Part shown: in pieces, positions 1 to 64,000 of the stretch
Numbering within the stretch: the first letter of the stretch is position 1
How the letters are laid out: every line of letters starts with the position of its first letter
Assembly (NCBI GenBank): GCA_051294905.1
Contig: CM119382.1
Coordinates: 21,762,001 to 21,826,000 of the forward strand
Reading direction: 5' to 3'
DNA: 64,000 bases
Source of the DNA: Botryllus schlosseri
Lineage: Eukaryota
Program-made: the position numbers and the translations under genes
The notes under the pieces: generated by a model
What the model saw: only the letters and a program-made list of their open reading frames with translations
The model's database searches: none
What the model was told of the DNA's origin: nothing

Positions 1-55
1 ACCCACGACTTACCGCTCGAGAAGCCGGACGCATAGCCATTACACTATCTCGCAG
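1..55 (-). mobile_element. tRNA-derived SINE 5' fragment, cut by the window edge
   Basis: Reverse complement GATAGTGTAATGGCTATGCGTCCGGCTTCTCGAGCGGTAAGTCGTGGGT closely matches the SINE head at 57168; Pol III box-A-like motif. Confidence 0.65.
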
Positions 56-671
56 AATTTTATCTTATTGGCTAAAATATGGAAGTAATGTTATTCAAGC
101 TCCAATTCAGGACAGTTTTTGTCTTTGAGTCGAATATATCCTCCGAGTGAGCACAGATCGCCAAGCAGATTCTGAATCTGCATAAATCCGATTATTCTGA
201 TTTCGACAATTAAATAAAATAAACAAGGAAGAAATAAATGAAAATATTGATGTCTCAAAAAGTAGAGCCAATTCAAAGTACTGAAAGTCATTTTTGGACG
301 CAGCGGCCCCAAAATACCTAGAAACTATTATAATATCCTTGGCATTCCGATTTTTTTGTTGCCAGTGTTATCATTAGCACTATGCACGCGTCAGCCGTGT
401 AGACTAACCGATTTTCGAAAATATCACGGAGCTTACTAGATTAAATTAGGTAACCTACGAAGGCTTGTTGTTGCTCATGTTCATCAAAAGCACAAAGTTC
501 TCCCATCGAAATACGTACCTCCCAGAGACCTTTTATGCGTAATTTCATAGTGTTCCTCGACTGGTAACTGGATTCCCCACCTTGCAGTGATCATAGGCCT
601 ACATGATTATATACTCTCGATGCATTGATATTGATACATTTGTATTGAGATATACTGTTCCTTTTGTGCAG

Positions 672-1308
672 GAGTGTTCCCAACAAGACATTAGCGGGTA
701 TGCAATGGGCTGCGAACCACCTTCCCAAAACTTGGATATACTCCAGCGCAGACGACGATGTCGTGTTACATGTACCTAATTTCGCCGCTTACATCGACCG
801 TGTCATAAAGGAGACTTCGTCAATGACACAACGTTCACCACCTTCCACGATCGATGTGCCTATAATGTGCGTATACAGTTATCAAAAGAAAGATCCGCCA
901 GCCAGAGACCCGAAGAGCAAATGGTACATGCCCAAAGAATTATATTCCGGAACTTACTGGCCACCTTATTGTCGCGGCGGATGGTATTCTATGCCGGTTT
1001 ATCTAACCGGCAAGTTACTTCGCATTTCGGAACGAATGGTATATCTTGCATTGGATGATGTTTGGATCACGGGATTGATGAGAATTCGCTATCTGACTGA
1101 GATCTACCGCAATGAAAGCTTTCCACTGGACGGAATGTTAGACGCGGCGCCACTTTCGTTGCGGACAACCATGCAACTCCTTGGGAATATGAACGAAACG
1201 GTTTCACGCGTGATTGTCAGTCACTGTTGGGGGAATATCGTGGGCAGAAATGTCGACGTCAAAGACAGCTTGAGACGGAAATGGAAAGAATGGTCGCTCT
1301 CCTTCTAA
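672..1308 (+). CDS. Terminal coding exon of a beta-1,3-galactosyltransferase/GlcNAc-transferase (GT31, Galactosyl_T family); upstream exons not found in the window
   Basis: Acceptor ttttgtgcag|G at 671/672. GT31 motifs NKTL..MQW, SSADDDV (DxD), YWPPYCRGGWY, DDVWITG and SH before the stop at 1308. Confidence 0.85.
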
Positions 1309-3287
1309 TGGATCTTCAATCTTCATTGCTTCTCGATTTTCGATCATTCTGTATTAGGGCACGTACATTTTAACATGCCCTTCCGGTATAATTTGTATGT
1401 ATGAGGATTGGAGTTGTTTTCTATCTTTTTATGGTACTGCATTCTTCTGAACCGTGTCGCCACATTGCACGAGATCAGCGAACATGTTGCAATTACTAAC
1501 TATACTCACAATGACTTTTTTTGTAATGAAACCGCTTGAAAAATATTACTTTCTTGAAAGAGCCGGTCACACAAAAATGCGAATCACATTGCTGCTAGAA
1601 GGCCGTTGAATGAGATCTCTTAGGGGCCTGACGAGTGCTTTTTCGGCCCTGATTTTGCGGATGACTGGTATAGCTGCTGTCAGGAGTTTTGTTGCGGCGC
1701 ATTGTATTCGTAGTAATCAGAGTAGCCTACGTCTGGTGGTAGCGTGCAATGAGCAACGTAGCAAGATAAGGTGCCTGGTTCAACTCCGTAACGCTTTTCT
1801 CGATATTGTCGAAGAGAGGAATATTATTCGAGTTGGGGTGGTCGGTTCAATCCACGGGCGTCGACGTGAAAGACTGTATTCTGTAAACAACTGTCGACGG
1901 TAGCACGTTTATCTGGGCAAGGCAATTTTACCTCGACTCAGCCGACTCACTGCTGTAAAATAACATGGATACCCCCGAAAACATAATTATACTTACACAT
2001 AAGCGGTTGCATACTTTAAATTTTGGTTTGATTTCAACATTTGAAAATCCACCGGTCCTCCAAATATTTTTTGAAATTCTACCGTTCCGCGAGGTGAAAA
2101 AGGTTGAAAACCACTGCTTTACACGATAGAACGAATTCAACAACGTACGAAAGTCTCCAAGCAAACTTGTAATACAAAAATTTACTTTCAGTCAATGCGA
2201 ATTCTACGATGATGGTAGAAAATGATCCACGGTTTCAGGATTTCGGCGATAACTTCAAAAAGGGGGATATACGACTGCAATTTTGTACACGTTTACGCAA
2301 CAACACAATTTTAACAACAAATGAACTTTCGATCAAACATCAGAACTCCGGTAACAAATGGCGGTTACACGATTGTCGATAGTACATATTCAACAACGTC
2401 CGGAGTTATATACGGGAATCAGTGAGCAAATTGAAAATACAAAAATTCCCCTTTAATTGAACACATTTATCAATTGGAAGTTTACGATGAAAATCATATT
2501 TTGTACAACTAACAGTTGATTTACAGTTTAGCAATAGTGGCAGTAACAAGAGTCTCCTACTCAAATTTTAAACAGGAGCATTTACGTTGCAGTGACAAGA
2601 TTAAAAACGAAAAGTAATGCTATATGTGAGCGGATTTTCATGAGCAGAGGTGAGTCACAAACCGTGGTGCAAAAGGATTTATATCGAAGTCCGCTCGCGG
2701 TATCCGACATTCCTGATCCCACAATGTCATGCAGTGGAGATTTTGTTTTGGAGGGAGCTAGGGGTCTTCAGTGGTAAATGAGAGCTTCAGGAAGGTTAGC
2801 TTGGAGCCGCGGTTAAGAATCACCGCCTTAGACTATCCAATGGTCTTTCGGTGCATCAAACTCATTATTGCAGTGATTCAACATGATTAATACAAAAACA
2901 GCTGTATATTTAACTTTATTTCTCAGTATTAGATCGCGGCACGTCATATGGGCTCGAGTTTAATATTTGGCAACGTCTCGGCTCCTTTATTGTGCAAATT
3001 GTAATTTTAATACTGATTTTTATTAAAATTAATGATCTGAATTAAACTTGAAACAATATTTGGGTTGGATACGCGCACCGCCTCCATATGCGCGCAATCG
3101 AACCAATTAGCCTATATTACGTTTATTATTATCACTGTCTGCGTCCAGTGTTTAGTATAAATCTAAAATCTTCGTTCGTCGGCCCAAGTGACTGTTCTGT
3201 TGATACGCATATCTCGTCAGCTCACTTCCGTGAAATAAATACGTTTCAAGTCCTTCGGTGTATTATTTCATATGCCCCGAGCAATTT

Positions 3288-3691
3288 TCAGTACTTCTTC
3301 ATTGCCTCTTCGTAGACGACGTAATCGTCGTACATGACTTTCCGTAATTTAAGGACAGCTTTTTCATGAAGAAAGTCCTTGGTTTTAGTTCTTGTTTTAT
3401 TTGGCGCAGCGGAATTTTTCATTTCCTGCCAGGTTTTCACAGCCCCTCCGAAGAAATCCGAAATGATGGTTTCAAACAAGCTCAGCGTGCCTTCGATCTC
3501 TTTAGTCAGTCCTATAACTAAATAGATATCGCGAATGCGTTTCTTGGCTAGTTCCACTCGATCTGGCGAAGTCGAATCGTGGCAAACCGGATCGAATCGA
3601 CAAAAATAGTTCGTATAATATTGTGTAATAATTAAGTCGTTTCAAAACGCTTCCTCGTTCGTTACGCATTTGTTGATGTGGATCTAGCATT
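3288..3691 (-). pseudogene. 3' half of a uronyl-2-/heparan-sulfate-2-O-sulfotransferase-like (Sulfotransfer_2) pseudogene
   Basis: Minus frame reads INKCVTNEEAF*NDLIITQYYTNYFCRFDPVCHDSTSPDRVELAKKRIRDIYLVIGLTKEIEGTLSLFETIISDFF...YDDYVVY, collinear with the UST/HS2ST C-terminal half as I recall it (DINEC..YFCG.C..ALERAK..VG). In-frame TGA at 3642-3644. Runs up to the insertion point. Confidence 0.8.
3686..3691. repeat. Left target-site duplication AGCATT
   Basis: Identical hexamer at 18357-18362 directly after the right terminus. Confidence 0.95.
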
Positions 3692-4027
3692 AGTAGTATG
3701 AGTAATGGGCGATTTGCCCGCATGCACCCTATTTACTTAAACAAACAAGAATTATCAATATAATAAACAGTGAAGGAATTAGCTCATTCTCAGTTTTGCA
3801 GCAATACTGGAGGGGAATTCCCTTCTGACTGTGCGGCAATTAAAAAAGGGGGAATAATTACAGATAGAGAGAAAACGAACAAGGAATCTGGATTGACCTT
3901 TGTACTCAGACATGAGACTGGAGTACTTCTCCTTGTACTTTTCCACTCGCCTCCTGATTATAATACATTGTAATTTTACTGTATTTTTCCACGATTCACA
4001 GCTGACTTCGGTCGTACACGACGGTGA

Positions 4028-4411
4028 TCATAGTTGCCTGCCCTGACCTGTTGTTCCGTGGTCCAATTTCGTGGCTTGGGAACAATAACCCGTAAAACTG
4101 GTTGACTTGTTATTCCGCGGTTGATTCATTTTCGTGTACGGTGGGTCATAGGAATAATTGTCGGTCGTGACGTAAGTATAGTTTTCTTCTGATCTGTGAG
4201 ATCCTGGTGCGTGTTTTAGGTGTCCATACGTTCGGCAGTGTAAGGTGACGCTTGTGGTCTGTCTCATACTGTCGTACCCGCTTGCTTTGTTGTTCAGCCA
4301 GACAGTAACGAGAAATGATCTGTTATTATTATAAATATGTGTGTCATTTCGAGTCATACCGAGAATCAGAATGAATGTCCTAGTAGAAATTTGTATTAAG
4401 CGACCCGACAT
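4028..4411 (-). CDS. Hypothetical 127-aa subterminal ORF, left-arm copy
   Basis: ATG-initiated and open in both arms despite 8 substitutions and an in-frame 6-bp indel. No recognisable domain. Confidence 0.3.
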   Translation of the reverse strand: MSGRLIQISTRTFILILGMTRNDTHIYNNNRSFLVTVWLNNKASGYDSMRQTTSVTLHCRTYGHLKHAPGSHRSEENYTYVTTDNYSYDPPYTKMNQPRNNKSTSFTGYCSQATKLDHGTTGQGRQL

Positions 4412-4796
4412 AGATTAGCTTAAATAAAGTAACATTATGAATATAATAAGTAATTAAACAAATAGCTGATTCTCAATTTTGCTCGCATCAACGTGTTAAC
4501 AACCAGTATTACGTACCTAGTATTCGGTGCAAGCAACAAATGTGGCTGTTCCATACCTATACCGCGTTCTAGCGTCTTCATAAGGACAGACAGTCCCAAC
4601 CAAACAATGTATTTATGATGGGTTCTTTTACTGCTTCACGTCTGGTCAAGCGTAATCGTGCCGGTGCTTGTAAATGATATACAATTTACCGCGGCATATT
4701 ATTTTTGTATGCTGTATAATGTACACGAGGTACAACTTGAATCGATCAGTTGGCGAACTAATGCTTTACCCGTCTGTACGATCGATCGCGAGCTCA

Positions 4797-5085
4797 CCAC
4801 GCACTTGTCGGTCGAGAGCGACTCATTTCGCTATAGACAATCAGTTGTGTTCGCGTGTACCGTAACATATCCTCAACACTTGTTATGCCAACACCTCCAA
4901 GCATATTTACAATATCATGCTAAGGAACTATTGCTTCGGCAGCCACGCACTGTCGTTCGAATTCGACTAATTTCGCTGCAGACAATCAGTTGTGCTCGTG
5001 TGTGCCGTAACATATCCTCAACACATGTTATGCCAACACCGCCGAGCATATTTGCAGGATCATACTACGGATATATTGACTCGAC
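4797..5085. repeat. Diverged tandem duplication, unit about 145 bp (mirror at about 16957-17245)
   Basis: GACAATCAGTTGTG at 4836 and 4981; CGTAACATATCCTCAACAC.TGTTATGCCAACACC occurs twice. Confidence 0.85.
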
Positions 5086-5443
5086 AGAGTGTTACTATAG
5101 AAATTAAACATGGAATGGCAACGATCAATTTTGCAGCTTCGCTCCGCTTCGCCGGGGCTGGAATGAAGAATTGTTTTGCGTAAGCGACTGTAGGATTTCT
5201 GGCAACCCAAAAGCAATCTTCCCGAGCGCAGAAATTATTGAATCTGGTCTTGATCGAAAGCTACTGTTGCACCGATTCCGAAAATATAAATTAAAATATT
5301 GATCGTGTGCTGATCCACCTAGAATATGTCCTCCAAGTCTGAAATATCGGCATTGTTTAGAACAATCGGGTAACCGCAACACAATTGCCATAACAATGAC
5401 CCGTTGGGATCAGTGGGCTGACCTTATTTGGCTGAAACGCGCT

Positions 5444-5938
5444 CGGTGGTGCAATAATGACAATGAATTGTGGTAGATCATACGTTATGCGATCTATAGC
5501 CTGAGGTGAGGTGTAAAGTAGAGGGGGAGATTTCGAAATCGGAATCCACTGCGACTATAGGATTGCAAAATCAAAGTCCAAAAAATCCGACTGGCACGTA
5601 AAGTACTGGTTTCTCCATATATTAGGCTGGGTAAAATGTAACATAAATCCAACTCTCAAAGGCACTGCTGTAAGGGGAGTGTCGTTGTACATTAATTTGC
5701 GTACAGCGAAACTTTGTATGCGGTGGTGCAATAATGAGGATGAATTGTGCCAGATCACGTGATGCAATCTAGCCTGCTTTCGGTGAGGTGTAAAGATGAG
5801 CGGGGAAATTTCGAAATCTGACTCCACCCGGACTCGGGTTGCTAAATCAAAGTCCAAAAAATCCGGCTGGCTCGTAAAGTCCTGTTATTTCCACATGTTG
5901 TGAGGGTAAAATATAGCATAAATCCGACTCTCAAGGCC
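5444..5938. repeat. Diverged tandem duplication, unit about 277 bp (mirror at about 16105-16598)
   Basis: CGGTGGTGCAATAATGA at 5444 and 5721; downstream blocks GGTGAGGTGTAAAG, TTTCGAAATC and AATCAAAGTCCAAAAAATCCG recur at the same spacing. Confidence 0.85.
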
Positions 5939-7370
5939 ATTTGGCTGCATCCAGACTGGCTTCGCTGAAAACTGATGAAATCTGGGCCGGGTCCGGAGAT
6001 GTTTCGTGACCTCCTCCGGCCAGACAAGATTGTTCTGCTGTAATATAGGTGTCGTTGTATAATAATTTACGTACAAGGAGACTTGGTATCGACCCTTTGG
6101 CGGAATTCTGTTTGGTTCGTCTGTACAGGTGTTATTAGTGCGATCAGATTTGGCACCTCAAGGAGTATATTGGTAAAAATCACACAACGATGACAATAAC
6201 TTTACCGGTCAACATGCGGTCAACGGTCAACGATGCGGTGTGATGTACGTAAATCAGCTGTGATCAATCGAGCGTGACACAATCGCTGTCAGTCATCAAT
6301 CTGCGACTTGACAAAACTCGCGTTTTCGGGTTGACAGCAACACATTGCGATATATTTGATGTCCCCGTCGACCCTCCTATTTTAATAGGGTTACCATGCG
6401 GCCTCATTTAGGGGAGCATATGTCCTCCATTTCCCAGATATGTCACCCAATTCACCTAAATGTACTCTCTTTCTGTCAGTTTGTCCTCCTTGTTAGCTCA
6501 ACATTTCCAAAAAAACACCACGAGTAACGCAAAATGTGGGCCTAGATTACGAAAAGTCGGGTATTTACGTAGCCAAATCGGGAAAATGACCCTATGATGG
6601 TATTGTGCAGGCTATTACGTGGATACGTGGGCGTGTGTAAACATGTGAATAGTAAAAGCGCCCCAAACTACCGTTACATGAAAAAAGATCGAGCGCACTC
6701 GACCATGACGGGGTATACCCACCTTAGTACAGCCAAATGATCCCATGTCGTACCGGGAATAGCCGAGGTGGTGGTACATCATTCTCACAAAATGTACTTT
6801 GGAACGCGTGTGAAATCGACATCGTCCGCTACTCGACTGACGCAAGTCGCCACTGCAGTCCCTCTCTGTGTATACACAATGTGCTGAGCACTGCAGATCC
6901 AGACGAGACTACGCATTCTGGCGAGGTTATCGAGATAGCTGGAGCGATTTACAACACATGCTACATTTACTTCAAACGGAATGACAAAATATGGTTTTGG
7001 AGTACTCAAGTAGTTTTAAGGGAATGTCAGTATCGTGATATCGCTTTCTATCCTAATTATAAAAGAGTAGGTCCCCATAAAACTGTCGAGCTCAAGCACG
7101 TTGGTAACTGTGATAGTAGACAAAACTGACTCGAGTACCTCAGAAATAGTGACTGTATTTCGTTGCTGACCACGCGCCTGCTTATTCACACCGACTGACT
7201 CTCCTAGTAAGCAACTGCGCCCCCGTCATCTTCTTATTGCCCAAATAATTTTACAATTCACGAAATCCAATCTCATTTGTCGATAGTTTTATCAGCACAA
7301 AAGTCACAGTTACACAAGTCTCGTAAATAGGTGTCGATACACTACAATCGTTTTATCGCCACTATTCAAC

Positions 7371-8549
7371 TCATAGCCCGATCACACGACTGACGTTTCC
7401 GCAGATCAATTTTTGACGTTTGATCAACTCTTGCCTGGTTTTGGGGTTTCTAATCACAGGGCGATTGAGATTCGGGTGTGTCTTTTCGATACGTTGCGCA
7501 AACTCGATACCTTTCGTTCGGAGTACGTATTCACACTGCGGAAACCATTTTGCATGTTCTGTCCAAACCTCGTCTTCACGGTCCCAACGAAGCCCGCCGT
7601 CACAGTAAAAGCATTTGGTTCTGTCCGAATCAACGTAGTAAAACCCCGCTTTTGCTAACTGTTCAACACTAGCTCTAATTTTATTCGGTTCCCAGCCCTT
7701 GTCGAACGTTGCGATTCTTTTTGACAACGACGACATGAGAGGGTTCACGGGTTTAAGACAAGGAAATAGTTGCTCAAGACATCGCTTTTCGTCCTCGGAG
7801 GGTTCCTCTGGTTCTTGCAGATGTAAAGTGAGACGTCGTATTTTGTCGTCAAGCAACTTATCCAAATTGTCTCGTTCGTACTCGGTTAACGCCAAATTCC
7901 CCGAATCGTCGCCACGTGCGAAACAACAATCCGGGCGATACGTCAAGTGTATTTCAGATATATCGTCTGTAGGCCTCCAATTGCGTAGAACGCCGGAGCA
8001 TTTGAAGCACTGCGTTCTGTCCAGGTCACCGAGGTAGAATAAACCTTGTTTTGCCAACTCGCCGACCGCCCGTGGTATGGGATAGCTGGGCCATTTCTCA
8101 AAGGTTTCGCGACGCTTCGACTCCTTTCGCAAGTCGAGATTCCTAACCCGATACTCGTGCTCTTGATCAACGATATTCGCAAAGTTGATGTTGGCGTTTC
8201 CAGCGGCTTTAAACTGTCTCAGTAAACTTTTGAAATTCGATTTCACAATAGGTATGTTCAACGCGTCTCGTACACAATTCGCGTCATGACGCCGTGCACT
8301 CGACCCGGTCCATCTTTCGAGGTACGCACTGCACCCAAAGCATTTGATTTTGTCTTCAAATCCTAGCCAGTAGTATCCCTCAGACGCTAAATCGGTGCGT
8401 GTTGCGTATGATACTTTAGAGAATTTGGCGAACGTGGCGAGTCTGTATAATTCAGTGCGGTGTGAACCGGAAGCGATATACACTCGTTTCTGTCCGGGCG
8501 GATCAGAGTATCTCTCCATTGACGATATGCCAAGCTCTTTCATAAACAT
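7371..8549 (-). CDS. iap: Inhibitor of apoptosis protein, 3 BIR domains, no RING, intronless (392 aa), left-arm copy
   Basis: Three BIR repeats with zinc ligands: RLATF..GYY..KCFGC..H..C; RRETF..GLFY..QCFKC..W..H..C; RIATF..LAKAGFYY..KCFYCDGGL.W..WTEHAKWFPQC. Confidence 0.95.
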   Translation of the reverse strand: MFMKELGISSMERYSDPPGQKRVYIASGSHRTELYRLATFAKFSKVSYATRTDLASEGYYWLGFEDKIKCFGCSAYLERWTGSSARRHDANCVRDALNIPIVKSNFKSLLRQFKAAGNANINFANIVDQEHEYRVRNLDLRKESKRRETFEKWPSYPIPRAVGELAKQGLFYLGDLDRTQCFKCSGVLRNWRPTDDISEIHLTYRPDCCFARGDDSGNLALTEYERDNLDKLLDDKIRRLTLHLQEPEEPSEDEKRCLEQLFPCLKPVNPLMSSLSKRIATFDKGWEPNKIRASVEQLAKAGFYYVDSDRTKCFYCDGGLRWDREDEVWTEHAKWFPQCEYVLRTKGIEFAQRIEKTHPNLNRPVIRNPKTRQELIKRQKLICGNVSRVIGL

Positions 8550-10247
8550 GGAGTACTAAGACAGAGCTTTTTGTGTCTAAACCTGTACCATAGCTCACAC
8601 ATATATATTCCTAGTTTATCCTTGCGAGCTCTATCGATTACTGGTTGGTTGTACTTTTATGTGAGATTGACAACCGTTGGCTGTCGCTATTGCACCATTT
8701 ATATATGTGTTATACCAGGAGCGGTCAACTTCTGCAGCCCGCGGGGCGTGTATAGCATAATTAGGTACTCGGTGGTGCGAATTGCTGAATCGATACATTA
8801 TTCGACCACCGATCAGCATATGCCAGGAATAAATCGTATTCAATCAATGTATTTTAACAACAGCAATGTCAATGCAAAGCCGTATCTCGCCGATATTAAC
8901 GAGGACAAAGTGGATTTGAGAACAGTATTTTTATACAGGCACCGCCATGTCTGCTTCTCTCTCACGGTGCAATACTTAAATAAGATTTCATAGTGGTCTA
9001 TAAGCCCGATACCCTAAATTGACAGAGACATCAGTTCAATAAAGTTGTTTTCTAACGACATTACAGAGAACAACGCGTACCAGTAAACACAAACCGAATT
9101 GTCCCACTGTTGCGTCAATTCACCGCCGACTCAGTATGAGACACTCTCGACCAGCGAATGTACATTAGGCAACCGAAACACGTGACCTTGCGAAGGGGGG
9201 TGTTTTCGATAACACCGATACGGCAACTTAATTCTTTCTACTGACAATGTGATGGAGAGCGGCTTAATTCATCAGACAAAGACTGGAGGCAACAATAACT
9301 AGCAAACACAAATCTAATGGCCACACCGACATTCACAGGTATTCGATAGACCCGAAAATACCAACGTCACCCAACTGCTGTAATGACACGGGTACGATGC
9401 GGGGTACGAAGCATTTTGAACGGTGTTGCTCAGTTGCGGTTCTTGGCCTTCCAAGACCTCTGTTAGCATCAGTCTATCTCACTGTTTGGAGTACCAATGC
9501 CAAACGTCGTAATAGTGGTCACTCGGTCATGTGTAGAATATAGAAATTGACGCCTGGCCTATTTGCAAGACCTCATGGCTTTGGCAAACTTACTAAAGCG
9601 GAAATTCACAAAGTCACTTGCGTACGTGCTTTCATGCCTTTGAATGTTTGTTATCATCGAGTCTGGTCATAAATAGACATGGGGACAAATTTGATGCGTT
9701 CAGCACAATATACGTTTACCACATCTCATTCCGGACCGTAACCGATCGTTTACCGCACCCTCTATATGGCAAACGTCGCCTTTGCTCATAGGTAAGCCGA
9801 TGATCTGTGAAAACACATGCGCTAACGTGCCATTTCGTTATTCCTTCAACGTCACATGACCGCCTATGAAGGCTTTTTGGGTACCCACCAATACAGTGTT
9901 GAAACGTGATCCATAGGGACCCCACTGCGTGCTATACGCCTAAATAAATATGTTTACTCGAGTATACACCTGGTGTGGAGCAGTGAAGTGGATGCAGAAA
10001 GTAAATTAGACAACGCAAACCAGTTGACAACGTCGATTAATATACGGGGGTTGATACATTTTGTCAAGTGACTTTTGAATGAGTGTTATTTGTTTGGTGT
10101 TTGATGGATAAGATTGTATTCAATCATAAACTACTAATATACTTCTTGTGGTGCTAAACCTGATTATACAGATGAATCAGACAGTATTCCGCCAATTGGG
10201 AGTAGTTGCCCGTCGTCGTGATTGACCTTCTAGTTCGCGGTGGTAAC

Positions 10248-11795
10248 GAAGAATGTATAACAGAAAGTGTAAATCGTACAATGACGACAACTAACTGTTG
10301 TCAGTCGCCCACAACAATACAGCTAACCAGTAATCTATAGAGCTTTCACGAATAAACTAGGAGTATAAACGGTTAGTCCTAACTTGTCGTTCCACGACTG
10401 AATAATCCAATTTCATCGCGACGGGGATCGGTAGTAGTTGCCCGTACGATATAGTGAATCAATCTCAAAACCTAATGCAATCCTAATTCAGCAAAATTTC
10501 ACAAATACTTTTTTTTTTCTAAATCCTAATCAATGCTCATCTCTGGCGTATACGTACAAGTTTTGTCAAAACAACAGATTGATGGAGCGTGGCTTACATT
10601 GATTGCGACACACGATCACAGCTTCTTCTGGTGGAATTTTTCAATGGTAAATTCAAGGCTAGGTCGAGGGGGTCAAACAGCATTTCTCTCACGGTAGCAC
10701 TCCGCCGAGTCAATACGTCCATAGTATGATATTTGTCGCAAGTATGTTTTGTTGGGGGTGCTGAGGATATTTTGCGGTACGCGTTTTTTCACAGGTTGCA
10801 AGTTACGATAGGGGAAGACGTATTTTTATATTTATACCGCTAATTTCATTAGATTGACTAGAAAACAATGTCATTTCTTCTGACTCGACTACCGAAATAC
10901 CCGTCAATTACTTGTGTTGTGCGAGTTAACTAAATGAAAGGTCACTCACCGAAATCGACCAGACCTACATTTCGCGTTATTCGTGGTGTTTTTTGTTATT
11001 TTAGGCTGAAAATAGGGAAAAATTTACAAAAAAGGAAGACATTTGGGCGAAGGTTGTACATATCTAGGAGAAGGAGGAGGACTTTGGTAACCCTATAAAT
11101 ATTGATCGATGTGAACATCAGCTGTATCGCATTGCTGTCAACCCGCTCCAATATGCGAGTTTAGTCAAACAGGAGATTGACGACTGACACCGTTTGTGTC
11201 ACATTCGATTGATCACAGCTGGTTTGTGTACATCACACCCCATCGAAATTACAAGCATTCGAACGAGTGATGACCGTTAGGTTTGCTGACAGTTAAAGTT
11301 GTTATCGTTGTGAGATGGATAAGATTTTGCCAATATACTTCTTGTGGTGCTAAACCCTACTGCAATAACAACACATGTACAGACAAATCAAACAGAATCC
11401 CGCCAGTGGTTCGATACAAAGTTTCACTGTACACGCAAATGAATATGCAACGAAACCCCGCATATCGTGTAATGACAGCAGAATCATTTTGCCTGGACGG
11501 AGGTGGTCACGAATCGGTTCCGTACCCCCGAATTTCATCGGTTTTGAGTGAAATCGGACTGGATACGGCCACGTATCTTTGAGAGTCAGTCATATACTAG
11601 ATTCTGTCCTCACAATATGTCGGAATAACAGGACTTTGCGTACCAGCCTGGATTTACCCCAATTCGCAGTTCAAACAGGCTTTAGGTACACCCGATAACG
11701 CGCGTCCACCACTCCAAACACATAGTTACGGGGTATGGCGGGGACCCGGAAACTCGGGGCATAGCTTATTAGTAATTTTACGCGATCATTTTTTT
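10248..11795. other. Unique 1548-bp loop (spacer) of the palindrome, containing diverged copies of arm sequence
   Basis: Symmetry stops after GGTAAC at 10247 and resumes at GTTAC 11796. 10960-11655 resembles 15500-16185; 10255-10368 resembles 13328-13439. Confidence 0.85.
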
Positions 11796-13337
11796 GTTAC
11801 TACCGCGAACTAGAAGGTCAATCACGACGACGGGCAACTACTCCCAATTGGCGGAATACTGTCTGATTCATCTGTATAATCAGGTTTAGCACCACAAGAA
11901 GTATATTAGTAGTTTATGATTGAATACAATCTTATCCATCAAACACCAAACAAATAACACTCATTCAAAAGTCACTTGACAAAATGTATCAACCCCCGTA
12001 TATTAATCGACGTTGTCAACTGGTTTGCGTTGTCTAATTTACTTTCTGCATCCACTTCACTGCTCCACACCAGGTGTATACTCGAGTAAACATATTTATT
12101 TAGGCGTATAGCACGCAGTGGGGTCCCTATGGATCACGTTTCAACACTGTATTGGTGGGTACCCAAAAAGCCTTCATAGGCGGTCATGTGACGTTGAAGG
12201 AATAACGAAATGGCACGTTAGCGCATGTGTTTTCACAGATCATCGGCTTACCTATGAGCAAAGGCGACGTTTGCCATATAGAGGGTGCGGTAAACGATCG
12301 GTTACGGTCCGGAATGAGATGTGGTAAACGTATATTGTGCTGAACGCATCAAATTTGTCCCCATGTCTATTTATGACCAGACTCGATGATAACAAACATT
12401 CAAAGGCATGAAAGCACGTACGCAAGTGACTTTGTGAATTTCCGCTTTAGTAAGTTTGCCAAAGCCATGAGGTCTTGCAAATAGGCCAGGCGTCAATTTC
12501 TATATTCTACACATGACCGAGTGATCACTATTACGACGTTTGGCATTGGTACTCCAAACAGTGAGATAGACTGATGCTAACAGAGGTCTTGGAAGGCCAA
12601 GAACCGCAACTGAGCAACACCGTTCAAAATGCTTCGTACCCCGCATCGTACCCGTGTCATTACAGCAGTTGGGTGACGTTGGTATTTTCGGGTCTATCGA
12701 ATACCTGTGAATGTCGGTGTGGCCATTAGATTTGTGTTTGCTAGTTATTGTTGCCTCCAGTCTTTGTCTGATGAATTAAGCCGCTCTCCATCACATTGTC
12801 AGTAGAAAGAATTAAGTTGCCGTATCGGTGTTATCGAAAACACCCCCCTTCGCAAGGTCACGTGTTTCGGTTGCCTAATGTACATTCGCTGGTCGAGAGT
12901 GTCTCATACTGAGTCGGCGGTGAATTGACGCAACAGTTTGACAATTCGATTTGTGTTTACTGGTACGCGTTGTTCTCTGTAATGTCGTTAGAAAACAACT
13001 TTATTGAACTGATGTCTCTGTCAATTTAGGGTATCGGGCTTATAGACCACTATGAAATCTTATTTAAGTATTGCACCGTGAGAGAGAAGCAGACATGGCG
13101 GTGCCTGTATAAAAATACTGTTCTCAAATCCACTTTGTCCTCGTTAATATCGGCGAGATACGGCTTTGCATTGACATTGCTGTTGTTAAAATACATTGAT
13201 TGAATACGATTTATTCCTGGCATATGCTGATCGGTGGTCGAATAATGTATCGATTCAGCAATTCGCACCACCGAGTACCTAATTATGCTATACACGCCCC
13301 GCGGGCTGCAGAAGTTGACCGCTCCTGGTATAACACA

Positions 13338-13345
13338 TATATAAA
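13338..13345 (+). promoter_or_regulatory. Candidate TATA box upstream of the right-arm IAP (mirror at 8698-8705)
   Basis: TATATAAA about 150 bp upstream of the ATG at 13494; position and sequence only. Confidence 0.3.
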
Positions 13346-13493
13346 TGGTGCAATAGCGACAGCCAACGGTTGTCAATCTCACATAAAAGTACAACCAACC
13401 AGTAATCGATAGAGCTCGCAAGGATAAACTAGGAATATATATGTGTGAGCTATGGTACAGGTTTAGACACAAAAAGCTCTGTCTTAGTACTCC

Positions 13494-14672
13494 ATGTTTA
13501 TGAAAGAGCTTGGCATATCGTCAATGGAGAGATACTCTGATCCGCCCGGACAGAAACGAGTGTATATCGCTTCCGGTTCACACCGCACTGAATTATACAG
13601 ACTCGCCACGTTCGCCAAATTCTCTAAAGTATCATACGCAACACGCACCGATTTAGCGTCTGAGGGATACTACTGGCTAGGATTTGAAGACAAAATCAAA
13701 TGCTTTGGGTGCAGTGCGTACCTCGAAAGATGGACCGGGTCGAGTGCACGGCGTCATGACGCGAATTGTGTACGAGACGCGTTGAACATACCTATTGTGA
13801 AATCGAATTTCAAAAGTTTACTGAGACAGTTTAAAGCCGCTGGAAACGCCAACATCAACTTTGCGAATATCGTTGATCAAGAGCACGAGTATCGGGTTAG
13901 GAATCTCGACTTGCGAAAGGAGTCGAAGCGTCGCGAAACCTTTGAGAAATGGCCCAGCTATCCCATACCACGGGCGGTCGGCGAGTTGGCAAAACAAGGT
14001 TTATTCTACCTCGGTGACCTGGACAGAACGCAGTGCTTCAAATGCTCCGGCGTTCTACGCAATTGGAGGCCTACAGACGATATATCTGAAATACACTTGA
14101 CGTATCGCCCGGATTGTTGTTTCGCACGTGGCGACGATTCGGGGAATTTGGCGTTAACCGAGTACGAACGAGACAATTTGGATAAGTTGCTTGACGACAA
14201 AATACGACGCCTCACTTTACATCTGCAAGAACCAGAGGAACCCTCCGAGGACGAAAAGCGATGTCTTGAGCAACTATTTCCTTGTCTTAAACCCGTGAAC
14301 CCTCTCATGTCGTCGTTGTCAAAAAGAATCGCAACGTTCGACAAGGGCTGGGAACCGAATAAAATTAGAGCTAGTGTTGAACAGTTAGCAAAAGCGGGGT
14401 TTTACTACGTTGATTCGGACAGAACCAAATGCTTTTACTGTGACGGCGGGCTTCGTTGGGACCGTGAAGACGAGGTTTGGACAGAACATGCAAAATGGTT
14501 TCCGCAGTGTGAATACGTACTCCGAACGAAAGGTATCGAGTTTGCGCAACGTATCGAAAAGACACACCCGAATCTCAATCGCCCTGTGATTAGAAACCCC
14601 ATAACCAGGCAAGAGTTGATCAAACGTCAAAAATTGATCTGCGGAAACGTCAGTCGTGTGATCGGGCTATGA
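13494..14672 (+). CDS. iap: Inhibitor of apoptosis protein, 3 BIR domains, no RING, intronless (392 aa), right-arm copy
   Basis: Same ORF as 7371-8549. Two differences found: 14602 (Lys/Ile) and 14210 (synonymous Arg). Confidence 0.95.
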   Translation: MFMKELGISSMERYSDPPGQKRVYIASGSHRTELYRLATFAKFSKVSYATRTDLASEGYYWLGFEDKIKCFGCSAYLERWTGSSARRHDANCVRDALNIPIVKSNFKSLLRQFKAAGNANINFANIVDQEHEYRVRNLDLRKESKRRETFEKWPSYPIPRAVGELAKQGLFYLGDLDRTQCFKCSGVLRNWRPTDDISEIHLTYRPDCCFARGDDSGNLALTEYERDNLDKLLDDKIRRLTLHLQEPEEPSEDEKRCLEQLFPCLKPVNPLMSSLSKRIATFDKGWEPNKIRASVEQLAKAGFYYVDSDRTKCFYCDGGLRWDREDEVWTEHAKWFPQCEYVLRTKGIEFAQRIEKTHPNLNRPVIRNPITRQELIKRQKLICGNVSRVIGL

Positions 14673-17630
14673 GTTGAATAGTGGCGATAAAACGATTGTA
14701 GTGTATCGACACCTATTTACGAGACTTGTGTAACTGTGACTTTTGTGCTGATAAAACTATCGACAAATGAGATTGGATTTCGTGAATTGTAAAATTATTT
14801 GGGCAATAAGAAGATGACGGGGGCGCAGTTGCTTACTAGGAGAGTCAGTCGGTGTGAATAAGCAGGCGCGTGGTCAGCAACGAAATACAGTCACTATCTC
14901 TGAGGTACTCGAGTCAGTTTTGTCTACTATCACAGTTACCAACGTGCTTGAGCTCGACAGTTTTATGGGGACCTACTCTTTTATAATTAGGATAGAAAGC
15001 GATATCACGATACTGACATTCCCTTAAAACTACTTGAGTACTCCAAAACCATATTTTGTCATTCCGTTTGAAGTAAATGTAGCATGTGTTGTAAATCGCT
15101 CCAGCTATCTCGATAACCTCGCCAGAATGCGTAGTCTCGTCTGGATCTGCAGTGCTCAGCACATTGTGTATACACAGAGAGGGACTGCAGTGGCGACTTG
15201 CGTCAGTCGAGTAGCGGACGATGTCGATTTCACACGCGTTCCAAAGTACATTTTGTGAGAATGATGTACCACCACCTCGGCTATTCCCGGTACGACATGG
15301 GATCATTTGGCTGTACTAAGGTGGGTATACCCCGTCATGGTCGAGTGCGCTCGATCTTTTTTCATGTAACGGTAGTTTGGGGCGCTTTTACTATTCACAT
15401 GTTTACACACGCCCACGTATCCACGTAATAGCCTGCACAATACCATCATAGGGTCATTTTTCCGATTTGGCTACGTAAATACCCGACTTTTCGTAATCTA
15501 GGCCCACATTTTGCGTTACTCGTGGTGTTTTTTTGGAAATGTTGAGCTAACAAGGAGGACAAACTGACAGAAAGAGAGTACATTTAGGTGAATTGGGTGA
15601 CATATCTGGGAAATGGAGGACATATGCTCCCCTAAATGAGGCCGCATGGTAACCCTATTAAAATAGGAGGGTCGACGGGGACATCAAATATATCGCACTG
15701 TGTTGCTGTCAACCCGAAAACGCGAGTTTTGTCAAGTCGCAGATTGATGACTGACAGCGATTGTGTCACGCTCGATTGATCACAGCTGATTTACGTACAT
15801 CACACCGCATCGTTGACCGTTGACCGCATGTTGACCGGTAAAGTTATTGTCATCGTTGTGTGATTTTTACCAATATACTCCTTGAGGTGCCAAATCTGAT
15901 CGCACTAATAACACCTGTACAGACGAACCAAACAGAATTCCGCCAAAGGGTCGATACCAAGTCTCCTTGTACGTAAATTATTATACAACGACACCTATAT
16001 TACAGCAGAACAATCTTGTCTGGCCGGAGGAGGTCACGAAACATCTCCGGACCCGGCCCAGATTTCATCAGTTTTCAGCGAAGCCAGTCTGGATGCAGCC
16101 AAATGGCCTTGAGAGTCGGATTTATGCTATATTTTACCCTCACAACATGTGGAAATAACAGGACTTTACGAGCCAGCCGGATTTTTTGGACTTTGATTTA
16201 GCAACCCGAGTCCGGGTGGAGTCAGATTTCGAAATCTCCCCGCTCATCTTTACACCTCACCGAAAGCAGGCTAGATTGCATCACGTGATCTGGCACAATT
16301 CATCCTCATTATTGCACCACCGCATACAAAGTTTCGCTGTACGCAAATTAATGTACAACGACACTCCCCTTACAGCAGTGCCTTTGAGAGTTGGATTTAT
16401 GTTACATTTTACCCAGCCTAATATATGGAGAAACCAGTACTTTACGTGCCAGTCGGATTTTTGGTCTTTGATTTTGCAATCCTATAGTCGCAGTGGATTC
16501 CGATTTCGAAATCTCCCCCTCTACTTTACACCTCACCTCAGGCTATAGATCGCATAACGTATGATCTACCACAATTCATTGTCATTATTGCACCACCGAG
16601 CGCGTTTCAGCCAAATAAGGTCAGCCCACTGATCCCAACGGGTCATTGTTATGGCAATTGTGTTGCGGTTACCCGATTGTTCTAAACAATGCCGATATTT
16701 CAGACTTGGAGGACATATTCTAGGTGGATCAGCACACGATCAATATTTTAATTTATATTTTCGGAATCGGTGCAACAGTAGCTTTCGATCAAGACCAGAT
16801 TCAATAATTTCTGCGCTCGGGAAGATTGCTTTTGGGTTGCCAGAAATCCTACAGTCGCTTACGCAAAACAATTCTTCATTCCAGCCCCGGCGAAGCGGAG
16901 CGAAGCTGCAAAATTGATCGTTGCCATTCCATGTTTAATTTCTATAGTAACACTCTGTCGAGTCAATATATCCGTAGTATGATCCTGCAGATATGCTCGG
17001 CGGTGTTGGCATAACATGTGTTGAGGATATGTTACGGCACACACGAGCACAACTGATTGTCTGCAGCGAAATTAGTCGAATTCGAACGACAGTGCGTGGC
17101 TGCCGAAGCAATAGTTCCTTAGCATGATATTGTAAATATGCTTGGAGGTGTTGGCATAACAAGTGTTAAGGATATGTTACAGTACACGCGAACACAACTG
17201 ATTGTCTATAGCGAAATGAGTCGCTCTCGACCGACAAGTGCGTGGTGAGCTCGCGATCGATCGTACAGACGGGTAAAGCATTAGTTCGCCAACTGATCGA
17301 TTCAAGTTGTACCTCGTGTACATTATACAGCATACAAAAATAATATGCCGCGGTAAATTGTATATCATTTACAAGCACCGGCACGATTACGCTTGACCAG
17401 ACGTGAAGCAGTAAAAGAACCCATCATAAATACATTGTTTGGTTGGGACTGTCTGTCCTTATGAAGACGCTAGAACGCGGTATAGGTATGGAACAGCCAC
17501 ATTTGTTGCTTGCACCGAATACTAGGTACGTAATACTGGGGGTTAACACGTTGATGCGAGCAAAATTGAGAATCAGCTATTTGTTTAATTACTTATTATA
17601 TTCATAATGTTACTTTATTTAAGCTAATCT

Positions 17631-18020
17631 ATGTCGGGTCGCTTGATACAAATTTCTACTAGGACATTCATTCTGATTCTCGGTATGACTCGAAATGACA
17701 CACATATTTATAATAATAACAGATCATTTCTCGTTACTGTCTGGTTTGACAACAAAGCAAGCGGGTTCAAGTACGACAGTATGAGACAGACCACAAGCGT
17801 CACCTTGCACAGCCGAACGTATGGACACCTAAAACACGCACCAGGATCTCACAGATCAGAAGAAAACTATACTTACGTCACGACCGACAATTATTCCTAT
17901 GACCCACCGTACACGAAAATGAATCAACCGCGGAACAACAAGTCAACCAGTTTTACGGGTTATTGTTCCCAAGCCACGAAATTGGACCACGGAACAACAG
18001 GTCAGGGCAAGCAACTATGA
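17631..18020 (+). CDS. Hypothetical 129-aa subterminal ORF, right-arm copy
   Basis: Mirror of 4028-4411 with two extra codons (TTC AAG). No recognisable domain. Confidence 0.3.
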   Translation: MSGRLIQISTRTFILILGMTRNDTHIYNNNRSFLVTVWFDNKASGFKYDSMRQTTSVTLHSRTYGHLKHAPGSHRSEENYTYVTTDNYSYDPPYTKMNQPRNNKSTSFTGYCSQATKLDHGTTGQGKQL

Positions 18021-18356
18021 TCACCGTCGTGTACGACCGAAGTCAGCTGTGAATCGTGGAAAAATACAGTAAAATTACAATGTATTATAATCAGGAGGCG
18101 AGTGGAAAAGTACAAGGAGAAGTACTCCAGTCTCATGTCTGAGTACAAAGGTCAATCCAGATTCTTTGTTCGTTTTCTCTCTATCTGTAATTATTCCCCC
18201 TTTTTTAATTGCCGCACAGTCAGAAGGGAATTCCCCTCCAGTATTGCTGCAAAACTGAGAATGAGCTAATTCCTTCACTGTTTATTATATTGATAATTTT
18301 TGTTTGTTTAAGTAAATAGGGTGCATGCGGGCAAATCGCCCATTACTCATACTACT

Positions 18357-18362
18357 AGCATT
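18357..18362. repeat. Right target-site duplication AGCATT
   Basis: Identical to 3686-3691. Confidence 0.95.
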
Positions 18363-18560
18363 TTACCATCGCCGTCTCCATATTTGGCGAAATTGAAATG
18401 AGATTGGAATCGGCTGATAGGTTATCGTATCATATATATGTAGACTAGCGGCTGGAATCCGTCCTCTGAAAATCTAAGTAATGGATATGATATGGCGGTT
18501 GTAAAAGGCTGGTGGCTTCAATTGTGCGATTTTTTGCATTTCTTTCAAAGCTAACGAGTC
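18357..18560 (-). pseudogene. 5' portion of the same UST/HS2ST-like sulfotransferase pseudogene
   Basis: Minus strand reads LKEMQKIAQLKPPAFYNRH / IHYLDFSEDGFQPLVYIYMIR*PISRFQSHFNFAKYGDGDGK, matching the family segment RHVHFLNF..QPVYINIIRDP..RF.S.Y.F..FGD. Lesions: 5-bp duplication GATAT at 18484-18493 and TAA at 18422-18424. Confidence 0.8.
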
Positions 18561-18804
18561 AACCGGACTCGTTCTGCAGTGATAAGCAAGCATATCAGTA
18601 TCTCGGATTCGGTTGCGACAAGTTAGACTGCTCGAGTGTAAACGCAAAGTCATTGCCGCAGTCTCGATCAGATACCATGACAGTTACGTCGCCCCGATGC
18701 CCATTCATGTATTTATGGAATGGGCTTTTAAGTTGCTTTACTGAGCGAGCCATAGTGTCTTCTCAGTAAGTTGAGTCCGTACTTGACCGCATGAGTGTAC
18801 AATA

Positions 18805-19752
18805 CAGTGCTGGGATGACTCGAGTCATGACTTGACTCGAGTCAGACTCGAGTTACCTTTTTTGTATGACTTGACTTGACTCGAGTCAATTTGCTAAAAT
18901 GACTTGACTTGACTTGACTCGGCGTATCAGAAATGTCGATTGATTCGTGACTCGGAGTAAAATTGAAGAGTCAATTTCAAGTCATCAAGTAATCGGTGTG
19001 GACAAAAATTACCCAATCTTGTATATGTTCGGATTGTTCGCGGAACGCTGGTGTAACCCGTGATATCGACCAATCATTCAATGATCGTGCGTTTTACTGA
19101 GCCTCCATTGTTCTCTCTCAAATAAATTGACAGCAAACGAAGTGATCGAAGCTACAGTGTACATTGTCGTAAACTAGTATAGTAAAGTAATTTGAGAGCA
19201 AAATGTCTATTTCTGTTCTCTGTTCTTACCTTAACCAAGCCTTTTGTTTTATTGAAATAGAATTCGAATATAGTTTTTGAAGTCCTCAACCATTAGCACA
19301 GCTCGAATTGCATCATATTAGTTTGTAAATGGGTAATGAATTGCAACTATTAACAACTGGTAACTATAAACTGATGAGGCTATGAAATTACTTACGTAGC
19401 TCCGCAGTTCTAGGTAAATGTGAGCGATACAGCGCCTTCTTACGTGTATAATAAACTCTATATTCGTTCATCGGTTCAAAATCAATGACCACCCAATCTG
19501 TATTTCCGACAGCTAGCAAAATGCAATGACGTAATCATGCCTCAGACTTCAAAAAGGCAACTTGACTTGAATTGTGACTTGACTCTTGACTTGACTTGAC
19601 TCGACGTGACTCGAGTAACCTTCAAAAATCGAGTGACTTGACTCGACTCGAGTCACCTTCAAAAATCGATTGACTTGACTTGACTCGAGTCAAAATTTGC
19701 AATGACTCGAAATGACTCGTGATTCGAAAGTAGTGACTTGATCCCATCACTG
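18805..19752. mobile_element. hAT-type MITE, family A (GACTTGACTCGAGTC subterminal arrays)
   Basis: TIR CAGTGCTGGGAT...ATCCCATCACTG; exact 8-bp TSD GTACAATA. Confidence 0.92.
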
Positions 19753-20470
19753 GTACAATATACATTGTACCTCGTTAGGTGACCGCTCTATGCGAAGGAA
19801 AGCGGTATATATAGGTTGTGGGTATCCGACAATGAAAGTAAAACGGGAATCAAACAGTAAGAAAGCCTTATCTTGCCGGATGGTTACGTGTATATTGATA
19901 ATAACAGCTCATATCTAATTTCACCATTTCTCCTGAATCAGTTAAAAACGGAATATCTGCGTGAAAAGCATATTTAGGCAAAGTTAAAACCAAACTATAT
20001 TTAATATTTTCCGATTTATTTGATATGATAGTGACAGTAAACATACAAAAGTTTAATTAGTCTGCCGATATGAATTAATAAATTGATTCGCTATGAATGT
20101 TACTATATCAGAAAATTCGTTTCGCGTCTGTGACTAATAAATCTAACAGACTAAGGGGTGTAAGTAACGGGTTAGATGAAAGTTACTGCCAGGGGGGAGA
20201 GAAAATCCTTTATTGAATCAACATCGATTATGGAGGTTTTTTGAAATATATACAGCTGTTTTCAAATCTTCCTCGCGTCCCGCGCGATTCAATGTCCATA
20301 AATGTTTTGATTTAAACAGGGACACCTATCCTCTAAGAAAAAATAAGGCAAAATTCATGGAGATAGGTATATAATCGCCGTTCATTTCGACGCCACAACA
20401 TCAATACATGTGAAGTGTGCGCAGACGCGCAACTCCACGAAGTGCGTTGCCGAAAATCGTGGCCGAATAG

Positions 20471-21032
20471 GATCGCCGCATGATGACCGAAGCCGTCGAT
20501 GTACAGGCGTCCAATTGTCTTTTGTCCACGGGGTGCCTAAATAACATGCGCCGAATATTACTGTCCTTACAATTTGCACCCAACAGGACAAATGTTAAGC
20601 ACCCGCAGAGAAAAATTATGCCTATCGTGAAAAATGCCGGAAGAAGTTTTTCTTTCAGCTTTGTCCGTGCGATTTGGCGATTCCAATATCTTTTTTATAT
20701 ATAGCAGACGGGGAAGCCAGGACAAAAAAGCATACAACAAAGTTATTTTTAACGATCGCCGCATGAAGACCGAAGCCGTCGATGTATAGGCGTCCAATTG
20801 TCGTTTGTCCACGGGTTGCCTGAATTACGGGCGCCGAATATTTCTGTCCTTACAATCTGAACCCTACAGGACAAATGTTAAGTACTCGCAGATAAAAATT
20901 ATGCCCATCGTGAAAAAAGCCGGAGGAAGCTTTTCTTTCAGCTGTGTCCGTGCGATTTGGCGATTCCAATATATTTTGGATATAGCAGACGGGGAAGCCA
21001 GGACAAAACATCATACAACAAAGTTATTTTTG
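20471..21032. repeat. Tandem duplication, 2 x about 283 bp; diverged relative at about 38060-38280
   Basis: GATCGCCGCATGA.GACCGAAGCCGTCGATGTA at 20471 and 20754, collinear through both units. Confidence 0.85.
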
Positions 21033-21319
21033 ACCACGGCCCGACCAATGCTGTAGAGTTGGGATCGCGAAAACGCGGCCTGCACAAAAAGAAAAACGCG
21101 AAGTGAAGCATTTTGTTATGCTGAAATTGATTTCACGTTCACATTATTCTTGTTGCTGTTTAAAAATAAGTTATTCACCTGTTCAAACATCCCTATTCCT
21201 CATTAGCAGAAATGGCCCAGGCGATCGCAGTGGCAGTCCATCGAGGAAGAATCTGCTGATATGATTGGGCACTGGGCAGATGGCCTTAATCATTACAAAG
21301 CGCTTTGAAGCATTGGGCG

Positions 21320-21510
21320 GAGGAAGTGAGTGGCGCAGTGTGCTAAGCGACACCGCCACGACACCAATGGTTGCTGGTTCTAGTCTCGGCTCGGCCACGT
21401 TTCTATGTGTCGGAAATGTAGGCGGGCTCCCGCCGTAAATACAACGCCTCCTAAAGTCCAGATGAAGAGAGAGAAGAACTCGATAAAGCTGGCATCAGAG
21501 ACCGGAAAAA
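21320..21510 (+). mobile_element. tRNA-derived SINE (approximate ends)
   Basis: Box A-like TGGCGCAGTGTG and box B-like GGTTCTAGTCTC, followed by a non-tRNA tail. Confidence 0.55.
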
Positions 21511-22689
21511 TACGCAAGAAAGCGGAAAGACTTCAAAAAGACACGAACTTATGAAATTACGGTGCGGGCGCAAATGACCGAAGTGTTGATAAGCCCCAAT
21601 TGCGTCAATAAAACAATCAAACATTCTTGCGGTCCGCGGCCTCTACGAAGATTAAAAAGTGACCCGCGACCCCTGCTTTGTAGAGAACAAATTTTTCTTT
21701 CAAAGTCGTTTCCCGGCGTAATTTTTGGCTCAAATCGTGCAATAATTATATTGAAACATGCATTCTGTACAGCGGCTAAAAATTCCTGCGAAATATTCGA
21801 AAACCTTGTTTCTGAATTCTCTAGTATAAAGGCACTGTTATCGTTTTTAAAACCTTTTGGGTGTGAATGTACACTCTTTCAGCGGAGAGTGCGCAGTTGA
21901 CCCACGAGTAGAACGTTTGATAAACCACTAGGATGTTTTCGTTTATTTTCTACACCAAGTCAAGGTGAACCGCGAAATAGTGTGAAATGTCATTACCCAA
22001 GTCGTGCATTGATTTCGTCTGCGTAACGCGTTCTAATGGTCGTAAGATATGAATACCAGCATGAATGGTTTAATATTATTAGTACGATATAGCTTCAGAA
22101 ATTAGGTCGAAAACCTATTTTACTTAAAATATTAAATACGCTAAAAGCTGCATTTATGCTACTAAAGTTCGAATGGCATCCAACATAATGGTACTGTCCA
22201 ATGACGGGATGATTATCACGACAACGGATACCGTCGGAAAACTGAAACGTGGTCAGGCCGAGCGTATGAAAAAATAGTAATTGGACCCGAGCAATGTTCA
22301 AGAGGAGACTATGGTATTCAAATTATGTAACAGGACGGACAATGGATCGGGCTGGGTTGGATATCCGGCCAGATTTTCTCATTTTTGGCCGGAGCCGGAG
22401 CAGTAGTTTTTCTGATACTGACGGAGTCGGATCGGTACATTTTAGTAAGAATATGACAGTGTTATCCTCTTCCACTCTCGAATCAACGCGACGACATTGC
22501 CCAAAGTCAAAATATGATATATTTATGAAATTAGGCAATATTCAACCTAAAGTTAGCGTAAGTATAAATCATCAAAGTTTTTGGTGCAGAAACATTTTGG
22601 GAATTTGCAGACCAGTGTAATTTACCAGCAATCGTGTTGGAGATGGAAACCATCCAGTGACATCGGTTGAGCACTCATTCTATACCACG

Positions 22690-23717
22690 GGATTATGAAA
22701 TCAGTTCAAGGAACGTCCACAAAGCATCTAAACTTTTGGTCCCTCTTCTTTTTCTTGTTGCTGTTCTTCCGATCATACAAGTCAACCAGACACATATTGA
22801 TTGCTCGCAGTTGTCACGCTCGCTTGTCAGAATGTTCGCATTTGAATTAAACCGCTTCAACAAGTATTTCAGCCTGGAACTAGAGGTTGAGTGTATTTTA
22901 ACTTGAACTAGAGTTGTGGGGCAGGAGTGTGTAACGCGCGAACCGTAGTCCAAGTGAAACACGCACAGGGACATGTGCTACGGATTCAGCAACCAAAACC
23001 GACCCCAACCAACCATAGGAGTTCATACCTCAACTTCATTTTGGAATTTCCACACCAGTGTTATGAAAAAGATCCGACGATACGCTCTGGTATTTTCTAT
23101 TCTTATATGCTCGGCATCAATATACCGCCTCACTAAGAGGCTTATACTGAACATAGGATACATCGAAAGTAGTACATCGATATTTAAAAAAAGCCTGAAA
23201 CAACATCAGTCATCTTATGTATTCCTTTAGGAACCAACTGTCGCGATAAACCCGCAACGTAATACGAGCGTAAGATGGATACCAATTATGAAGTATTTAT
23301 ATCGTCATGACTGATTGTTAGATTTTTATGGAGTTTGGCATTAGATAAATATATATTTTGTATGAGGAAAGTCGTGAAAATACATGTGTGCTTCGGTAAA
23401 TAATGTGTTGATGTCTTTGTCTCTTTTGGATTTTCTAGCCACTATCAAGTAATAGCTTCTATCGTCATTAGGCGATGGAATCTAAACTCATTATGTATTC
23501 ATTTTTCGCAATAACATTTGAAATTCCAGCTCCGTGGACTTCGGTGACGTTTGTGAAATCAGTGCGCGCGAACAAAGACCGGTTGGACGTTATCAGGGAC
23601 ACTTGGGTAGGAAAGAAGTGGTGTCGAGACGCAAGATTCGTTACAATCTTCATTCTCGGTCGAAGCAATGGCCAGTTGCGGAGATATTTTGCTTTTGGAT
23701 CTTCTCGATACTGTCGA
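22690..23717 (+). pseudogene. Disrupted GT31 beta-1,3-glycosyltransferase paralog (5' exons only)
   Basis: Stem exon (SYLNFILEFPHQCYEKDP) ends at 23089 in phase 1; intron 23090-23529; exon 23530-23717 reads WTSVTFVKS..NKDRLDVIRDTW..TIFILG, then frameshifts near 23679 into GDILLLDLLDTV and a phase-2 donor GTGAGT. In-frame TAG at 22909. No matching 3' exon found downstream. Confidence 0.7.
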
Positions 23718-24039
23718 GTGAGTCGGCCCCGCACTGACATTATTTATAACCAACTGCATTCAAGTCGCCGAGGGTTCTCACCAACAAGATTCATAATAGA
23801 TCATGTGCAATTTGCTCCCTAATACTTACGGAGAATGTGCCTTCAACTTCCAAGTTATGACCTCGCGTCAGCAAATGATTCTTGGATATAAAAATTCTGG
23901 ATTCCTTTTCAACAAGTGGCTCCGTATTCGAAGTATTCGAACAGATTTATAAATCACCAGTAACCAATCGAAATATTACCATGTGAAATGAAGTTTTACT
24001 ATTGTTCGCGGCAGTCTTGGACAACTAGATAATTCTAGA

Positions 24040-24380
24040 TAATTCTAGTTGTCCAATTAGACTAATTATAGCGAATGTCGGTGATCTAATTCTGATCCAA
24101 TTTGTGAAATGTTTCTTTGTTCTAATTCTGATATAATTTGTGAAATGTTTCTATGCTCTGATTTTAATTCTAATCTAATTTCTGTTTTTTCTGTAAATGC
24201 TACAGGAAGACTGTACAGTGCGAAATGAGCCAAGCCTGCTGTACAGATATTTGCTATTCTCATGCTGATATGAATTAATGAACTCTGATTCGATGTCCAA
24301 CTTTTCGCGAATTATGTAATTCTAATCTAATATGAAAAAAATATGTTGTTATCATTCTAATTTTGATCTAATTGGAATTC
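24040..24380. repeat. Dispersed repeat (TCTAAT-rich), second copy at about 34480-34830
   Basis: Shared GATAATTCTAGTTGT..AATTAGAC, TTTGTGAAATGTTTC and TACAGGAA.ACTGTA blocks. Confidence 0.7.
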
Positions 24381-26402
24381 CTACTGCTTTATTTACTGAT
24401 GACGGGTGAGCGAATGAATGGAAGTAGTCCGTAATACGACTGAAAAGACTTCACGAAGATTGATGTTACTGAACTTAAAATACGGCCGCAAATGACCCCA
24501 GAGTTTAAAAGGTCCAATGTCGTGAATAAAGCAACGAGCAGACAAGTGTAGCGTAACCATAGGGAAAGAAACAACACATGCACACATAACACAGGCTGTT
24601 GTTACGTCATAGAGTGCATTACTAAATAATCAGGTTGAACTTCTCTAGCGAAATGGTGAAACGCATGTGCAATCCTTAAAGAGCCGCAATCAAAGGCTCG
24701 CGTGCCGCAATTTTCCAACCACAATAAATAGGCAAGTTTATGCTTCAGAATAACACTAACGTACAATGTTTAGATCAGCTCTTCGTAGCTTGTAAAGTAC
24801 ATTCCTTTTGTGACGTAATAAGCAAATGTTTCTCGTCATCATTTTACGATGGTAATCGATTTACTGGTGCCTTTTGGAGTAGATCAAAATGGAATTGCTT
24901 GCGATATCTGTCTATAACAGTGGTTCCCAAACGGTGGGTAATTCGCCACTGGTGGGGAATTTCGGGATTTCAGGTGAGGAATATAGACTCACCTTTGAAA
25001 AAATCTTTACAGTAATATTCTCCTTTATAAAATGTCGTTTTGAAATGCAGTTTATGCAGTTTATGCAGTTTACGTCCTCAAAGTATAGCGGGGTATTAGT
25101 AATCACAACACAGTTACCGAAATTTGTAACAGTATTTGCAACAGTATTATAAAGTGGAGAAGATTGGATTTGCCAACTGCGTCGTGAGCTCGTGACCTTA
25201 TTCGTTGCTCGAAGGAGGATGAATGCTGCACCCCTTTTGATTTGTTGTCAATTTGTCAATGAATATTTTCAATATCTACTCAAAATGCTACACTCATGCG
25301 GCTTTTACAGCGAAAAAGTTCCGAAGCCACTGATCTAAGCTGACAGCATCCTGGTCTGGAACCCAGTGTTATTACAAATCATCAACGGTTTTATACAATC
25401 ACTGATGACGCGCACCCTAAGGAAGTACTTGCCCTTCGTTATCGAACAGCATGAAACAGTTTTTACGGCGTACATAATCGGTATTACAGACAGTTCGGAC
25501 ATGGATAACTCTAACGACATAGAACTCCATCGACAAGACATCCCTGGATCTATCACAGTTATATCTGAATTTGACACGCTGATGCTGTATATATTAGCGT
25601 TGTTCTAAAATACCTTCTTACTTCAAATATTACTGCTATTCGATGGAATTGTTAGGCTGGCTAACACAACGCTGCACACCAAATTTGGGCCGTAGTAACG
25701 CCGTTATTGGAGTTAAAATATTTCAAATTTATCTTTGAAAAAATAGAAAGATGTTTTTAATTACTGATTACTGCTGGCATTACCATGACATTTTAAGTCG
25801 TCTTTAAAATGATGCATAGCAAATTTAGGTCAATTCCAACCGGCACAAGTTATTGATGTTCAAAAGCTTGGATTTGAAATAGCGGTGAGTACTTCAATAA
25901 TAATAACTGAACAATTTCTCACTGTATCATTTTACTAGTTAGAATAAGATTTGTTAGATTTGTTAAGCATCGTCCACGATGCGAATATGTGTTACCGTTC
26001 GATACTAGATAAATATGCTACTATAAAGGCAGCTCCTGCTGAACTCTTTCTCTCCGGTGATAACGCGGAATAGCCTTCGCAAGTGATTCAACGACAAGCG
26101 CCCGAACGCTCTGCAGGGCTATGCAAATATATCAGTATATCGGTTACGTCAACGTAGATTGCTCGAGTGTAAGCGCAAAGCGATTACCGCAGATGCGATG
26201 AAATACCATGAGAGATTTACGTCATCCCGATGCCCATGCATGTGTGTATGGGTATGGGGTCTTATGGTGCTACGTAATAATGCCACGAAATAATGCAACA
26301 AAGACATTAATGACAACGGGCCGACCCATAATTAGTGAATACGTTCCCTCGATCTTCAAATAGGCCTACACCACTGACGTCGCGATTTCGGACTTCACGA
26401 GC

Positions 26403-28456
26403 CACTGGCGTAGCCAGGGGGGGGGGCGAAAGGGGCGGTCGCCCCCCCCAAATTTTTTGAAAATTTTCGTAAAATCAATAGATATTAGACTATTTGGGGG
26501 CAAATGTATGCAACCTAAAATTTTTCTTCGCGCATCGCGCGATTTAGTGTCCGTTCATGTCCTAATTTTATTATCGGTATCACGAAAAAAAATTATTCCG
26601 CAAATACCCATTATTGAATTTAGCTGCATTCTCAATTATGAGAATACAACCGTACCAGTAGATGCACTAGAGTAGCCTGAGGTCGTTGGGTTGATTGAAT
26701 CTGTAGGAGTGTCAGTTCAGTATGGGGGTTGGGGACTGTTAGCTCCTGCAACTTCCGTTCCGGGACACACGAAGATATAAAAAATAGGCTACATGCGACT
26801 CCGCAAAGTGCGCTCCCAAAATGATTGACGACCATAAAACCGACCCATGTATTCCGAAGCCTTCGATATAGATTTTCGGGTGCTTAAATGGCTGGCACCT
26901 AATGATCCTGTCCCTGCAATCAGACCCCTCCAACATAAACGCAACTGGCACAGGAAAATATCACCCCCTCCCGTTAAAAATTGCTAATTTGAAATTGAAC
27001 GAGTCTGATCAAAGGAGTTTTTTTAATTTGGTCTGGTATGTATCAGCGATTTCAATCTTTAAAGTAGCGTCAATCTCTACCAGAGGTTACGCCCAAACCG
27101 TGCTTCAACGGAGTAATAAGAATGGACACCACTTGCTCATATAGACGTACCAATATTAATGATCAAATTGTTTCATTTTTTCAAAAAACATTTATGCTCC
27201 GCGCGACTGGGGCCGAAATTCACACTGATTGTTCATCACTTTATGTCAGCGATTTGGGCTCGTCCGTGCAACGACCGCCTAATACAAGCTATAGTTGGCA
27301 ACTGGAAGCTTCCATAGAGTATGTGTGTGTGTGCGTCTAAGAATCGTATGTATAAAGGGTAGTGATGAAATTGCCTATGGCAGGATGTACGGTTCTGCGA
27401 GATGTTCCCACGCGAGATATCCCCTAAAGTCATAACCCCCCCTAAAAAAAATACAAATAAATTGTTTTTCTGGCTACGACCTTGCGTGTGCTCGATCTCT
27501 TGAGTGGTGACAGCATTCTACGCAAGTCATCAAGTAACAGCAATAAATGACAACTGTCTCGTCCGGCGTCCTCCCTCTATAGAACAGGGGCGGCCAACCC
27601 ATGGCCCGCGAGAAGGTTTTGAGAGGCCCGCGGGTTCATTCTCGAAATTACTAATATTATCAACAAATAAATCACCAAAACCGAATAACCAAAATTTGAT
27701 TAGCCTGACCGCGAAATTTGGGATTTTGCCGACTAAAATATCAGTTCCGAGCTCCGACGCATTGGCGTAGCCAGGGGCCAGCCACATTTTCGCAGATCGT
27801 GGTATATGACTATATAATGTACAATATTTCGCGCGGCTAGGTCGGGGATCGACACCAAGTCTTCATGTCATAATTGTTATTGATTTTGATGCGTATAATA
27901 TAAGTATTGTTTTCAACGTTACCTATTATCCGGTACGCTCCTATCGGAAGACTAAAAAAGCTCATCACCATTCAAGTGGCCCACGCAATGGTTCGTAAGT
28001 CTCATGTGGCCCTTTGGCCACCCTGCTCTAGAAACTCTAAATAGTCTTGCCGTGTGGTATGAGCATATTGCTCAAGATGTATAATTAATTGCCCGCTGAA
28101 TGTTTGATGACACCACTTCTATCAGCCCTGCCGGTAAATCTGATAATGAAAACGTATTTGCAATATGCAAATACCAATATAATGAACCAATTTCATTCAT
28201 TAACCATGAAAAATTTTTGCGCTTCGCGCGAAAGTGTTGTCGTCCTGGTTTTCCACAATCATCATTATTCACATCCGTCTGTGAGTGGAATATATATAAC
28301 GACCGCCCCAGATGTTGTGTTAATCATCCAATAAGCGCCCAAGTCCATCGATTTTACCTATTTTTTCCTTATCTTTAAGGGGGGGGGGGGGGGGGGTCAT
28401 TTACTTCATCGAATTTTTCGCCCCCCCCCCAAATATTTTTTCTGGCTACGCCCTTG
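26403..28456. mobile_element. hAT-type non-autonomous element, 2054 bp, with nested insertions
   Basis: Termini CACTGGCGTAGCCAG...CTGGCTACGCCCTTG; exact 8-bp TSD TCACGAGC. Confidence 0.85.
27585..28025. mobile_element. Nested hAT-type MITE
   Basis: CAGGGGCGGCCAA...TTGGCCACCCTG; TSD CTATAGAA/CTCTAGAA (7 of 8). Confidence 0.7.
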
Positions 28457-31326
28457 TCACGAGCCATAAACTTTAGGACTCAATAAATTTTTTACGGCCT
28501 TTGTGACGTTATATTTGATTGTTGTTCAGTTTCGCCATCGAATGTGTAATGTAAACATGGAATGGCGACGTTATTATTGGACTTTATTGGATATTGCGAT
28601 GCGCAGCTTAGAGGGAACATTGCTTGTATCCACACCATCGGTTAACGGTTATATGGATAATCCAACCCTTGTGTGAAAACTGCTTGACTCGGACCATATA
28701 CTCTCCGACATTTTGGCGCTGGCCGTAATTTCCGCCCCACAATACACTAATACCTGTCGCGTTTCGGTGCATCGGCGGCGGTGATTAACATTTGGTCCCT
28801 AAAATCGCAGCACTTTGGAGAAACCTTCAATATTAATATCTCCACTGAAATGCCTTATGTCCCTGGAATCTACGCGAGTTGTATTGAAAACCCTATGGGG
28901 GCCCGATAAATGCGTTTGGGGGTGGCTTGAAACAGCGCTGTTTCGATTCTGGATAGGAGGTACGAGAAACATTTCATGGGTACGAGCGCTACAATTTTTG
29001 TCGTTGTTTTTGGTATTTATGGTGCTTGCCGATTACTACGGTCATTTACAACAGACCAATTTTCTTCACTGATTTAAGCAATGCTATCCTCTCTCAATAA
29101 ATATATTGATCAGTTCGAGACAATGAATATATTCCGACAGTTTAAAAAATAGGCTATTCATAAGCGATACAATAAATAGTGGATAAGTTGTATATTTGAT
29201 GGAGTCGCACATCAATTATTCCTAAAATGATTGATCTTGATATTCGTAAACGAAGGCAGACCAAATAAATGTGCACGTGCATCGTCGTAGTCAATCTAAA
29301 TTTATTCCATCAATTGCGTTAGTTACCGTTAGATGAAAACTAATTCTTCCGGTATTAGTGAATTGACGTTGCCGTCTGACGCCTTCGTAGTAAATCAGTC
29401 TGTATACCGGACTTCCGTCAGCAATCAGCCAAGTCTTTGCATCGATAGCACCTGTTCACTAGAAGTTTCGGGATCATACCACTCATATCTCTTACACTTA
29501 CACAGTTACAGTCTTGAAATCCTTGAAGTGGTTAATGTATACACTATACACACACTACAGTTTGAATCGTCTTTGTAGAACTAAAAGTGGATTATGCGTG
29601 CTGTAACAATGCTACAATGTGCTCACTTACACATGCGAATTAATGGATTATATGATTACCTGAAATGCTGTAATTGTGGTTATGGATTACGACTACAAAT
29701 CACGATAACCACATGTCTGCTGAGGAGAGGTGTAGCAATGGTTGATTGTTCACTTTCGTCCAAATGTATGATGCGGCGTTTTTCAATGATTGGTTGGTGA
29801 AATGCTCACACATGATAGACACAGACACGAATATATTACTGGCTTTTACCGCATTGTTGCATAAGACGTTGGTCGTACGTTACACGCTCTTATTAGATCT
29901 ATAAGGGATTATGGCATTGTAGGTTGCAGTAATCGCATTTTTCGCGAGGTCGCAATTACACAACCCCTTGCGAGCCTTGCCTGTTATCGCCCAAGGTGTT
30001 GTGCACCTCATTCCATTGTAAAGTAGGTCATCACGTCTGAGCCACGATATAATCACGCTGTGCTGCATGCAAATAGAACTATAATTTGTCTGATATGGTC
30101 AGTACAACAGTATTACTCTCGGTCACCTCACAGGTTCGCGATACTCAGACATGAAGCGCATATTAATTGGACTGCAAAGTTTTCAGAACTGGGTTACTGC
30201 ATTGACCTATCCGACGGGCAGGAATTGTTCACAGCACAGGCATGCGGCACGATTTTATGAGCCATGTCCCTTGGAAGTAGAAAATCAATGCACACATGAA
30301 AGCAACTGACATCAAATCCATGTAGCCTACATTGTACATCGAGATATAAGTATACTCATTCCTATGTTTTGGGATTCCGAGACTGGATTCACCTGGAGAC
30401 TGTGTCTTCATAGTGTTTATTATGGTCACATACTTACACCATGAATCAATTATTCATTACACAGTTGTAGTGAAAATTATATGAATGCATTGATCGACTG
30501 GGAAGAGTGGTCCCAGAATAGTCCTAATTGTCGTTGAATTGTTGAATTGCGCCAATGCGCCTATAGAGAATATAGGCTACTTATGAGCTGGAGTTGTTTC
30601 AATAAGCTAGTACATTTCACGCATTCGATTTCGTGGAGGCGCTGTAAGGTGCTGAGCTCTCTTGCCGCGCTCTCAAAGTCATCTAGAAAGTGCAGTCTAA
30701 TTAGCATAACAGAAATGGACAATTGTGGACTTTAGTCCACTTAATATGCGCGAAGAGAGGCTGTGGCGTACAGGGCAAGCGGTTTACAATCTGTACATCC
30801 CGCTGTGGTCGCATATGCATACTACTTGGAAAGGAAATGAACTGCATGAAGGGGTATAGTGACCATATTCTAATGTCCAATGGCACCAATTTAATCGTTA
30901 TCGCCATATTGAGAGCAAGATGCTCCTTGTAGCTCGCCTCCCGCCGGCGGTAACGTTCATTATATATACGGGTAAGCGGCAGTTACCCGCAATTCTGGCG
31001 CGATATGAAATAATTAGAGGTAACGATCGGTCACACCGGGAAAGCTCGGAGGCTTTTGCACTTCTGATTGTTGCGGAAAGTTATAGATCTTAGTACCGCA
31101 ATATGCTATGCGTCCAATGTGGGGCGGCGACTACGAGCTATGAGTGGAATATCAATTATTTTAATGACGTGTTTGCCATATTTCTGTAACAGCTGTTTGG
31201 TAGCTGTATTTATCTTAACAGATTAACATATGTTCATGTTCACTTATATGCAGCAAACTTTCCTATTTCGTTAGATTCCTTGATGGGTCGTTGAAATTAT
31301 TCAGACTAGCTCGCACCAACTGTACC

Positions 31327-34300
31327 ATGTCAATGGGTGTCCATAGATGGATTTCATTTAGCATTTTGATGTGCAGTCTGGTTTACGACATCGACGCGAA
31401 AACTTTAACCTGCAAACCGGTTATCATTATACATGGAATTTTGGATGGAAGATCGGAAATGGAAGATCTGACAAGCAGAATGGAACAGGTAGGATTAGAT
31501 ACATCACGATAGGCAATGCAAGGACGAGAAATTAATGAGCAAGGAATCGTTAGCAACTCGTTAGCAAACACTGGTGCGCTCTCGATGGGAATCAATAATA
31601 GTCTGAGAATTAATATTGATTTGTGTGCATCGCAGAAAATATACGATCCTAGTATACGATGGCTAATTGACATGAGCGAGTAGTCCTTCAACTTGACGGC
31701 ATGTAAACGCAAACGTTTTTCAGACATTTCCGGGAGCGCCAGTTCACGTGATCAACCTTTTCAATTACATGGAAAGCTTACGACCGCTATGGCAACAAGT
31801 AGGTGCTATACGAAGGGACATCAAGTCGATCATGAATTCCGCTGACAACGGAGTAAATATTATTGGATTTTCACAAGGTTTGTAGTTCAATGACGCCTTG
31901 GTAATTATGCCTTCAGATATATTTTTGCACTCCGCCTATACCAGTGGTTCTCATCCTTTCTGTCTTCCCGGACCCCTTTTCGACCGTCACGGACTCTGTG
32001 GCCCCCTCAAGTTTTCGTTAACGATTATACCAATCATCATGCAAATATTAACTGTAGACTTGTGATAAATCGCCAAAAATGACTTTTCTTGAGAGTAACA
32101 TCATACTATATGTAGAAATTGGGTAGTCTTTAATTATATCGAGGCCAATTTCGCAGCTGTATGTATTGTCTTGAAAACCCGCGTCTCAGATTTGGTATTG
32201 ATGAGTTCCAAAAATCCATTTCTACAACTACAGGTGGTGGCGAATGTAACATTAACGCGCAACGTTTCCGACGACACCCTTGCGTGTGATCGCAATATTT
32301 GGCACTAATATTGGCAAACAATGTTTTTAAGGAACATATCTCGTCCAGCCTAGTCATTTTTTATCGAGTAGCTCGTCTTGAAGTTATTCTAGAATAGTGG
32401 TTATGTATATCACAGGAGCGAATGGATTTCGCGGGGAGGTTTCAATCCCTTCATTGGGACAGATTAGGAAAAAAAATCAGGAATTTCTATTTCAAACGAC
32501 TGTTCACTAATTTGCTGAAACTTCAAATCCATAATATTTTGTATATATTTCAAAGTCACCCTGTTTGACCTTACTATCTCCAACTTTTCATTTTAAAGAA
32601 ATGCCCGTTCGAACTTTTCATTTCTATACAAACCCAAAAAACACGTCTCCAAACAGCACGTTGCATGCATCAGTAGGCTATTTGCAATTTGGCAATCAAA
32701 ATGAGTTTGCACAGCAGGATATTTCACCGAGACGACATTTCAATGATGTGAGTCCTGGAGGTTTAACAATTATAAAGTGAAACTGTCTTATGCTGTCCCG
32801 AATTTAAAAAAAATAACAATTTGTTTATCAATCATCCTAAAAACTTCGACGTTTCGTGGACCCCCTGAAAATTCTTCGCGGACTCTTATGTTCGTAATTT
32901 ATGTAATATAAATACAGGATATGCAAGCAATTTAATTAAAGCAACATTCTTACGAATAATATTTCGGCTTCGTTCAGGTCATCGCCGCCTTAATGCACAT
33001 TTATACAAAATTGGATGCAGATACTGATCTATGACCATTGTACAGTACCTGAAACAGTCGAGCATTTTTTGCTGCACTGCCATCGATATGATTTTCATCG
33101 AAACTTTTTATTCGACTGGGCGCGCGAGCTCAAAATCGCTACAACACTCGAAAATCTACTGATCGTCCCGAAATGATATCTAATGTTGCAGAGTCCGTTC
33201 TAGCGTGTGGTACATACTTCTAAATCGGTTATTGCCCACATTGTGGTGTACCGACCGCACATTCTAGTCCGTGACGCACCTGGCCTCAAAGGCGAAAAGC
33301 GTCACTCCCCTTTTCATCAATAGTAATAATGCTAATAACCAAAATAAGGTCATCTTTCCCATCTCTAGTCCCGAAATATCCGTCTCGCTGCATTTTTCTT
33401 TGATTGTCTTGCCAACTGTGGCGTTCACTGCGTCGGAGTCGAGATTTTAATGGCATTTTGTTACTTTTCTAGAAAAAGTGGACAAATTCCCAAAAAACGA
33501 GGACATTTAGGCGCCCTCCGTGGACACTTTCAATGTATTAAAAAAAGACAGATCCTCTTGAAAGAGGACATATGATAACACCAAGTAACCATTTCAGGTG
33601 GACTTGTTGCTAGGGGCATCATACAAACAATGGACGATCACAATGTAGATACCTTCATTGCTTTGTCATCCCCATTGAACGGGCAATATGGAGGTGGGTG
33701 TTCCTTTTAGCTGATGAATTGTACGTAGTTTATCGCTGCTATCCTTTGCATTAAGGTACGTCGTACTTCAGATGGGTGTTTCCTAATATAGTGAAAAGGA
33801 ACTTTTTCAAGATTCTATATACAAGATACGGACAAAGATGGTCAATCGCAAATTATTGGAGAGGTACAATATTTATTTAGGACTTGAAAGCATCAGGCGC
33901 GTGCCATATATATCCCGTATTAAAAGACTGACGTCGGCTACCAGCATGACTTTGGGGGGGGGGGTAAGGAAGTCGGAATACTATATTATAGGTCAGGGGT
34001 GGGCAGACCTGATTCATGCGCGAGTCGCATATCAAAATCTTGGCTTCCAAAAAGACACAACCACAAAAATTAAAAAATACGAATTTATTCCGTCTCAACG
34101 GATTGTAGGCTATTATTGTGTGGTGATACGTTGCGTCTCCACCAGGACTGCAAGGTGCTTGGAATCAGGCTGATATTTACGCCGAACAGTTAAGGAAGAT
34201 GTCGGCTCGGTAATCTTATTACTCCGTAAATCGGATTAAACCTCAGGCGAAGCGCATTTGCAAGCATTTAAAAACCGCAACAAGGCTCAAAGAGCCGTAT

Positions 34301-37300
34301 GCGGATCGGAAGCCGCAGTTTGCCCACCTCTTGCATATAGGCGAAGGCAATATCTCCGAAGATTTGTAACAATACCAAATATGAATGGATCAAGTAGACA
34401 TATGGATGGTTATTTAGGTACCGCAGCTGGCTTTTCTCACACGGATATCAATCAGTCCGAGGTAGACTTCGGCAACTATAGATAATTCTAGTTGTATAAT
34501 TAGACGAACTTACAGCGAAACGCTAGTAATCTGATTCTAATCTACTTTGTGAAATGTTTCAATTTCATTTTAATTCTAATCCAATTTCTCGTTTTCCTGA
34601 AAACGATACAGGAAAACTGTATAGCGTGAAACGACCCAAGCTTGGTGTACTGACATTTGTCATTGTCATACCTCGTGATAAAGAACTCTGATTTGATATA
34701 AATTGAAGACGATTTTTGTTGTTTAGAGTATTAGCGAATGTAGTAATACTAAATCTAATTCTTATGTATAGAAAAGATGTGTAGCTCTAATTGTAATTCC
34801 AATCTAATTAGGAAAAGCTAAAAAATGTCCAATTGTTCAACCCTTGTCCAAGGGATATGTGAAGGATATGTAGCGGTATGGATTTGGATTACAGATTTAA
34901 CCGTTACTTGGGTTTGCGATTAGCGTTAGAAGATATGGTCAATTATGGAGTTGATAGTGTCAAGTTTCATAAAATGTGGCGGATTCAGCTAAAATGTTAA
35001 ATTGATGGGGGTCACGTTTGCGGTGCTCACGGTCACACTTATAATAGAGGTGAAACTCTGACTATTTGCTAAATCCCAAGAAGCACCATATTTAATTATT
35101 TGCCAAGAAATCATGCCACTTAAAAGGTCTAAAGGTGTAGTACACATAATAATGGTGCGTACATACGAAACAATTTCCAATACAAAGTGGGGGGAGGGGC
35201 TCAGCAGCAAGGCGGAGTTTCAAAATAGCTTGATTAGGATACATCGTATTTTATCTCTGTTTGCACATTTATAAATCAGAAGTACATAATTATATTTTTG
35301 AGTGTTTCTTATTATCTATGAAGTAATTATATGCAATAATTCAAACTCCGACTCGAACAATGCGGTGTACTACGTCTTGATTCACGAGAACGCTCGTAGA
35401 TCATTTACCAATACCTGCCATTTGTGGGATGACGGTTGTCATTCGGCATTCAATAGCACCCCGTTGTGAAATTATTAATGTATAGAGTTAGATTAATGAT
35501 TGGATAATCTCATTATAATTAAATAGATCCTCACCACTTGGACGGTTACCGCATGTACAGCAGCTTCCTAGCGCAACTGAACAACGAATCGGTGGTGGAG
35601 TATAACTCCTTTCGAAATTCATGGAAGACGAACTTTCTGCGGTTGAAACGACTTGTCTTGGTGGGTGGACCAGATGATGGAGTGATCACGCCATGGCAAA
35701 GTTCGCAATTTGGTGCTTTTGACTCTGATGAAAACGTCGTTCCCATGAGAAACTTACAGGTATTGCATCAAAACTTATTTTAATAGCATCGATATCGTAG
35801 TCTTTTCGAAATTAACTTGATATGTAGTGACTTGATTAAACTATGTAGCCTACGTCTGCGCGAGTGCGTACATTAATAAAATGTTTATTTTTTTAGAATA
35901 CACCCGCGTGTACGTCAAATGTGTTAGATGTAAAACTACTCCTTGATTTATTTCATATTTTTTGAAGTAGAGGCTAGTGTTTGGGCAGATTCCTATCACT
36001 ATTGTGATAGAAATTATCATAACAGACCGGCGATGCTGCCAAAGTATCACCAGCACCGTAACTGCCGCACCCCAAACCCCCAAATTGGGAGGGGCCCGAG
36101 CTCGAAGGGGGCCCAAATTTTTTTCGTGAATTAGGATAAATCATAGAGAATTTTTTGAAAATTTATGCAATTTTTTCAAAAATTTTTCGCGCAGGGCGCG
36201 AATTCATGTATAGCTATTAGGGTTGTCCATAATTTGGAAAATCTCACAAATGCTGCGTATCCATGTCTCATTCTATAGATTATTGATAAAAAAACGTCAA
36301 TGAGCCTGCAATAAGCTCACAGGAAAGTCGTTAAGATTTGTCTAAATGCGTTTGAAAGTGGCTGCCACAGAGTGGGCGTGGCTGCCACAGAGTGGGCGTG
36401 CCAGCGACCATAGAACGGCGAGAAGACTAGTAATCACGAAATTCCGTCTCATGATTGGTTAATCAGTTATGCTTGAATGATCGCGACCGCAGCAACTTGC
36501 TGATTACGTGCTTCTACTCTTCAAAGAAGTTTGCTAACGGCGATGATTCTGTAAGGGCATTGTAGGTTGGTGACTTAACAATAATATGTGACACCTGGTG
36601 ATTTAATGTTTTAGTTTAAAAGTCGGTTACGATAGGTTTATAGCAGCAATAGCCTATTGCAGACATGGCCGAGGTGTAACAGCGAATAATTGTGAACTTG
36701 TAGAAGTGAGTATAAATCCCAGAAGCATCTAGTCTAATATGCTTGCGATTACGCCGAGTCCTCCTGCTTCCTGGGTGCAGGTAAAGTATTAGCCATCGCC
36801 AAACTGGTGCAGCACAGCATGTGAGACGGATGCTGCGGGGCACAATCCTGTATGCTTATAAGATGATATGTGGACCGACCAGGTAGCTTACATTGGAACT
36901 CTGAAGAAGTGTAACTACCGCATCGATTAAATGCATTTATATATCCATGTCTGGTTTGATTCAAACATTAGTCGTGATGCAGCCAGTGATGATCCATGAT
37001 TCATTTAGGAGAGGCTAAGCTCTTCAAGCAAACTGGAGTTTTGCTGACCCTACCAGCATAGCCTGTGCTTACCTATAGATCTCTTTCTGTGGTATGATTG
37101 AGAACTTTGACAGCACTTACGGGTAGATTCATTATGCTGTTAGAATCGGACAGGTGCCACGCATAAACGGACGATTCAGCCCATCCTTAGAGCATTCAAG
37201 ACCTAAATTATATACCACGACCAGAGCCTAATAAGATCAGACAAAGTATGATCACTGTTAAGATTTATATTTGAAATCAGTGATGGTACATCCCTTCTGA

Positions 37301-40300
37301 AACTAGAAATTAGTACGCTGCTTGCATAAGTGCCATTGCAATGTTTCTTCGTGTGTTTCAGTGCTTTCCCTCGATGAAAGCAAGGTACACAGACTACAAC
37401 GGTTACCTTCACAATAAGCCAGTCATGTTTCAAACGTTTTTGTGAAGTAGCTATCTCTTGTTCGTTCTGTAGTATGTTACTAAACATATCCCGAATCAAT
37501 CTCAAATCATCATCTGCGGACCAAGCTACAATGCGCTTACAGATTCACCGCCGTTAGAAGACTCCTCGAACAGCTGATCAGCAAGCCGTCACCGTCGTAA
37601 TCATTCAGGCATAGCCGCTTACCCAATCAAGCGCCGTGATTTCATGATTACTAGTCTTCTCGCCGTTCTATGGTCGCTGGTACGCCCACTCTGTGGCAGC
37701 CACTTTCAAACGCATTCAGACAAATCTTAACGACTTTCCTGTGAGCTTATTGCAGGCTCATCGACGTTTTTTTATCAATAATCTATAGAATGAGAAATGG
37801 ATACGCAGGATTTGTGAGATTTTCCAAATTATGGACAACCCTAATAGCCATGTATCTTCATTTTTGGGTACTGGGCCATTACCGCGCCACGACTCACCAA
37901 GACATACAATCAAGTTTTAGGCCATATAACATGCGACTCCAAGAAGTCTGCCAGAACGATCGGCATCGAGAAAACCTTGGCCGAAAGGGTCTATGCCCTT
38001 ATGCTGACCAAAGACTTCGTTATATATACAAAATACATACAGTTTTAATTGTCCATAGGCGCCTAAATGACTGGCGCCGAATGTTCCTGTCTTTGCAATC
38101 TGAACCTCACAAGACAAATACCATCCCGCCGGGAAAAATTTATGCCAGTGAAGAAATACCAATTTGAAATCGTGTGCGTTTCTTAGTTTAGAAGCCTACG
38201 TTTGGGCGATTCTATATTTTTTGATATAGCAGACTGGAAGTTACGAAATAACATCATGTAACGAAGTCATATCAACGTTCAACGGGTCCGCCCGCCCGAA
38301 GATGCTTAATTATTATTTACGGGCCCTCCCGTTTTCAAGACACTTCACTCAGCTCTACCGATAAATCTAATTACGTGAGCAGAGAGGACAATAAATTGAT
38401 AGCATAATATATATGCAATCGCCGATCTGATTGACCGATTTTATCATAAATTATCGGAAATTTTCGCGCTTGGCGCTGGCTCACAATACAGTAAAAATGA
38501 TTTCGTGACAAACGCGAACAACGTGATGGAGGGGTCGTTTGATCACCCTGTGGGAGCCCAAGGCCCACGTTTTTGGGGGCCTGACGAGGTGCTGTTTCGT
38601 TCCTACCAACGAGTATAGGCCCGAAGATGTTTAATTATTATTGAGTGGTCCTACCTTTTCAAACACACCTCACTCAGCTCTACCGGCAAATCTGATTACG
38701 TGAGCAGAGAGAAGATAAAAATTGATGATAATATATATGCAATTCCTGATCATACTGACCGATTCAGTCATTAATTGTAGAAATTTCCCGCGCTTCGCGC
38801 GCTTAGGCGACAAAAGCTGATTCCCTACACAAACTCCCAACGCATATCATAAATAGCGGTAAACAGGGCATCGGCGGAGGGTGGTCTGGGGCGCGAAGCC
38901 CCCAGAAGTTCGGTCTATATTCCTATGGGGGCCCACGACCAAAGTTTTTTTGGGGGGCTGGCGAAGTGCTGTTACGACCCTGGGTATCACGATATCAAGG
39001 TAATAGTGTGAAAGCTGCATACATTTACACAAGGGGTCGCCAACTCAAAACGGGTCGAGAGCCACTTTTCAAAATTCGTAGAGGCCGCGGCCGAATGACT
39101 TCAGTATCAAGATAAAAAATAGGCAACGCAGTATAACAACCACGTATTGATAACTGTATACGTCAGTACAACGCTGTGCTCTCTAACGTGAGCGACGGGC
39201 ATAGTTACTACCAAAGAAATAATATTTCATTTAGGAAACACAAACACAACAAAAATATCATGATCATCACTTCCATTCCATTTTGAACTATGAGCTGCGC
39301 ACGATACCTGACAACACTCTTCGGCAACTAAAGCATAGGGGTGGCCAGCCATTTTTCTATTCACAGCCGCATGTCAATTATTTATGTATAGTCGTAATGA
39401 ACTAACTGGAGGCCAAGTATCCACTTTGAACTGTCCATGTCCATTGCCGGTAAACTCCGGACTGATCTATTTAGTCATATCGGCTTAATATGCGCACCGA
39501 TATCGTCAGTAGTCATGTTTTGAATAGCCACAGGGATTGGCTTTATGGACGCGCTAAGCGCGAAAATTTTGTGATACTCACGAGTGAATTTCGTTATTGA
39601 TATTAGTATAGTTTCACATATTACTATCAAATATTTATGCTTTTTCGTCCCATGTGATCAGATTCACCGGTAGAGTTGATGTAGGGATTGCGGTCTTCGA
39701 AAATTTAGGGAATTTATTAATGCTGCTGTGCATCTTTTTGGTGGGACAATTGTTATTAGCCTCATTTATTGCATGCTGTCATTTCTTGACCTCCCATCAG
39801 GATTGTCGCTAGGTATAGTGGGAACATATTGGATTCACCCAAACGTAGGCCTACCAGAAACAAATTTTCTTCGTGATGAGGAGAACACGATTACAAATTG
39901 GTGTTTCTTTATGGGGCACATCATTTTCCTCTGCTGTTCGCATCTGTACTGTAGGGCTCGGATTACAAAGGACACTACCATATCAAATAGAAAATCAACT
40001 CGCATTGAACAGCGCTTAGCACGAAGAAAACTTTAACAATAATTCAAACATCTGATGAAATAGGGAGCCAAATCAAAAATTGAAGTTGCATATTGACGGC
40101 CGCCAACACATCCTAGTCGAAATAAATGACGACGGCCGCTAAATTTTCATTCTACTGCCGGAGATTGGCCACCCCTGGACCAAAGAATCGATATGGGGTA
40201 AGCTAGGGTGAGGGATAGTGATATTAGACATAGGAAAATAGCTTACTTTGAACAACAACAAAAATACGTTTAAACTGAAATCAATTTCAGCGTTTTAAAA

Positions 40301-41581
40301 TGCTTTACTAAGCGTTATTCCGAAATTTCAAATCGGGTCGCGGCCTCGTTACAATACATGCAATCGAATAAAATTCTACGACGCCTTGTCGTGAACTTTT
40401 TCTTCAAACCATTTTGCCGACCTTATGTTAAGGCCCGTATTATAAAGAGAGGCTCGTATTTAAAGAAGTAGTTGTAATTCGCAGCGTTTCTTTTACTATT
40501 TATCAACAAGATATAATGCAGTCGAATGATTCATGTTATATAAAGTGCTCCAAATCACAGTCAAACTTATATTATACTTTGTTTCACAATATATCTGATT
40601 TTGCCAAGGTGCCACCCATAGTTTTAAAAATCCGCCGCTCTATTGGGTAAGTATACAAGAAATACCGCGGCGCTGTCAACAGGGGTAATAAAATGTAAAA
40701 AAAAGTATTTGGATATGTATTAAAAAAAACAATGTCCATAGTGGTAAAGAAAGAATGCAGATTTCTGTGGTTGAAATACACGTTTGACTATGTAATCACC
40801 GTTCGAGCATTCCGATTTGGCATTCAATTCCGAGCATTCCAATGGGGCTGTTCCTCTTCATTTTGAACACGCGGTATAGCGACAAAGGTAATTCAACCCA
40901 AATCCGTTTTGTTGCTATATGCTTTACTATGGGAATGAAATAAACATTAACCCTATATTTTCAATCGTCAATGTCAATCCACTATGACGTCAAAATTGAA
41001 TATTCGTGACGTCGTGGCCTTAAAAAAATACAAAACATGTTTTGAACAAGGGCCTTGTTTTAGACATGTTTGTCTTAAATTGATTTTTGTTTCAAATGCA
41101 ACCCTAATTGAAACAATGCAAACAGGACTCGAAGATCAAACCCAGCGTTTATCTGAAGTAATTGTGCGAACTTGGACTTGGCATGTGGTTAATTTCCATG
41201 ATCATTTCACTTAAAATATTGATTTGAGTGTGAAAGAGGGTAAGGCTGTCATATTCTTATTAAAAAGTACTGATCCGGCTCCAGACAAAAATGAAAAAAT
41301 CCGACCGGATATCCAATCCGGCTCCGGTCCATGCTCCACCCCAGCATATATAAGTGTTCAGGACGGTTTCGCTATTCAATGTTTCGCGACGATGCATTGC
41401 AGATACATCTTTGTAAACATTTTTGCAGATCTATGAGAATGATTCCTTCGGATTGAAGACCTTGGATAATGCGGGAAATATCGTAGAATGCGTGATTCCA
41501 GGTGTCGAACACACCAAATGGCACGGCGACGCAACTGTCTTCCACAAATGCATCGAGCCATTCCTTTGTGACTCGAAGTAG
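31327..41581 (+). CDS. PPT2: Lysosomal thioesterase PPT2, 6 exons, 301 aa. Exons: 31327-31488, 31724-31877, 33598-33693, 33756-33863, 35527-35759, 41429-41581
   Basis: All junctions GT-AG and phase-compatible (906 nt). Signal peptide, KPVIIIHG, catalytic GFSQG (Ser), [14 protein letters not shown] (Asp), GVEHTKWH (His), and PPT2-like [10 protein letters not shown] and DSFGLKTL. Confidence 0.95.
32960..33180 (+). mobile_element. LINE ORF2 C-terminal zinc-knuckle remnant in PPT2 intron 2
   Basis: [17 protein letters not shown], then after a frameshift [19 protein letters not shown]. Confidence 0.8.
36213..37848. mobile_element. Foldback/MULE-like non-autonomous element with about 220-bp TIRs in PPT2 intron 5
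   Basis: 36213-36442 is the reverse complement of about 37639-37848; flanks CATGTATA/CATGTATC. The left TIR has an extra 20-bp tandem copy. Confidence 0.75.
38295..38945. repeat. Diverged tandem duplication, unit about 325 bp
   Basis: CCCGAAGATG.TTAATTATTATT at 38295 and 38620; CACTCAGCTCTACCG..AAATCT.ATTACGTGAGCAGAGA occurs twice. Confidence 0.75.
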
Positions 41582-42456
41582 AAGAAGAATCACGATTATT
41601 ATGCAAAGGAGCAATGTGATTCTGGTTATATCTCGGATTCCACGACCTGGAAAATATAAAATCCGACAAGCATTTCTTATTGTATTATTTGGTTTTCACC
41701 CCTCCGCGATCTCCCTTTACTGCCTATATCTTCGTTCGCTTTCTAAACGCGTTTTCTGTTTTACTATTTTACATCCATTTTTCGATTTTATAAGAATAAA
41801 TACTCCAGACGTGTATGAATTGCTTCGCGAACCCGGACTTATATCGCAGTAACCGAAATAAATAGCTTATGTTGGGCCGAGGTTAAGTGCATGAACGATG
41901 AATGAGATGCATTGCAAGCTACATATGTGACTTTACACGAGATAGGCTGGTCACATATGTCAACCGAATTGCCTCCTGCTTTGTGAGGGTTTAGTGGACT
42001 AACGCCACAAGGGAATTCAGTCGTTAAATCGGACAGATCGTCGAACTTGAAGCATCGCGTATTGAACTTGGGGAACAGTTACTCGCGTTTTTATATCGGT
42101 CACGTCATATTTGGTAATACGGTCGTTGATATACAATCTTCTTTCCCGGTCTACTTTAGTTTCTAACGATTAACCCTGACGATTGACAGCCGAATATATT
42201 CGGGTATATTTCAATATGGATATACTATTCAATTGTATACTATAGTGTTCTGTACCTCCAGCGTCTCTTCAGAATCTTCTAACTTCGTCAATAGATTCGA
42301 CGAGGTTGTCAAGCGTCAAAACGAGGGCTGGTCGGTGAGGGATATATAGCTAGACGTCTAGACTACCAAATTTGACATAGGACTGAACGTGACATGCAAA
42401 CCGTGGGTATAATCGTAATCTGTATGTAACTTGTCATATATTTTTGCCGTAATCAT

Positions 42457-43378
42457 CAGTGTTGGGATGACTCGAGTCATGACTTGACTCGGGTCAGACT
42501 CGAGTCACCTGTTTCGTATGGTTTGACTTCACTCGAGTCACTTTGCTAAAATAACTTGACTTGACTTGACTCGGCTTATCAGAAATGTGGATTGACTCGT
42601 GACTCGGAGCAAGTATTCACGAGTCAATTTCAAGTCATCAAGTAATCGGTGTCAAAAAAATCACTGTATCTTGCATATGTTCGGATTTTTCGCAAAACGC
42701 TAGTGTAACTAGTGAGAACGATCAATCATTCAATGATCGTGCGTTTCACTGAGCCTACATTGTTCTCTTACAAATAAATTGAACGCAAACGAAGTGATAG
42801 AAGCTTACAGCTTACGTTGTCGTAAACTAGTAGTAAAGTAATAAAATAGAAAAATCTATTTTTATGCTCTCTGTGTTCTTACCTCAACCATTGGCGCAGG
42901 CTGGAATTGTATCTAATCAATTTGTAAATGGGTATTGTATTGCATCTTATCAATTCGTTTCTCTATTCTCTATTTTGGATGGTAAAGTGGTAACTATAAA
43001 CTGAGGCTATGCAATTACTTACTTAGTTTAACAGCTCTACGTATATGTGAGCGATAAAGCGCCTTCTTGCGTGTGTATTTAACTCTATATTCGTTCATCG
43101 GTTTGGAATCATGACCACTCAATCAGTATTTCAGACAGTTAGCAAAATGCAATGACGTAACCACGCCTCATACTTCGAAAAGGCAACTTGACTTGACTTG
43201 TGACTTGACTCGTGACTTGACTTGACTCGACTTGACTCGAGTCACCTCCAAAAATCGAGTGACTTGACTTGACTCGAGTGACCTTTGAAAATCGATTGAC
43301 TTGACTTGACTCGATTCAAAATGTGCAATGACTCGAAATGACTCGTGAGTCGAAGGTAGTGACTTGATCCCAACACTG
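42457..43378. mobile_element. hAT-type MITE, family A
   Basis: CAGTGTTGGGAT...ATCCCAACACTG; exact TSD GTAATCAT; collinear with 18805-19752. Confidence 0.92.
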
Positions 43379-44595
43379 GTAATCATACACGAGTGCTTTA
43401 CGTAATGAAGTTCTTCTACTGTTTTGGAGTACTGAGGTAGGCTTTGCCTGATTGCACTACTTATTGATGTGGGTATGACTTTGGTGTAATTCTAGGTCTA
43501 CGGTGTTTAGGCAAACTACATGATATTGTGGATTTTGTAAAAGTAAAAAGTATTTTTGGGATAAGTTTATATCACTTTTATGCGTTAAATTGTCTCAGTC
43601 ACAAATTGTTATCGCCATCACGGCAACTGCTGAATATATTTTAGAAGATTGTACCTAATTATAATAACATTAGTCATTTTGCATAAGTCGCGTAGATGAA
43701 TCTTGCACGAGGTAAAGTATTTACCTCTTGACTAACTGCCAAAACTATGGGAATTCATCACCATGTTTATTCTGTGCCACCATACTTGAGTACTTTTCAA
43801 ACCATCAATTTCTAAGTACACTCTAAGTAATTTTACGAAGCCTGGGAAATTACTTCGGTTACTGGTAATCAAATAGAAACATACGTAATTACTTCTACTT
43901 GAGTAGCAATACTGACCACTTTGAACAACTCTGTGTGTGTCATAAATTTGTTGGGAAGCAAGCGACAATATTACTTCACAGTCCTAATATTTGTGCTTTA
44001 TAGTATTTTAATGTATAAATTCCTTTTGGTCGTACAATGTCTGTCTGCAATGAATACATTTCCCTGTCGTAGCGGTAGATTACTGTGACATAATGCTGTT
44101 ATTACAAGTTCCATATGAAATCCTAATAATCAATTTCATTGACACGAGTCTTTATGGAGTCATAGGTTGTAATCTGCGGCACGCACCTTCAATGTCGTTA
44201 ATTAGGGCATTCACCAAGATGGATTCTATAGGGGATAAGCCGGAAATTCATTTGATTTTAATCTCTATCCCTGAGTGATATGTGAGTTCACGCATACGTT
44301 ATGCACTGTTCAGATACAGACGGATAATGATAAACTTTGTTATTCTCTCACGCGGCGAAGAGAATGGTCGAACATCTAAAATCGTATTTCTTATCAGTTC
44401 GGAAGCGTCTTATGTGATTAGATCGCATACTTTGTACAATGTACAAATTGTACAATGTACATGTTACCAATCCATTCCTCTTGCGACAGCTTCCCATCGA
44501 TTCTGACATTCGTACTAATGTTCCGAAATATAAGCAAATATATGTATAAAAAGTAATACGCATTCAAAGTGAATAAAATACATGAATAATTTGTT

Positions 44596-47500
44596 CTACG
44601 CTATCGGAATCGCTTGTAAGGTCTTCGGCCTGCTGTTGATTGGTTCGGATGTCGCCTTCCGTGCGCGATTTCCAGCAATGTAGCTACTTAAGAGCTCGCA
44701 TTCTTCTATCGATTTGAAACCCATGAGACCGTGCCTTCCTCGCAGTGACCGCGACGATTGCAACGGTATGTTAGGGCAGCGATTGCAGTAACTTTGTCCG
44801 TCCTTATCTTGGTAAAAACCCGGCGAACAAGGCATGCAAACCATGGCTGTCTTTATACGCGGCTTATAATATCCCTTAGAGCAATTGACGCAGGCGTCAA
44901 GCCCTCCGGTTGAGACCGCGGGAACTTTTCCGAAAGGACATTGTGGTGGTTTGGCATGCTCTCTGGGGGTTGATTCGCGTGGAGGTAATGTGGTATGAGG
45001 TATGCGCCGTTCAGTAGTGGAAGGCGTTGAAGAATGTAGGAAAATAGACACCGCGCTGGGTGTAACCGTGGTGCTAACGACAACAGACAGTTCGTTACCC
45101 GTCTGCAATCGATTATTTCTGATTTTCGCCTCTTTCAAGCGCATATCTAAAAAACACAAGACAGTCGATATAACTTACGAGATGTATCACGTTTGGTGGC
45201 AAGCAAATGTTTCATCGCAATCCATTGATGTAGTCGTGCTGCACACTCAGCCAAAAGAGTCTGTATTCATCATTGAATTGAAACACACTATAGTAAAAAA
45301 ATTCTATTCACTCGTTAACATGTCTTGTGAAATATTCGATCGACACCCCAATGAACGTTCTCTTTTCGTTTACCACCTTTGAGTGTGAATGCAGACGCCT
45401 CTGTTCCCTACGAGTAGGCTATGCATTTCATACTCACCCATACAGTCTGGTATTCGGTTATCTGGGGTCCACGAACCATCACTTCCGCAAACATATGGAG
45501 ATGGAACTTGCTCGAATGCGTAACCGGGATTGCAAGCTGGATCGCAGTATACACCTCGGGCCCAGGTCTGGCAGTTCGAATTTCCGTTAAGTGGCCCGGT
45601 TGGTGTCCCACATCGCCTCATAACCTGGCTCCGGGACGCAGGACCTTGGAAAGGAACAAAGGGATTGCTAACAATGACAGAAAACATCCAGTAACTCGGG
45701 AAAATTAACTGTTATTGTTCAAAATTTACGTTTAATGATAACCAGAAATGCACATTCCGCCATATTTCCTGCTGCATCGCTCGCCACGTACGATACACTA
45801 TATCGGCCCCATGTTATATTGCCTGACGGAAATCGTGACTCATTAACCGACACGACTCCCACATTGTCGCTGAAAAGAAAATGTTGGTGAGTGGATACAG
45901 TTAAACACTCAGCTCATCGAGCTGTTTCCACGGATTAGGTCTTACGTATTTACCTGAATACCGGACTCCTCCATAATCGTTCTGGATAGCGATGTGTCGA
46001 TTCGATATCTATTTTTCCCGGGCACTTTCTTATAGTGGGAGCTTCACGATCTAATTGTAAAAGTAGATAGGTAGATAAGTAGTAGATTTCACTTTCGATC
46101 GCTGCGATTTGTGAGAGCTAGGTGCTGTAGCCTACCTGTAAATGGTGAATGACGGGTTCAAGCACCAATTGATAAAATCCCCTATTAGTTATTGTGTAAG
46201 AGCAACTTACGAGATCACTATAAGTTGGCAAAAATGTGGTGATCAAATCAACGCAACAATATAAAGTACATCATCTAGTTCCATATCAAGTCGAGCCTAA
46301 ATATTCGTACACAGGAAAAGCGAAAGTATTCCGTTCTGTTCATGTATGGTTGGGGAAGGGCTATATAGCCTACACCCGGGGTAGCCTACTCATTATCGAC
46401 AAGCTCCCTTATGATCAATTAAGCTGTGCGCACGCATTTTCATACAGAAACCCACGCGACATGTAGCCTACACATGTCACACATAAAAAATATTAATACA
46501 GACCCAGGGATATCTAGAGCAGTGTTGGGATGACTCGAGTCACCTTTTTCGTATGACTTGACTTGACTCGAGACACTTTGATAAAATGACTTAACTTGGC
46601 CTTTCAGAAATGTGGATTGACTCGTGAATCGGAGCAAAATTCACGAGTCAATTTCAAGTCATTAAGTAATAGGTGTCGATAAAAATCACTGTATACTGCA
46701 TATGTTCGGATTGTTCGCCAAACGCTGGTGTAACCCGTGAACCTGATCATTTAATGATCGTGCATTTTACTGAGCTTCCATTGTTCGGTCACAAATAAAT
46801 TGACCGCAAACGAAGTGATCGAAGCTTACAGCTTACGGTGTCGTAAACTAGTATAGTAAACTAAATTCTGTTCTTTGTTTTTGCCTTAACTAAACCTATT
46901 GTTTTATTGGAACTGAATTCAAATATAGTTTATATAGTCCTCAACCATTGAAGCAGGCTCGAATTGTATCATAATGATTAATAAATGCGTAATGTATTCC
47001 ATCTTATCAATTCGTATCTATTCTCTATCTTGGCTGGTAACTATAAACTGAGATTTAGCAGTTCTACTTATATGTGATCGATACAGCGCCTTCTTGCGTG
47101 TATATTAAACTCTATATTCGTTCATCGGTTCAAAATCGATGACCAATGACCACTCAATCTGTATTTAAGACGGCTAGCAAAGTGCAATGACGTTATCGTG
47201 CCTCATACTTCGAAAAGGCAACTTGACTTGAATTGTGACTTGACTCGTGACTTGACTTGACTTGACTCGGGTCTCGTCCAAAATTCGAGTGACTTGACTT
47301 GACTCGAGTCACCTTGTAAAATCGATTGACTTGACTTGACTCGAGACAAAATGTGCAATGACTCGAAATGACTCGTGACTCGAAGGTAGTGACTTGATCC
47401 CAACACTGATCTAGAGTTCTAGATATCCGTGCCACAGACCATAGCGTAGGACTATATCACTCGGACAGCCCATACACCGCGAACAACACTTAACAAGTTT

Positions 47501-50500
47501 ACACTTGATGGATCTTAGTGTAGACATAACGTTACCGCCTATAACTTATGTCCGGGTGGATATCTCCCTATAGCTTATACCATAGGCGCCGACTTTTATT
47601 TTTGCATGGGGTGGCGGCAGGCACGTAGCCAGGGGTACATCGAAACCTCTTCCTTTTGAAATGATCATTCTGACGCTAATATTCAGTTGCCATTAAACAA
47701 GTCGTATCAGCAGTTTTACGCGGGGCTGCGACTAATAAGCGCGTATCGTCCAAAGTAATTATAGATAACTAATCTACGTAGGTTAGTTATCCATAATGTA
47801 ATGCGACGCGATCTCCCGCTGAATTTAGGTGATTGATGACCGCGCGCTCGGCATTCGTCGCCGGGCTGAGCAGTAACACTGCGCGATAACTATGGAACTC
47901 GAAAGACAGACAAGAATTATGATTACAAACTTGCACGGCCAATCAGTAATTATCACTTACCGCCAACACATCACGAAAATTGGTTGCTGATTAAAACATC
48001 GATTTTGACTGCATTGCTGCATTCCCCGATTTACGTTCGCAAAGCATAATTGGATTAATATTATGGGCACTGGAATAATTCCAACTACCAGTCACACACA
48101 ATAAACACTGTCCAACTTCGCGCCTCGAGAATATTTATCACAAAAATGATTCACAAAATAAATTAAACGCGGCTGGCGGCCCTCATCGATGCAAATAATG
48201 CACTTTCATTTGTAGAAGGTCAACGTATATTTGGTCGTCAAATCGCTATAGGAGATGAAGTTTCTCAGAACGCGCGATGAAATCTACGTTTCTAACGATG
48301 AGGTTGAATTTGTACATCTCATAAGGATCGTAAGTTTGCTGAAATTATAGCCTCAGTACGCTGTGCGAAATACATAATAGTGATCAATTTTATCGTACTG
48401 TACAATCGGCCGGCAAGGTTGTGCTGATAACGAAATTGTAGACATGCCGCAAACCTGCAATACTACAGGGTGCGCTAGTCATACCTAAATACCCTGATTC
48501 GGCAATGGCAACGAGCACAATTTGTTCATACGCGGGCATAAGTTTTAATGAAAAAGATACATAGACACAAACGATATTACACTCAGAGATTGTTACTGTT
48601 TGGTGAAAGCGTTTCTGCGGACGGTAGCAGGCCTGCATGCGGACGCGCTAAATCAAACCACCGCCGACAGTGCACATGAGATATCGATGACCCATTTCGC
48701 ATACAATTGATTCTCGCTAATTGTAGTACGCAGCATCGATAATACGAATTAGTGAATTGGCATTTCAAAAGGACGTGATTTCTAGTTATAAATGAGAAAC
48801 TCCCTGGCTACGCACCGGCGGTTCTAATCCCGACAACGCGCTGGTTAATATCAGCTTGGGGCCTACCGTAGGCTCCGATCAGCCAGTGGAATTTGATCGT
48901 AAAATGGTGCGGTTTTAAATATCCACGTGTTATTGCAGTACGAGCAATATGGCCGCATGTCGCTACCTTATCAATAGAAATTCATATCCCAAAGGTTTGA
49001 AATTCGATCCGCGATATGGTTGCGCTCGATAGAGTCCGTCCAGCAATGAAGTTCATTGGAACATAGAAGTTTCCCGTTCAAACTAATCGATTAAATTCAG
49101 AATTTGCGCCACCGATAATCTCGTGTTGCATCAATATTTGACAACGTAATTCAACGCAGTGCACTGCACAATGTGCAGTATTAATAACAAATCAAACGCT
49201 GACAAGTGACATCGAGGAAATACGAGTGTATAAAGCAGACAAGCATTAGTAGCCTACAGAAGATAGCAAACGAGAAAGCGCACATCTGACCAGTAATTCC
49301 TCAACTTGCATACAGCGCAATGGGGTTCCAAGTCTGACATCGCGACAATTGTATGCTCATTTTACCATGTCGAAATCGACGTGTAAACGAGGTTACTTCG
49401 ATTGTCTGATTACTAACCACGGAATACAATTTATTAGGGCATTTTAAGCACTAGTTCGTCGTCGCCGACGAAGCTGCGTATTTAATTATTCGCACGCGTA
49501 TCGGTTAATGGTAAATAGTTGGCATTTACATGCAATGCATTCACGGACTCGCTAATTGACAGCGCTGATAATTTGAAATTGCAGACGGCGGGAGTTTAAG
49601 TTTATTGTATGCGGTGGCTGCGCCACCCCGCCACCCTGCAACTCGGCGACTATGGCTTATACCACGAATATGAAAATGACCCTACCTCGTACACGAATGT
49701 GCATGTCACATGACGCGTTCTGCAATCGGTCAGCCGAGAAAGCGGTGAATGTCAAAGTAGTAATTCCTGCTGGAAAGAAATTCATTGATTCGATGCCATC
49801 ACTCCTTGCGTGCGTGGTGGTGTTCATGTTGGTAACCGGCCTGAAAACCTTACGAAAAATCCCATGGATTAATACAACAATGACACTTCAGTGTGACTCA
49901 ATAGTCATTTGAGCGATACTGCAAATGATTTTCTCCTGTTTTTATTCAACAAAACTCAATTCAACGGATTTATCATCGAGGCTGAGTCCTAACGACAAAA
50001 TAAATGATAACGGTGTGCTTTATTTATATATTTGAATCGCGGATAGCAAGACTAGGAAGGTAGCAATGTTATCATCACATATATATATTGCTTTCGTTTC
50101 CGTTTCATATTGTGATTAGCCCCGTTATGTAGGAAAACGTTCTCAGGAATAAAATTTCGTAAGATTATAGTAACACGACCAAGATCATGAGCTTTAAAGT
50201 ATGAAATACTATATAGGTCGGAGAAACAATTACTCACCCTTACGAGTGCACCGGACTGCCCTCGAGCGAGTCTCACATTCATGTCCAATGGACACTTGAT
50301 CCATGGTAAGTCGGGTTCTTCACTCGCTGCAAATGGTTTACATGAAATGTAGGGACATCGTAATAATGCTTCATATCCAAACTTTGAAATATGAAGAGGT
50401 TTGGCTATGTTTATGCGTATATAGCAGAGGTGGTCACTGGTCAGTGACGAAGTACTTCTACTTTTTCGAAGTACTCAAGTAGTTTTCCTCTACTTCTGGT

Positions 50501-52833
50501 ACTTACTCATGTAGATCTGAATTTCACTACTTCTACTTCTGCTTCATAATATTTTGTGATCTACTTACTTACTTTTCGCTATTTTCAGTTTGTCAAGTAG
50601 AAGTAGTTTAATCCTCCAATCAGGAAAAAAGCCTGAGAAATTGCGGGGCTGTTTTCACGGACTATAGACATTTAATTTTCATAATAGCTGAGTTAAGCAC
50701 AGAATGTTCGTCGCGCTTCGAGCGCAGTGACTGCGGAGTATCCAGTATGATTTCACGAAAGTATCGGTGAATATAATTTCCGTAGCGGGTTGGCGTGGTT
50801 CCGTTCACACCGCATTGTCGCCCTTCGCCATATCAAATATTTTATCACAGTATATATGACTCATCATAACGTTTGAAACTGATGTTTCGCAATCTAGCAT
50901 TTACTTATCATACCGTAATCTAGCTGTTCATGGCGTGTCCTAATCTGGAAAAGTGGACTCTGACTTTTTAGTTTTAGAGCTGTTTTAGCATACCAACCTT
51001 CGAAACTTTCTGGACTCAAAGACATTAAATACATGTTCAGTTTTTAGATTTATATTTCACTTTCAATTCCCAGTACCATATATTTTGATTTCTAATTAAT
51101 ATCAGTTCTTTTGTCTGGATAACGTACATCTTGAAGTATAAAAACAACTATAGTAATGCCTTCAATTTCCAGAACTAAAGCTATACAATATAGCATTTTT
51201 ACGGTGCACCATATTTTTTTATTAACGTTTACTAATCGCACAAAGTGTTTACACCGCATCCAACACAACATCTCCGTATTGCTCTTCGACTAAACTACAG
51301 GCCTTATAATATGGGGCGAGTGCGCAATACCATGATATTTTCCAAAACGTGCTGTTTGAGTAAACAGAGGATTAGCATCGCATTTCCATATCAATACTAA
51401 TATTTTCATCCCATGATGCGGACGAATGCATATGCTGTCGAAAATTGGATATCTGCTGGTATGCATTAATATGAATCATGCTCGTCACCTTTCGCATGGT
51501 TCAATTTGCACCTTTTTATAACCCATGTGAACGAATTAGGATCGTTTTCACAACTGCTTAATACTTGAGTACTTTTAAAGTCAGTTAATTCTACTTCTAC
51601 TTCAAGTAGTTTTAGGTTGCTCATGGAAGAAGTACTTCTACTCGTACTTGAGTAGATTTTTTCGTCGTTACTTCTACTTCTACTTGAGTAGCTTTCTTGA
51701 CTACTTTGACCACCTCTGGTATATAGCCCTAATGACTGGTATCCTGGGTTCGTGCTATCTTGCGTGTGTACAGTTCAATTTTCAGTAGATCAGTGTATGT
51801 TTCTATGTATAGAAATTTTTGACGCATCTGTTGAACTGTCAGTGACGCCGAAATTTTGATCCAAATAAAAATGGTGGGCAAATTGAAAATGTATAGAACA
51901 TCTCATATGCTCGACATACCTATAGATACCTGGGCTATGCAAGTGGGTGCGTGGTTTTCCCAGCGATTTCCAGGCATGCATCTTGTTGAACGACTCCCTT
52001 TCAATCGGTCTGATGGGTTCTTGCACGAAAAACGGCAAAGTCTCCATTGTAAGCTAGTAGTAGTGCCACATGATGATGGTGAGATGCGAACTTCGGATGG
52101 CACATCCATAGGTGGACATACATTTTGGGCTGAAATTGGAATGAATGTGATATTCAACTTTTTGTCTTTGAAACCTAACTCGTGGTATGGAAGACCTAGT
52201 CAGGTGCCAAATATATCAGCCAGCTGTCAATATCGAGATAAGGAAGATAAGAAATCGTAACAAAACTGTGGAAATTTCAACTCATACAAACATATCACAG
52301 GAGGTTTCAACTTACGAAGGCATTGCGGTGGCTTGCCGGACCAGCCAGTTTCACCGCAAGTAACGCGCCACTGTCCTAATCGTTTGTAGCCACTCCTGCA
52401 CGTGTAGAAACACACTTTCCCTATTGATACGCTCTGAACCAGGGAACAAGAGGACCTCGGTATCACTCCGCCGTGCGGGATAAGTTCCAAAGACGAGCAA
52501 GTCTGGCCAGTCTCTGAAATCGTTTGCGTTTTTAGTAATGGTGGTCAGATTACAGAAGCATCGTTTTAAAGACTTACACGACCGATGATAGAAGATATGT
52601 GCTAGCATATTGCACCACTTGAGCGTGACATTCAGTTCTACAGGTCACAAAAACTGTCTAGACCAGTGGTTCCCAACGTGGGCGATATCGCCCCCCAGGG
52701 GGCGATTTGGCGATCTAGGGGGGCGAAAATGACGAAGGGGGCGACAGGGGGGCGAAAATGGACAAAGGGGGCGACGGGGGGCGAAAATAGCGAAGGGGGC
52801 GATAGGGGGGCGATGACGCGTAAAAACGGCTGA

Positions 52834-52864
<31 letters not shown>

Positions 52865-55800
52865 GTCATCCACCTAGCAAATGCGGAGCGAAAAAACGTT
52901 ATTTTCAGCTGCGAGCGGTGAAAGATGACCTTTTATTTTTTTTTTTTTTAGTCAACCCGCCGGTGATTGCAGTCTGTATGCCCAATTATCGGTGCACAAA
53001 ATTTGGGGGGCGATGATCGGTGTGGACCTTGAGAAGGGGGCGATGGGTCGAAAAAGGTTGGGAACCACTGGTCTAGACCAAAATAAGTCATTTGTGCTTC
53101 ATTCGATTTCACTAATATTGTCATTTTTGAATATTGGTATGAAATGCGCGACGAAACAAGTCAACAAAAGGCATTTAAATAGCATCAATGAGTTTTCAAA
53201 CAGGGTTATGTATGTGACCAGTATTTTCAAACCTTTTTCAGTTCGCGACTTACTTGTTACCACAGTCTCACTGTGCGACCCACAATGAGATATGAAAAAT
53301 ACGTATGAGAACATAATTCAACACACAATGCGTCACATGAGAAACGAGTAGGGCTGGGAACAAGGACTCGAGTACTCGAATCTAAATCGAGTATTAATTT
53401 TAATGATTCGAGTCGAGTAGTAAATGACGATTTTTTCGAGTACTGAAACTATACGCTCCTCACCACTGAAAGTTATTTTATAAACAAGAAATATATATAT
53501 ATACTATAGTTTCAATACTCTTTACCAATGTGGAGGCCTTGAAACCTTGATTAGCCGTATCGTACATAGTAGCCTACATACTACAAAGTTACCTACGTGA
53601 CTGGAAATATCACATTTCTAAAGTCATGATCATCCCAAAACATTGTCACATAGTACAATGAGATCGGTATGGTCGAGAAAATATTAAAGTATCTTTAATG
53701 TGATGGATAAGAGGCATTATATTCTTTGTGGTGGCATGAAAGGTACATATTTGAACTTCGACATATTACATTCTGTTATGACGTCATAATGAGTAATACT
53801 CGAATATGCGACTCGAAGCATAATGCGTAGTTCAGAATCGAATCACCCGAGTACTCGATTTTGCCCAGCCCTATTAACGAGTTAAATTAGATACCGACAC
53901 GTGACATTGCGTGATAATTTGAACACACGAGTGTATCGAGCAGACATGAATTAATACACGTAACGGATGATTACAAACGGGAAAGCGCTCATCCCGTCCT
54001 TAATTAGTATTTTGCGTCTAACACAACGGGCTACTGAGTATAGCTTGCGTCGCGGAAACTGTTCGCTCATTATAGCTCCAAATCGGGCTGGATTGCTGTA
54101 TTTCCCGATCAACGTACGCGAAACTTCTTGGGGAAGTAATGAATTCCGATTCTCAGGTATAGACAATAACACAATGTCCAGATGCGCGCTCCAATGAAAA
54201 TGACTGCTACGAAAATATGGCTCACGAATTTATTGAGAGCACCAGAACGTGGTTTGCGGCGCTCACGGGCGCAAATCAATTTAATTTAGAGGAGGAGAAC
54301 GTGTATTTGATCGTCTAATCGCGAGGAGAGAAAGTGTTTCGCATATTGCATCGGGGAGACTGTAACATAGCTACATTATTCGCGACCGCCCTGAGATAGC
54401 TTTGCGACCTACCGGCTGGGAAGCACTGATGTAAAACATGTAGCCTTATATAGGGCCCACACGCTTGTGCATGTTAACACTTACTAACACGGATGCTTTG
54501 TGTACGATCAATAGTTGTAATTGACAACTGAGATATTGAAGCAGTGCTCAACCCAGTACACTCATGGCCAGGCCGTGTTATTTTTGGCATTTCAGGAGCC
54601 AGATGCCAAAACTGCCAAAAATAAAAATTTGAAAATGCCAAAAATAAACAATTTTTGGCATATGCCAAGAATAACACGGCCCGCCAAATAGTGCATTTCG
54701 TTAATGGTGTTGTGTTAACAGGACCGCTTTACAAGCGAGAAGAGCGTTTGTGAAAGGCAGGTTTCTTAATCTGGGTCCAGCCCACCCATTAGGGGTGAAA
54801 GCATGGTGTCCTAAATGGTGTGGGTACAGCGAGATTGAACGGCTGACTGCATTTGGTTTACGTTATACTTATTATATTCTGCTCATGGAACTGGAACCCC
54901 CAAAATCAACCGCGATTTTTGCATCGCGATCGAGTTGAACATGGTGACGCAACAAACTGTCTGGCTATTTCTGAGCTGCATAGTCTCGTTTTGCCAGACA
55001 GTCTTGTTGCGTCAATGTTATTAAACAATCTAACCGTCCCAGGACTCTTCCATGCGAGTTGGTAATATTAAAGCCACCTGAAGTGACAAAAGTCCTCCGA
55101 AAATATATCGGTATACTGAAGGAGAAATGATAGTCGGGCTACTAAATAGAATGTGTTGAGAGACAACACAGGGAACTCCTGGAAAAGGATCGGGAAGAAA
55201 ATTCTTTCCGCGATGAGATCGATGGCACTGGCGAAGTGATCTCTTTTCATGATGCATGGAAGCCGGTTCGGCCCTCCAACGATTTTGAAGCTCTGAAAAC
55301 CTCTTGTGGATGACTGGCAACATTCTTTCCCTCAGCGGCTATACTGTTGAAGTCGATATTTCCCAGATTCGCTGGGCGAGAAATGAATTTAAGTCTATTC
55401 AACAGCTGTAACAATCAGCTGTTGAGCGTGTTTGTTAGGCTTTTCTTTCTTTTTTTTTGCTCATTGGCACTGATTCCGGTGGATACTGCACATTTTGTGG
55501 TTTTGTTTGATATTATTAACCTATATGAAATCGTTAGGTTTTTTCTTCTTATTGTTCGTTGGCACTGATTATACGTGGATGCTGCACATTTTGTGGTGTC
55601 TTTTGACAAACTAGCCCAAATAAAGCGTTTTTGTGACTAATTCGAGGCTGAAACTATCTATTTAGAGGACGATGCCAAAACTGCCAAAAATAAAAATCGA
55701 AAAATGCCAAAAATAAGTTATTTTTGGCAGTTTTGGCATATGCCAAAAATAACACGGCCTGCTCATGGCTAAGACTGTGCAGTGTGCATTCGCATCCCAA

Positions 55801-58800
55801 AGGTGTTACACGAAATGACAACCTAACTCACAGTAATAGCGCGGTTAAGAATCCTTCGTGACTGCATGTAGGCTATGCCTTTCTACGTCCTGCGTGCAAG
55901 CATCATTCGGATTAAAATGTTTTGTTTGATTTATACTGTGGTGTATGTCTGAGGTGAGTTCTGGACTCGTGTACCACGAGTGTGTATTTACAACCGTAAA
56001 TCACGGCACGTACATGGGTGAAAAGTCACAGTTCTACCGCTAAGAGTGTAGGGCTTCGTGTAAGGAGGCATATAGGGCATCGTTAGTACTTTCTTTAATA
56101 TACTTTGCGATGTTGGCAGAGTACTGGTTAATGTGAGTCATTTCACGCTTTAAACGGTACACGACTCATATTAGATTTAGCAGTACGGAGTTACAATGGT
56201 CGAAATGAATGCACTCACGAATGCAGCTTTTCCCGTCTTTTGCGAGCACTTTATTGCCGTAACAAGAACATCGAAAACCAGGTTGCATGTTATGGCAACG
56301 GGATTGACATCCGCCGTTTCTTACTCGGCATTCATCCACGTCTAAAACGGGAAATTGTGATCTATCCGGTTACTCAATACATATCCATTGATATTAAGTT
56401 TCATAAGAACGTGATTATTACGGAAATGAAGAGAGAGAACTATAACGCCTCTCCAACATAGGCTTGTCGGTACAACGAATCTTGAGTTGATCTCGGGCAT
56501 CAGCATATTTATGCTGGATCAATCGGACAGTGACTTGCGGGTGGAGTACGAACATATGATGCTAGAAATCTGCCATATTGTTAAGTAACAGAGCTTTTGA
56601 TAATGTCGGCAGGTCTCAATTGTTTTCTCGGACATGGTTATTAGAAAGTTGTGATACTCCAGTATGCATATTCTACTACCGTAAAATAGTAACATATACT
56701 ATTGAATTAAAAGATCCGGAACCGATTATTAATAAATAAAAATGCCACCGAAAACTACATGATTATTAAAACTAAATGGATGAATATAAGAACTATGCGT
56801 CGACAATCCTAGAACTATAGTTACCTACGCATTTCGTTGGGTTTACTTGACTGTTTTCTAATCCTTTCATGCATACACAAGAGTAACTTCCGTCAGAGTT
56901 TCTGCACTCGTTCCCCGTTCCGCAAATGTCAGGCTGCGCGAGACATTCGTCTTCATCTGGATATAACCTTCACGAGGTCAGCGTCCTTTCGACGAAAGCG
57001 TAAGTTATTTCATGTTCTCACCGATGCAGGTACGCCCGTCGAAGTCTAGTATATATCCGATCGGACATACGCATAGAACACTGCCTGGAGTATTGACGCA
57101 TCGATGAGAGCAACCATAATTACTATCTTCGCACTCATCCACATCTATAAAGATCAAATGGAAGACTAGATAGCGTAATGGCGAAGCGTCCGGCTTCTTG
57201 ATCGGTAGGTCGTGGGTTCGTACCCCGACCGGGTCAGACCAAAGACATGAATAGTAATACTGATACCCATGAAGTCCCCGCTTAGCACTACCGGGATGGC
57301 ATTTAGGGGTGGTGCAATACTTAAAAAGCCTTACAATGCTATTTCTGAACCTTCGTTGTCCAGTGGCATATGCACATTATGGACTCACGGTATGTAGGTG
57401 CAGATTGCGCACATATCGTGTGTAGGCCTATGTCATATCATGACGTGGTGTATAAATAATCGGTGTCCTATCCCAGTCTATTAGCAGACATTTCCATAGC
57501 TCCTGCACTCACCTACCGTAAGTTCCTTTTGGAACGGAATTTGAATGTTGAAACGCAAATTACGTTCATATTGGAACATTTTTAGTCGCTCTAAGGAACG
57601 GATACTCAACTAATGTTAGCAAAGAAGACTGAATTTCCCTTCGATCTGCTGGTTGGAGTCTCACCGACTTTATTCGGTCGGATATACTTCAGGTAATAGA
57701 AGATTAGTTCGTCTCTCCCGGCTGGCAGCCAAATCCCGGACACCATGTCTGGGGGTATTCGGACTGTGTTTCCACTCATTGATCTACATCATATCTGGGA
57801 CCACTTCAGACAGTTTTTGTCACTATAGCGTACTGTGCGAACATACTCAAGAGCGTCGAGGTGACAACGAAGTTCGAACGTGCCCAGGCAGAGTGACCGA
57901 GTGGCAATACAGTCCTAATCTATCCCAGACATAATGTTATCCTACCGCTGGCATACAATATCTATCTACGAAGCAATCGGTAGCTGCATCCGGTTAATCA
58001 ATCGTGAATCACGTGTTAAGTCCTTTGTTCTATTCGGCTGTCATTATATAGTACTTAGTTCAGCACCTTATTCTCCCATTTCTATGGTATTGTCTTACCT
58101 GTACAAGGAATCCCCAAACGCGGGTTACCACCGTATCCCGGAATACATGTGCATTGGTCAATTGAAATTGCCCCAATACTTTCGGTTCTAGAGTTACCAG
58201 GGCATGCAGTGCATTCAACGTCCTCCAGATAATAATTCATACGACAACCTGAAGTAATCGTTGAATAGCATCATGAATATTATGAATAGACATGAGAAGA
58301 TTAACTGGTTCAAACCTAAACAGGACAAGCCGTCTTCGGACGATATTTGATCCGGTGGGCATACGCAGTTGTAGCTGCCAACTGTGTTCAAGCAACCATA
58401 TGAGCATTGCGAGACATATTCACATTCGTCAACGTCTGATCATTTCAAAACATGCCAAGTTAGACAAATGTAATTGGTGCTATTGAATTGCGCACCTGAG
58501 CAAGATTGTCCGTCCGCTTTTAAAGTATAGCCCTCGTGACAAGAACAGAAATAGGACCCCGCGGTGTTGTTGCACACATGCGCGCAGTTTCCCAAACCGC
58601 CATGCTCTGCACATTCGTCTTCGTCTGAAAAAAATAACAGCAGCCAAAGTAAGTTTGTGGCTCCGAGACAAGGGGTATCCGGAAGAAATCTAATCGGTCG
58701 CATTTAATATGGTGGATAATCTATAGGTCGATGTTATTTCTCTTTAGGGGGACACCCATCGATGTCTGATTAAGCAGTGCCGCACCAAGCGCCATGATCT

Positions 58801-61206
58801 GAAGTTTTTTTTACAGCAATCTGAAGATATCTTAGTGAATTAAACCGCCAGTTCACCTAGCAATGTTCCACATGATGATTGCAGTAGGCAGAGGTGATCA
58901 GTAACGAAGTAGGCTACTTCTACGTTTTCCGAGTACGCAAATAAATTTTGCATTATTGCGCTACTTCTTCAAGGTCTTCATTTTGCACTTCTACTTTCGG
59001 CATGCCTTAAAATTGCTACTTGTGGTTGAGTAAAGGATTACTTATATTACTTCTGCTCGATTAGAAACGCAGACTACTTTTACTACATCTGAAAGTAACC
59101 CGGCTACACCGACCAGTCAATTTACATAATTCGAATTCAGGATTGATACGTTTAATTGGATCAGTGGCTCTCACACTTTTTCAGACACGCCCCTTTTAAG
59201 ATAGTGAAAAATTTCGCGCCCCCTTATCTTTATATCACAAAATCCAACCAGAATGCTTGCAATCCCAACTGATAGTTTGATGGGATGGAAATGTCTGCTG
59301 TTGATGAGAGAATTGTCAAATATGAAATCAGGACTATACACAGAGTAACAACTATGTATCGGAAGAGAAATCGCGCGGAGCGCGAAAAATATTCCAATTT
59401 GACCGTAGCTTCACCCCTCCTTCTGATACATTCACGCCCCAAAGGAGAACGCTCCCCAGTTTGCGAACCACTGCCTTGGAAAATAAATCACAAAATATCG
59501 TTATATTGTGAGACACAACGATGAAGCTTGACCGATAGCGTGAACGAAGTGATTTCATACCAAAACACCCGGTGCCATTTCTCGGGGCGTATCCGGGCAT
59601 GCAGACTTCAAGACAGGCGCGCCCGTCCTCGCCAAGTCGAAAATTTGGCTGGCAGGCGCAGCGATAGCTGCCTATCGTGTTCTGGCAGAGATGATCACAC
59701 GGCCTGCTACTTGATGAAGCACATTCGTCTGCATCTGTAATTTGGAATACGGTACGACCTTCTAATAAAAATATCACCGATTCTCTGAAAAAGGCAATTT
59801 TACCGATACATTTGCTTGGGTCTCGGTCCGATACAACGTATCCACTTTGGCAAGAACATTCGTATGATCCTGGAAGATTTCTGCATCCGTGCTCACATTC
59901 GATAGTCTGGCATTCATCGATGTCTTCAATTAATTGCGAAAACCGTGAAATGAAATATAATAAAGCATGACACTGGTGCATTGTGAAACATAAGGAAATC
60001 TATGAGTAATAAATTGACTGCAAAGCGCCTGCATAATCGTAATGGAAGAGAGCAGCAATTGCAAACAACAATTCCCTCGTAGGCTATACTAACAGCAAAT
60101 GTGCGTCGCAGTATGGAGCAAATGCAGTCATGAATGGCACAACCACCCAATATTACCGGCTCTCGTAACTGGAGATCGATGGAATAAAGATGATCAACAC
60201 ATAGGCTACTATTCTTCGTCTTCCTGATGCAGGTAAACTCTATCAGTCTATGACCAAGTGACAAGATATTGCCATAACAATGATTAATTCAGCAGTCTGC
60301 TGGGATGGACCTCCCAGATATAGTGACTTAACTTGCCGACGTCAGTATTTACAAACAACTTGCTCATACCTACCGACACAATCGTTTTTTCGATACATCA
60401 GAAACCCAGATCGACACGAACATCTATGACCCCCTTCAAAATTGATACACGTGTGAGCGCATCCTCCATTGTTTTTCTCGCATTCATTTACATCTAGAGC
60501 AATAGAATCGCAATGAGGTATTCTTGAGGCATGCTGTCTTACTGAAAATTTAATAAAAAATACAATTGACCGTGAAGCAAGCATGAAGTTGTTTATTGAT
60601 AGAAGGAAGACACATTGATATTGTTAAACAATCCGTTTAACTTCAATTACAATGTTCAGTGAGATCAGTGTGCCACCAACTTTTGGGTTACCATATTTTG
60701 GAAATCTGGAAAACGGACACTTTTTCAGAATTTTCAGACTTGCAAAACCGGAGGAAAATCCAGAAAATGGGTAAATCTTTCTTTCACATTATCAGGTGGT
60801 TGACTAAAAAAATGAAAGGTCAACGTTCTCGCTCAATGCCCAAAATATAGTTTTTCTTTCACGTTATCACGTGGGTGACTAAAAAAAGGTCAACTTTCTT
60901 GCTCAGTGCCCAAAATACAGAAATACAGTTTTTCTTCCACATTATCAGGTGGTTGACCTAGAAAATGGTCAACTTGTCGGCTGAGCTCCTGAAATACTCG
61001 CCGGAGCGCGTTACTTCGGTGCTGATTTACGGTATGTCAGTCGAATTTGGCCGTAAATTTGACAAAAGGACGTCCTCCGAGGACACTTTCAAAAAAGTCA
61101 AAAAAGAGAACAAATCCTCTTAAAAGAGGACGTATGGTAACCCTAACCAACTTACCTACACATACATCTTGCTGCTTCATATATCCTTTTTCGCACTTGA
61201 CAATCT
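44596..61206 (-). CDS. 3' part of an extracellular cbEGF-sushi-ephrin-receptor-like (SCUBE-like) protein. Exons in transcript order: 61156-61206, 60374-60493, 59804-59923, 59561-59734, 58496-58624, 56219-56341, 52316-52513, 51920-52129 (donor tentative), 45438-45644, 44596-45146
   Basis: Five D.(D/N)EC calcium-binding EGF exons, three sushi/CCP exons, a Ser/Thr-rich linker and a C..G.Y....C..C..G.YQ...GQ..C ephrin-receptor-like repeat. All exons GT-AG and phase 1-1. The 5' end was not found in the window. Confidence 0.85.
46520..47408. mobile_element. hAT-type MITE, family A
   Basis: CAGTGTTGGGAT...ATCCCAACACTG; exact TSD ATCTAGAG. Confidence 0.92.
47581..49654. mobile_element. hAT-type non-autonomous element, 2074 bp
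   Basis: CATAGGCGCCGA...TCGGCGACTATG (1 mismatch); exact TSD GCTTATAC. Confidence 0.8.
50425..51718. mobile_element. hAT-type non-autonomous element, 1294 bp (TACTTC subterminal repeats)
   Basis: CAGAGGTGGTCA...TGACCACCTCTG; exact TSD GTATATAG. Related fragments near 43740-43980 and 58890-59110. Confidence 0.9.
52664..53070. mobile_element. hAT-type MITE with GGGGGCGA array
   Basis: CAGTGGTTCCCAAC...GTTGGGAACCACTG; exact TSD GTCTAGAC. Confidence 0.92.
53349..53873. mobile_element. hAT-type MITE (older)
   Basis: TAGGGCTGGG...CCCAGCCCTA; degenerate TSD GAAACGAG/TTAACGAG. Confidence 0.7.
54569..55761. mobile_element. hAT-type non-autonomous element, 1193 bp (TGCCAAAA subterminal repeats)
   Basis: CAGGCCGTGTTATTTTTGGCA...TGCCAAAAATAACACGGCCTG; exact TSD CTCATGGC. 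Confidence 0.92.
57168..57330 (+). mobile_element. tRNA-derived SINE (approximate ends)
   Basis: Box A TAGCGTAATGG, box B GGGTTCGTACC, then a non-tRNA tail; same family as 1-55. Confidence 0.7.
60775..60990. repeat. Minisatellite, 3 x about 75 bp, within a probable MITE
   Basis: TTTCAC.TTATCA.GTGG.TGAC...GGTCAAC recurs three times. Confidence 0.7.
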
Positions 61207-62869
61207 CTGCAAATTTAAGTTCACATTGTAAGAAAAAGCCAGAGTAGCACAGTGGCCAGCTGGTGACACCACTGTTCTCTGCAAGCAGAAGCTTCGTCTT
61301 TTGTCTCTTATGTCTGTCTTCCAAGAACAAAACCGCTGGGTGGGAAAACCGGGGCCGGTTCCAAGCCGTGGTCAAAATGTGTGTATGTGTGCAGCTTGCT
61401 AGAGTAAACCCGACTATTGAGCACGTATCCGATGTGTTAATCCTCTCCCTTACATCGTATGCCAATGAATTCGTCGGCGTAATTGGTAATCATTGCCAAC
61501 CAACATCTTCATCACTACAAACGCGACCGCTGACGTAGACATTTTAGAAGAGAAGAATCATAGTTGTGAATCCGACTATTCGGAGGCATGCCCTTACAAT
61601 TCCCGGACGGTCAGCTTGCGTGGCACACTAAAGTAAGGCCGGGCAACGTTTTCGCTCTCGCCTGATTCCGGTTAACTTGACGTGATTGTGGCTTTGAATA
61701 TAAAATTTAGTTCAGTATGCGTGACTATTCAATGTTTCCAATCGCGAGCTGCCGACATCGAGTACCCGGGTGCTTTGCTTACGAGTCTATTTTATTAACC
61801 GTCGAGTCGCGTATTTTAGTATCCGTCATGCTCTCGTCATGCCTAATATGGGAAATTAGAAAAGCTGAAATATGTACCGCTTATTCGACCACAAATACCA
61901 TAAGTGAAATATGACCAGTCCAACCATATAAGAAATAATCGCGCATGGGTCTACAGTAAATACCAGAGTTTGATCGCTACGTCACGGAAATTCGTGAGTG
62001 TCCGTTTGCATCGTGTTTTCAATGCTGTGATATGGCAGAGCAGAGGTTTAAAGGTCTCTATGGTGTGAGAGAGAGTATCGAAAAGATTTTCCTCCTTGAT
62101 AAAATTATTCCTTACCATCATAGACGTATAAATCAATAAGTCAAAAGTATTGACTGTCACTTTCAAACTTCATTAAAAAAAGTACTCGGCTCGTATTCCC
62201 GAGCTCGAATCACTTTTCCCAGCCAAGTACCACGGACATAAATCACTAACCTGACCTCACCAACCAATAAAAATTGGATTTTTCAACAAGGATTAAAAAT
62301 TCCCAATTTACTGGTTAATCTTTGGTGTTTATAAAACAGTGACTCTTACACTTTTGCCTTGTTTGAACCATTTTTCAAGTCACTAAGCAGCTCTTGCTCG
62401 CCTCTAGCTAACTACGGAAAAGTATGTTTTACTCAAGAGGGATACGATTGTTGATATACGATGTTGTTTTGAATTCTCTACTAGTTGCTGACCATCACCT
62501 CTGACGAGTGTCAGCCGAAAATATCCGGGTCCATTTCAATAGTCAATTATATATTGAAGTTCCGTACCTCCAAGAAGCTGTTCAAGAGTATGCGTAATTG
62601 TGTATAGCGCAATTATTGTTCCAAGTGAAAGAGAGGCAAGATAAGTGGGTTGGCATTTTTATTTAATACTGGATTTTCTTTAACTGAGATCCAGTTGTTC
62701 ACTCTAGCACACCCGAAGCACACTGCAAAATGGGCATAGTGGTTGTTCGATTTTTATTAATGTTTCAACTCAAGAAAGTTACTTAAAACAGTTCAGTGCT
62801 AGTGAAGAGAATACATTCAAAGCCCGCTGCGTATTGCTCGGATTTCAAAGCTGTAACTTGTACTTTATT

Positions 62870-63240
62870 TGCAGCTGGATCGGAATTTTGGAGTATGACT
62901 GGAGTCCAACTGGAGGCGGAGTGGCGTTTTTGATGGGTACGAATGTGACCAGTCAAAATTTTACTGAATTGTCTCTTGGAATTCATGTACGTTCAATTGC
63001 TCATTGTTTAATCCAGTTCTTGCAGTTCCCTACAACAAAGGTAACGGTAAGATTTCATCGAATTAGTGTTTGTTTGTGCAGTCTCTTACTGAGTTCTCAG
63101 GACCTATCGGAGTTTCTCGGACCTTTATCATGCCAAGTAAAAAATCTGCTACTGGAGTTGGATAAGATTGAAAGTATTTTTGAAGCAGGGAGCAGGACTA
63201 CAAACGAATATTTCGGAGAATTCACCTATCCGCCCTGCAC
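62870..63240 (+). mobile_element. Degraded LINE apurinic-type endonuclease fragment
   Basis: YDWSPTGGGVAFL resembles the DR...GGGVA motif and FGEFTYP resembles GDFN.P of CR1/L2-type endonucleases. Confidence 0.5.
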
Positions 63241-63750
63241 TCCTGATTAAGCTATTTTTTGTCAGTTCGTAAGCTTATAACAACGTGACTAAAAAGGAGT
63301 GGTAATCTAGTTTGAGCGCTCCCATTCGGTAGCCTTTCAAAAAAAATCAGCCTTTTCGTACCCCCAAACAGAGCATTCCTAACCCAGGTTTAAAATTGCT
63401 GCTGTTGGAGAGGCTTAATGCATACCACGACAGTTTAGCATACACTAAAAGCTACCCTACTTACTTTTGCATTGAGGTACTGTTCCTTTCCATTGCCCAT
63501 TCCTCATGCAGTAGCTTTGACTGTCGCCTCCAACCAACGATAGTCCTCTTAAGCAATGATATTTAACAAAGTACATCGCTTCGCCTTCATAATCTCTTGG
63601 TAACGCGTGCGTTCTGCGGAAATTTAGAACTTCACCGTAAAAATAGCATAATGGGAAGAAGTGTTATGTTTGGAATTATGCTTGCATGTTTAAGTATTAT
63701 TGTAGAAATGTGGAACTAATTGCATATAGTACAGTGATTTCCAAACAACT

Positions 63751-63990
63751 GGCGAGATAGCGCAGTGGTATAACCCGCGGCTGCAACACCAATGGGTGCG
63801 GGTTCGAGTCCGACCGAGGTTGACTTCCGAATTCCGATACTTAAGTGTTGGAGGTTTACCTAGGCTCCTCCTCGCCACCTTATCCGCGTCAGCGGTGTCT
63901 TACAAAAGCCTAGAGGTGGGCCGTGCTATAAGTCGGCAGTTACGGAGAAATAAGAAGAATATCGGCCTGGTGTAAATGACCATAGTAGTC
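63751..63990 (+). mobile_element. tRNA-derived SINE (approximate ends)
   Basis: Box A TAGCGCAGTGG, box B GGGTTCGAGTCC; no acceptor-stem pairing; long tail. Confidence 0.65.
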
Positions 63991-64000
63991 GACAAACACC

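Follow-up and report, generated by a model that had tools for sequence, protein, structure and literature searches.

The locus analyzed here raises the question of how an element with the termini and the length of a Maverick/Polinton can consist largely of one sequence and its mirror image, and whether it belongs to that family at all. The element occupies positions 3692-18356 (14,665 bp) of a 64-kb stretch of the genome of the ascidian Botryllus schlosseri; this whole stretch, which contains no Ns, is referred to below as the window. Protein-primed replication and movement in the form of virus-like particles have both been deduced for Mavericks/Polintons, and we know of no direct observation of either process. 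A preliminary description of the locus had proposed a non-autonomous foldback derivative of a Polinton that retains the ends of the family and none of its core genes. We consider it probable that the element is indeed a non-autonomous Maverick/Polinton (adintovirus-like) derivative, in which one cargo end was duplicated in inverted orientation and which was inserted by a Maverick-type integrase. The putative assignment to Mavericks rests on the 6+6 terminal bases, the length of the target-site duplication (TSD), the size of the element and the type of its cargo.

Results

The repeat search and BLASTN delimited a left arm at 3692-10253 on the forward strand (6,562 bp) and a right arm at 11790-18356 on the reverse strand (6,567 bp), separated by a non-coding loop of 1,536 bp (10254-11789). 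The arms account for 89.5% of the element. The giant hairpin that had been described earlier was confirmed by the repeat search and by the self-BLASTN of the element. In the latter, the arms align in a single block of 6,562-6,568 columns, in which 27-29 mismatches and 2 gaps leave an identity of 99.45-99.48%; in the repeat search, the inverted repeat is composed of three collinear segment pairs (3691-4277/17771-18357, 4276-5584/16458-17766 and 5581-10253/11790-16462). Only two repeats were found within the 6.56-kb arm, each with two copies, and together they form a small share of it: a tandem repeat of 145 bp in about two copies at 4797-5087, with its mirror copy at 16955-17236 (TRF, repeat search and BLASTN), and a direct repeat with a period of about 277 bp and 80% identity between its copies at 5444-5934 (arm self-BLASTN). 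The GC content of the arms is 42-45%, compared to 41% in the flanks. Coding density is low, at 1.2 kb of 6.56 kb per arm, which is unlike a virus-like genome.

The loop is a mosaic that includes copies of arm segments in the orientation of the right arm (10255-10367 and 10961-11655; 70-78% identity by BLASTN). Judged by this sequence divergence the copies are old, which indicates that the rearrangement history of the region is longer than a single switch.

The element begins with AGTAGTATGAG and ends with CTCATACTACT. Read directly on the forward strand, its terminal motifs are (AGT)2, or AGTAGT, at 3692-3697 and (ACT)2, or ACTACT, at 18351-18356, and these are flanked by two identical copies of AGCATT at 3686-3691 and 18357-18362. 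An exact adjacent 6-bp repeat would be expected by chance at about 1/4096, and AGTAGT at the boundary at a further 1/4096. The conserved ends of Mavericks are 5′-(AGT)2//(ACT)2-3′ or (AG)3//(CT)3, the former being the commonest motif in vertebrate Mavericks, where it is accompanied by perfect 6-bp TSDs (PMC8097293); the earlier identification of Maverick-type termini with an exact 6-bp TSD therefore agrees with the published signature. [quoted passage not shown] A second parse of the junctions, with TAG...CTA as the ends and GCAT as a TSD of 4 bp, is possible because the 6-bp TSD begins and ends with complementary bases and the inverted repeat runs one base further on either side (3691/18357).

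The terminal 18-mer has two matches in the window, both at the ends of the element (0.03 expected), and allowing up to three mismatches added no further match within the 64 kb. Neither this 18-mer nor the terminal 20-mer has a match in viral_contigs or metagenome_contigs, and BLASTN of the element against the remainder of the 64-kb window detected no further copy. The element has thus been seen as one copy, with no relative, helper or empty site retrieved.

We searched the translated element with Pfam, using six-frame pieces of at least 50 aa from the arm and the loop, and found no pPolB (DNA_pol_B_2), rve integrase, protease, ATPase or capsid; the same core domains are missing from the rest of the 64-kb window in six-frame pieces of at least 75 aa. 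No transposase domain of any kind was detected in the element or the window by the six-frame search. The only domain recovered from the element was BIR, and the reported lack of Polinton core genes therefore holds, for the element as well as for its surroundings. In the search for further genes, 57 six-frame pieces gave chance-level matches only in Pfam (E ≥0.028), and the pieces from the loop matched nothing in Pfam. Pfam possibly lacks a model for the Maverick capsid, yet the element has no unexplained long ORF; its remaining short ORFs are close to chance in number and length, and their sequences are not protein-like. An Rfam scan of the window found nothing, and the flanks in the window contain ordinary ascidian host genes. 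A scan for bacterial-type promoters and terminators was set aside as not meaningful for a eukaryote.

The only gene of the element is intronless and encodes an inhibitor-of-apoptosis (IAP) protein of 392 aa, and one intact copy lies in each arm, reading outward: the left copy at 7371-8549 on the reverse strand, toward the left terminus, and the right copy at 13494-14672 on the forward strand, toward the right terminus. The two copies differ at two nucleotides, one of them synonymous and the other non-synonymous. Three BIR domains were identified in the protein (Pfam BIR, three stretches, E=1.1e-46); the strict C-x2-C-x16-H-x6-C spacing is found in the second only, and the first and third have shorter spacers. 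The closest ascidian IAPs have a C-terminal RING E3 ligase domain. There is no match to the RING model zf-C3HC4_3 in the protein, and a TBLASTN search for a hidden RING exon, with the last 140 aa of five ascidian IAPs as queries, found nothing past the linker at E ≤10. Adintoviruses carry IAP and Bcl2 homologues as accessory genes (PMC8502044), and the suggestion that the element bears a host-modulating cargo is plausible on the evidence of this triple-BIR protein.

Its best homologues are ascidian IAPs, the closest among 5.8 billion proteins being from Styela clava at 46% identity, and the protein was placed next to the Styela IAPs within the ascidian group. The host IAPs of Styela and Ciona are split into 5-7 or more exon blocks; residues 53-476 of the Styela protein P0001 are spread over at least 7 such blocks in Styela, compared to one uninterrupted ORF in the element. 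The loci of P0001 (L001) and of the Ciona proteins P0006 and P0014 (L003 and L004) hold multi-exon host genes amid other host genes. The idea that IAP homologues occur elsewhere in a Maverick context was rejected for the loci examined, as the Styela and Ciona loci are ordinary and P0008 lies on a bacterial contig. No DNA similarity was found between the element and the Styela locus L001, and the contig collection has no record that matches the IAP ORF exactly. As for a footprint of retroposition, neither a poly(A) tract nor a canonical AATAAA signal is present in the roughly 1 kb that follows the IAP stop codon. A segment at 8604-8715 (reverse strand), which lies 55-166 bp before the IAP start codon, is retained in the loop at 78% identity (BLASTN) and is a possible candidate for the promoter region.

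The arms have not diverged evenly. Between the two, the outer 1,889 bp differ by 0.95% and the inner 4,673 bp by 0.24%, a difference of about fourfold (p = 0.005 to 0.0002). The 29 events that distinguish the arms are scattered and mostly substitutions, densest in the outer 1-2 kb, with 9 of them in the first kb and 1-3 per kb deeper in the arms. Selection does not account for this gradient, since the inner ORF and the inner non-coding parts are equally alike. Decay of CpG sites was rejected as a cause, because the observed/expected CpG ratio is 1.15-1.19 throughout and few of the differences fall in CpG. A single snap-back followed by uniform decay does not predict such a gradient.

Discussion

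We propose that the element has kept the cis signals of its family, (AGT)2//(ACT)2 ends that an rve-type integrase would join to the target with a 6-bp TSD; a terminal repeat of this kind is believed to allow protein-primed initiation through sliding or jumping back. Its body would be the cargo end of the parent, comprising the subterminal repeats and the intronless, RING-less IAP gene, mirrored around a center of 1.5 kb. The mirror image could be the work of a strand-displacing polymerase that changed template and returned, still copying, to the end from which it had started, which would make the product a snap-back defective genome like those of adenovirus defective DNA or of RNA copy-back and snap-back genomes. 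A near-unit length of 14.7 kb would allow such a molecule to pass a size-constrained step such as packaging, and it would then have been inserted as a unit by the Maverick-type integrase of another element. If the two IAP copies, both of which read outward, are expressed, they would make the cell that carries them less prone to caspase-dependent death. The full form of this proposal, an endogenized snap-back defective genome of a Maverick/adintovirus that arose by template switching in protein-primed replication, was carried and integrated by a helper at near-unit length, and is in effect a cargo-only satellite with two IAP genes, is put forward tentatively, and we hold it with clearly less confidence than the broader assignment to a non-autonomous Maverick derivative. 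The excess of divergence in the outer arms, the older copies in the loop and the 4-bp parse of the TSD are observations that fit either version less readily.

It is also conceivable, although in our estimate rather unlikely, that the palindrome came after the insertion. A non-palindromic Maverick-type element with terminal inverted repeats (TIRs) of at most about 1.9 kb would then have been inserted, and the inner mirror image would have arisen later in the chromosome. A break within the element could have been repaired by foldback or by break-induced replication, with the other arm as template, or gene conversion between the arms could have carried the TIRs inward; by either route the middle of the element would be deleted. 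The difference in divergence between outer and inner arms, which selection does not explain, is consistent with such a history, as are the older rearrangements of arm sequences in the loop, and foldback-primed inverted duplication is a known outcome of chromosomal repair (PMC10622511). However, this order requires two events together with the loss of all core genes exactly between the duplicated parts, and the gradient could also stem from a palindrome that was whole at the outset and was later altered by gene conversion.

We regard as very improbable that the likeness to Mavericks is a coincidence and that the element is a transposon of another superfamily, with TAG...CTA ends and the 4-bp TSD GCAT, or of the Foldback type. 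The additional base of the inverted repeat at 3691/18357 permits the 4-bp parse, and long, mostly non-coding arms with tandem repeats are found in elements of the Foldback/Galileo type (PMC3573991). Set against this, Mavericks are diagnosed in the literature by just this combination, the exact (AGT)2/(ACT)2 hexamers and a perfect 6-bp repeat (PMC8097293), and no transposase domain is present in the element or the window. The internal repeats, moreover, are only a small part of the arms. Elements of the FB/P type have TSDs of 7-9 bp, compared to the 6 (or 4) bp observed here. An error of assembly, arising from a chimeric read, a foldback read or the wrong joining of two copies, would be just as surprising. 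Long-read assembly is known to go wrong by yielding large, near-perfect palindromes, but this one stops exactly at the transposon termini, with a matching TSD and two different unique flanks, which the mis-joining of two insertions would not produce. The arms are further distinguished by 27 substitutions and 2 indels, and these 29 scattered differences, combined with transposon-type ends and a TSD, argue against a palindrome made by a missed adapter or a collapsed assembly, as does the presence of a unique loop of 1.5 kb in place of a zero-length turn.

In the literature, with the non-autonomous Polintons of Repbase outside our scope, we came across no account of a Maverick with a palindromic, foldback or snap-back structure and, within the same scope, no defined non-autonomous Maverick family, save for the old view of Tlr1. 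A core-less mirror derivative of near-unit length with perfect ends is the product expected of an end-initiated, strand-displacing polymerase that turns back, and it would imply that the integrase, and probably the polymerase and capsid as well, were supplied in trans. If the snap-back reading is true, the element would be a structural trace, in the germline, of a mode of Maverick replication that has so far only been modelled. Should more copies and a matching helper be found, they would reveal helper-dependent parasitism within Mavericks in animals, provide a structural argument for the replication model, and indicate that a processed host anti-apoptotic gene can spread in double dose without virus genes. 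If the element is a one-off, it would still be a clean example of how far the TIRs of a Maverick can expand, and of the capture of an IAP gene in the group that is sister to vertebrates.

Comparison with known systems

The element resembles animal Mavericks/Polintons, which are also present in Ciona (PMC4028283), in its (AGT)2//(ACT)2 ends, perfect 6-bp TSD and length, and in having inverted repeats at its termini, although not in the length of these. Vertebrate Mavericks are 12.7-24.6 kb long with TIRs of 46-1,447 bp (PMC8097293), and the 14,665 bp of the element lie within that range, as expected from its description as a Polinton derivative of near-normal length. In animal Mavericks the accessory or cargo genes adjoin the ends, and the same is true here; the accessory genes known so far include IAP homologues (PMC8502044). 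The element departs from a Maverick in having no pPolB, integrase, ATPase, protease or capsid, in its low coding density and in being 89% inverted repeat, with arms of 6.56 kb that are about 4.5 times as long as the longest reported Maverick TIR. The TIRs of nematode Mavericks, at 100-1,500 bp in the nematode survey, are likewise far shorter than these arms. Nematode Mavericks have a cargo region of 2-5 kb adjoining one TIR (bioRxiv 2022.07.12.499685), with a distinct GC content and host-derived genes, and the arms of the element, at 42-45% GC compared to 41% in the flanks, similarly carry an IAP gene of the host lineage. However, the nematode elements combine a full core set and short TIRs with cargo that has introns, whereas here the cargo is intronless, the core is missing and the cargo end is mirrored.

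A second likeness is to the snap-back defective genomes of protein-primed linear dsDNA viruses, in which one end is mirrored so that the same origin stands at both termini, and in which essential genes are lost and dependence on a helper is expected. Defective adenovirus DNA of this snap-back, or long-inverted-repeat, type was reportedly described by Daniell and Mullenbach in 1978 (cited in PMC13506859). Such genomes are extrachromosomal and occur in infected cells, whereas the element is integrated in the germline with a TSD.

With transposons of the Foldback/Galileo type, most copies of which are non-autonomous, the element shares the dominance of inverted arms and the presence of tandem repeats in them. 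It differs in its ends and TSD length, and its arms are mostly unique sequence with a gene, rather than arrays of short repeats; no link to a P- or MuDR-type transposase was found by Pfam in the element or the window. Mu killer of maize is an inverted duplication of a transposon end, and the one-end inverted duplication seen here could similarly give rise to a long hairpin RNA if read through, a likeness that is one of function only. By this analogy, read-through over the 6.5-kb arms might possibly make the element a source of hairpin RNA directed against related Mavericks.

Results

Three collinear inverted segments, together pairing 3691-10253 with 11790-18357, were recovered by a repeat search of the window, and when the element was aligned by BLASTN with its reverse complement, the arms paired in a single alignment of 6,562-6,568 columns with 99.45-99.48% identity, 27-29 mismatches and two gaps. 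The two methods place the left arm at 3692-10253, the right arm at 11790-18356 and a 1,536-bp loop at 10254-11789; the arms account for 89.5% of the 14,665-bp element. Read directly, the element starts with AGTAGTATGAG and ends with CTCATACTACT, and the target site duplication (TSD) AGCATT lies on both sides, at 3686-3691 and 18357-18362. Repeat search, BLASTN and end reading thus confirmed the element at 3692-18356, as proposed in the preliminary description. Since the TSD begins with A and finishes with T, the inverted repeat is formally one base longer, and a second parse of the junction is therefore possible, with the ends TAG...CTA and a duplication of 4 bp, GCAT. The terminal 18-mer has no further match in the window with 3 mismatches allowed, and the window contains no N.

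Three features of the sequence argue for a real palindrome rather than an artefact: its boundaries are exact transposon-type termini, with an identical 6-bp repeat on two different unique flanks; its centre is 1.5 kb of unique DNA, not a zero-length turn; and the arms differ by 29 events in the BLASTN alignment (27 of them substitutions), scattered along the arm.

The sole long ORF of the element encodes an inhibitor of apoptosis (IAP), one per arm. The left copy (7371-8549, minus strand) and its mirror in the right arm (13494-14672, plus strand) are both intact at 392 aa, read outward from the loop side to the termini, and differ by two nucleotides, one synonymous and one non-synonymous. According to Pfam, the protein has three BIR domains (E=1.1e-46) and lacks a RING. 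Among 5.8 billion proteins, its closest relatives are ascidian IAPs, with Styela clava (40-46% identity) followed by Ciona, Clavelina and Phallusia; beyond the ascidians come IAP-like proteins of ascidian-associated Endozoicomonas and then vertebrate BIRC2. A neighbour-joining tree, drawn without support values, places it adjoining the Styela group within the ascidian IAPs. These relatives have 574-675 aa and a C-terminal RING, and a TBLASTN search of the element with their last 140 residues gave no match beyond the linker. The gene for the Styela protein P0001 spans 6.6 kb, with at least 7 exon blocks within its aligning part, and two Ciona IAP genes are split too, whereas in the element a single ORF without interruption covers the stretch that matches P0001 residues 53-476. 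Judged by this single ORF and the lack of a RING, the gene is an IAP of the ascidian lineage in processed, virus-style form, without the E3-ligase domain. The exact ORF has no record in the contig collection searched.

IAP genes were also encountered in other settings. On a bacterial contig (L002:6636-8624; ENA ERZ22157276 ctg6441l), an intronless 662-aa BIR+RING IAP lies between TonB-receptor and ABC-transporter genes (see also proteins P0010 and P0093) and is similar to IAP-like "RING-HC finger proteins" of Endozoicomonas ascidiicola, so that ascidian symbionts appear to have acquired ascidian-type IAPs. A Styela clava locus (L001:10001-23707; OZ123512.1) holds two IAP genes arranged tail to tail, one encoding 574 aa and the other 249 aa, each with BIR and RING, which suggests that IAP genes have duplicated locally in a stolidobranch ascidian.

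No other credible domain was found by Pfam in the arm and loop, where 57 six-frame pieces of at least 50 aa yielded only four matches (E ≥ 0.028), and the number and length of the remaining ORFs are about those expected by chance. The arm holds two copies each of a 145-bp repeat (4797-5087) and a 277-bp repeat (5444-5934). Two loop segments, both in right-arm orientation, are copies of arm segments: 10255-10367 is a 78% copy of 8604-8715, which lies 55-166 bp upstream of the IAP start codon, and 10961-11655 is a 70% copy of 5859-6543. The copied segments are 594 bp apart in the loop versus 2,061 bp in the arm, and only in the arm does the IAP ORF lie between them. The loop is thus no random spacer: it retains an older paralogue of a portion of the arm unit that lacks the IAP and may represent the pre-capture version, and the region has undergone more than one rearrangement.

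Ordinary animal DNA surrounds the element, with a galactosyltransferase exon at 664-1308 (best named relatives in Ciona savignyi and Clavelina), EGF/Sushi/ephrin-receptor-like exons and a palmitoyl thioesterase fragment; the best host-gene match is 53-54% identical. Domain searches of the whole 64-kb window found no polymerase, integrase, capsid-related, transposase or reverse-transcriptase domains. A dispersed repeat of ~950 bp, opening with a short GACTCGAGTCA-type tandem, occurs at 18805-19755, 42457-43381 and 46532-47411 (66-92% identity); its first copy starts 449 bp beyond the element's right end, and it is probably an unrelated short non-autonomous transposon family. A small foldback-like element at 36210-37851 has arms of ~295 nt (segments 95% and 84% identical), a centre of ~1.1 kb and ends unlike AGTAGT. 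Local tandem duplications of two copies each lie at 20471-21041 and 38294-38800 (periods ~283 bp and ~325 bp, 77-90% identity).

Discussion

In cis, the element has the ends, TSD and size of the Maverick family, and on these sequence features it is likely to be a Maverick-end-bearing non-autonomous insertion. The preliminary description had identified it as a non-autonomous Polinton derivative, which the ends, the 6-bp TSD, the size and the absence of core genes support; the "class" or "satellite" status and the integration in trans that it also proposed are extrapolated from a single locus. [quoted passage not shown]

As the best explanation of this mirroring, we tentatively propose a snap-back origin, which we regard as possible though somewhat doubtful. 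An end-initiated, strand-displacing polymerase would leave its template and copy back along the nascent or displaced strand, generating a mirror image whose termini would both be the same origin. The same copy-back logic applies to defective adenovirus DNA that carries long inverted terminal repetitions. It is likewise that of snap-back defective genomes (PMC13506859). The near-unit total length would suit a size-constrained step such as packaging, and insertion as one unit could be due to an rve-type integrase from another element, since enzymes of that family generate such ends and 6-bp TSDs. If the two outward BIR-only IAP genes are expressed, their products could bind caspases or IAP antagonists without ubiquitylating themselves, and a cell that carries the element or is infected would then be more likely to survive.

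The arms diverge unevenly, with 18 events in the outer 1,889 bp versus 11 in the inner 4,673 bp (p = 0.0002 unmerged; 13 versus 10, p = 0.005, with neighbouring events merged) and nine in the first kilobase, so the outer 1.9 kb (3692-5580) is ~4 times as divergent as the inner 4.7 kb (5581-10253). CpG decay was ruled out as the cause because CpG observed/expected is ~1.15-1.19 throughout, and selection on the IAP gene because the ORF is no more similar between the arms than the inner non-coding DNA. Two readings of the gradient remain: arm-to-arm gene conversion more effective towards the centre, or an outer, older TIR of at most 1.9 kb to which the inner mirror image was added later, possibly in place after integration. 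The latter, a two-step chromosomal origin, is the main rival explanation and is kept alive by the higher outer divergence, although we consider it unlikely. Two more points fit our reading of the element poorly: little of the arms is coding, and no recognisable poly(A) signal follows the IAP.

In vertebrate Mavericks, Barreat and Katzourakis found conserved 6-bp end motifs, most commonly 5'-(AGT)2//(ACT)2-3', with perfect 6-bp TSDs, lengths of 12.7-24.6 kb (mean 16.9 ± 1.7 kb), TIRs of 46-1,447 bp, two core modules flanked by accessory regions, and a genome size constrained to about 10% (PMC8097293). The end motif and TSD of our element are exactly theirs and its length lies inside their range, in a tunicate host, the vertebrate sister group. 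IS3EU/GingerRoot, the other eukaryotic transposons named with 6-bp TSDs, have mostly TA..TA and occasionally TG..CA ends (PMC10045372). Polintons are known in Ciona (PMC4028283), IAP and Bcl2 homologues are reported in adintoviruses, which are animal Mavericks (PMC8502044), and in nematode Mavericks a cargo region of 2-5 kb adjoins one TIR (bioRxiv 2022.07.12.499685). Unlike an autonomous Maverick, the element has none of the gene-based hallmarks of the family, for which reason we rejected that identity. Repbase includes non-autonomous Polintons, so "non-autonomous" alone is not new. Our literature search, with Repbase and Kapitonov and Jurka 2006 outside its scope, turned up no report of a Maverick derivative that is palindromic, foldback or snap-back, and no defined core-less Maverick family except the superseded view of Tlr1. 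What is new in the element is that the TIRs have grown to 89% of its length, that the core is wholly lost at near-unit length, and that a duplicated intronless IAP is its sole gene.

What the first reader, a model, noticed from the sequence alone, without database searches (positions are those of the whole stretch)
7371..14672. Twin intact, intronless three-BIR IAP genes are the only recognisable cargo
Seen: two divergently oriented 392-aa ORFs, each with three BIR domains retaining C-C-H-C ligands, no RING and no introns, differing at only two positions I could find. Surrounding host genes are intron-rich. Established: IAPs inhibit caspases and are accessory genes of baculoviruses and other large DNA viruses. 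Inference: the gene is a virus-style captured anti-apoptotic gene kept intact while replication genes were lost. The element could spread and double IAP dosage, offering a route to the IAP family expansions reported in some marine invertebrates, or protect cells during helper activation.
Basis: partly seen in the sequence, partly recalled or inferred. Interest (0 to 1): 0.8.

Follow-up and report, generated by a model that had tools for sequence, protein, structure and literature searches.

The report
Twin IAP genes in Maverick-type palindrome
A 14.7-kb mobile-element insertion in a sea-squirt genome has the end signature of Maverick/Polinton virus-like transposons but no viral genes; its only gene is an intronless, RING-less copy of a host-type apoptosis inhibitor, present twice only because the element is almost entirely one large inverted repeat.

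Summary
Two 392-aa ORFs (7371-8549 minus, 13494-14672 plus) each carry three BIR domains and no RING. They differ at 2 nt (1 aa). They are the only recognisable coding sequence in the element.

They are not independent genes. Both lie in 6.56-kb inverted-repeat arms (99.56% identical) of one insertion, 3692-18356. The insertion ends in 5'-AGTAGT...ACTACT-3' and is flanked by a perfect 6-bp duplication (AGCATT). This is the end motif and target duplication published for vertebrate Mavericks. No Maverick core gene or remnant is detectable in the window.

The IAP is not virus-like in sequence. It nests inside stolidobranch tunicate cellular IAPs (40-49% identity, against 14-27% to viral IAPs). 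It lacks at least 7 introns present in the Styela homologue, so it is a processed host-lineage copy.

It has lost the RING, and two of its three BIRs have zinc-ligand spacings found in none of 120 homologues.

Arm divergence is concentrated in the outer ~1.2 kb. This suggests an ordinary short TIR that was later extended inward across the gene.

Selection, expression and spread are untested, because only one copy could be seen.

The parts
3686..3691 (.). Left target-site duplication AGCATT
   Evidence: Read directly. It is identical to 18357-18362. Chance of a 6-bp match at fixed adjacency is 1/4096.
3692..18356 (.). Whole insertion, 14,665 bp, ends 5'-AGTAGT...ACTACT-3'
   Evidence: The 20-nt terminus occurs only at the two ends of the element in the window. 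The end motif and 6-bp TSD are as published for vertebrate Mavericks.
3692..10253 (.). Left arm of the inverted repeat (6,562 bp)
   Evidence: There are 29 substitutions (20 transitions, 9 transversions) and 2 indels against the right arm, giving 99.56% identity. 14 of the 29 substitutions lie in the outer ~1.2 kb.
11790..18356 (.). Right arm of the inverted repeat (6,567 bp)
10254..11789 (+). Unique centre (1,536 bp). It contains older, IAP-less diverged copies of two arm segments, in the orientation of the right arm.
   Evidence: Segment 10255-10367 is 78% identical to 13328-13439. Segment 10961-11655 is 70% identical to 15500-16184. No ORF of 100 aa or more and no Pfam hit.
7371..8549 (-). 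IAP copy L, 392 aa, three BIR domains, no RING, no intron
   Evidence: BIR1 is about 8265-8477, BIR2 about 7917-8129 and BIR3 about 7524-7739.
13494..14672 (+). IAP copy R, 392 aa. It differs from copy L by 2 nt (1 aa).
   Evidence: BIR1 is about 13566-13778, BIR2 about 13914-14126 and BIR3 about 14304-14519.
13328..13439 (+). 113-bp segment upstream of the IAP start, with a TATATAAA-like box. Its mirror copy is at 8604-8715 (-), and a third, diverged copy sits at the edge of the centre.
   Evidence: A promoter role is inferred, not shown.
4797..5078 (.). 145-bp tandem repeat (1.9 copies) in the arm, mirrored at about 16955-17245
18357..18362 (.). Right target-site duplication AGCATT

Best explanation
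The region is one insertion (3692-18356) of a non-autonomous, Maverick/Polinton-type element in a tunicate genome. It was integrated as a unit, and the integration left a 6-bp target duplication. That signature is expected from a Maverick-type integrase supplied in trans, but trans supply is inferred. About 90% of the element is a 6.56-kb inverted repeat. The most likely history is an ordinary terminal inverted repeat of about 1.2 kb or less that was later extended inward by copying one arm onto the other, through strand switching or fold-back synthesis or gene conversion (inferred). This turned one accessory gene into two mirror-image copies. The accessory gene is a processed (mRNA-derived) copy of a stolidobranch-type cellular 3-BIR/RING IAP that has lost its RING. 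If it is expressed, the product could only act stoichiometrically, with BIR2/BIR3 binding IAP-binding motifs or caspases, and not as an E3 ligase. It would then be a stable decoy or inhibitor (inferred). My sub-confidences are as follows. The twin genes are a by-product of the inverted repeat: 0.95. The IAP derives from a tunicate-lineage spliced gene: 0.85. The insertion is a Maverick-type non-autonomous element: 0.75. The repeat grew by inward extension: 0.6. The protein is currently functional: 0.35.
For: Shown: the inverted repeat and its bounds. Shown: ends AGTAGT/ACTACT and a perfect 6-bp TSD, equal to the 5'-(AGT)2//(ACT)2-3' motif plus 6-bp TSD reported for vertebrate Mavericks, whose accessory regions lie next to the TIRs. 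Nematode Mavericks carry 2-5 kb of host-derived cargo next to a TIR. The host is a tunicate: the flanking galactosyltransferase exon has Ciona and Clavelina as its best named hits. On IAP origin, the best hits are Styela, Ciona and Phallusia cellular IAPs at 40-49% identity. In the NJ tree it pairs with P0010 at 96% bootstrap and sits inside the Styela clade at 86-92%. Its BIR1 shares the tunicate-type H-x3-C spacing. At least 7 intron positions of the Styela gene fall within the colinear ORF. In the BIR part it keeps 75 of 95 highly conserved columns, similar to bona fide tunicate IAPs. The AlphaFold2 model has mean pLDDT 79.6, with BIR2 and BIR3 mostly above 90. The arm differences look like real mutations, with 20 transitions against 9 transversions and only 2 indels. 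They are concentrated in the outer ~1.2 kb (14 of 29; p=2e-4 before correction for scanning cut points). That length is within the 46-1,447 bp range of known Maverick TIRs.
Against: No Maverick core gene or fragment (polymerase, integrase, protease, ATPase, capsid) is present in the element or anywhere else in the 64-kb window. Family assignment therefore rests only on 6+6 bp of end motif and TSD. The TIR is about 4.5 times longer than any reported for vertebrate Mavericks. Only one copy was seen, so mobility as a family is unproven. No literature record of an IAP in a Polinton or Maverick was found. Several points count against function. The RING is absent without any trace. BIR1 and BIR3 have ligand spacings seen in none of 120 homologues, and BIR3 has a second single-residue deletion relative to all aligned homologues and to solved cIAP1 BIR3. 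There is no AATAAA within about 1 kb downstream. There are no expression data. The divergence gradient could instead reflect more frequent gene conversion near the palindrome centre.
Confidence: 0.6

Rival explanations
1. Passenger pseudogene-in-waiting. The element is as described, but the IAP is a non-functional processed copy. Its ORF is open only because the copy, and the arm duplication, are young.
For: The RING has been lost. BIR1 and BIR3 have unique in-frame deletions. There is no canonical poly-A signal nearby. The ORF is not significantly less diverged between arms than the rest: 2 differences against 5.2 expected, Poisson p about 0.1. Intronless IAP retrocopies are common in other invertebrates, and many show no regulated expression.
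Against: The protein is only 46-49% identical to its nearest known relatives, yet it keeps conserved BIR columns as well as genuine tunicate IAPs and has a 392-codon open frame. If much of that divergence had accrued neutrally, stop codons would be expected (inference). A TATA-like box lies about 150 bp upstream. The sister sequence P0010 sits on what looks like a transcript contig.
Confidence: 0.45
2. A virus-style anti-apoptotic gene is maintained by selection for the element's benefit, and the element spreads and expands the host IAP family.
For: The ends are Maverick-type. Known large DNA viruses of invertebrates carry IAPs (one search lists baculo-, nudi-, entomopox-, irido-, asco- and malacoherpesvirus IAPs). 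A recent survey argues that dispersed IAP duplicates are often transposon-associated.
Against: There is no sequence affinity to viral IAPs. No second copy of the element is in the window or in any searchable collection. There is no evidence of selection or expression. The twin copies are explained by the inverted repeat alone.
Confidence: 0.15
3. Not a Maverick derivative. It is either a cut-and-paste TIR transposon of another superfamily or a host inverted segmental duplication that happens to end in AGTAGT.
For: No Maverick protein remnant is present. The TIR is far longer than known Maverick TIRs.
Against: An exact (AGT)2/(ACT)2 motif together with a perfect 6-bp TSD has a joint chance of roughly 4^-12 once the repeat ends are fixed. 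Ginger2, another family with a 6-bp TSD, has TGTNR termini and RTATAY targets, which do not fit. A segmental inverted duplication would not create a direct 6-bp repeat at its outer ends.
Confidence: 0.12
4. Hairpin-RNA source. Read-through transcription of the 6.5-kb inverted repeat with its 1.5-kb loop yields long double-stranded RNA. Small RNAs made from it silence related elements, and the IAP sequence with them. The inverted duplication, rather than the protein, is then what matters.
For: Geometry only: near-perfect arms and a short spacer. From my own knowledge, inverted partial duplications of transposons are known to act as silencers in plants.
Against: No transcript or small-RNA data are available. 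The two IAP genes point outward, so their own transcripts do not cross the centre.
Confidence: 0.1
5. Assembly artefact: a fold-back or chimeric long read created a false palindrome.
For: Large near-perfect palindromes are a known artefact class of long-read assemblies (my own knowledge).
Against: The flanks are not palindromic. Homology stops exactly at the AGTAGT ends, which are bounded by a direct 6-bp repeat. The arms differ by 29 substitutions with a 2.2:1 transition bias and only 2 indels. There is a 1.5-kb unique centre with its own older paralogous segments.
Confidence: 0.05

Closest known systems
Vertebrate Mavericks/Polintons (Barreat & Katzourakis 2021, PMC8097293)
   Same: The 5'-(AGT)2//(ACT)2-3' end motif, a perfect 6-bp target duplication, overall size within their 12.7-24.6 kb range, and accessory genes located next to the TIRs.
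   Different: None of the eight core genes is present. The TIR is 6.56 kb, against 46-1,447 bp. The host is a tunicate. The only gene is an IAP.
Cargo-carrying Mavericks of nematodes (Widen et al., bioRxiv 10.1101/2022.07.12.499685)
   Same: Host-derived cargo lies between a TIR and the element interior.
   Different: The nematode elements keep polymerase, integrase, capsid and fusogen genes. Their cargo genes (proteases, kinases) often keep introns. Here the cargo is intron-free, duplicated inside the TIR, and is the only gene.
IAPs of large invertebrate DNA viruses (baculo-, nudi-, entomopox-, irido-, asco- and malacoherpesviruses)
   Same: A BIR protein carried by a virus-like mobile genome as an intron-free gene.
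   Different: Sequence identity is only 14-27% over multi-domain alignments, against 40-49% to tunicate cellular IAPs. Most of the viral IAPs listed are named as RING-bearing IAP-3 types with one or two BIRs, whereas this one has three BIRs and no RING.
Intronless (retroposed) IAP duplicates in bivalves and arthropods (PMC8917759, PMC7831173, PMC13159474)
   Same: Processed, dispersed IAP copies. Those papers suggest transposon involvement in IAP expansion.
   Different: Those copies are attributed to retroposition or to nearby cut-and-paste transposons. None is described inside a Maverick-type element or as a mirror pair.
Cellular 3-BIR/RING IAPs of tunicates (Styela clava XP-type BIRC7-like/XIAP-like; P0001-P0005)
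   Same: Colinear BIR1-BIR2-BIR3 order, the tunicate-type BIR1 ligand spacing class, and nesting in that clade.
   Different: No introns, no RING, a shorter N-terminus, three in-frame deletions within BIR1 and BIR3, and a long branch.

Membership tests
Maverick/Polinton | 6-bp target-site duplication | tested here: met
   AGCATT at 3686-3691 and 18357-18362.
Maverick/Polinton | Terminal inverted repeats beginning 5'-AG, specifically (AGT)2...(ACT)2 in the chordate lineage | tested here: met
   AGTAGT at 3692 and ACTACT ending at 18356.
Maverick/Polinton | [quoted passage not shown] | tested here: not met
   No Pfam hit in any >=50-aa piece of the element or in any >=72-aa piece of the rest of the window.
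Maverick/Polinton | Retrovirus-like (rve) integrase gene | tested here: not met
Maverick/Polinton | Morphogenesis module (major and minor capsid, packaging ATPase, adenain-like protease) | tested here: not met
   Heavily decayed fragments shorter than 50 aa would have been missed.
Maverick/Polinton | TIR length in the reported range (46-1,447 bp) | tested here: not met
   The arms are 6,562 and 6,567 bp. The outer ~1.2 kb is the more diverged part.
Non-autonomous derivative of a Maverick family | Shares its termini with an autonomous element of the same genome | not testable with these tools
   The host genome is not in any searchable collection.
IAP (BIR-domain proteins) | At least one BIR domain with C-C-H-C zinc ligands | tested here: met
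   Three BIR matches. Ligands are present in all three. PDB sequence matches to cIAP1/2, XIAP, ML-IAP and NAIP BIRs.
IAP, BIRC2/3/XIAP/BIRC7-type | C-terminal RING E3 domain | tested here: not met
IAP (functional caspase or IBM binder) | Canonical ligand spacing and an intact peptide-binding groove in BIR2/BIR3 | tested here: inconclusive
   BIR2 is canonical. BIR3 has x15 instead of x16 plus one further single-residue deletion, yet it is modelled with high confidence. Binding cannot be tested here.
Viral IAP lineage | Nearest relatives are viral IAPs | tested here: not met
   None of the named proteins among the best 120 hits is viral. BFVD identities are 14-27%. IMG/VR scans found none.
LINE-mediated processed retrocopy | Loss of the parental introns | tested here: met
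LINE-mediated processed retrocopy | 3' poly-A tract and flanking target duplications around the copy | tested here: not met
   No A-run downstream of the stop. The arm-specific segment is bounded by non-A-rich sequence. Age could have erased both features.

The most novel reading that the evidence does not exclude
Tunicate Mavericks carry a host-derived IAP as a genuine accessory gene, as baculoviruses do. On this reading the palindromic, gene-less element is a defective genome formed by strand switching during protein-primed episomal replication and then integrated. It would be a genomic fossil showing that a chordate Maverick replicated as a virus-like linear DNA and had acquired an apoptosis inhibitor.
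Probability: 0.2. Interest if true: 0.7.

Novelty: new variant of a known kind. Interest (0 to 1): 0.45.

Why it matters
If the Maverick assignment holds, this is the first case I could find of an IAP carried by a Maverick/Polinton-type element; full-text searches returned nothing relevant. Capture of a host anti-apoptotic gene would then be shared between Mavericks and the classical large DNA viruses of invertebrates. It would also be a concrete DNA-level vehicle for dispersed, intronless IAP duplicates, which recent surveys suspect but have not tied to a particular element type. The extreme inverted repeat is a clean example of how terminal-repeat extension can double a cargo gene. As it stands the evidence is one copy with no expression or population data.

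Tried and rejected
- **Exact-sequence look-up of both IAP variants:** not on record, so the host assembly and any other copies could not be reached.
- **Scans for relatives of the element:** the 20-nt terminus gave no match in IMG/VR or in JGI metagenomes.
- **Scans for relatives of the IAP:** nothing in IMG/VR. The metagenome scan returned 80 loci (of 387 confirmed relatives), but the best alignments reach only about 38% identity and none has a long inverted repeat. They are not the same element.
- **RING remnant:** tblastn with C-termini and a RING HMM on all stop-to-stop pieces gave nothing above background. MAFFT placed the last ~20 residues under the pre-RING and RING columns. I treat that as forced global alignment, not evidence.
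- **Decayed Maverick genes:** Pfam and PHROG screens were negative.
- **RNA genes:** the Rfam and tRNA searches were negative.
- **dN/dS between the copies:** rejected as uninformative with only 2 differences. dN/dS against P0010 or Styela was rejected because synonymous sites are saturated at about 48% amino-acid identity.
- **Technical failures:** a Biopython bootstrap timed out and was replaced by my own NJ bootstrap. One BLAST self-comparison printed nothing and was repeated.
- **Literature:** searches for Polinton, Maverick or adintovirus together with IAP or BIR found no relevant paper.
- **Tree limits:** the tree has only vertebrate and one insect outgroup. Placement of the metagenomic IAPs (P0011, P0012, P0111) 'among tunicates' is therefore not established. 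Only the nesting of the window protein within the Styela group is claimed.


Full report
**1. What is there**

The window holds two 392-aa ORFs at 7371-8549 (-) and 13494-14672 (+). Each has three BIR domains (Pfam PF00653, E=1.1e-46) and nothing else. The best solved-structure matches are the BIR domains of NAIP, cIAP1/2, ML-IAP and XIAP. The two ORFs differ at two nucleotides, one synonymous and one K/I replacement in the tail after BIR3.

**2. The two genes are one feature**

They sit in a very large inverted repeat.
- A gapped alignment gives arms 3692-10253 and 11790-18356, of 6,562 and 6,567 bp.
- The arms differ by 29 substitutions (20 transitions, 9 transversions) and 2 indels, which is 99.56% identity.
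- A 1,536-bp unique centre (10254-11789) separates them.

'Twin intact genes' is therefore a single observation seen twice. The second copy adds no independent evidence that the ORF is being kept open.

**3. The inverted repeat is a bounded insertion**

- Homology stops exactly at 5'-AGTAGT (3692) and ACTACT-3' (18356).
- The six bases outside each end are the same direct repeat, AGCATT.
- The 20-nt terminus occurs nowhere else in the window.
[quoted passage not shown] - Ginger2, another family with 6-bp duplications, has TGTNR termini and RTATAY targets, which do not fit.

The ends therefore say 'Maverick-type', and the direct repeat argues against an assembly fold-back. The transition-biased arm differences and the non-palindromic flanks argue the same way.

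**4. Nothing else is Maverick-like**

- No stop-to-stop piece of 50 aa or more in the left arm plus centre hits any Pfam or PHROG family.
- No Rfam family or tRNA is present.
- The rest of the window has only host-type domains: galactosyltransferase, palmitoyl thioesterase, EGF_CA in five pieces, Sushi and ephrin-receptor-like.

The element is non-autonomous, and its family assignment rests on ends plus TSD alone. The flanking galactosyltransferase exon has Ciona savignyi and Clavelina as its best named relatives, so the host is a tunicate not represented in the protein collections.

**5. Origin of the IAP**

- Protein search: the best hits are Styela clava, Ciona and Phallusia cellular IAPs (E down to 5e-106). 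Vertebrate BIRC2/3 follow at about 31% identity, and none of the named proteins among the best 120 hits is viral. In the multiple alignment, identity to the tunicate proteins is 41-49%.
- Structure search against viral proteins: many viral IAPs are found, but at 14-27% identity over multi-domain alignments. IMG/VR scans found no relative.
- Tree: in a neighbour-joining tree with 200 bootstraps the window protein pairs with P0010 (96%). P0010 is a BIR2-BIR3-RING protein on a short Logan contig that looks like a transcript. The pair nests within the Styela clava IAPs (92% and 86%), to the exclusion of Ciona and Phallusia.
- Ligand spacing: its BIR1 belongs to the H-x3-C spacing class seen only in this tunicate-type group.
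- Introns: the ORF is colinear with residues 53-476 of Styela P0001. That gene spans 6.6 kb and has at least seven introns inside this part.

The gene is therefore a processed copy of a host-lineage cellular IAP. It is 'virus-style' only in being intron-free and carried by a virus-like element. No poly-A tract or flanking duplication of a LINE-type retrocopy remains.

**6. State of the protein**

Points against function:
- The RING present in almost all relatives is absent without detectable trace.
- Only BIR2 has the canonical C-x2-C-x16-H-x6-C spacing. BIR1 is x14/x3 and BIR3 is x15/x6.
- Among 120 homologues these spacings never occur: 331 BIRs are x16/x6 and 11 tunicate-type BIR1s are x18/x3.
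- BIR3 carries a second single-residue deletion relative to all aligned homologues and to solved cIAP1 BIR3.
- There is no AATAAA within about 1 kb downstream.

In total there are three in-frame deletions within BIR1 and BIR3, plus loss of the RING.

Points for function:
- In the BIR part the protein keeps 75 of 95 highly conserved columns, similar to genuine tunicate IAPs.
- The AlphaFold2 model is confident for BIR2 and BIR3 (mean pLDDT 79.6).
- A TATATAAA-like box lies about 150 bp upstream of the start.

Whether the protein works is open. I put it at about 0.35. If it does work, it can only act by binding, not as an E3 ligase.

**7. History of the repeat**

- Arm differences are not uniform. 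Per kb from the outer end inward there are 12, 4, 3, 2, 1, 4 and 3 substitutions.
- 14 of the 29 lie in the outer ~1.2 kb (p=2e-4 before correcting for about 56 cut points).
- That length is within the normal Maverick TIR range.

This fits an ordinary TIR later extended inward by about 5.4 kb, across the accessory gene. Stronger gene conversion near the centre is an alternative explanation.

The centre is oriented like the right arm and holds older, diverged copies of two arm segments. A 113-bp piece just upstream of the IAP start is 78% identical, and a ~700-bp piece downstream of the gene is 70% identical. There is no IAP between them. The upstream-like piece begins exactly at the inner edge of the left arm. 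This shows that the element had internal paralogous modules before the large duplication. I could not decide whether the IAP-less module represents the state before capture or a later loss.

**8. Comparison with what is known**

- Mavericks with host-derived cargo next to a TIR are known in nematodes.
- IAPs are classic captured genes of large invertebrate DNA viruses.
- Intronless dispersed IAP duplicates, and a suspected role of transposons, are documented in bivalves and arthropods.

I found no report of an IAP in a Maverick or Polinton. This is best filed as a new variant of a known kind: a Maverick-ended, core-less element that is 90% inverted repeat and whose only gene is an IAP-derived three-BIR protein.

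**9. Limits**

- Only one copy was seen, from a host genome I could not reach.
- There are no expression or population data.
- The tree has few invertebrate outgroups.
- The claims about spread, dosage, family expansion and protection during helper activation remain speculation.
- The direct test of mobility lies outside what this report may propose.

**10. Slip**

Noticed in passing
L002 (ENA ERZ27241799 k141_360343) and L006 = L012 (JGI Ga0210059_1045429): Two syntenic metagenome contigs carry tightly packed, co-directional, intron-free ORFs. L006 carries two IAP genes: a full-length one (435 aa; its counterpart in L002 is 437 aa, BIR+RING) and a partial BIR+RING ORF at the contig edge. The neighbouring ORFs have no Pfam match. 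The context looks virus-like or like a dense gene array with IAPs.
   Followed up: partly
L009-L088 (JGI samples Ga0210059, JGI24158J21664, JGI24159J19872, JGI24021J15306, JGI24022J15233): A handful of related metagenome samples hold dozens of distinct intron-free IAP loci. The best alignments are about 29-38% identical to the window protein. Some are isolated in ORF-poor DNA (L028). One lies beside an LTR-retrotransposon remnant with zf-CCHC and RT_RNaseH domains (L035). This points to an unidentified eukaryote with a massive IAP expansion. None of the loci has a long inverted repeat.
   Followed up: partly
window 10201-10212, 10433-10444, 11831-11842: The 12-mer AGTAGTTGCCCG occurs three times (0.14 expected by chance), all within about 200 bp of the inner ends of the arms. 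It begins like the element terminus (AGTAGT). It may be a vestige of an older terminus or a binding-site repeat.
   Followed up: no
window 10254-11789: The centre of the palindrome is an older, IAP-less paralogue of the arm module. It has the upstream-like 113 bp and the downstream-like ~700 bp, with 594 unrelated bp where the arm has 2,060 bp including the IAP.
   Followed up: partly
window 36210-36504 and 37577-37851: A second, unrelated small element of about 1.65 kb has ~300-bp terminal inverted repeats (84-95% identical). Its flanks share the direct repeat CATGTAT, which suggests a 7-8 bp target duplication. It is probably a hAT- or P-like non-autonomous transposon.
   Followed up: partly
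window 18805-19755, 42457-43381, 46532-47411: A dispersed repeat family of about 0.9 kb has three direct copies at 66-92% identity. The first copy starts about 450 bp to the right of the element.
   Followed up: no
L003 (Logan SRR32906208_20410), protein P0010: The closest relative of the window IAP (96% bootstrap) is a 421-aa BIR2-BIR3-RING protein on a 1.6-kb contig. It comes from a run series that also yields a full-length Styela-like IAP on a single contig, so it is probably a transcript of another stolidobranch species. This fast-evolving IAP sub-lineage therefore exists with a RING elsewhere.
   Followed up: partly

Follow-up and report, generated by a model that had tools for sequence, protein, structure and literature searches.

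The palindromic element at positions 3692..18356 of the window, a 64,000-nucleotide stretch of Botryllus schlosseri DNA (contig CM119382.1, assembly GCA_051294905.1), is best read, with a probability of about 0.72, as a helper-dependent Polinton satellite that matches its helper at the ends only and whose arms are likely re-copied from one another by strand fold-back. The first-pass annotation had seen in it a single relic fixed in the germ line, but it belongs to a spreading family of dispersed copies, and it is probably a satellite of long standing, not half of a parent left over from a single break.

The element is 14,665 bp long, carries AGTAGT at each end and is bounded by an exact 6-bp target-site duplication, AGCATT (3686..3691 and 18357..18362, both on the + strand). 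Self-BLAST of the window returns a single inverted match (3691-10247 against 18357-11796; 6563 bp, 99.48%, E=0), so that the left arm (3692..10247, + strand) and the right arm (11796..18356, − strand) are inverted copies of 6.56 kb at 99.5% identity, with a central loop at 10248..11795 between them. The first-pass claims of Polinton-type ends and of one sequence of about 6.55 kb at both ends are confirmed by these data. A 5'-(AGT)2 end motif with a 6-bp target duplication is described as a Maverick signature (PMC8097293), and the arms exceed autonomous Polintons' terminal inverted repeats (TIRs), which reach about 1.5 kb and are given by two sources as 46-1447 bp (PMC8097293) and 100-1500 bp (PMC10748475). 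The outermost part of the left arm (3692..4385, + strand), mirrored at 17657..18356 (− strand), shows homology to the termini of E, an autonomous Polinton family resident in this genome (family labels A-G and E2, and copy names, were coined in this analysis), and likely serves, judging by that homology, as origin and integrase site. The only open reading frame above 170 aa is an IAP gene, present once per arm, and the 28 shorter frames of the half-element gave no Pfam hit above cut-off. The autonomous gene set of pPolB, integrase, ATPase, protease and capsid is not present in the element, in line with the earlier statement that polymerase, integrase and capsid genes are missing.

Related foldbacks are scattered through the 495-Mb genome. 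Both termini were recognized in 30 of 38 copies examined, which were picked as best matches to the window and are thereby biased to young, similar ones; for the remaining 8, the terminus pair is either absent from the DNA examined or was missed by the search pattern. An exact 6-bp target duplication flanks 25 of the 30, and 29 have at most one mismatch. Arms of at least 4 kb occur in 25 of these 30 copies, which measure 11.2-21.0 kb with a median of 14.4 kb (one arm of the longest contains a LINE), with loop lengths of 485-3967 bp and a median arm divergence of 0.26%. Sibling foldbacks with differing turn-around points, which the first-pass annotation had proposed to look for, therefore exist. 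Ten unpaired IAP loci were considered as candidate parents and set aside, nine being truncated, interrupted or deleted foldbacks and one a chimera.

The cargo is an intronless IAP gene of 392 aa with three BIR domains and no RING match (7371..8549 on the − strand; second copy at 13494..14672 on the + strand). About 75 of 106 IAP matches in the genome reach at least 78% identity, mainly as inverted pairs. The nearest database proteins are ascidian IAPs, at 45%, and the gene looks like a captured host gene. Its dN/dS is 0.15 between two foldback families and 0.40 when pooled over ten non-independent sibling comparisons, ratios that indicate purifying selection, and a stranded pile of RNA reads lies at the IAP 3' end, with sibling alleles, in two single-cell runs of which 3-4% was read. 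Because the IAP is selected and RNA is found at its 3' end, the element is not purely defective. Through such cargo each insertion adds two copies to a host anti-apoptosis gene family, one way in which the family can expand, and annotators should take the approximately 75 IAP-like matches in this genome as cargo.

Several autonomous Polinton families reside in the genome, with at least 78 polymerase and at least 112 integrase matches; an apparent absence of polymerase by Pfam PF03175 was a false negative, as the genome's own polymerase open reading frame matched 78 times. Comparison of the half-element with 23 polymerase- or integrase-bearing loci, out of more than 100, yielded no collinear core-gene element. 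Among these loci only family E, with about 20 copies of 16.4-16.6 kb (a size similar to the satellite's median) and near-identical TIRs of 290-370 bp, shares appreciable sequence with it, at 91% identity over 3739-3948 and 73% over 3692-4385. The shared stretch is limited to the termini and spans 0.25-1 kb, reaching about 1 kb only in some siblings, which hold pieces from both the left and the right end of E. In the interior (4400-11795), no core-gene locus compared gave a match other than 60 bp where the terminal motif recurs internally, plus short hits that fall outside one element, and families A, B, C, D, G and E2 have no similarity to the element save about 110-150 bp of the E2 terminus. 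The first-pass annotation had predicted a parent collinear over 8.1 kb and then continuing into core genes; none was found, the shared sequence being confined to those 0.25-1 kb from both helper ends. It had also named autonomous relatives with 6.5-kb, IAP-bearing TIRs as evidence against its model; the autonomous relatives seen here have TIRs of roughly 290-370 bp that lack this IAP. Family E is, on the basis of the shared ends and one chimera, likely the helper that would replicate and integrate the element in trans.

The loop, which the first-pass annotation had called unique, is multi-copy and what is left of an older, roughly 1.9-kb loop. It has 52 matches in the genome, coming from only 40 of 1057 candidates scored, including 15 near-full-length copies elsewhere at 91-94% identity, and self-BLAST reveals within it two old inverted paralogues of arm sequence, at 11132..11655 (+ strand; arm segment 5859-6340, 73%) and 10255..10367 (+ strand; arm segment 8604-8715, 78%). 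Relative to siblings, the loop has diverged further than the arms. The loop of the window copy is an outlier, at 6.6% from its siblings compared with 2.3% among them, and a mosaic by nearest neighbor, which weakens the notion that loops mutate three times faster.

Base-level alignment shows that arm symmetry runs to 10247/11796, with mismatch past these points, so the sharp stop reported earlier stands for the window copy, but the edge is slightly eroded, two siblings being symmetric to about 10255. Ten loci with differing flanks share this junction, and the boundary is inherited, having come from an arm extension of about 160 bp into the older 1.9-kb loop. With copy C13b, whose 1890-bp loop has no internal inverted match, as reference, the window lineage has duplicated loop positions 1728-1890 and lost 1-208. 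The template of this extension (10092..10247, + strand) is single-copy loop in long-loop siblings and arm in the window lineage, and its new inverted copy (11796..11951, − strand) replaces about 200 bp of the long-loop siblings. The joint between old loop and newly copied arm (11782..11795, + strand) is common to nine other loci, and the T-run just inside the right junction derives from the arm template, as comparison with one long-loop copy indicates. A second lineage, of three copies, has duplicated 1-165 and lost 1386-1890, and a third copy has duplicated 1-808. Since single-copy loop DNA thus became inverted arm sequence in three lineages, from opposite sides of the loop, deletion alone is insufficient, whereas the remaining loop variants are mostly plain deletions. 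The extensions could arise where synthesis switches to the complementary copy, or where conversion runs beyond the stem; all three agree with a polymerase strand switch, but the junctions show little microhomology (about 4 bases for the second lineage, none clear in the other two) and conversion could also produce them. The turn-around that was thought to have deleted the half with pPolB, integrase and capsid is therefore not what 10247/11796 records.

Within copies, the arms are far more alike than copies are to one another. Divergence of the IAP block is 0.13% within copies versus 2.63% between them, and the partner arm is the nearest relative in 16 of 16 copies, with one tie. In their terminal 45 bases, copies show a median of 16 mismatches to one another, whereas the two ends of one copy differ by at most 2 in 26 of 30. 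Among variant clusters absent from 101 other stretches, 18 occur in both arms of the window copy and 10 in the left arm only. The 24 differences between the window arms pair a family allele with a private one at 19 sites and involve neither allele found at 5; none has both alleles common in the family, and recombination between siblings was rejected as their source. One-arm insertions and deletions persist, the LINE being an example, which argues that equalization would occur mostly before insertion. Four single-insertion copies (C10d, C2a, C3c and C5u) have unlike arms or ends despite matching or near-matching duplications, so equalization does not always take place, and separate molecules recombine as well. 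The copy-back proposed earlier is thus supported as an ongoing process of arm-from-arm copying, visible in the arm pairing and the moved loop edges, but not as a single founding event.

One chimera consists of 7.57 kb at 99.7-99.9% identity to foldback copy C2c followed by the left part of E with its polymerase; the two pieces overlap by 4 bp where they meet, and the whole has a single target duplication, TTCATT. The single duplication indicates that recombination preceded insertion. The layout of arm, part-loop and pPolB is the one predicted for a parent, but this chimera looks like a derivative from its sequence: it ends about 30 bases short of loop sequence present in C2c and in long-loop siblings, and on that account reads as a recombinant. 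A second satellite/helper chimera, in another family (D-type), may be read as parent or derivative.

Three sister families repeat the arrangement. In a second IAP foldback family, each end carries 0.5-0.7 kb of E2 right-end sequence, and two copies have a center of about 30 bp. In two further families, both arms start with 1.3-1.5 kb of the D-type or G-type left end, including its open reading frame, at 93-96% identity. The tips of the sister families come from one helper end, and no helper origin of their interiors is seen in the loci compared. All foldback families measure 11-17 kb, near helper size, which may reflect a packaging constraint, such as has been suggested for Mavericks (PMC8097293).

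These observations could be accommodated by a cycle whose enzymatic steps are all inferred from sequence. The helper pPolB would prime a free linear copy at its AGTAGT ends, and the displaced strand would snap into a 6.5-kb stem. Strand switching or repair in the stem would even out the arms and occasionally overshoot into the loop, moving its boundary, and the 10247/11796 junction would represent one such overshoot of about 160 bp that was later inherited. Co-replicating molecules would recombine, with ends refreshed from the helper, and the product would be inserted by the helper integrase with its 6-bp duplication. Panhandles of this kind are a popular model for the restoration of homology, for which direct evidence is described as still lacking (PMC11886824).

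An origin by one copy-back event, from an autonomous parent collinear for about 8 kb before its core genes and possibly extinct or unsampled, is in our view unlikely. Both arms of the three sister families do begin with one helper end, autonomous families of this genome have BIR genes near their left end, chimeras of the predicted layout occur, and an ancient founding copy-back may lie behind the family. The turn-around point, however, is secondary, and among 28 matches to the loop-end motif none leads into core genes: 9 have the window junction, 18 pass into an additional piece of loop, about 200 bp long, or into some variant of that piece, and 1 runs into an internal duplication, copies that run through the loop end proceeding into more loop and a second arm. 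Interior similarity to the 23 core-gene loci is missing as described, the family's own ends combine left and right helper subterminal pieces, the chimera is near-identical to a foldback copy yet short of its loop, and identity between the helper BIR genes and the IAP is only 26-40%. Slightly less probable is an ordinary non-autonomous element with long TIRs whose arms are kept alike by chromosomal gene conversion after insertion. Arm-to-arm conversion is known from Y-chromosome palindromes and plastid inverted repeats, the latter with creeping boundaries such as those seen here, and the lower divergence of arms than of loops among eight siblings (1.4% versus 2.3%) would fit it. Against it, one-arm indels persist, private arm differences remain in the window copy, and the junction predates insertion, as it is the same at ten loci with different flanks; helper copies, whose short TIRs lie 16 kb apart, also show copy-specific matching ends.

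Foldback and Pack-MULE elements have very long TIRs and captured host genes, and both traits would suit a Foldback/Mutator-like cut-and-paste element with no relation to Polintons. This reading, together with that of a host fold-back rearrangement, is very improbable: the termini share 85-94% identity with the ends of resident Polintons, which largely refutes it, AGTAGT with a 6-bp duplication is the Maverick signature cited above (PMC8097293), and a local rearrangement would not yield dispersed copies each with its own duplication. An assembly artifact is the least credible explanation. Chimeric long reads can create long palindromes, and no contig spans the element from end to end; set against this are the distinct flanks with an exact duplication, the arms' private differences, the junction shared by ten loci, and contigs from four studies' runs that cover arm and loop. 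One contig extends into the flank from the right terminus but has just 29 letters inside the element, too few to count as bridging.

If a helper-dependent satellite is accepted, the family preserves in the genome a trace of free molecules that replicated together, given its re-equalized arms, loop edges that moved on either side and single-insertion chimeras. Polinton replication through a folded single strand has so far been inferred rather than seen, and a 14-kb palindrome, if extrachromosomal, should be detectable as snap-back DNA. More tentatively, heritable snap-back satellites could form a class sustained by animal Polintons, in which each autonomous family of this genome has its own palindrome of about 14 kb that takes up and renews helper ends through recombination, doubles a 7-kb half to a length that fits the capsid, is packaged by and competes with the helper, and bears selected anti-apoptotic cargo.

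Non-autonomous Polintons are known as deletion derivatives. The element shares with them the probable need for an autonomous partner and the retained ends, which are common to a resident autonomous family, as well as dispersed copies with their own duplications, but differs in being a palindrome over about 90% of its length, in an interior that is not helper-derived in the loci compared, and in its selected gene; one zebrafish non-autonomous family, Polinton-1N1_DR, is named in PMC9341505. Polintons/Mavericks as reported (PMC8097293, PMC10748475, PMC6431247) resemble it in AGTAGT, the 6-bp duplication, a size of about 14-17 kb and the terminal sequence of resident autonomous copies, whereas it lacks their pPolB, integrase, ATPase, protease and capsid and has 6.5-kb arms. 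A prior description of giant palindromic Polinton satellites was not found in the mostly open-access literature searched, and an earlier one may exist. Adintoviruses are reported to carry an accessory IAP (PMC8502044), a parallel for anti-apoptotic cargo on animal Polinton-like elements, but the gene studied here sits on a probably helper-dependent palindrome, is duplicated and is closest to ascidian host IAPs. Protein-primed strand displacement has been proposed to equalize ends in adenovirus/PRD1 panhandle repair (PMC11886824) and to generate long inverted repeats in fungal plasmids (PMC1864894); in those accounts a short TIR or neighboring host DNA forms the stem, whereas here nearly the whole molecule would do so. 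Copy-back and snap-back viral genomes, as described in PMC13506859, offer a functional likeness: like ends, a stem-loop or near-full palindrome, no replication genes and varied turn-around points. The element has ends that are complementary copies of one sequence, and its break and rejoin points vary across copies, but it is DNA, integrated, inherited and long spreading, with helper collinearity only at the tips. Collinearity with one parent end up to the break point fails in the 23 of more than 100 core-gene loci compared, which keeps the element outside that class, and it would nevertheless work like a copy-back or snap-back genome.

Several elements elsewhere in the genome combine parts of foldback elements, such as the palindromic satellite at 3692-18356, with parts of autonomous Polintons, or join arms that do not match (loci compared are given as L-numbers, with the position in the locus after the colon). 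One chimera of 15.6 kb (L150:723 to L151:6301) joins the left, polymerase-carrying portion of helper E, the autonomous family that shares termini with the satellite, to a foldback arm and partial loop, and is flanked by one target duplication, TTCATT. A 14.1-kb element (L064:4957 to L065:9092; duplication TGCGTC) combines a D-matched foldback arm with the left-hand half of a Polinton of type D, another autonomous family, and may be either parent or derivative. Further elements (L049-L050, L100-L101 and L041-L042) each carry two unlike arms or ends, yet each has one target duplication, suggesting that recombination between molecules preceded their insertion.

The 40 bases that follow AGTAGT (window 3698-3738, and the corresponding sibling and helper termini) are hypervariable, the 30 copies having 25 different 45-mers, and their pattern resembles a small set of blocks in shuffled order. 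Some of these terminal variants are common, in their entirety, to satellite and helper copies. In the sibling nearest to the window copy (99%; L148:1461-7881), one arm is fused without intervening sequence to the final 191 bp of the opposite end; this copy is a collapsed derivative that is no longer palindromic.

Stranded RNA reads from two single-cell runs, 3-4% of each being read, pile up on the window copy at 7392-7555, 8868-9031 and 10180-10507. The first of these piles fits the 3' end of the left-arm IAP gene (7371-8549, minus strand), and the piled reads carry sibling alleles. Elsewhere in the window, a galactosyltransferase-domain ORF (700-1308) lies in the left flank of the element, there are three copies of an unrelated repeat of 0.9 kb, which contains TGACT-rich subrepeats (18805-19755, 42457-43381 and 46532-47408), and an inverted repeat pair (36210-36571 and 37520-37851; 97% over 170 bp, spacing about 1.6 kb) is possibly a small TIR element.

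Foldback architecture extends to other families. A second IAP foldback family (L168-L171, L155-L165; protein identity 72%) has convergent genes and ends matching autonomous family E2, and in two copies its centre is about 30 bp. In two more foldback families (L172-L183), whose inverted pairs are numerous across the genome, the arms open with 1.3-1.5 kb of D-type or G-type Polinton left-end sequence, in which the left ORF is included. In an autonomous Polinton (L033:768 to L034:10000), the accessory genes encode BIR, death-domain, ubiquitin-conjugating and caspase-domain proteins.
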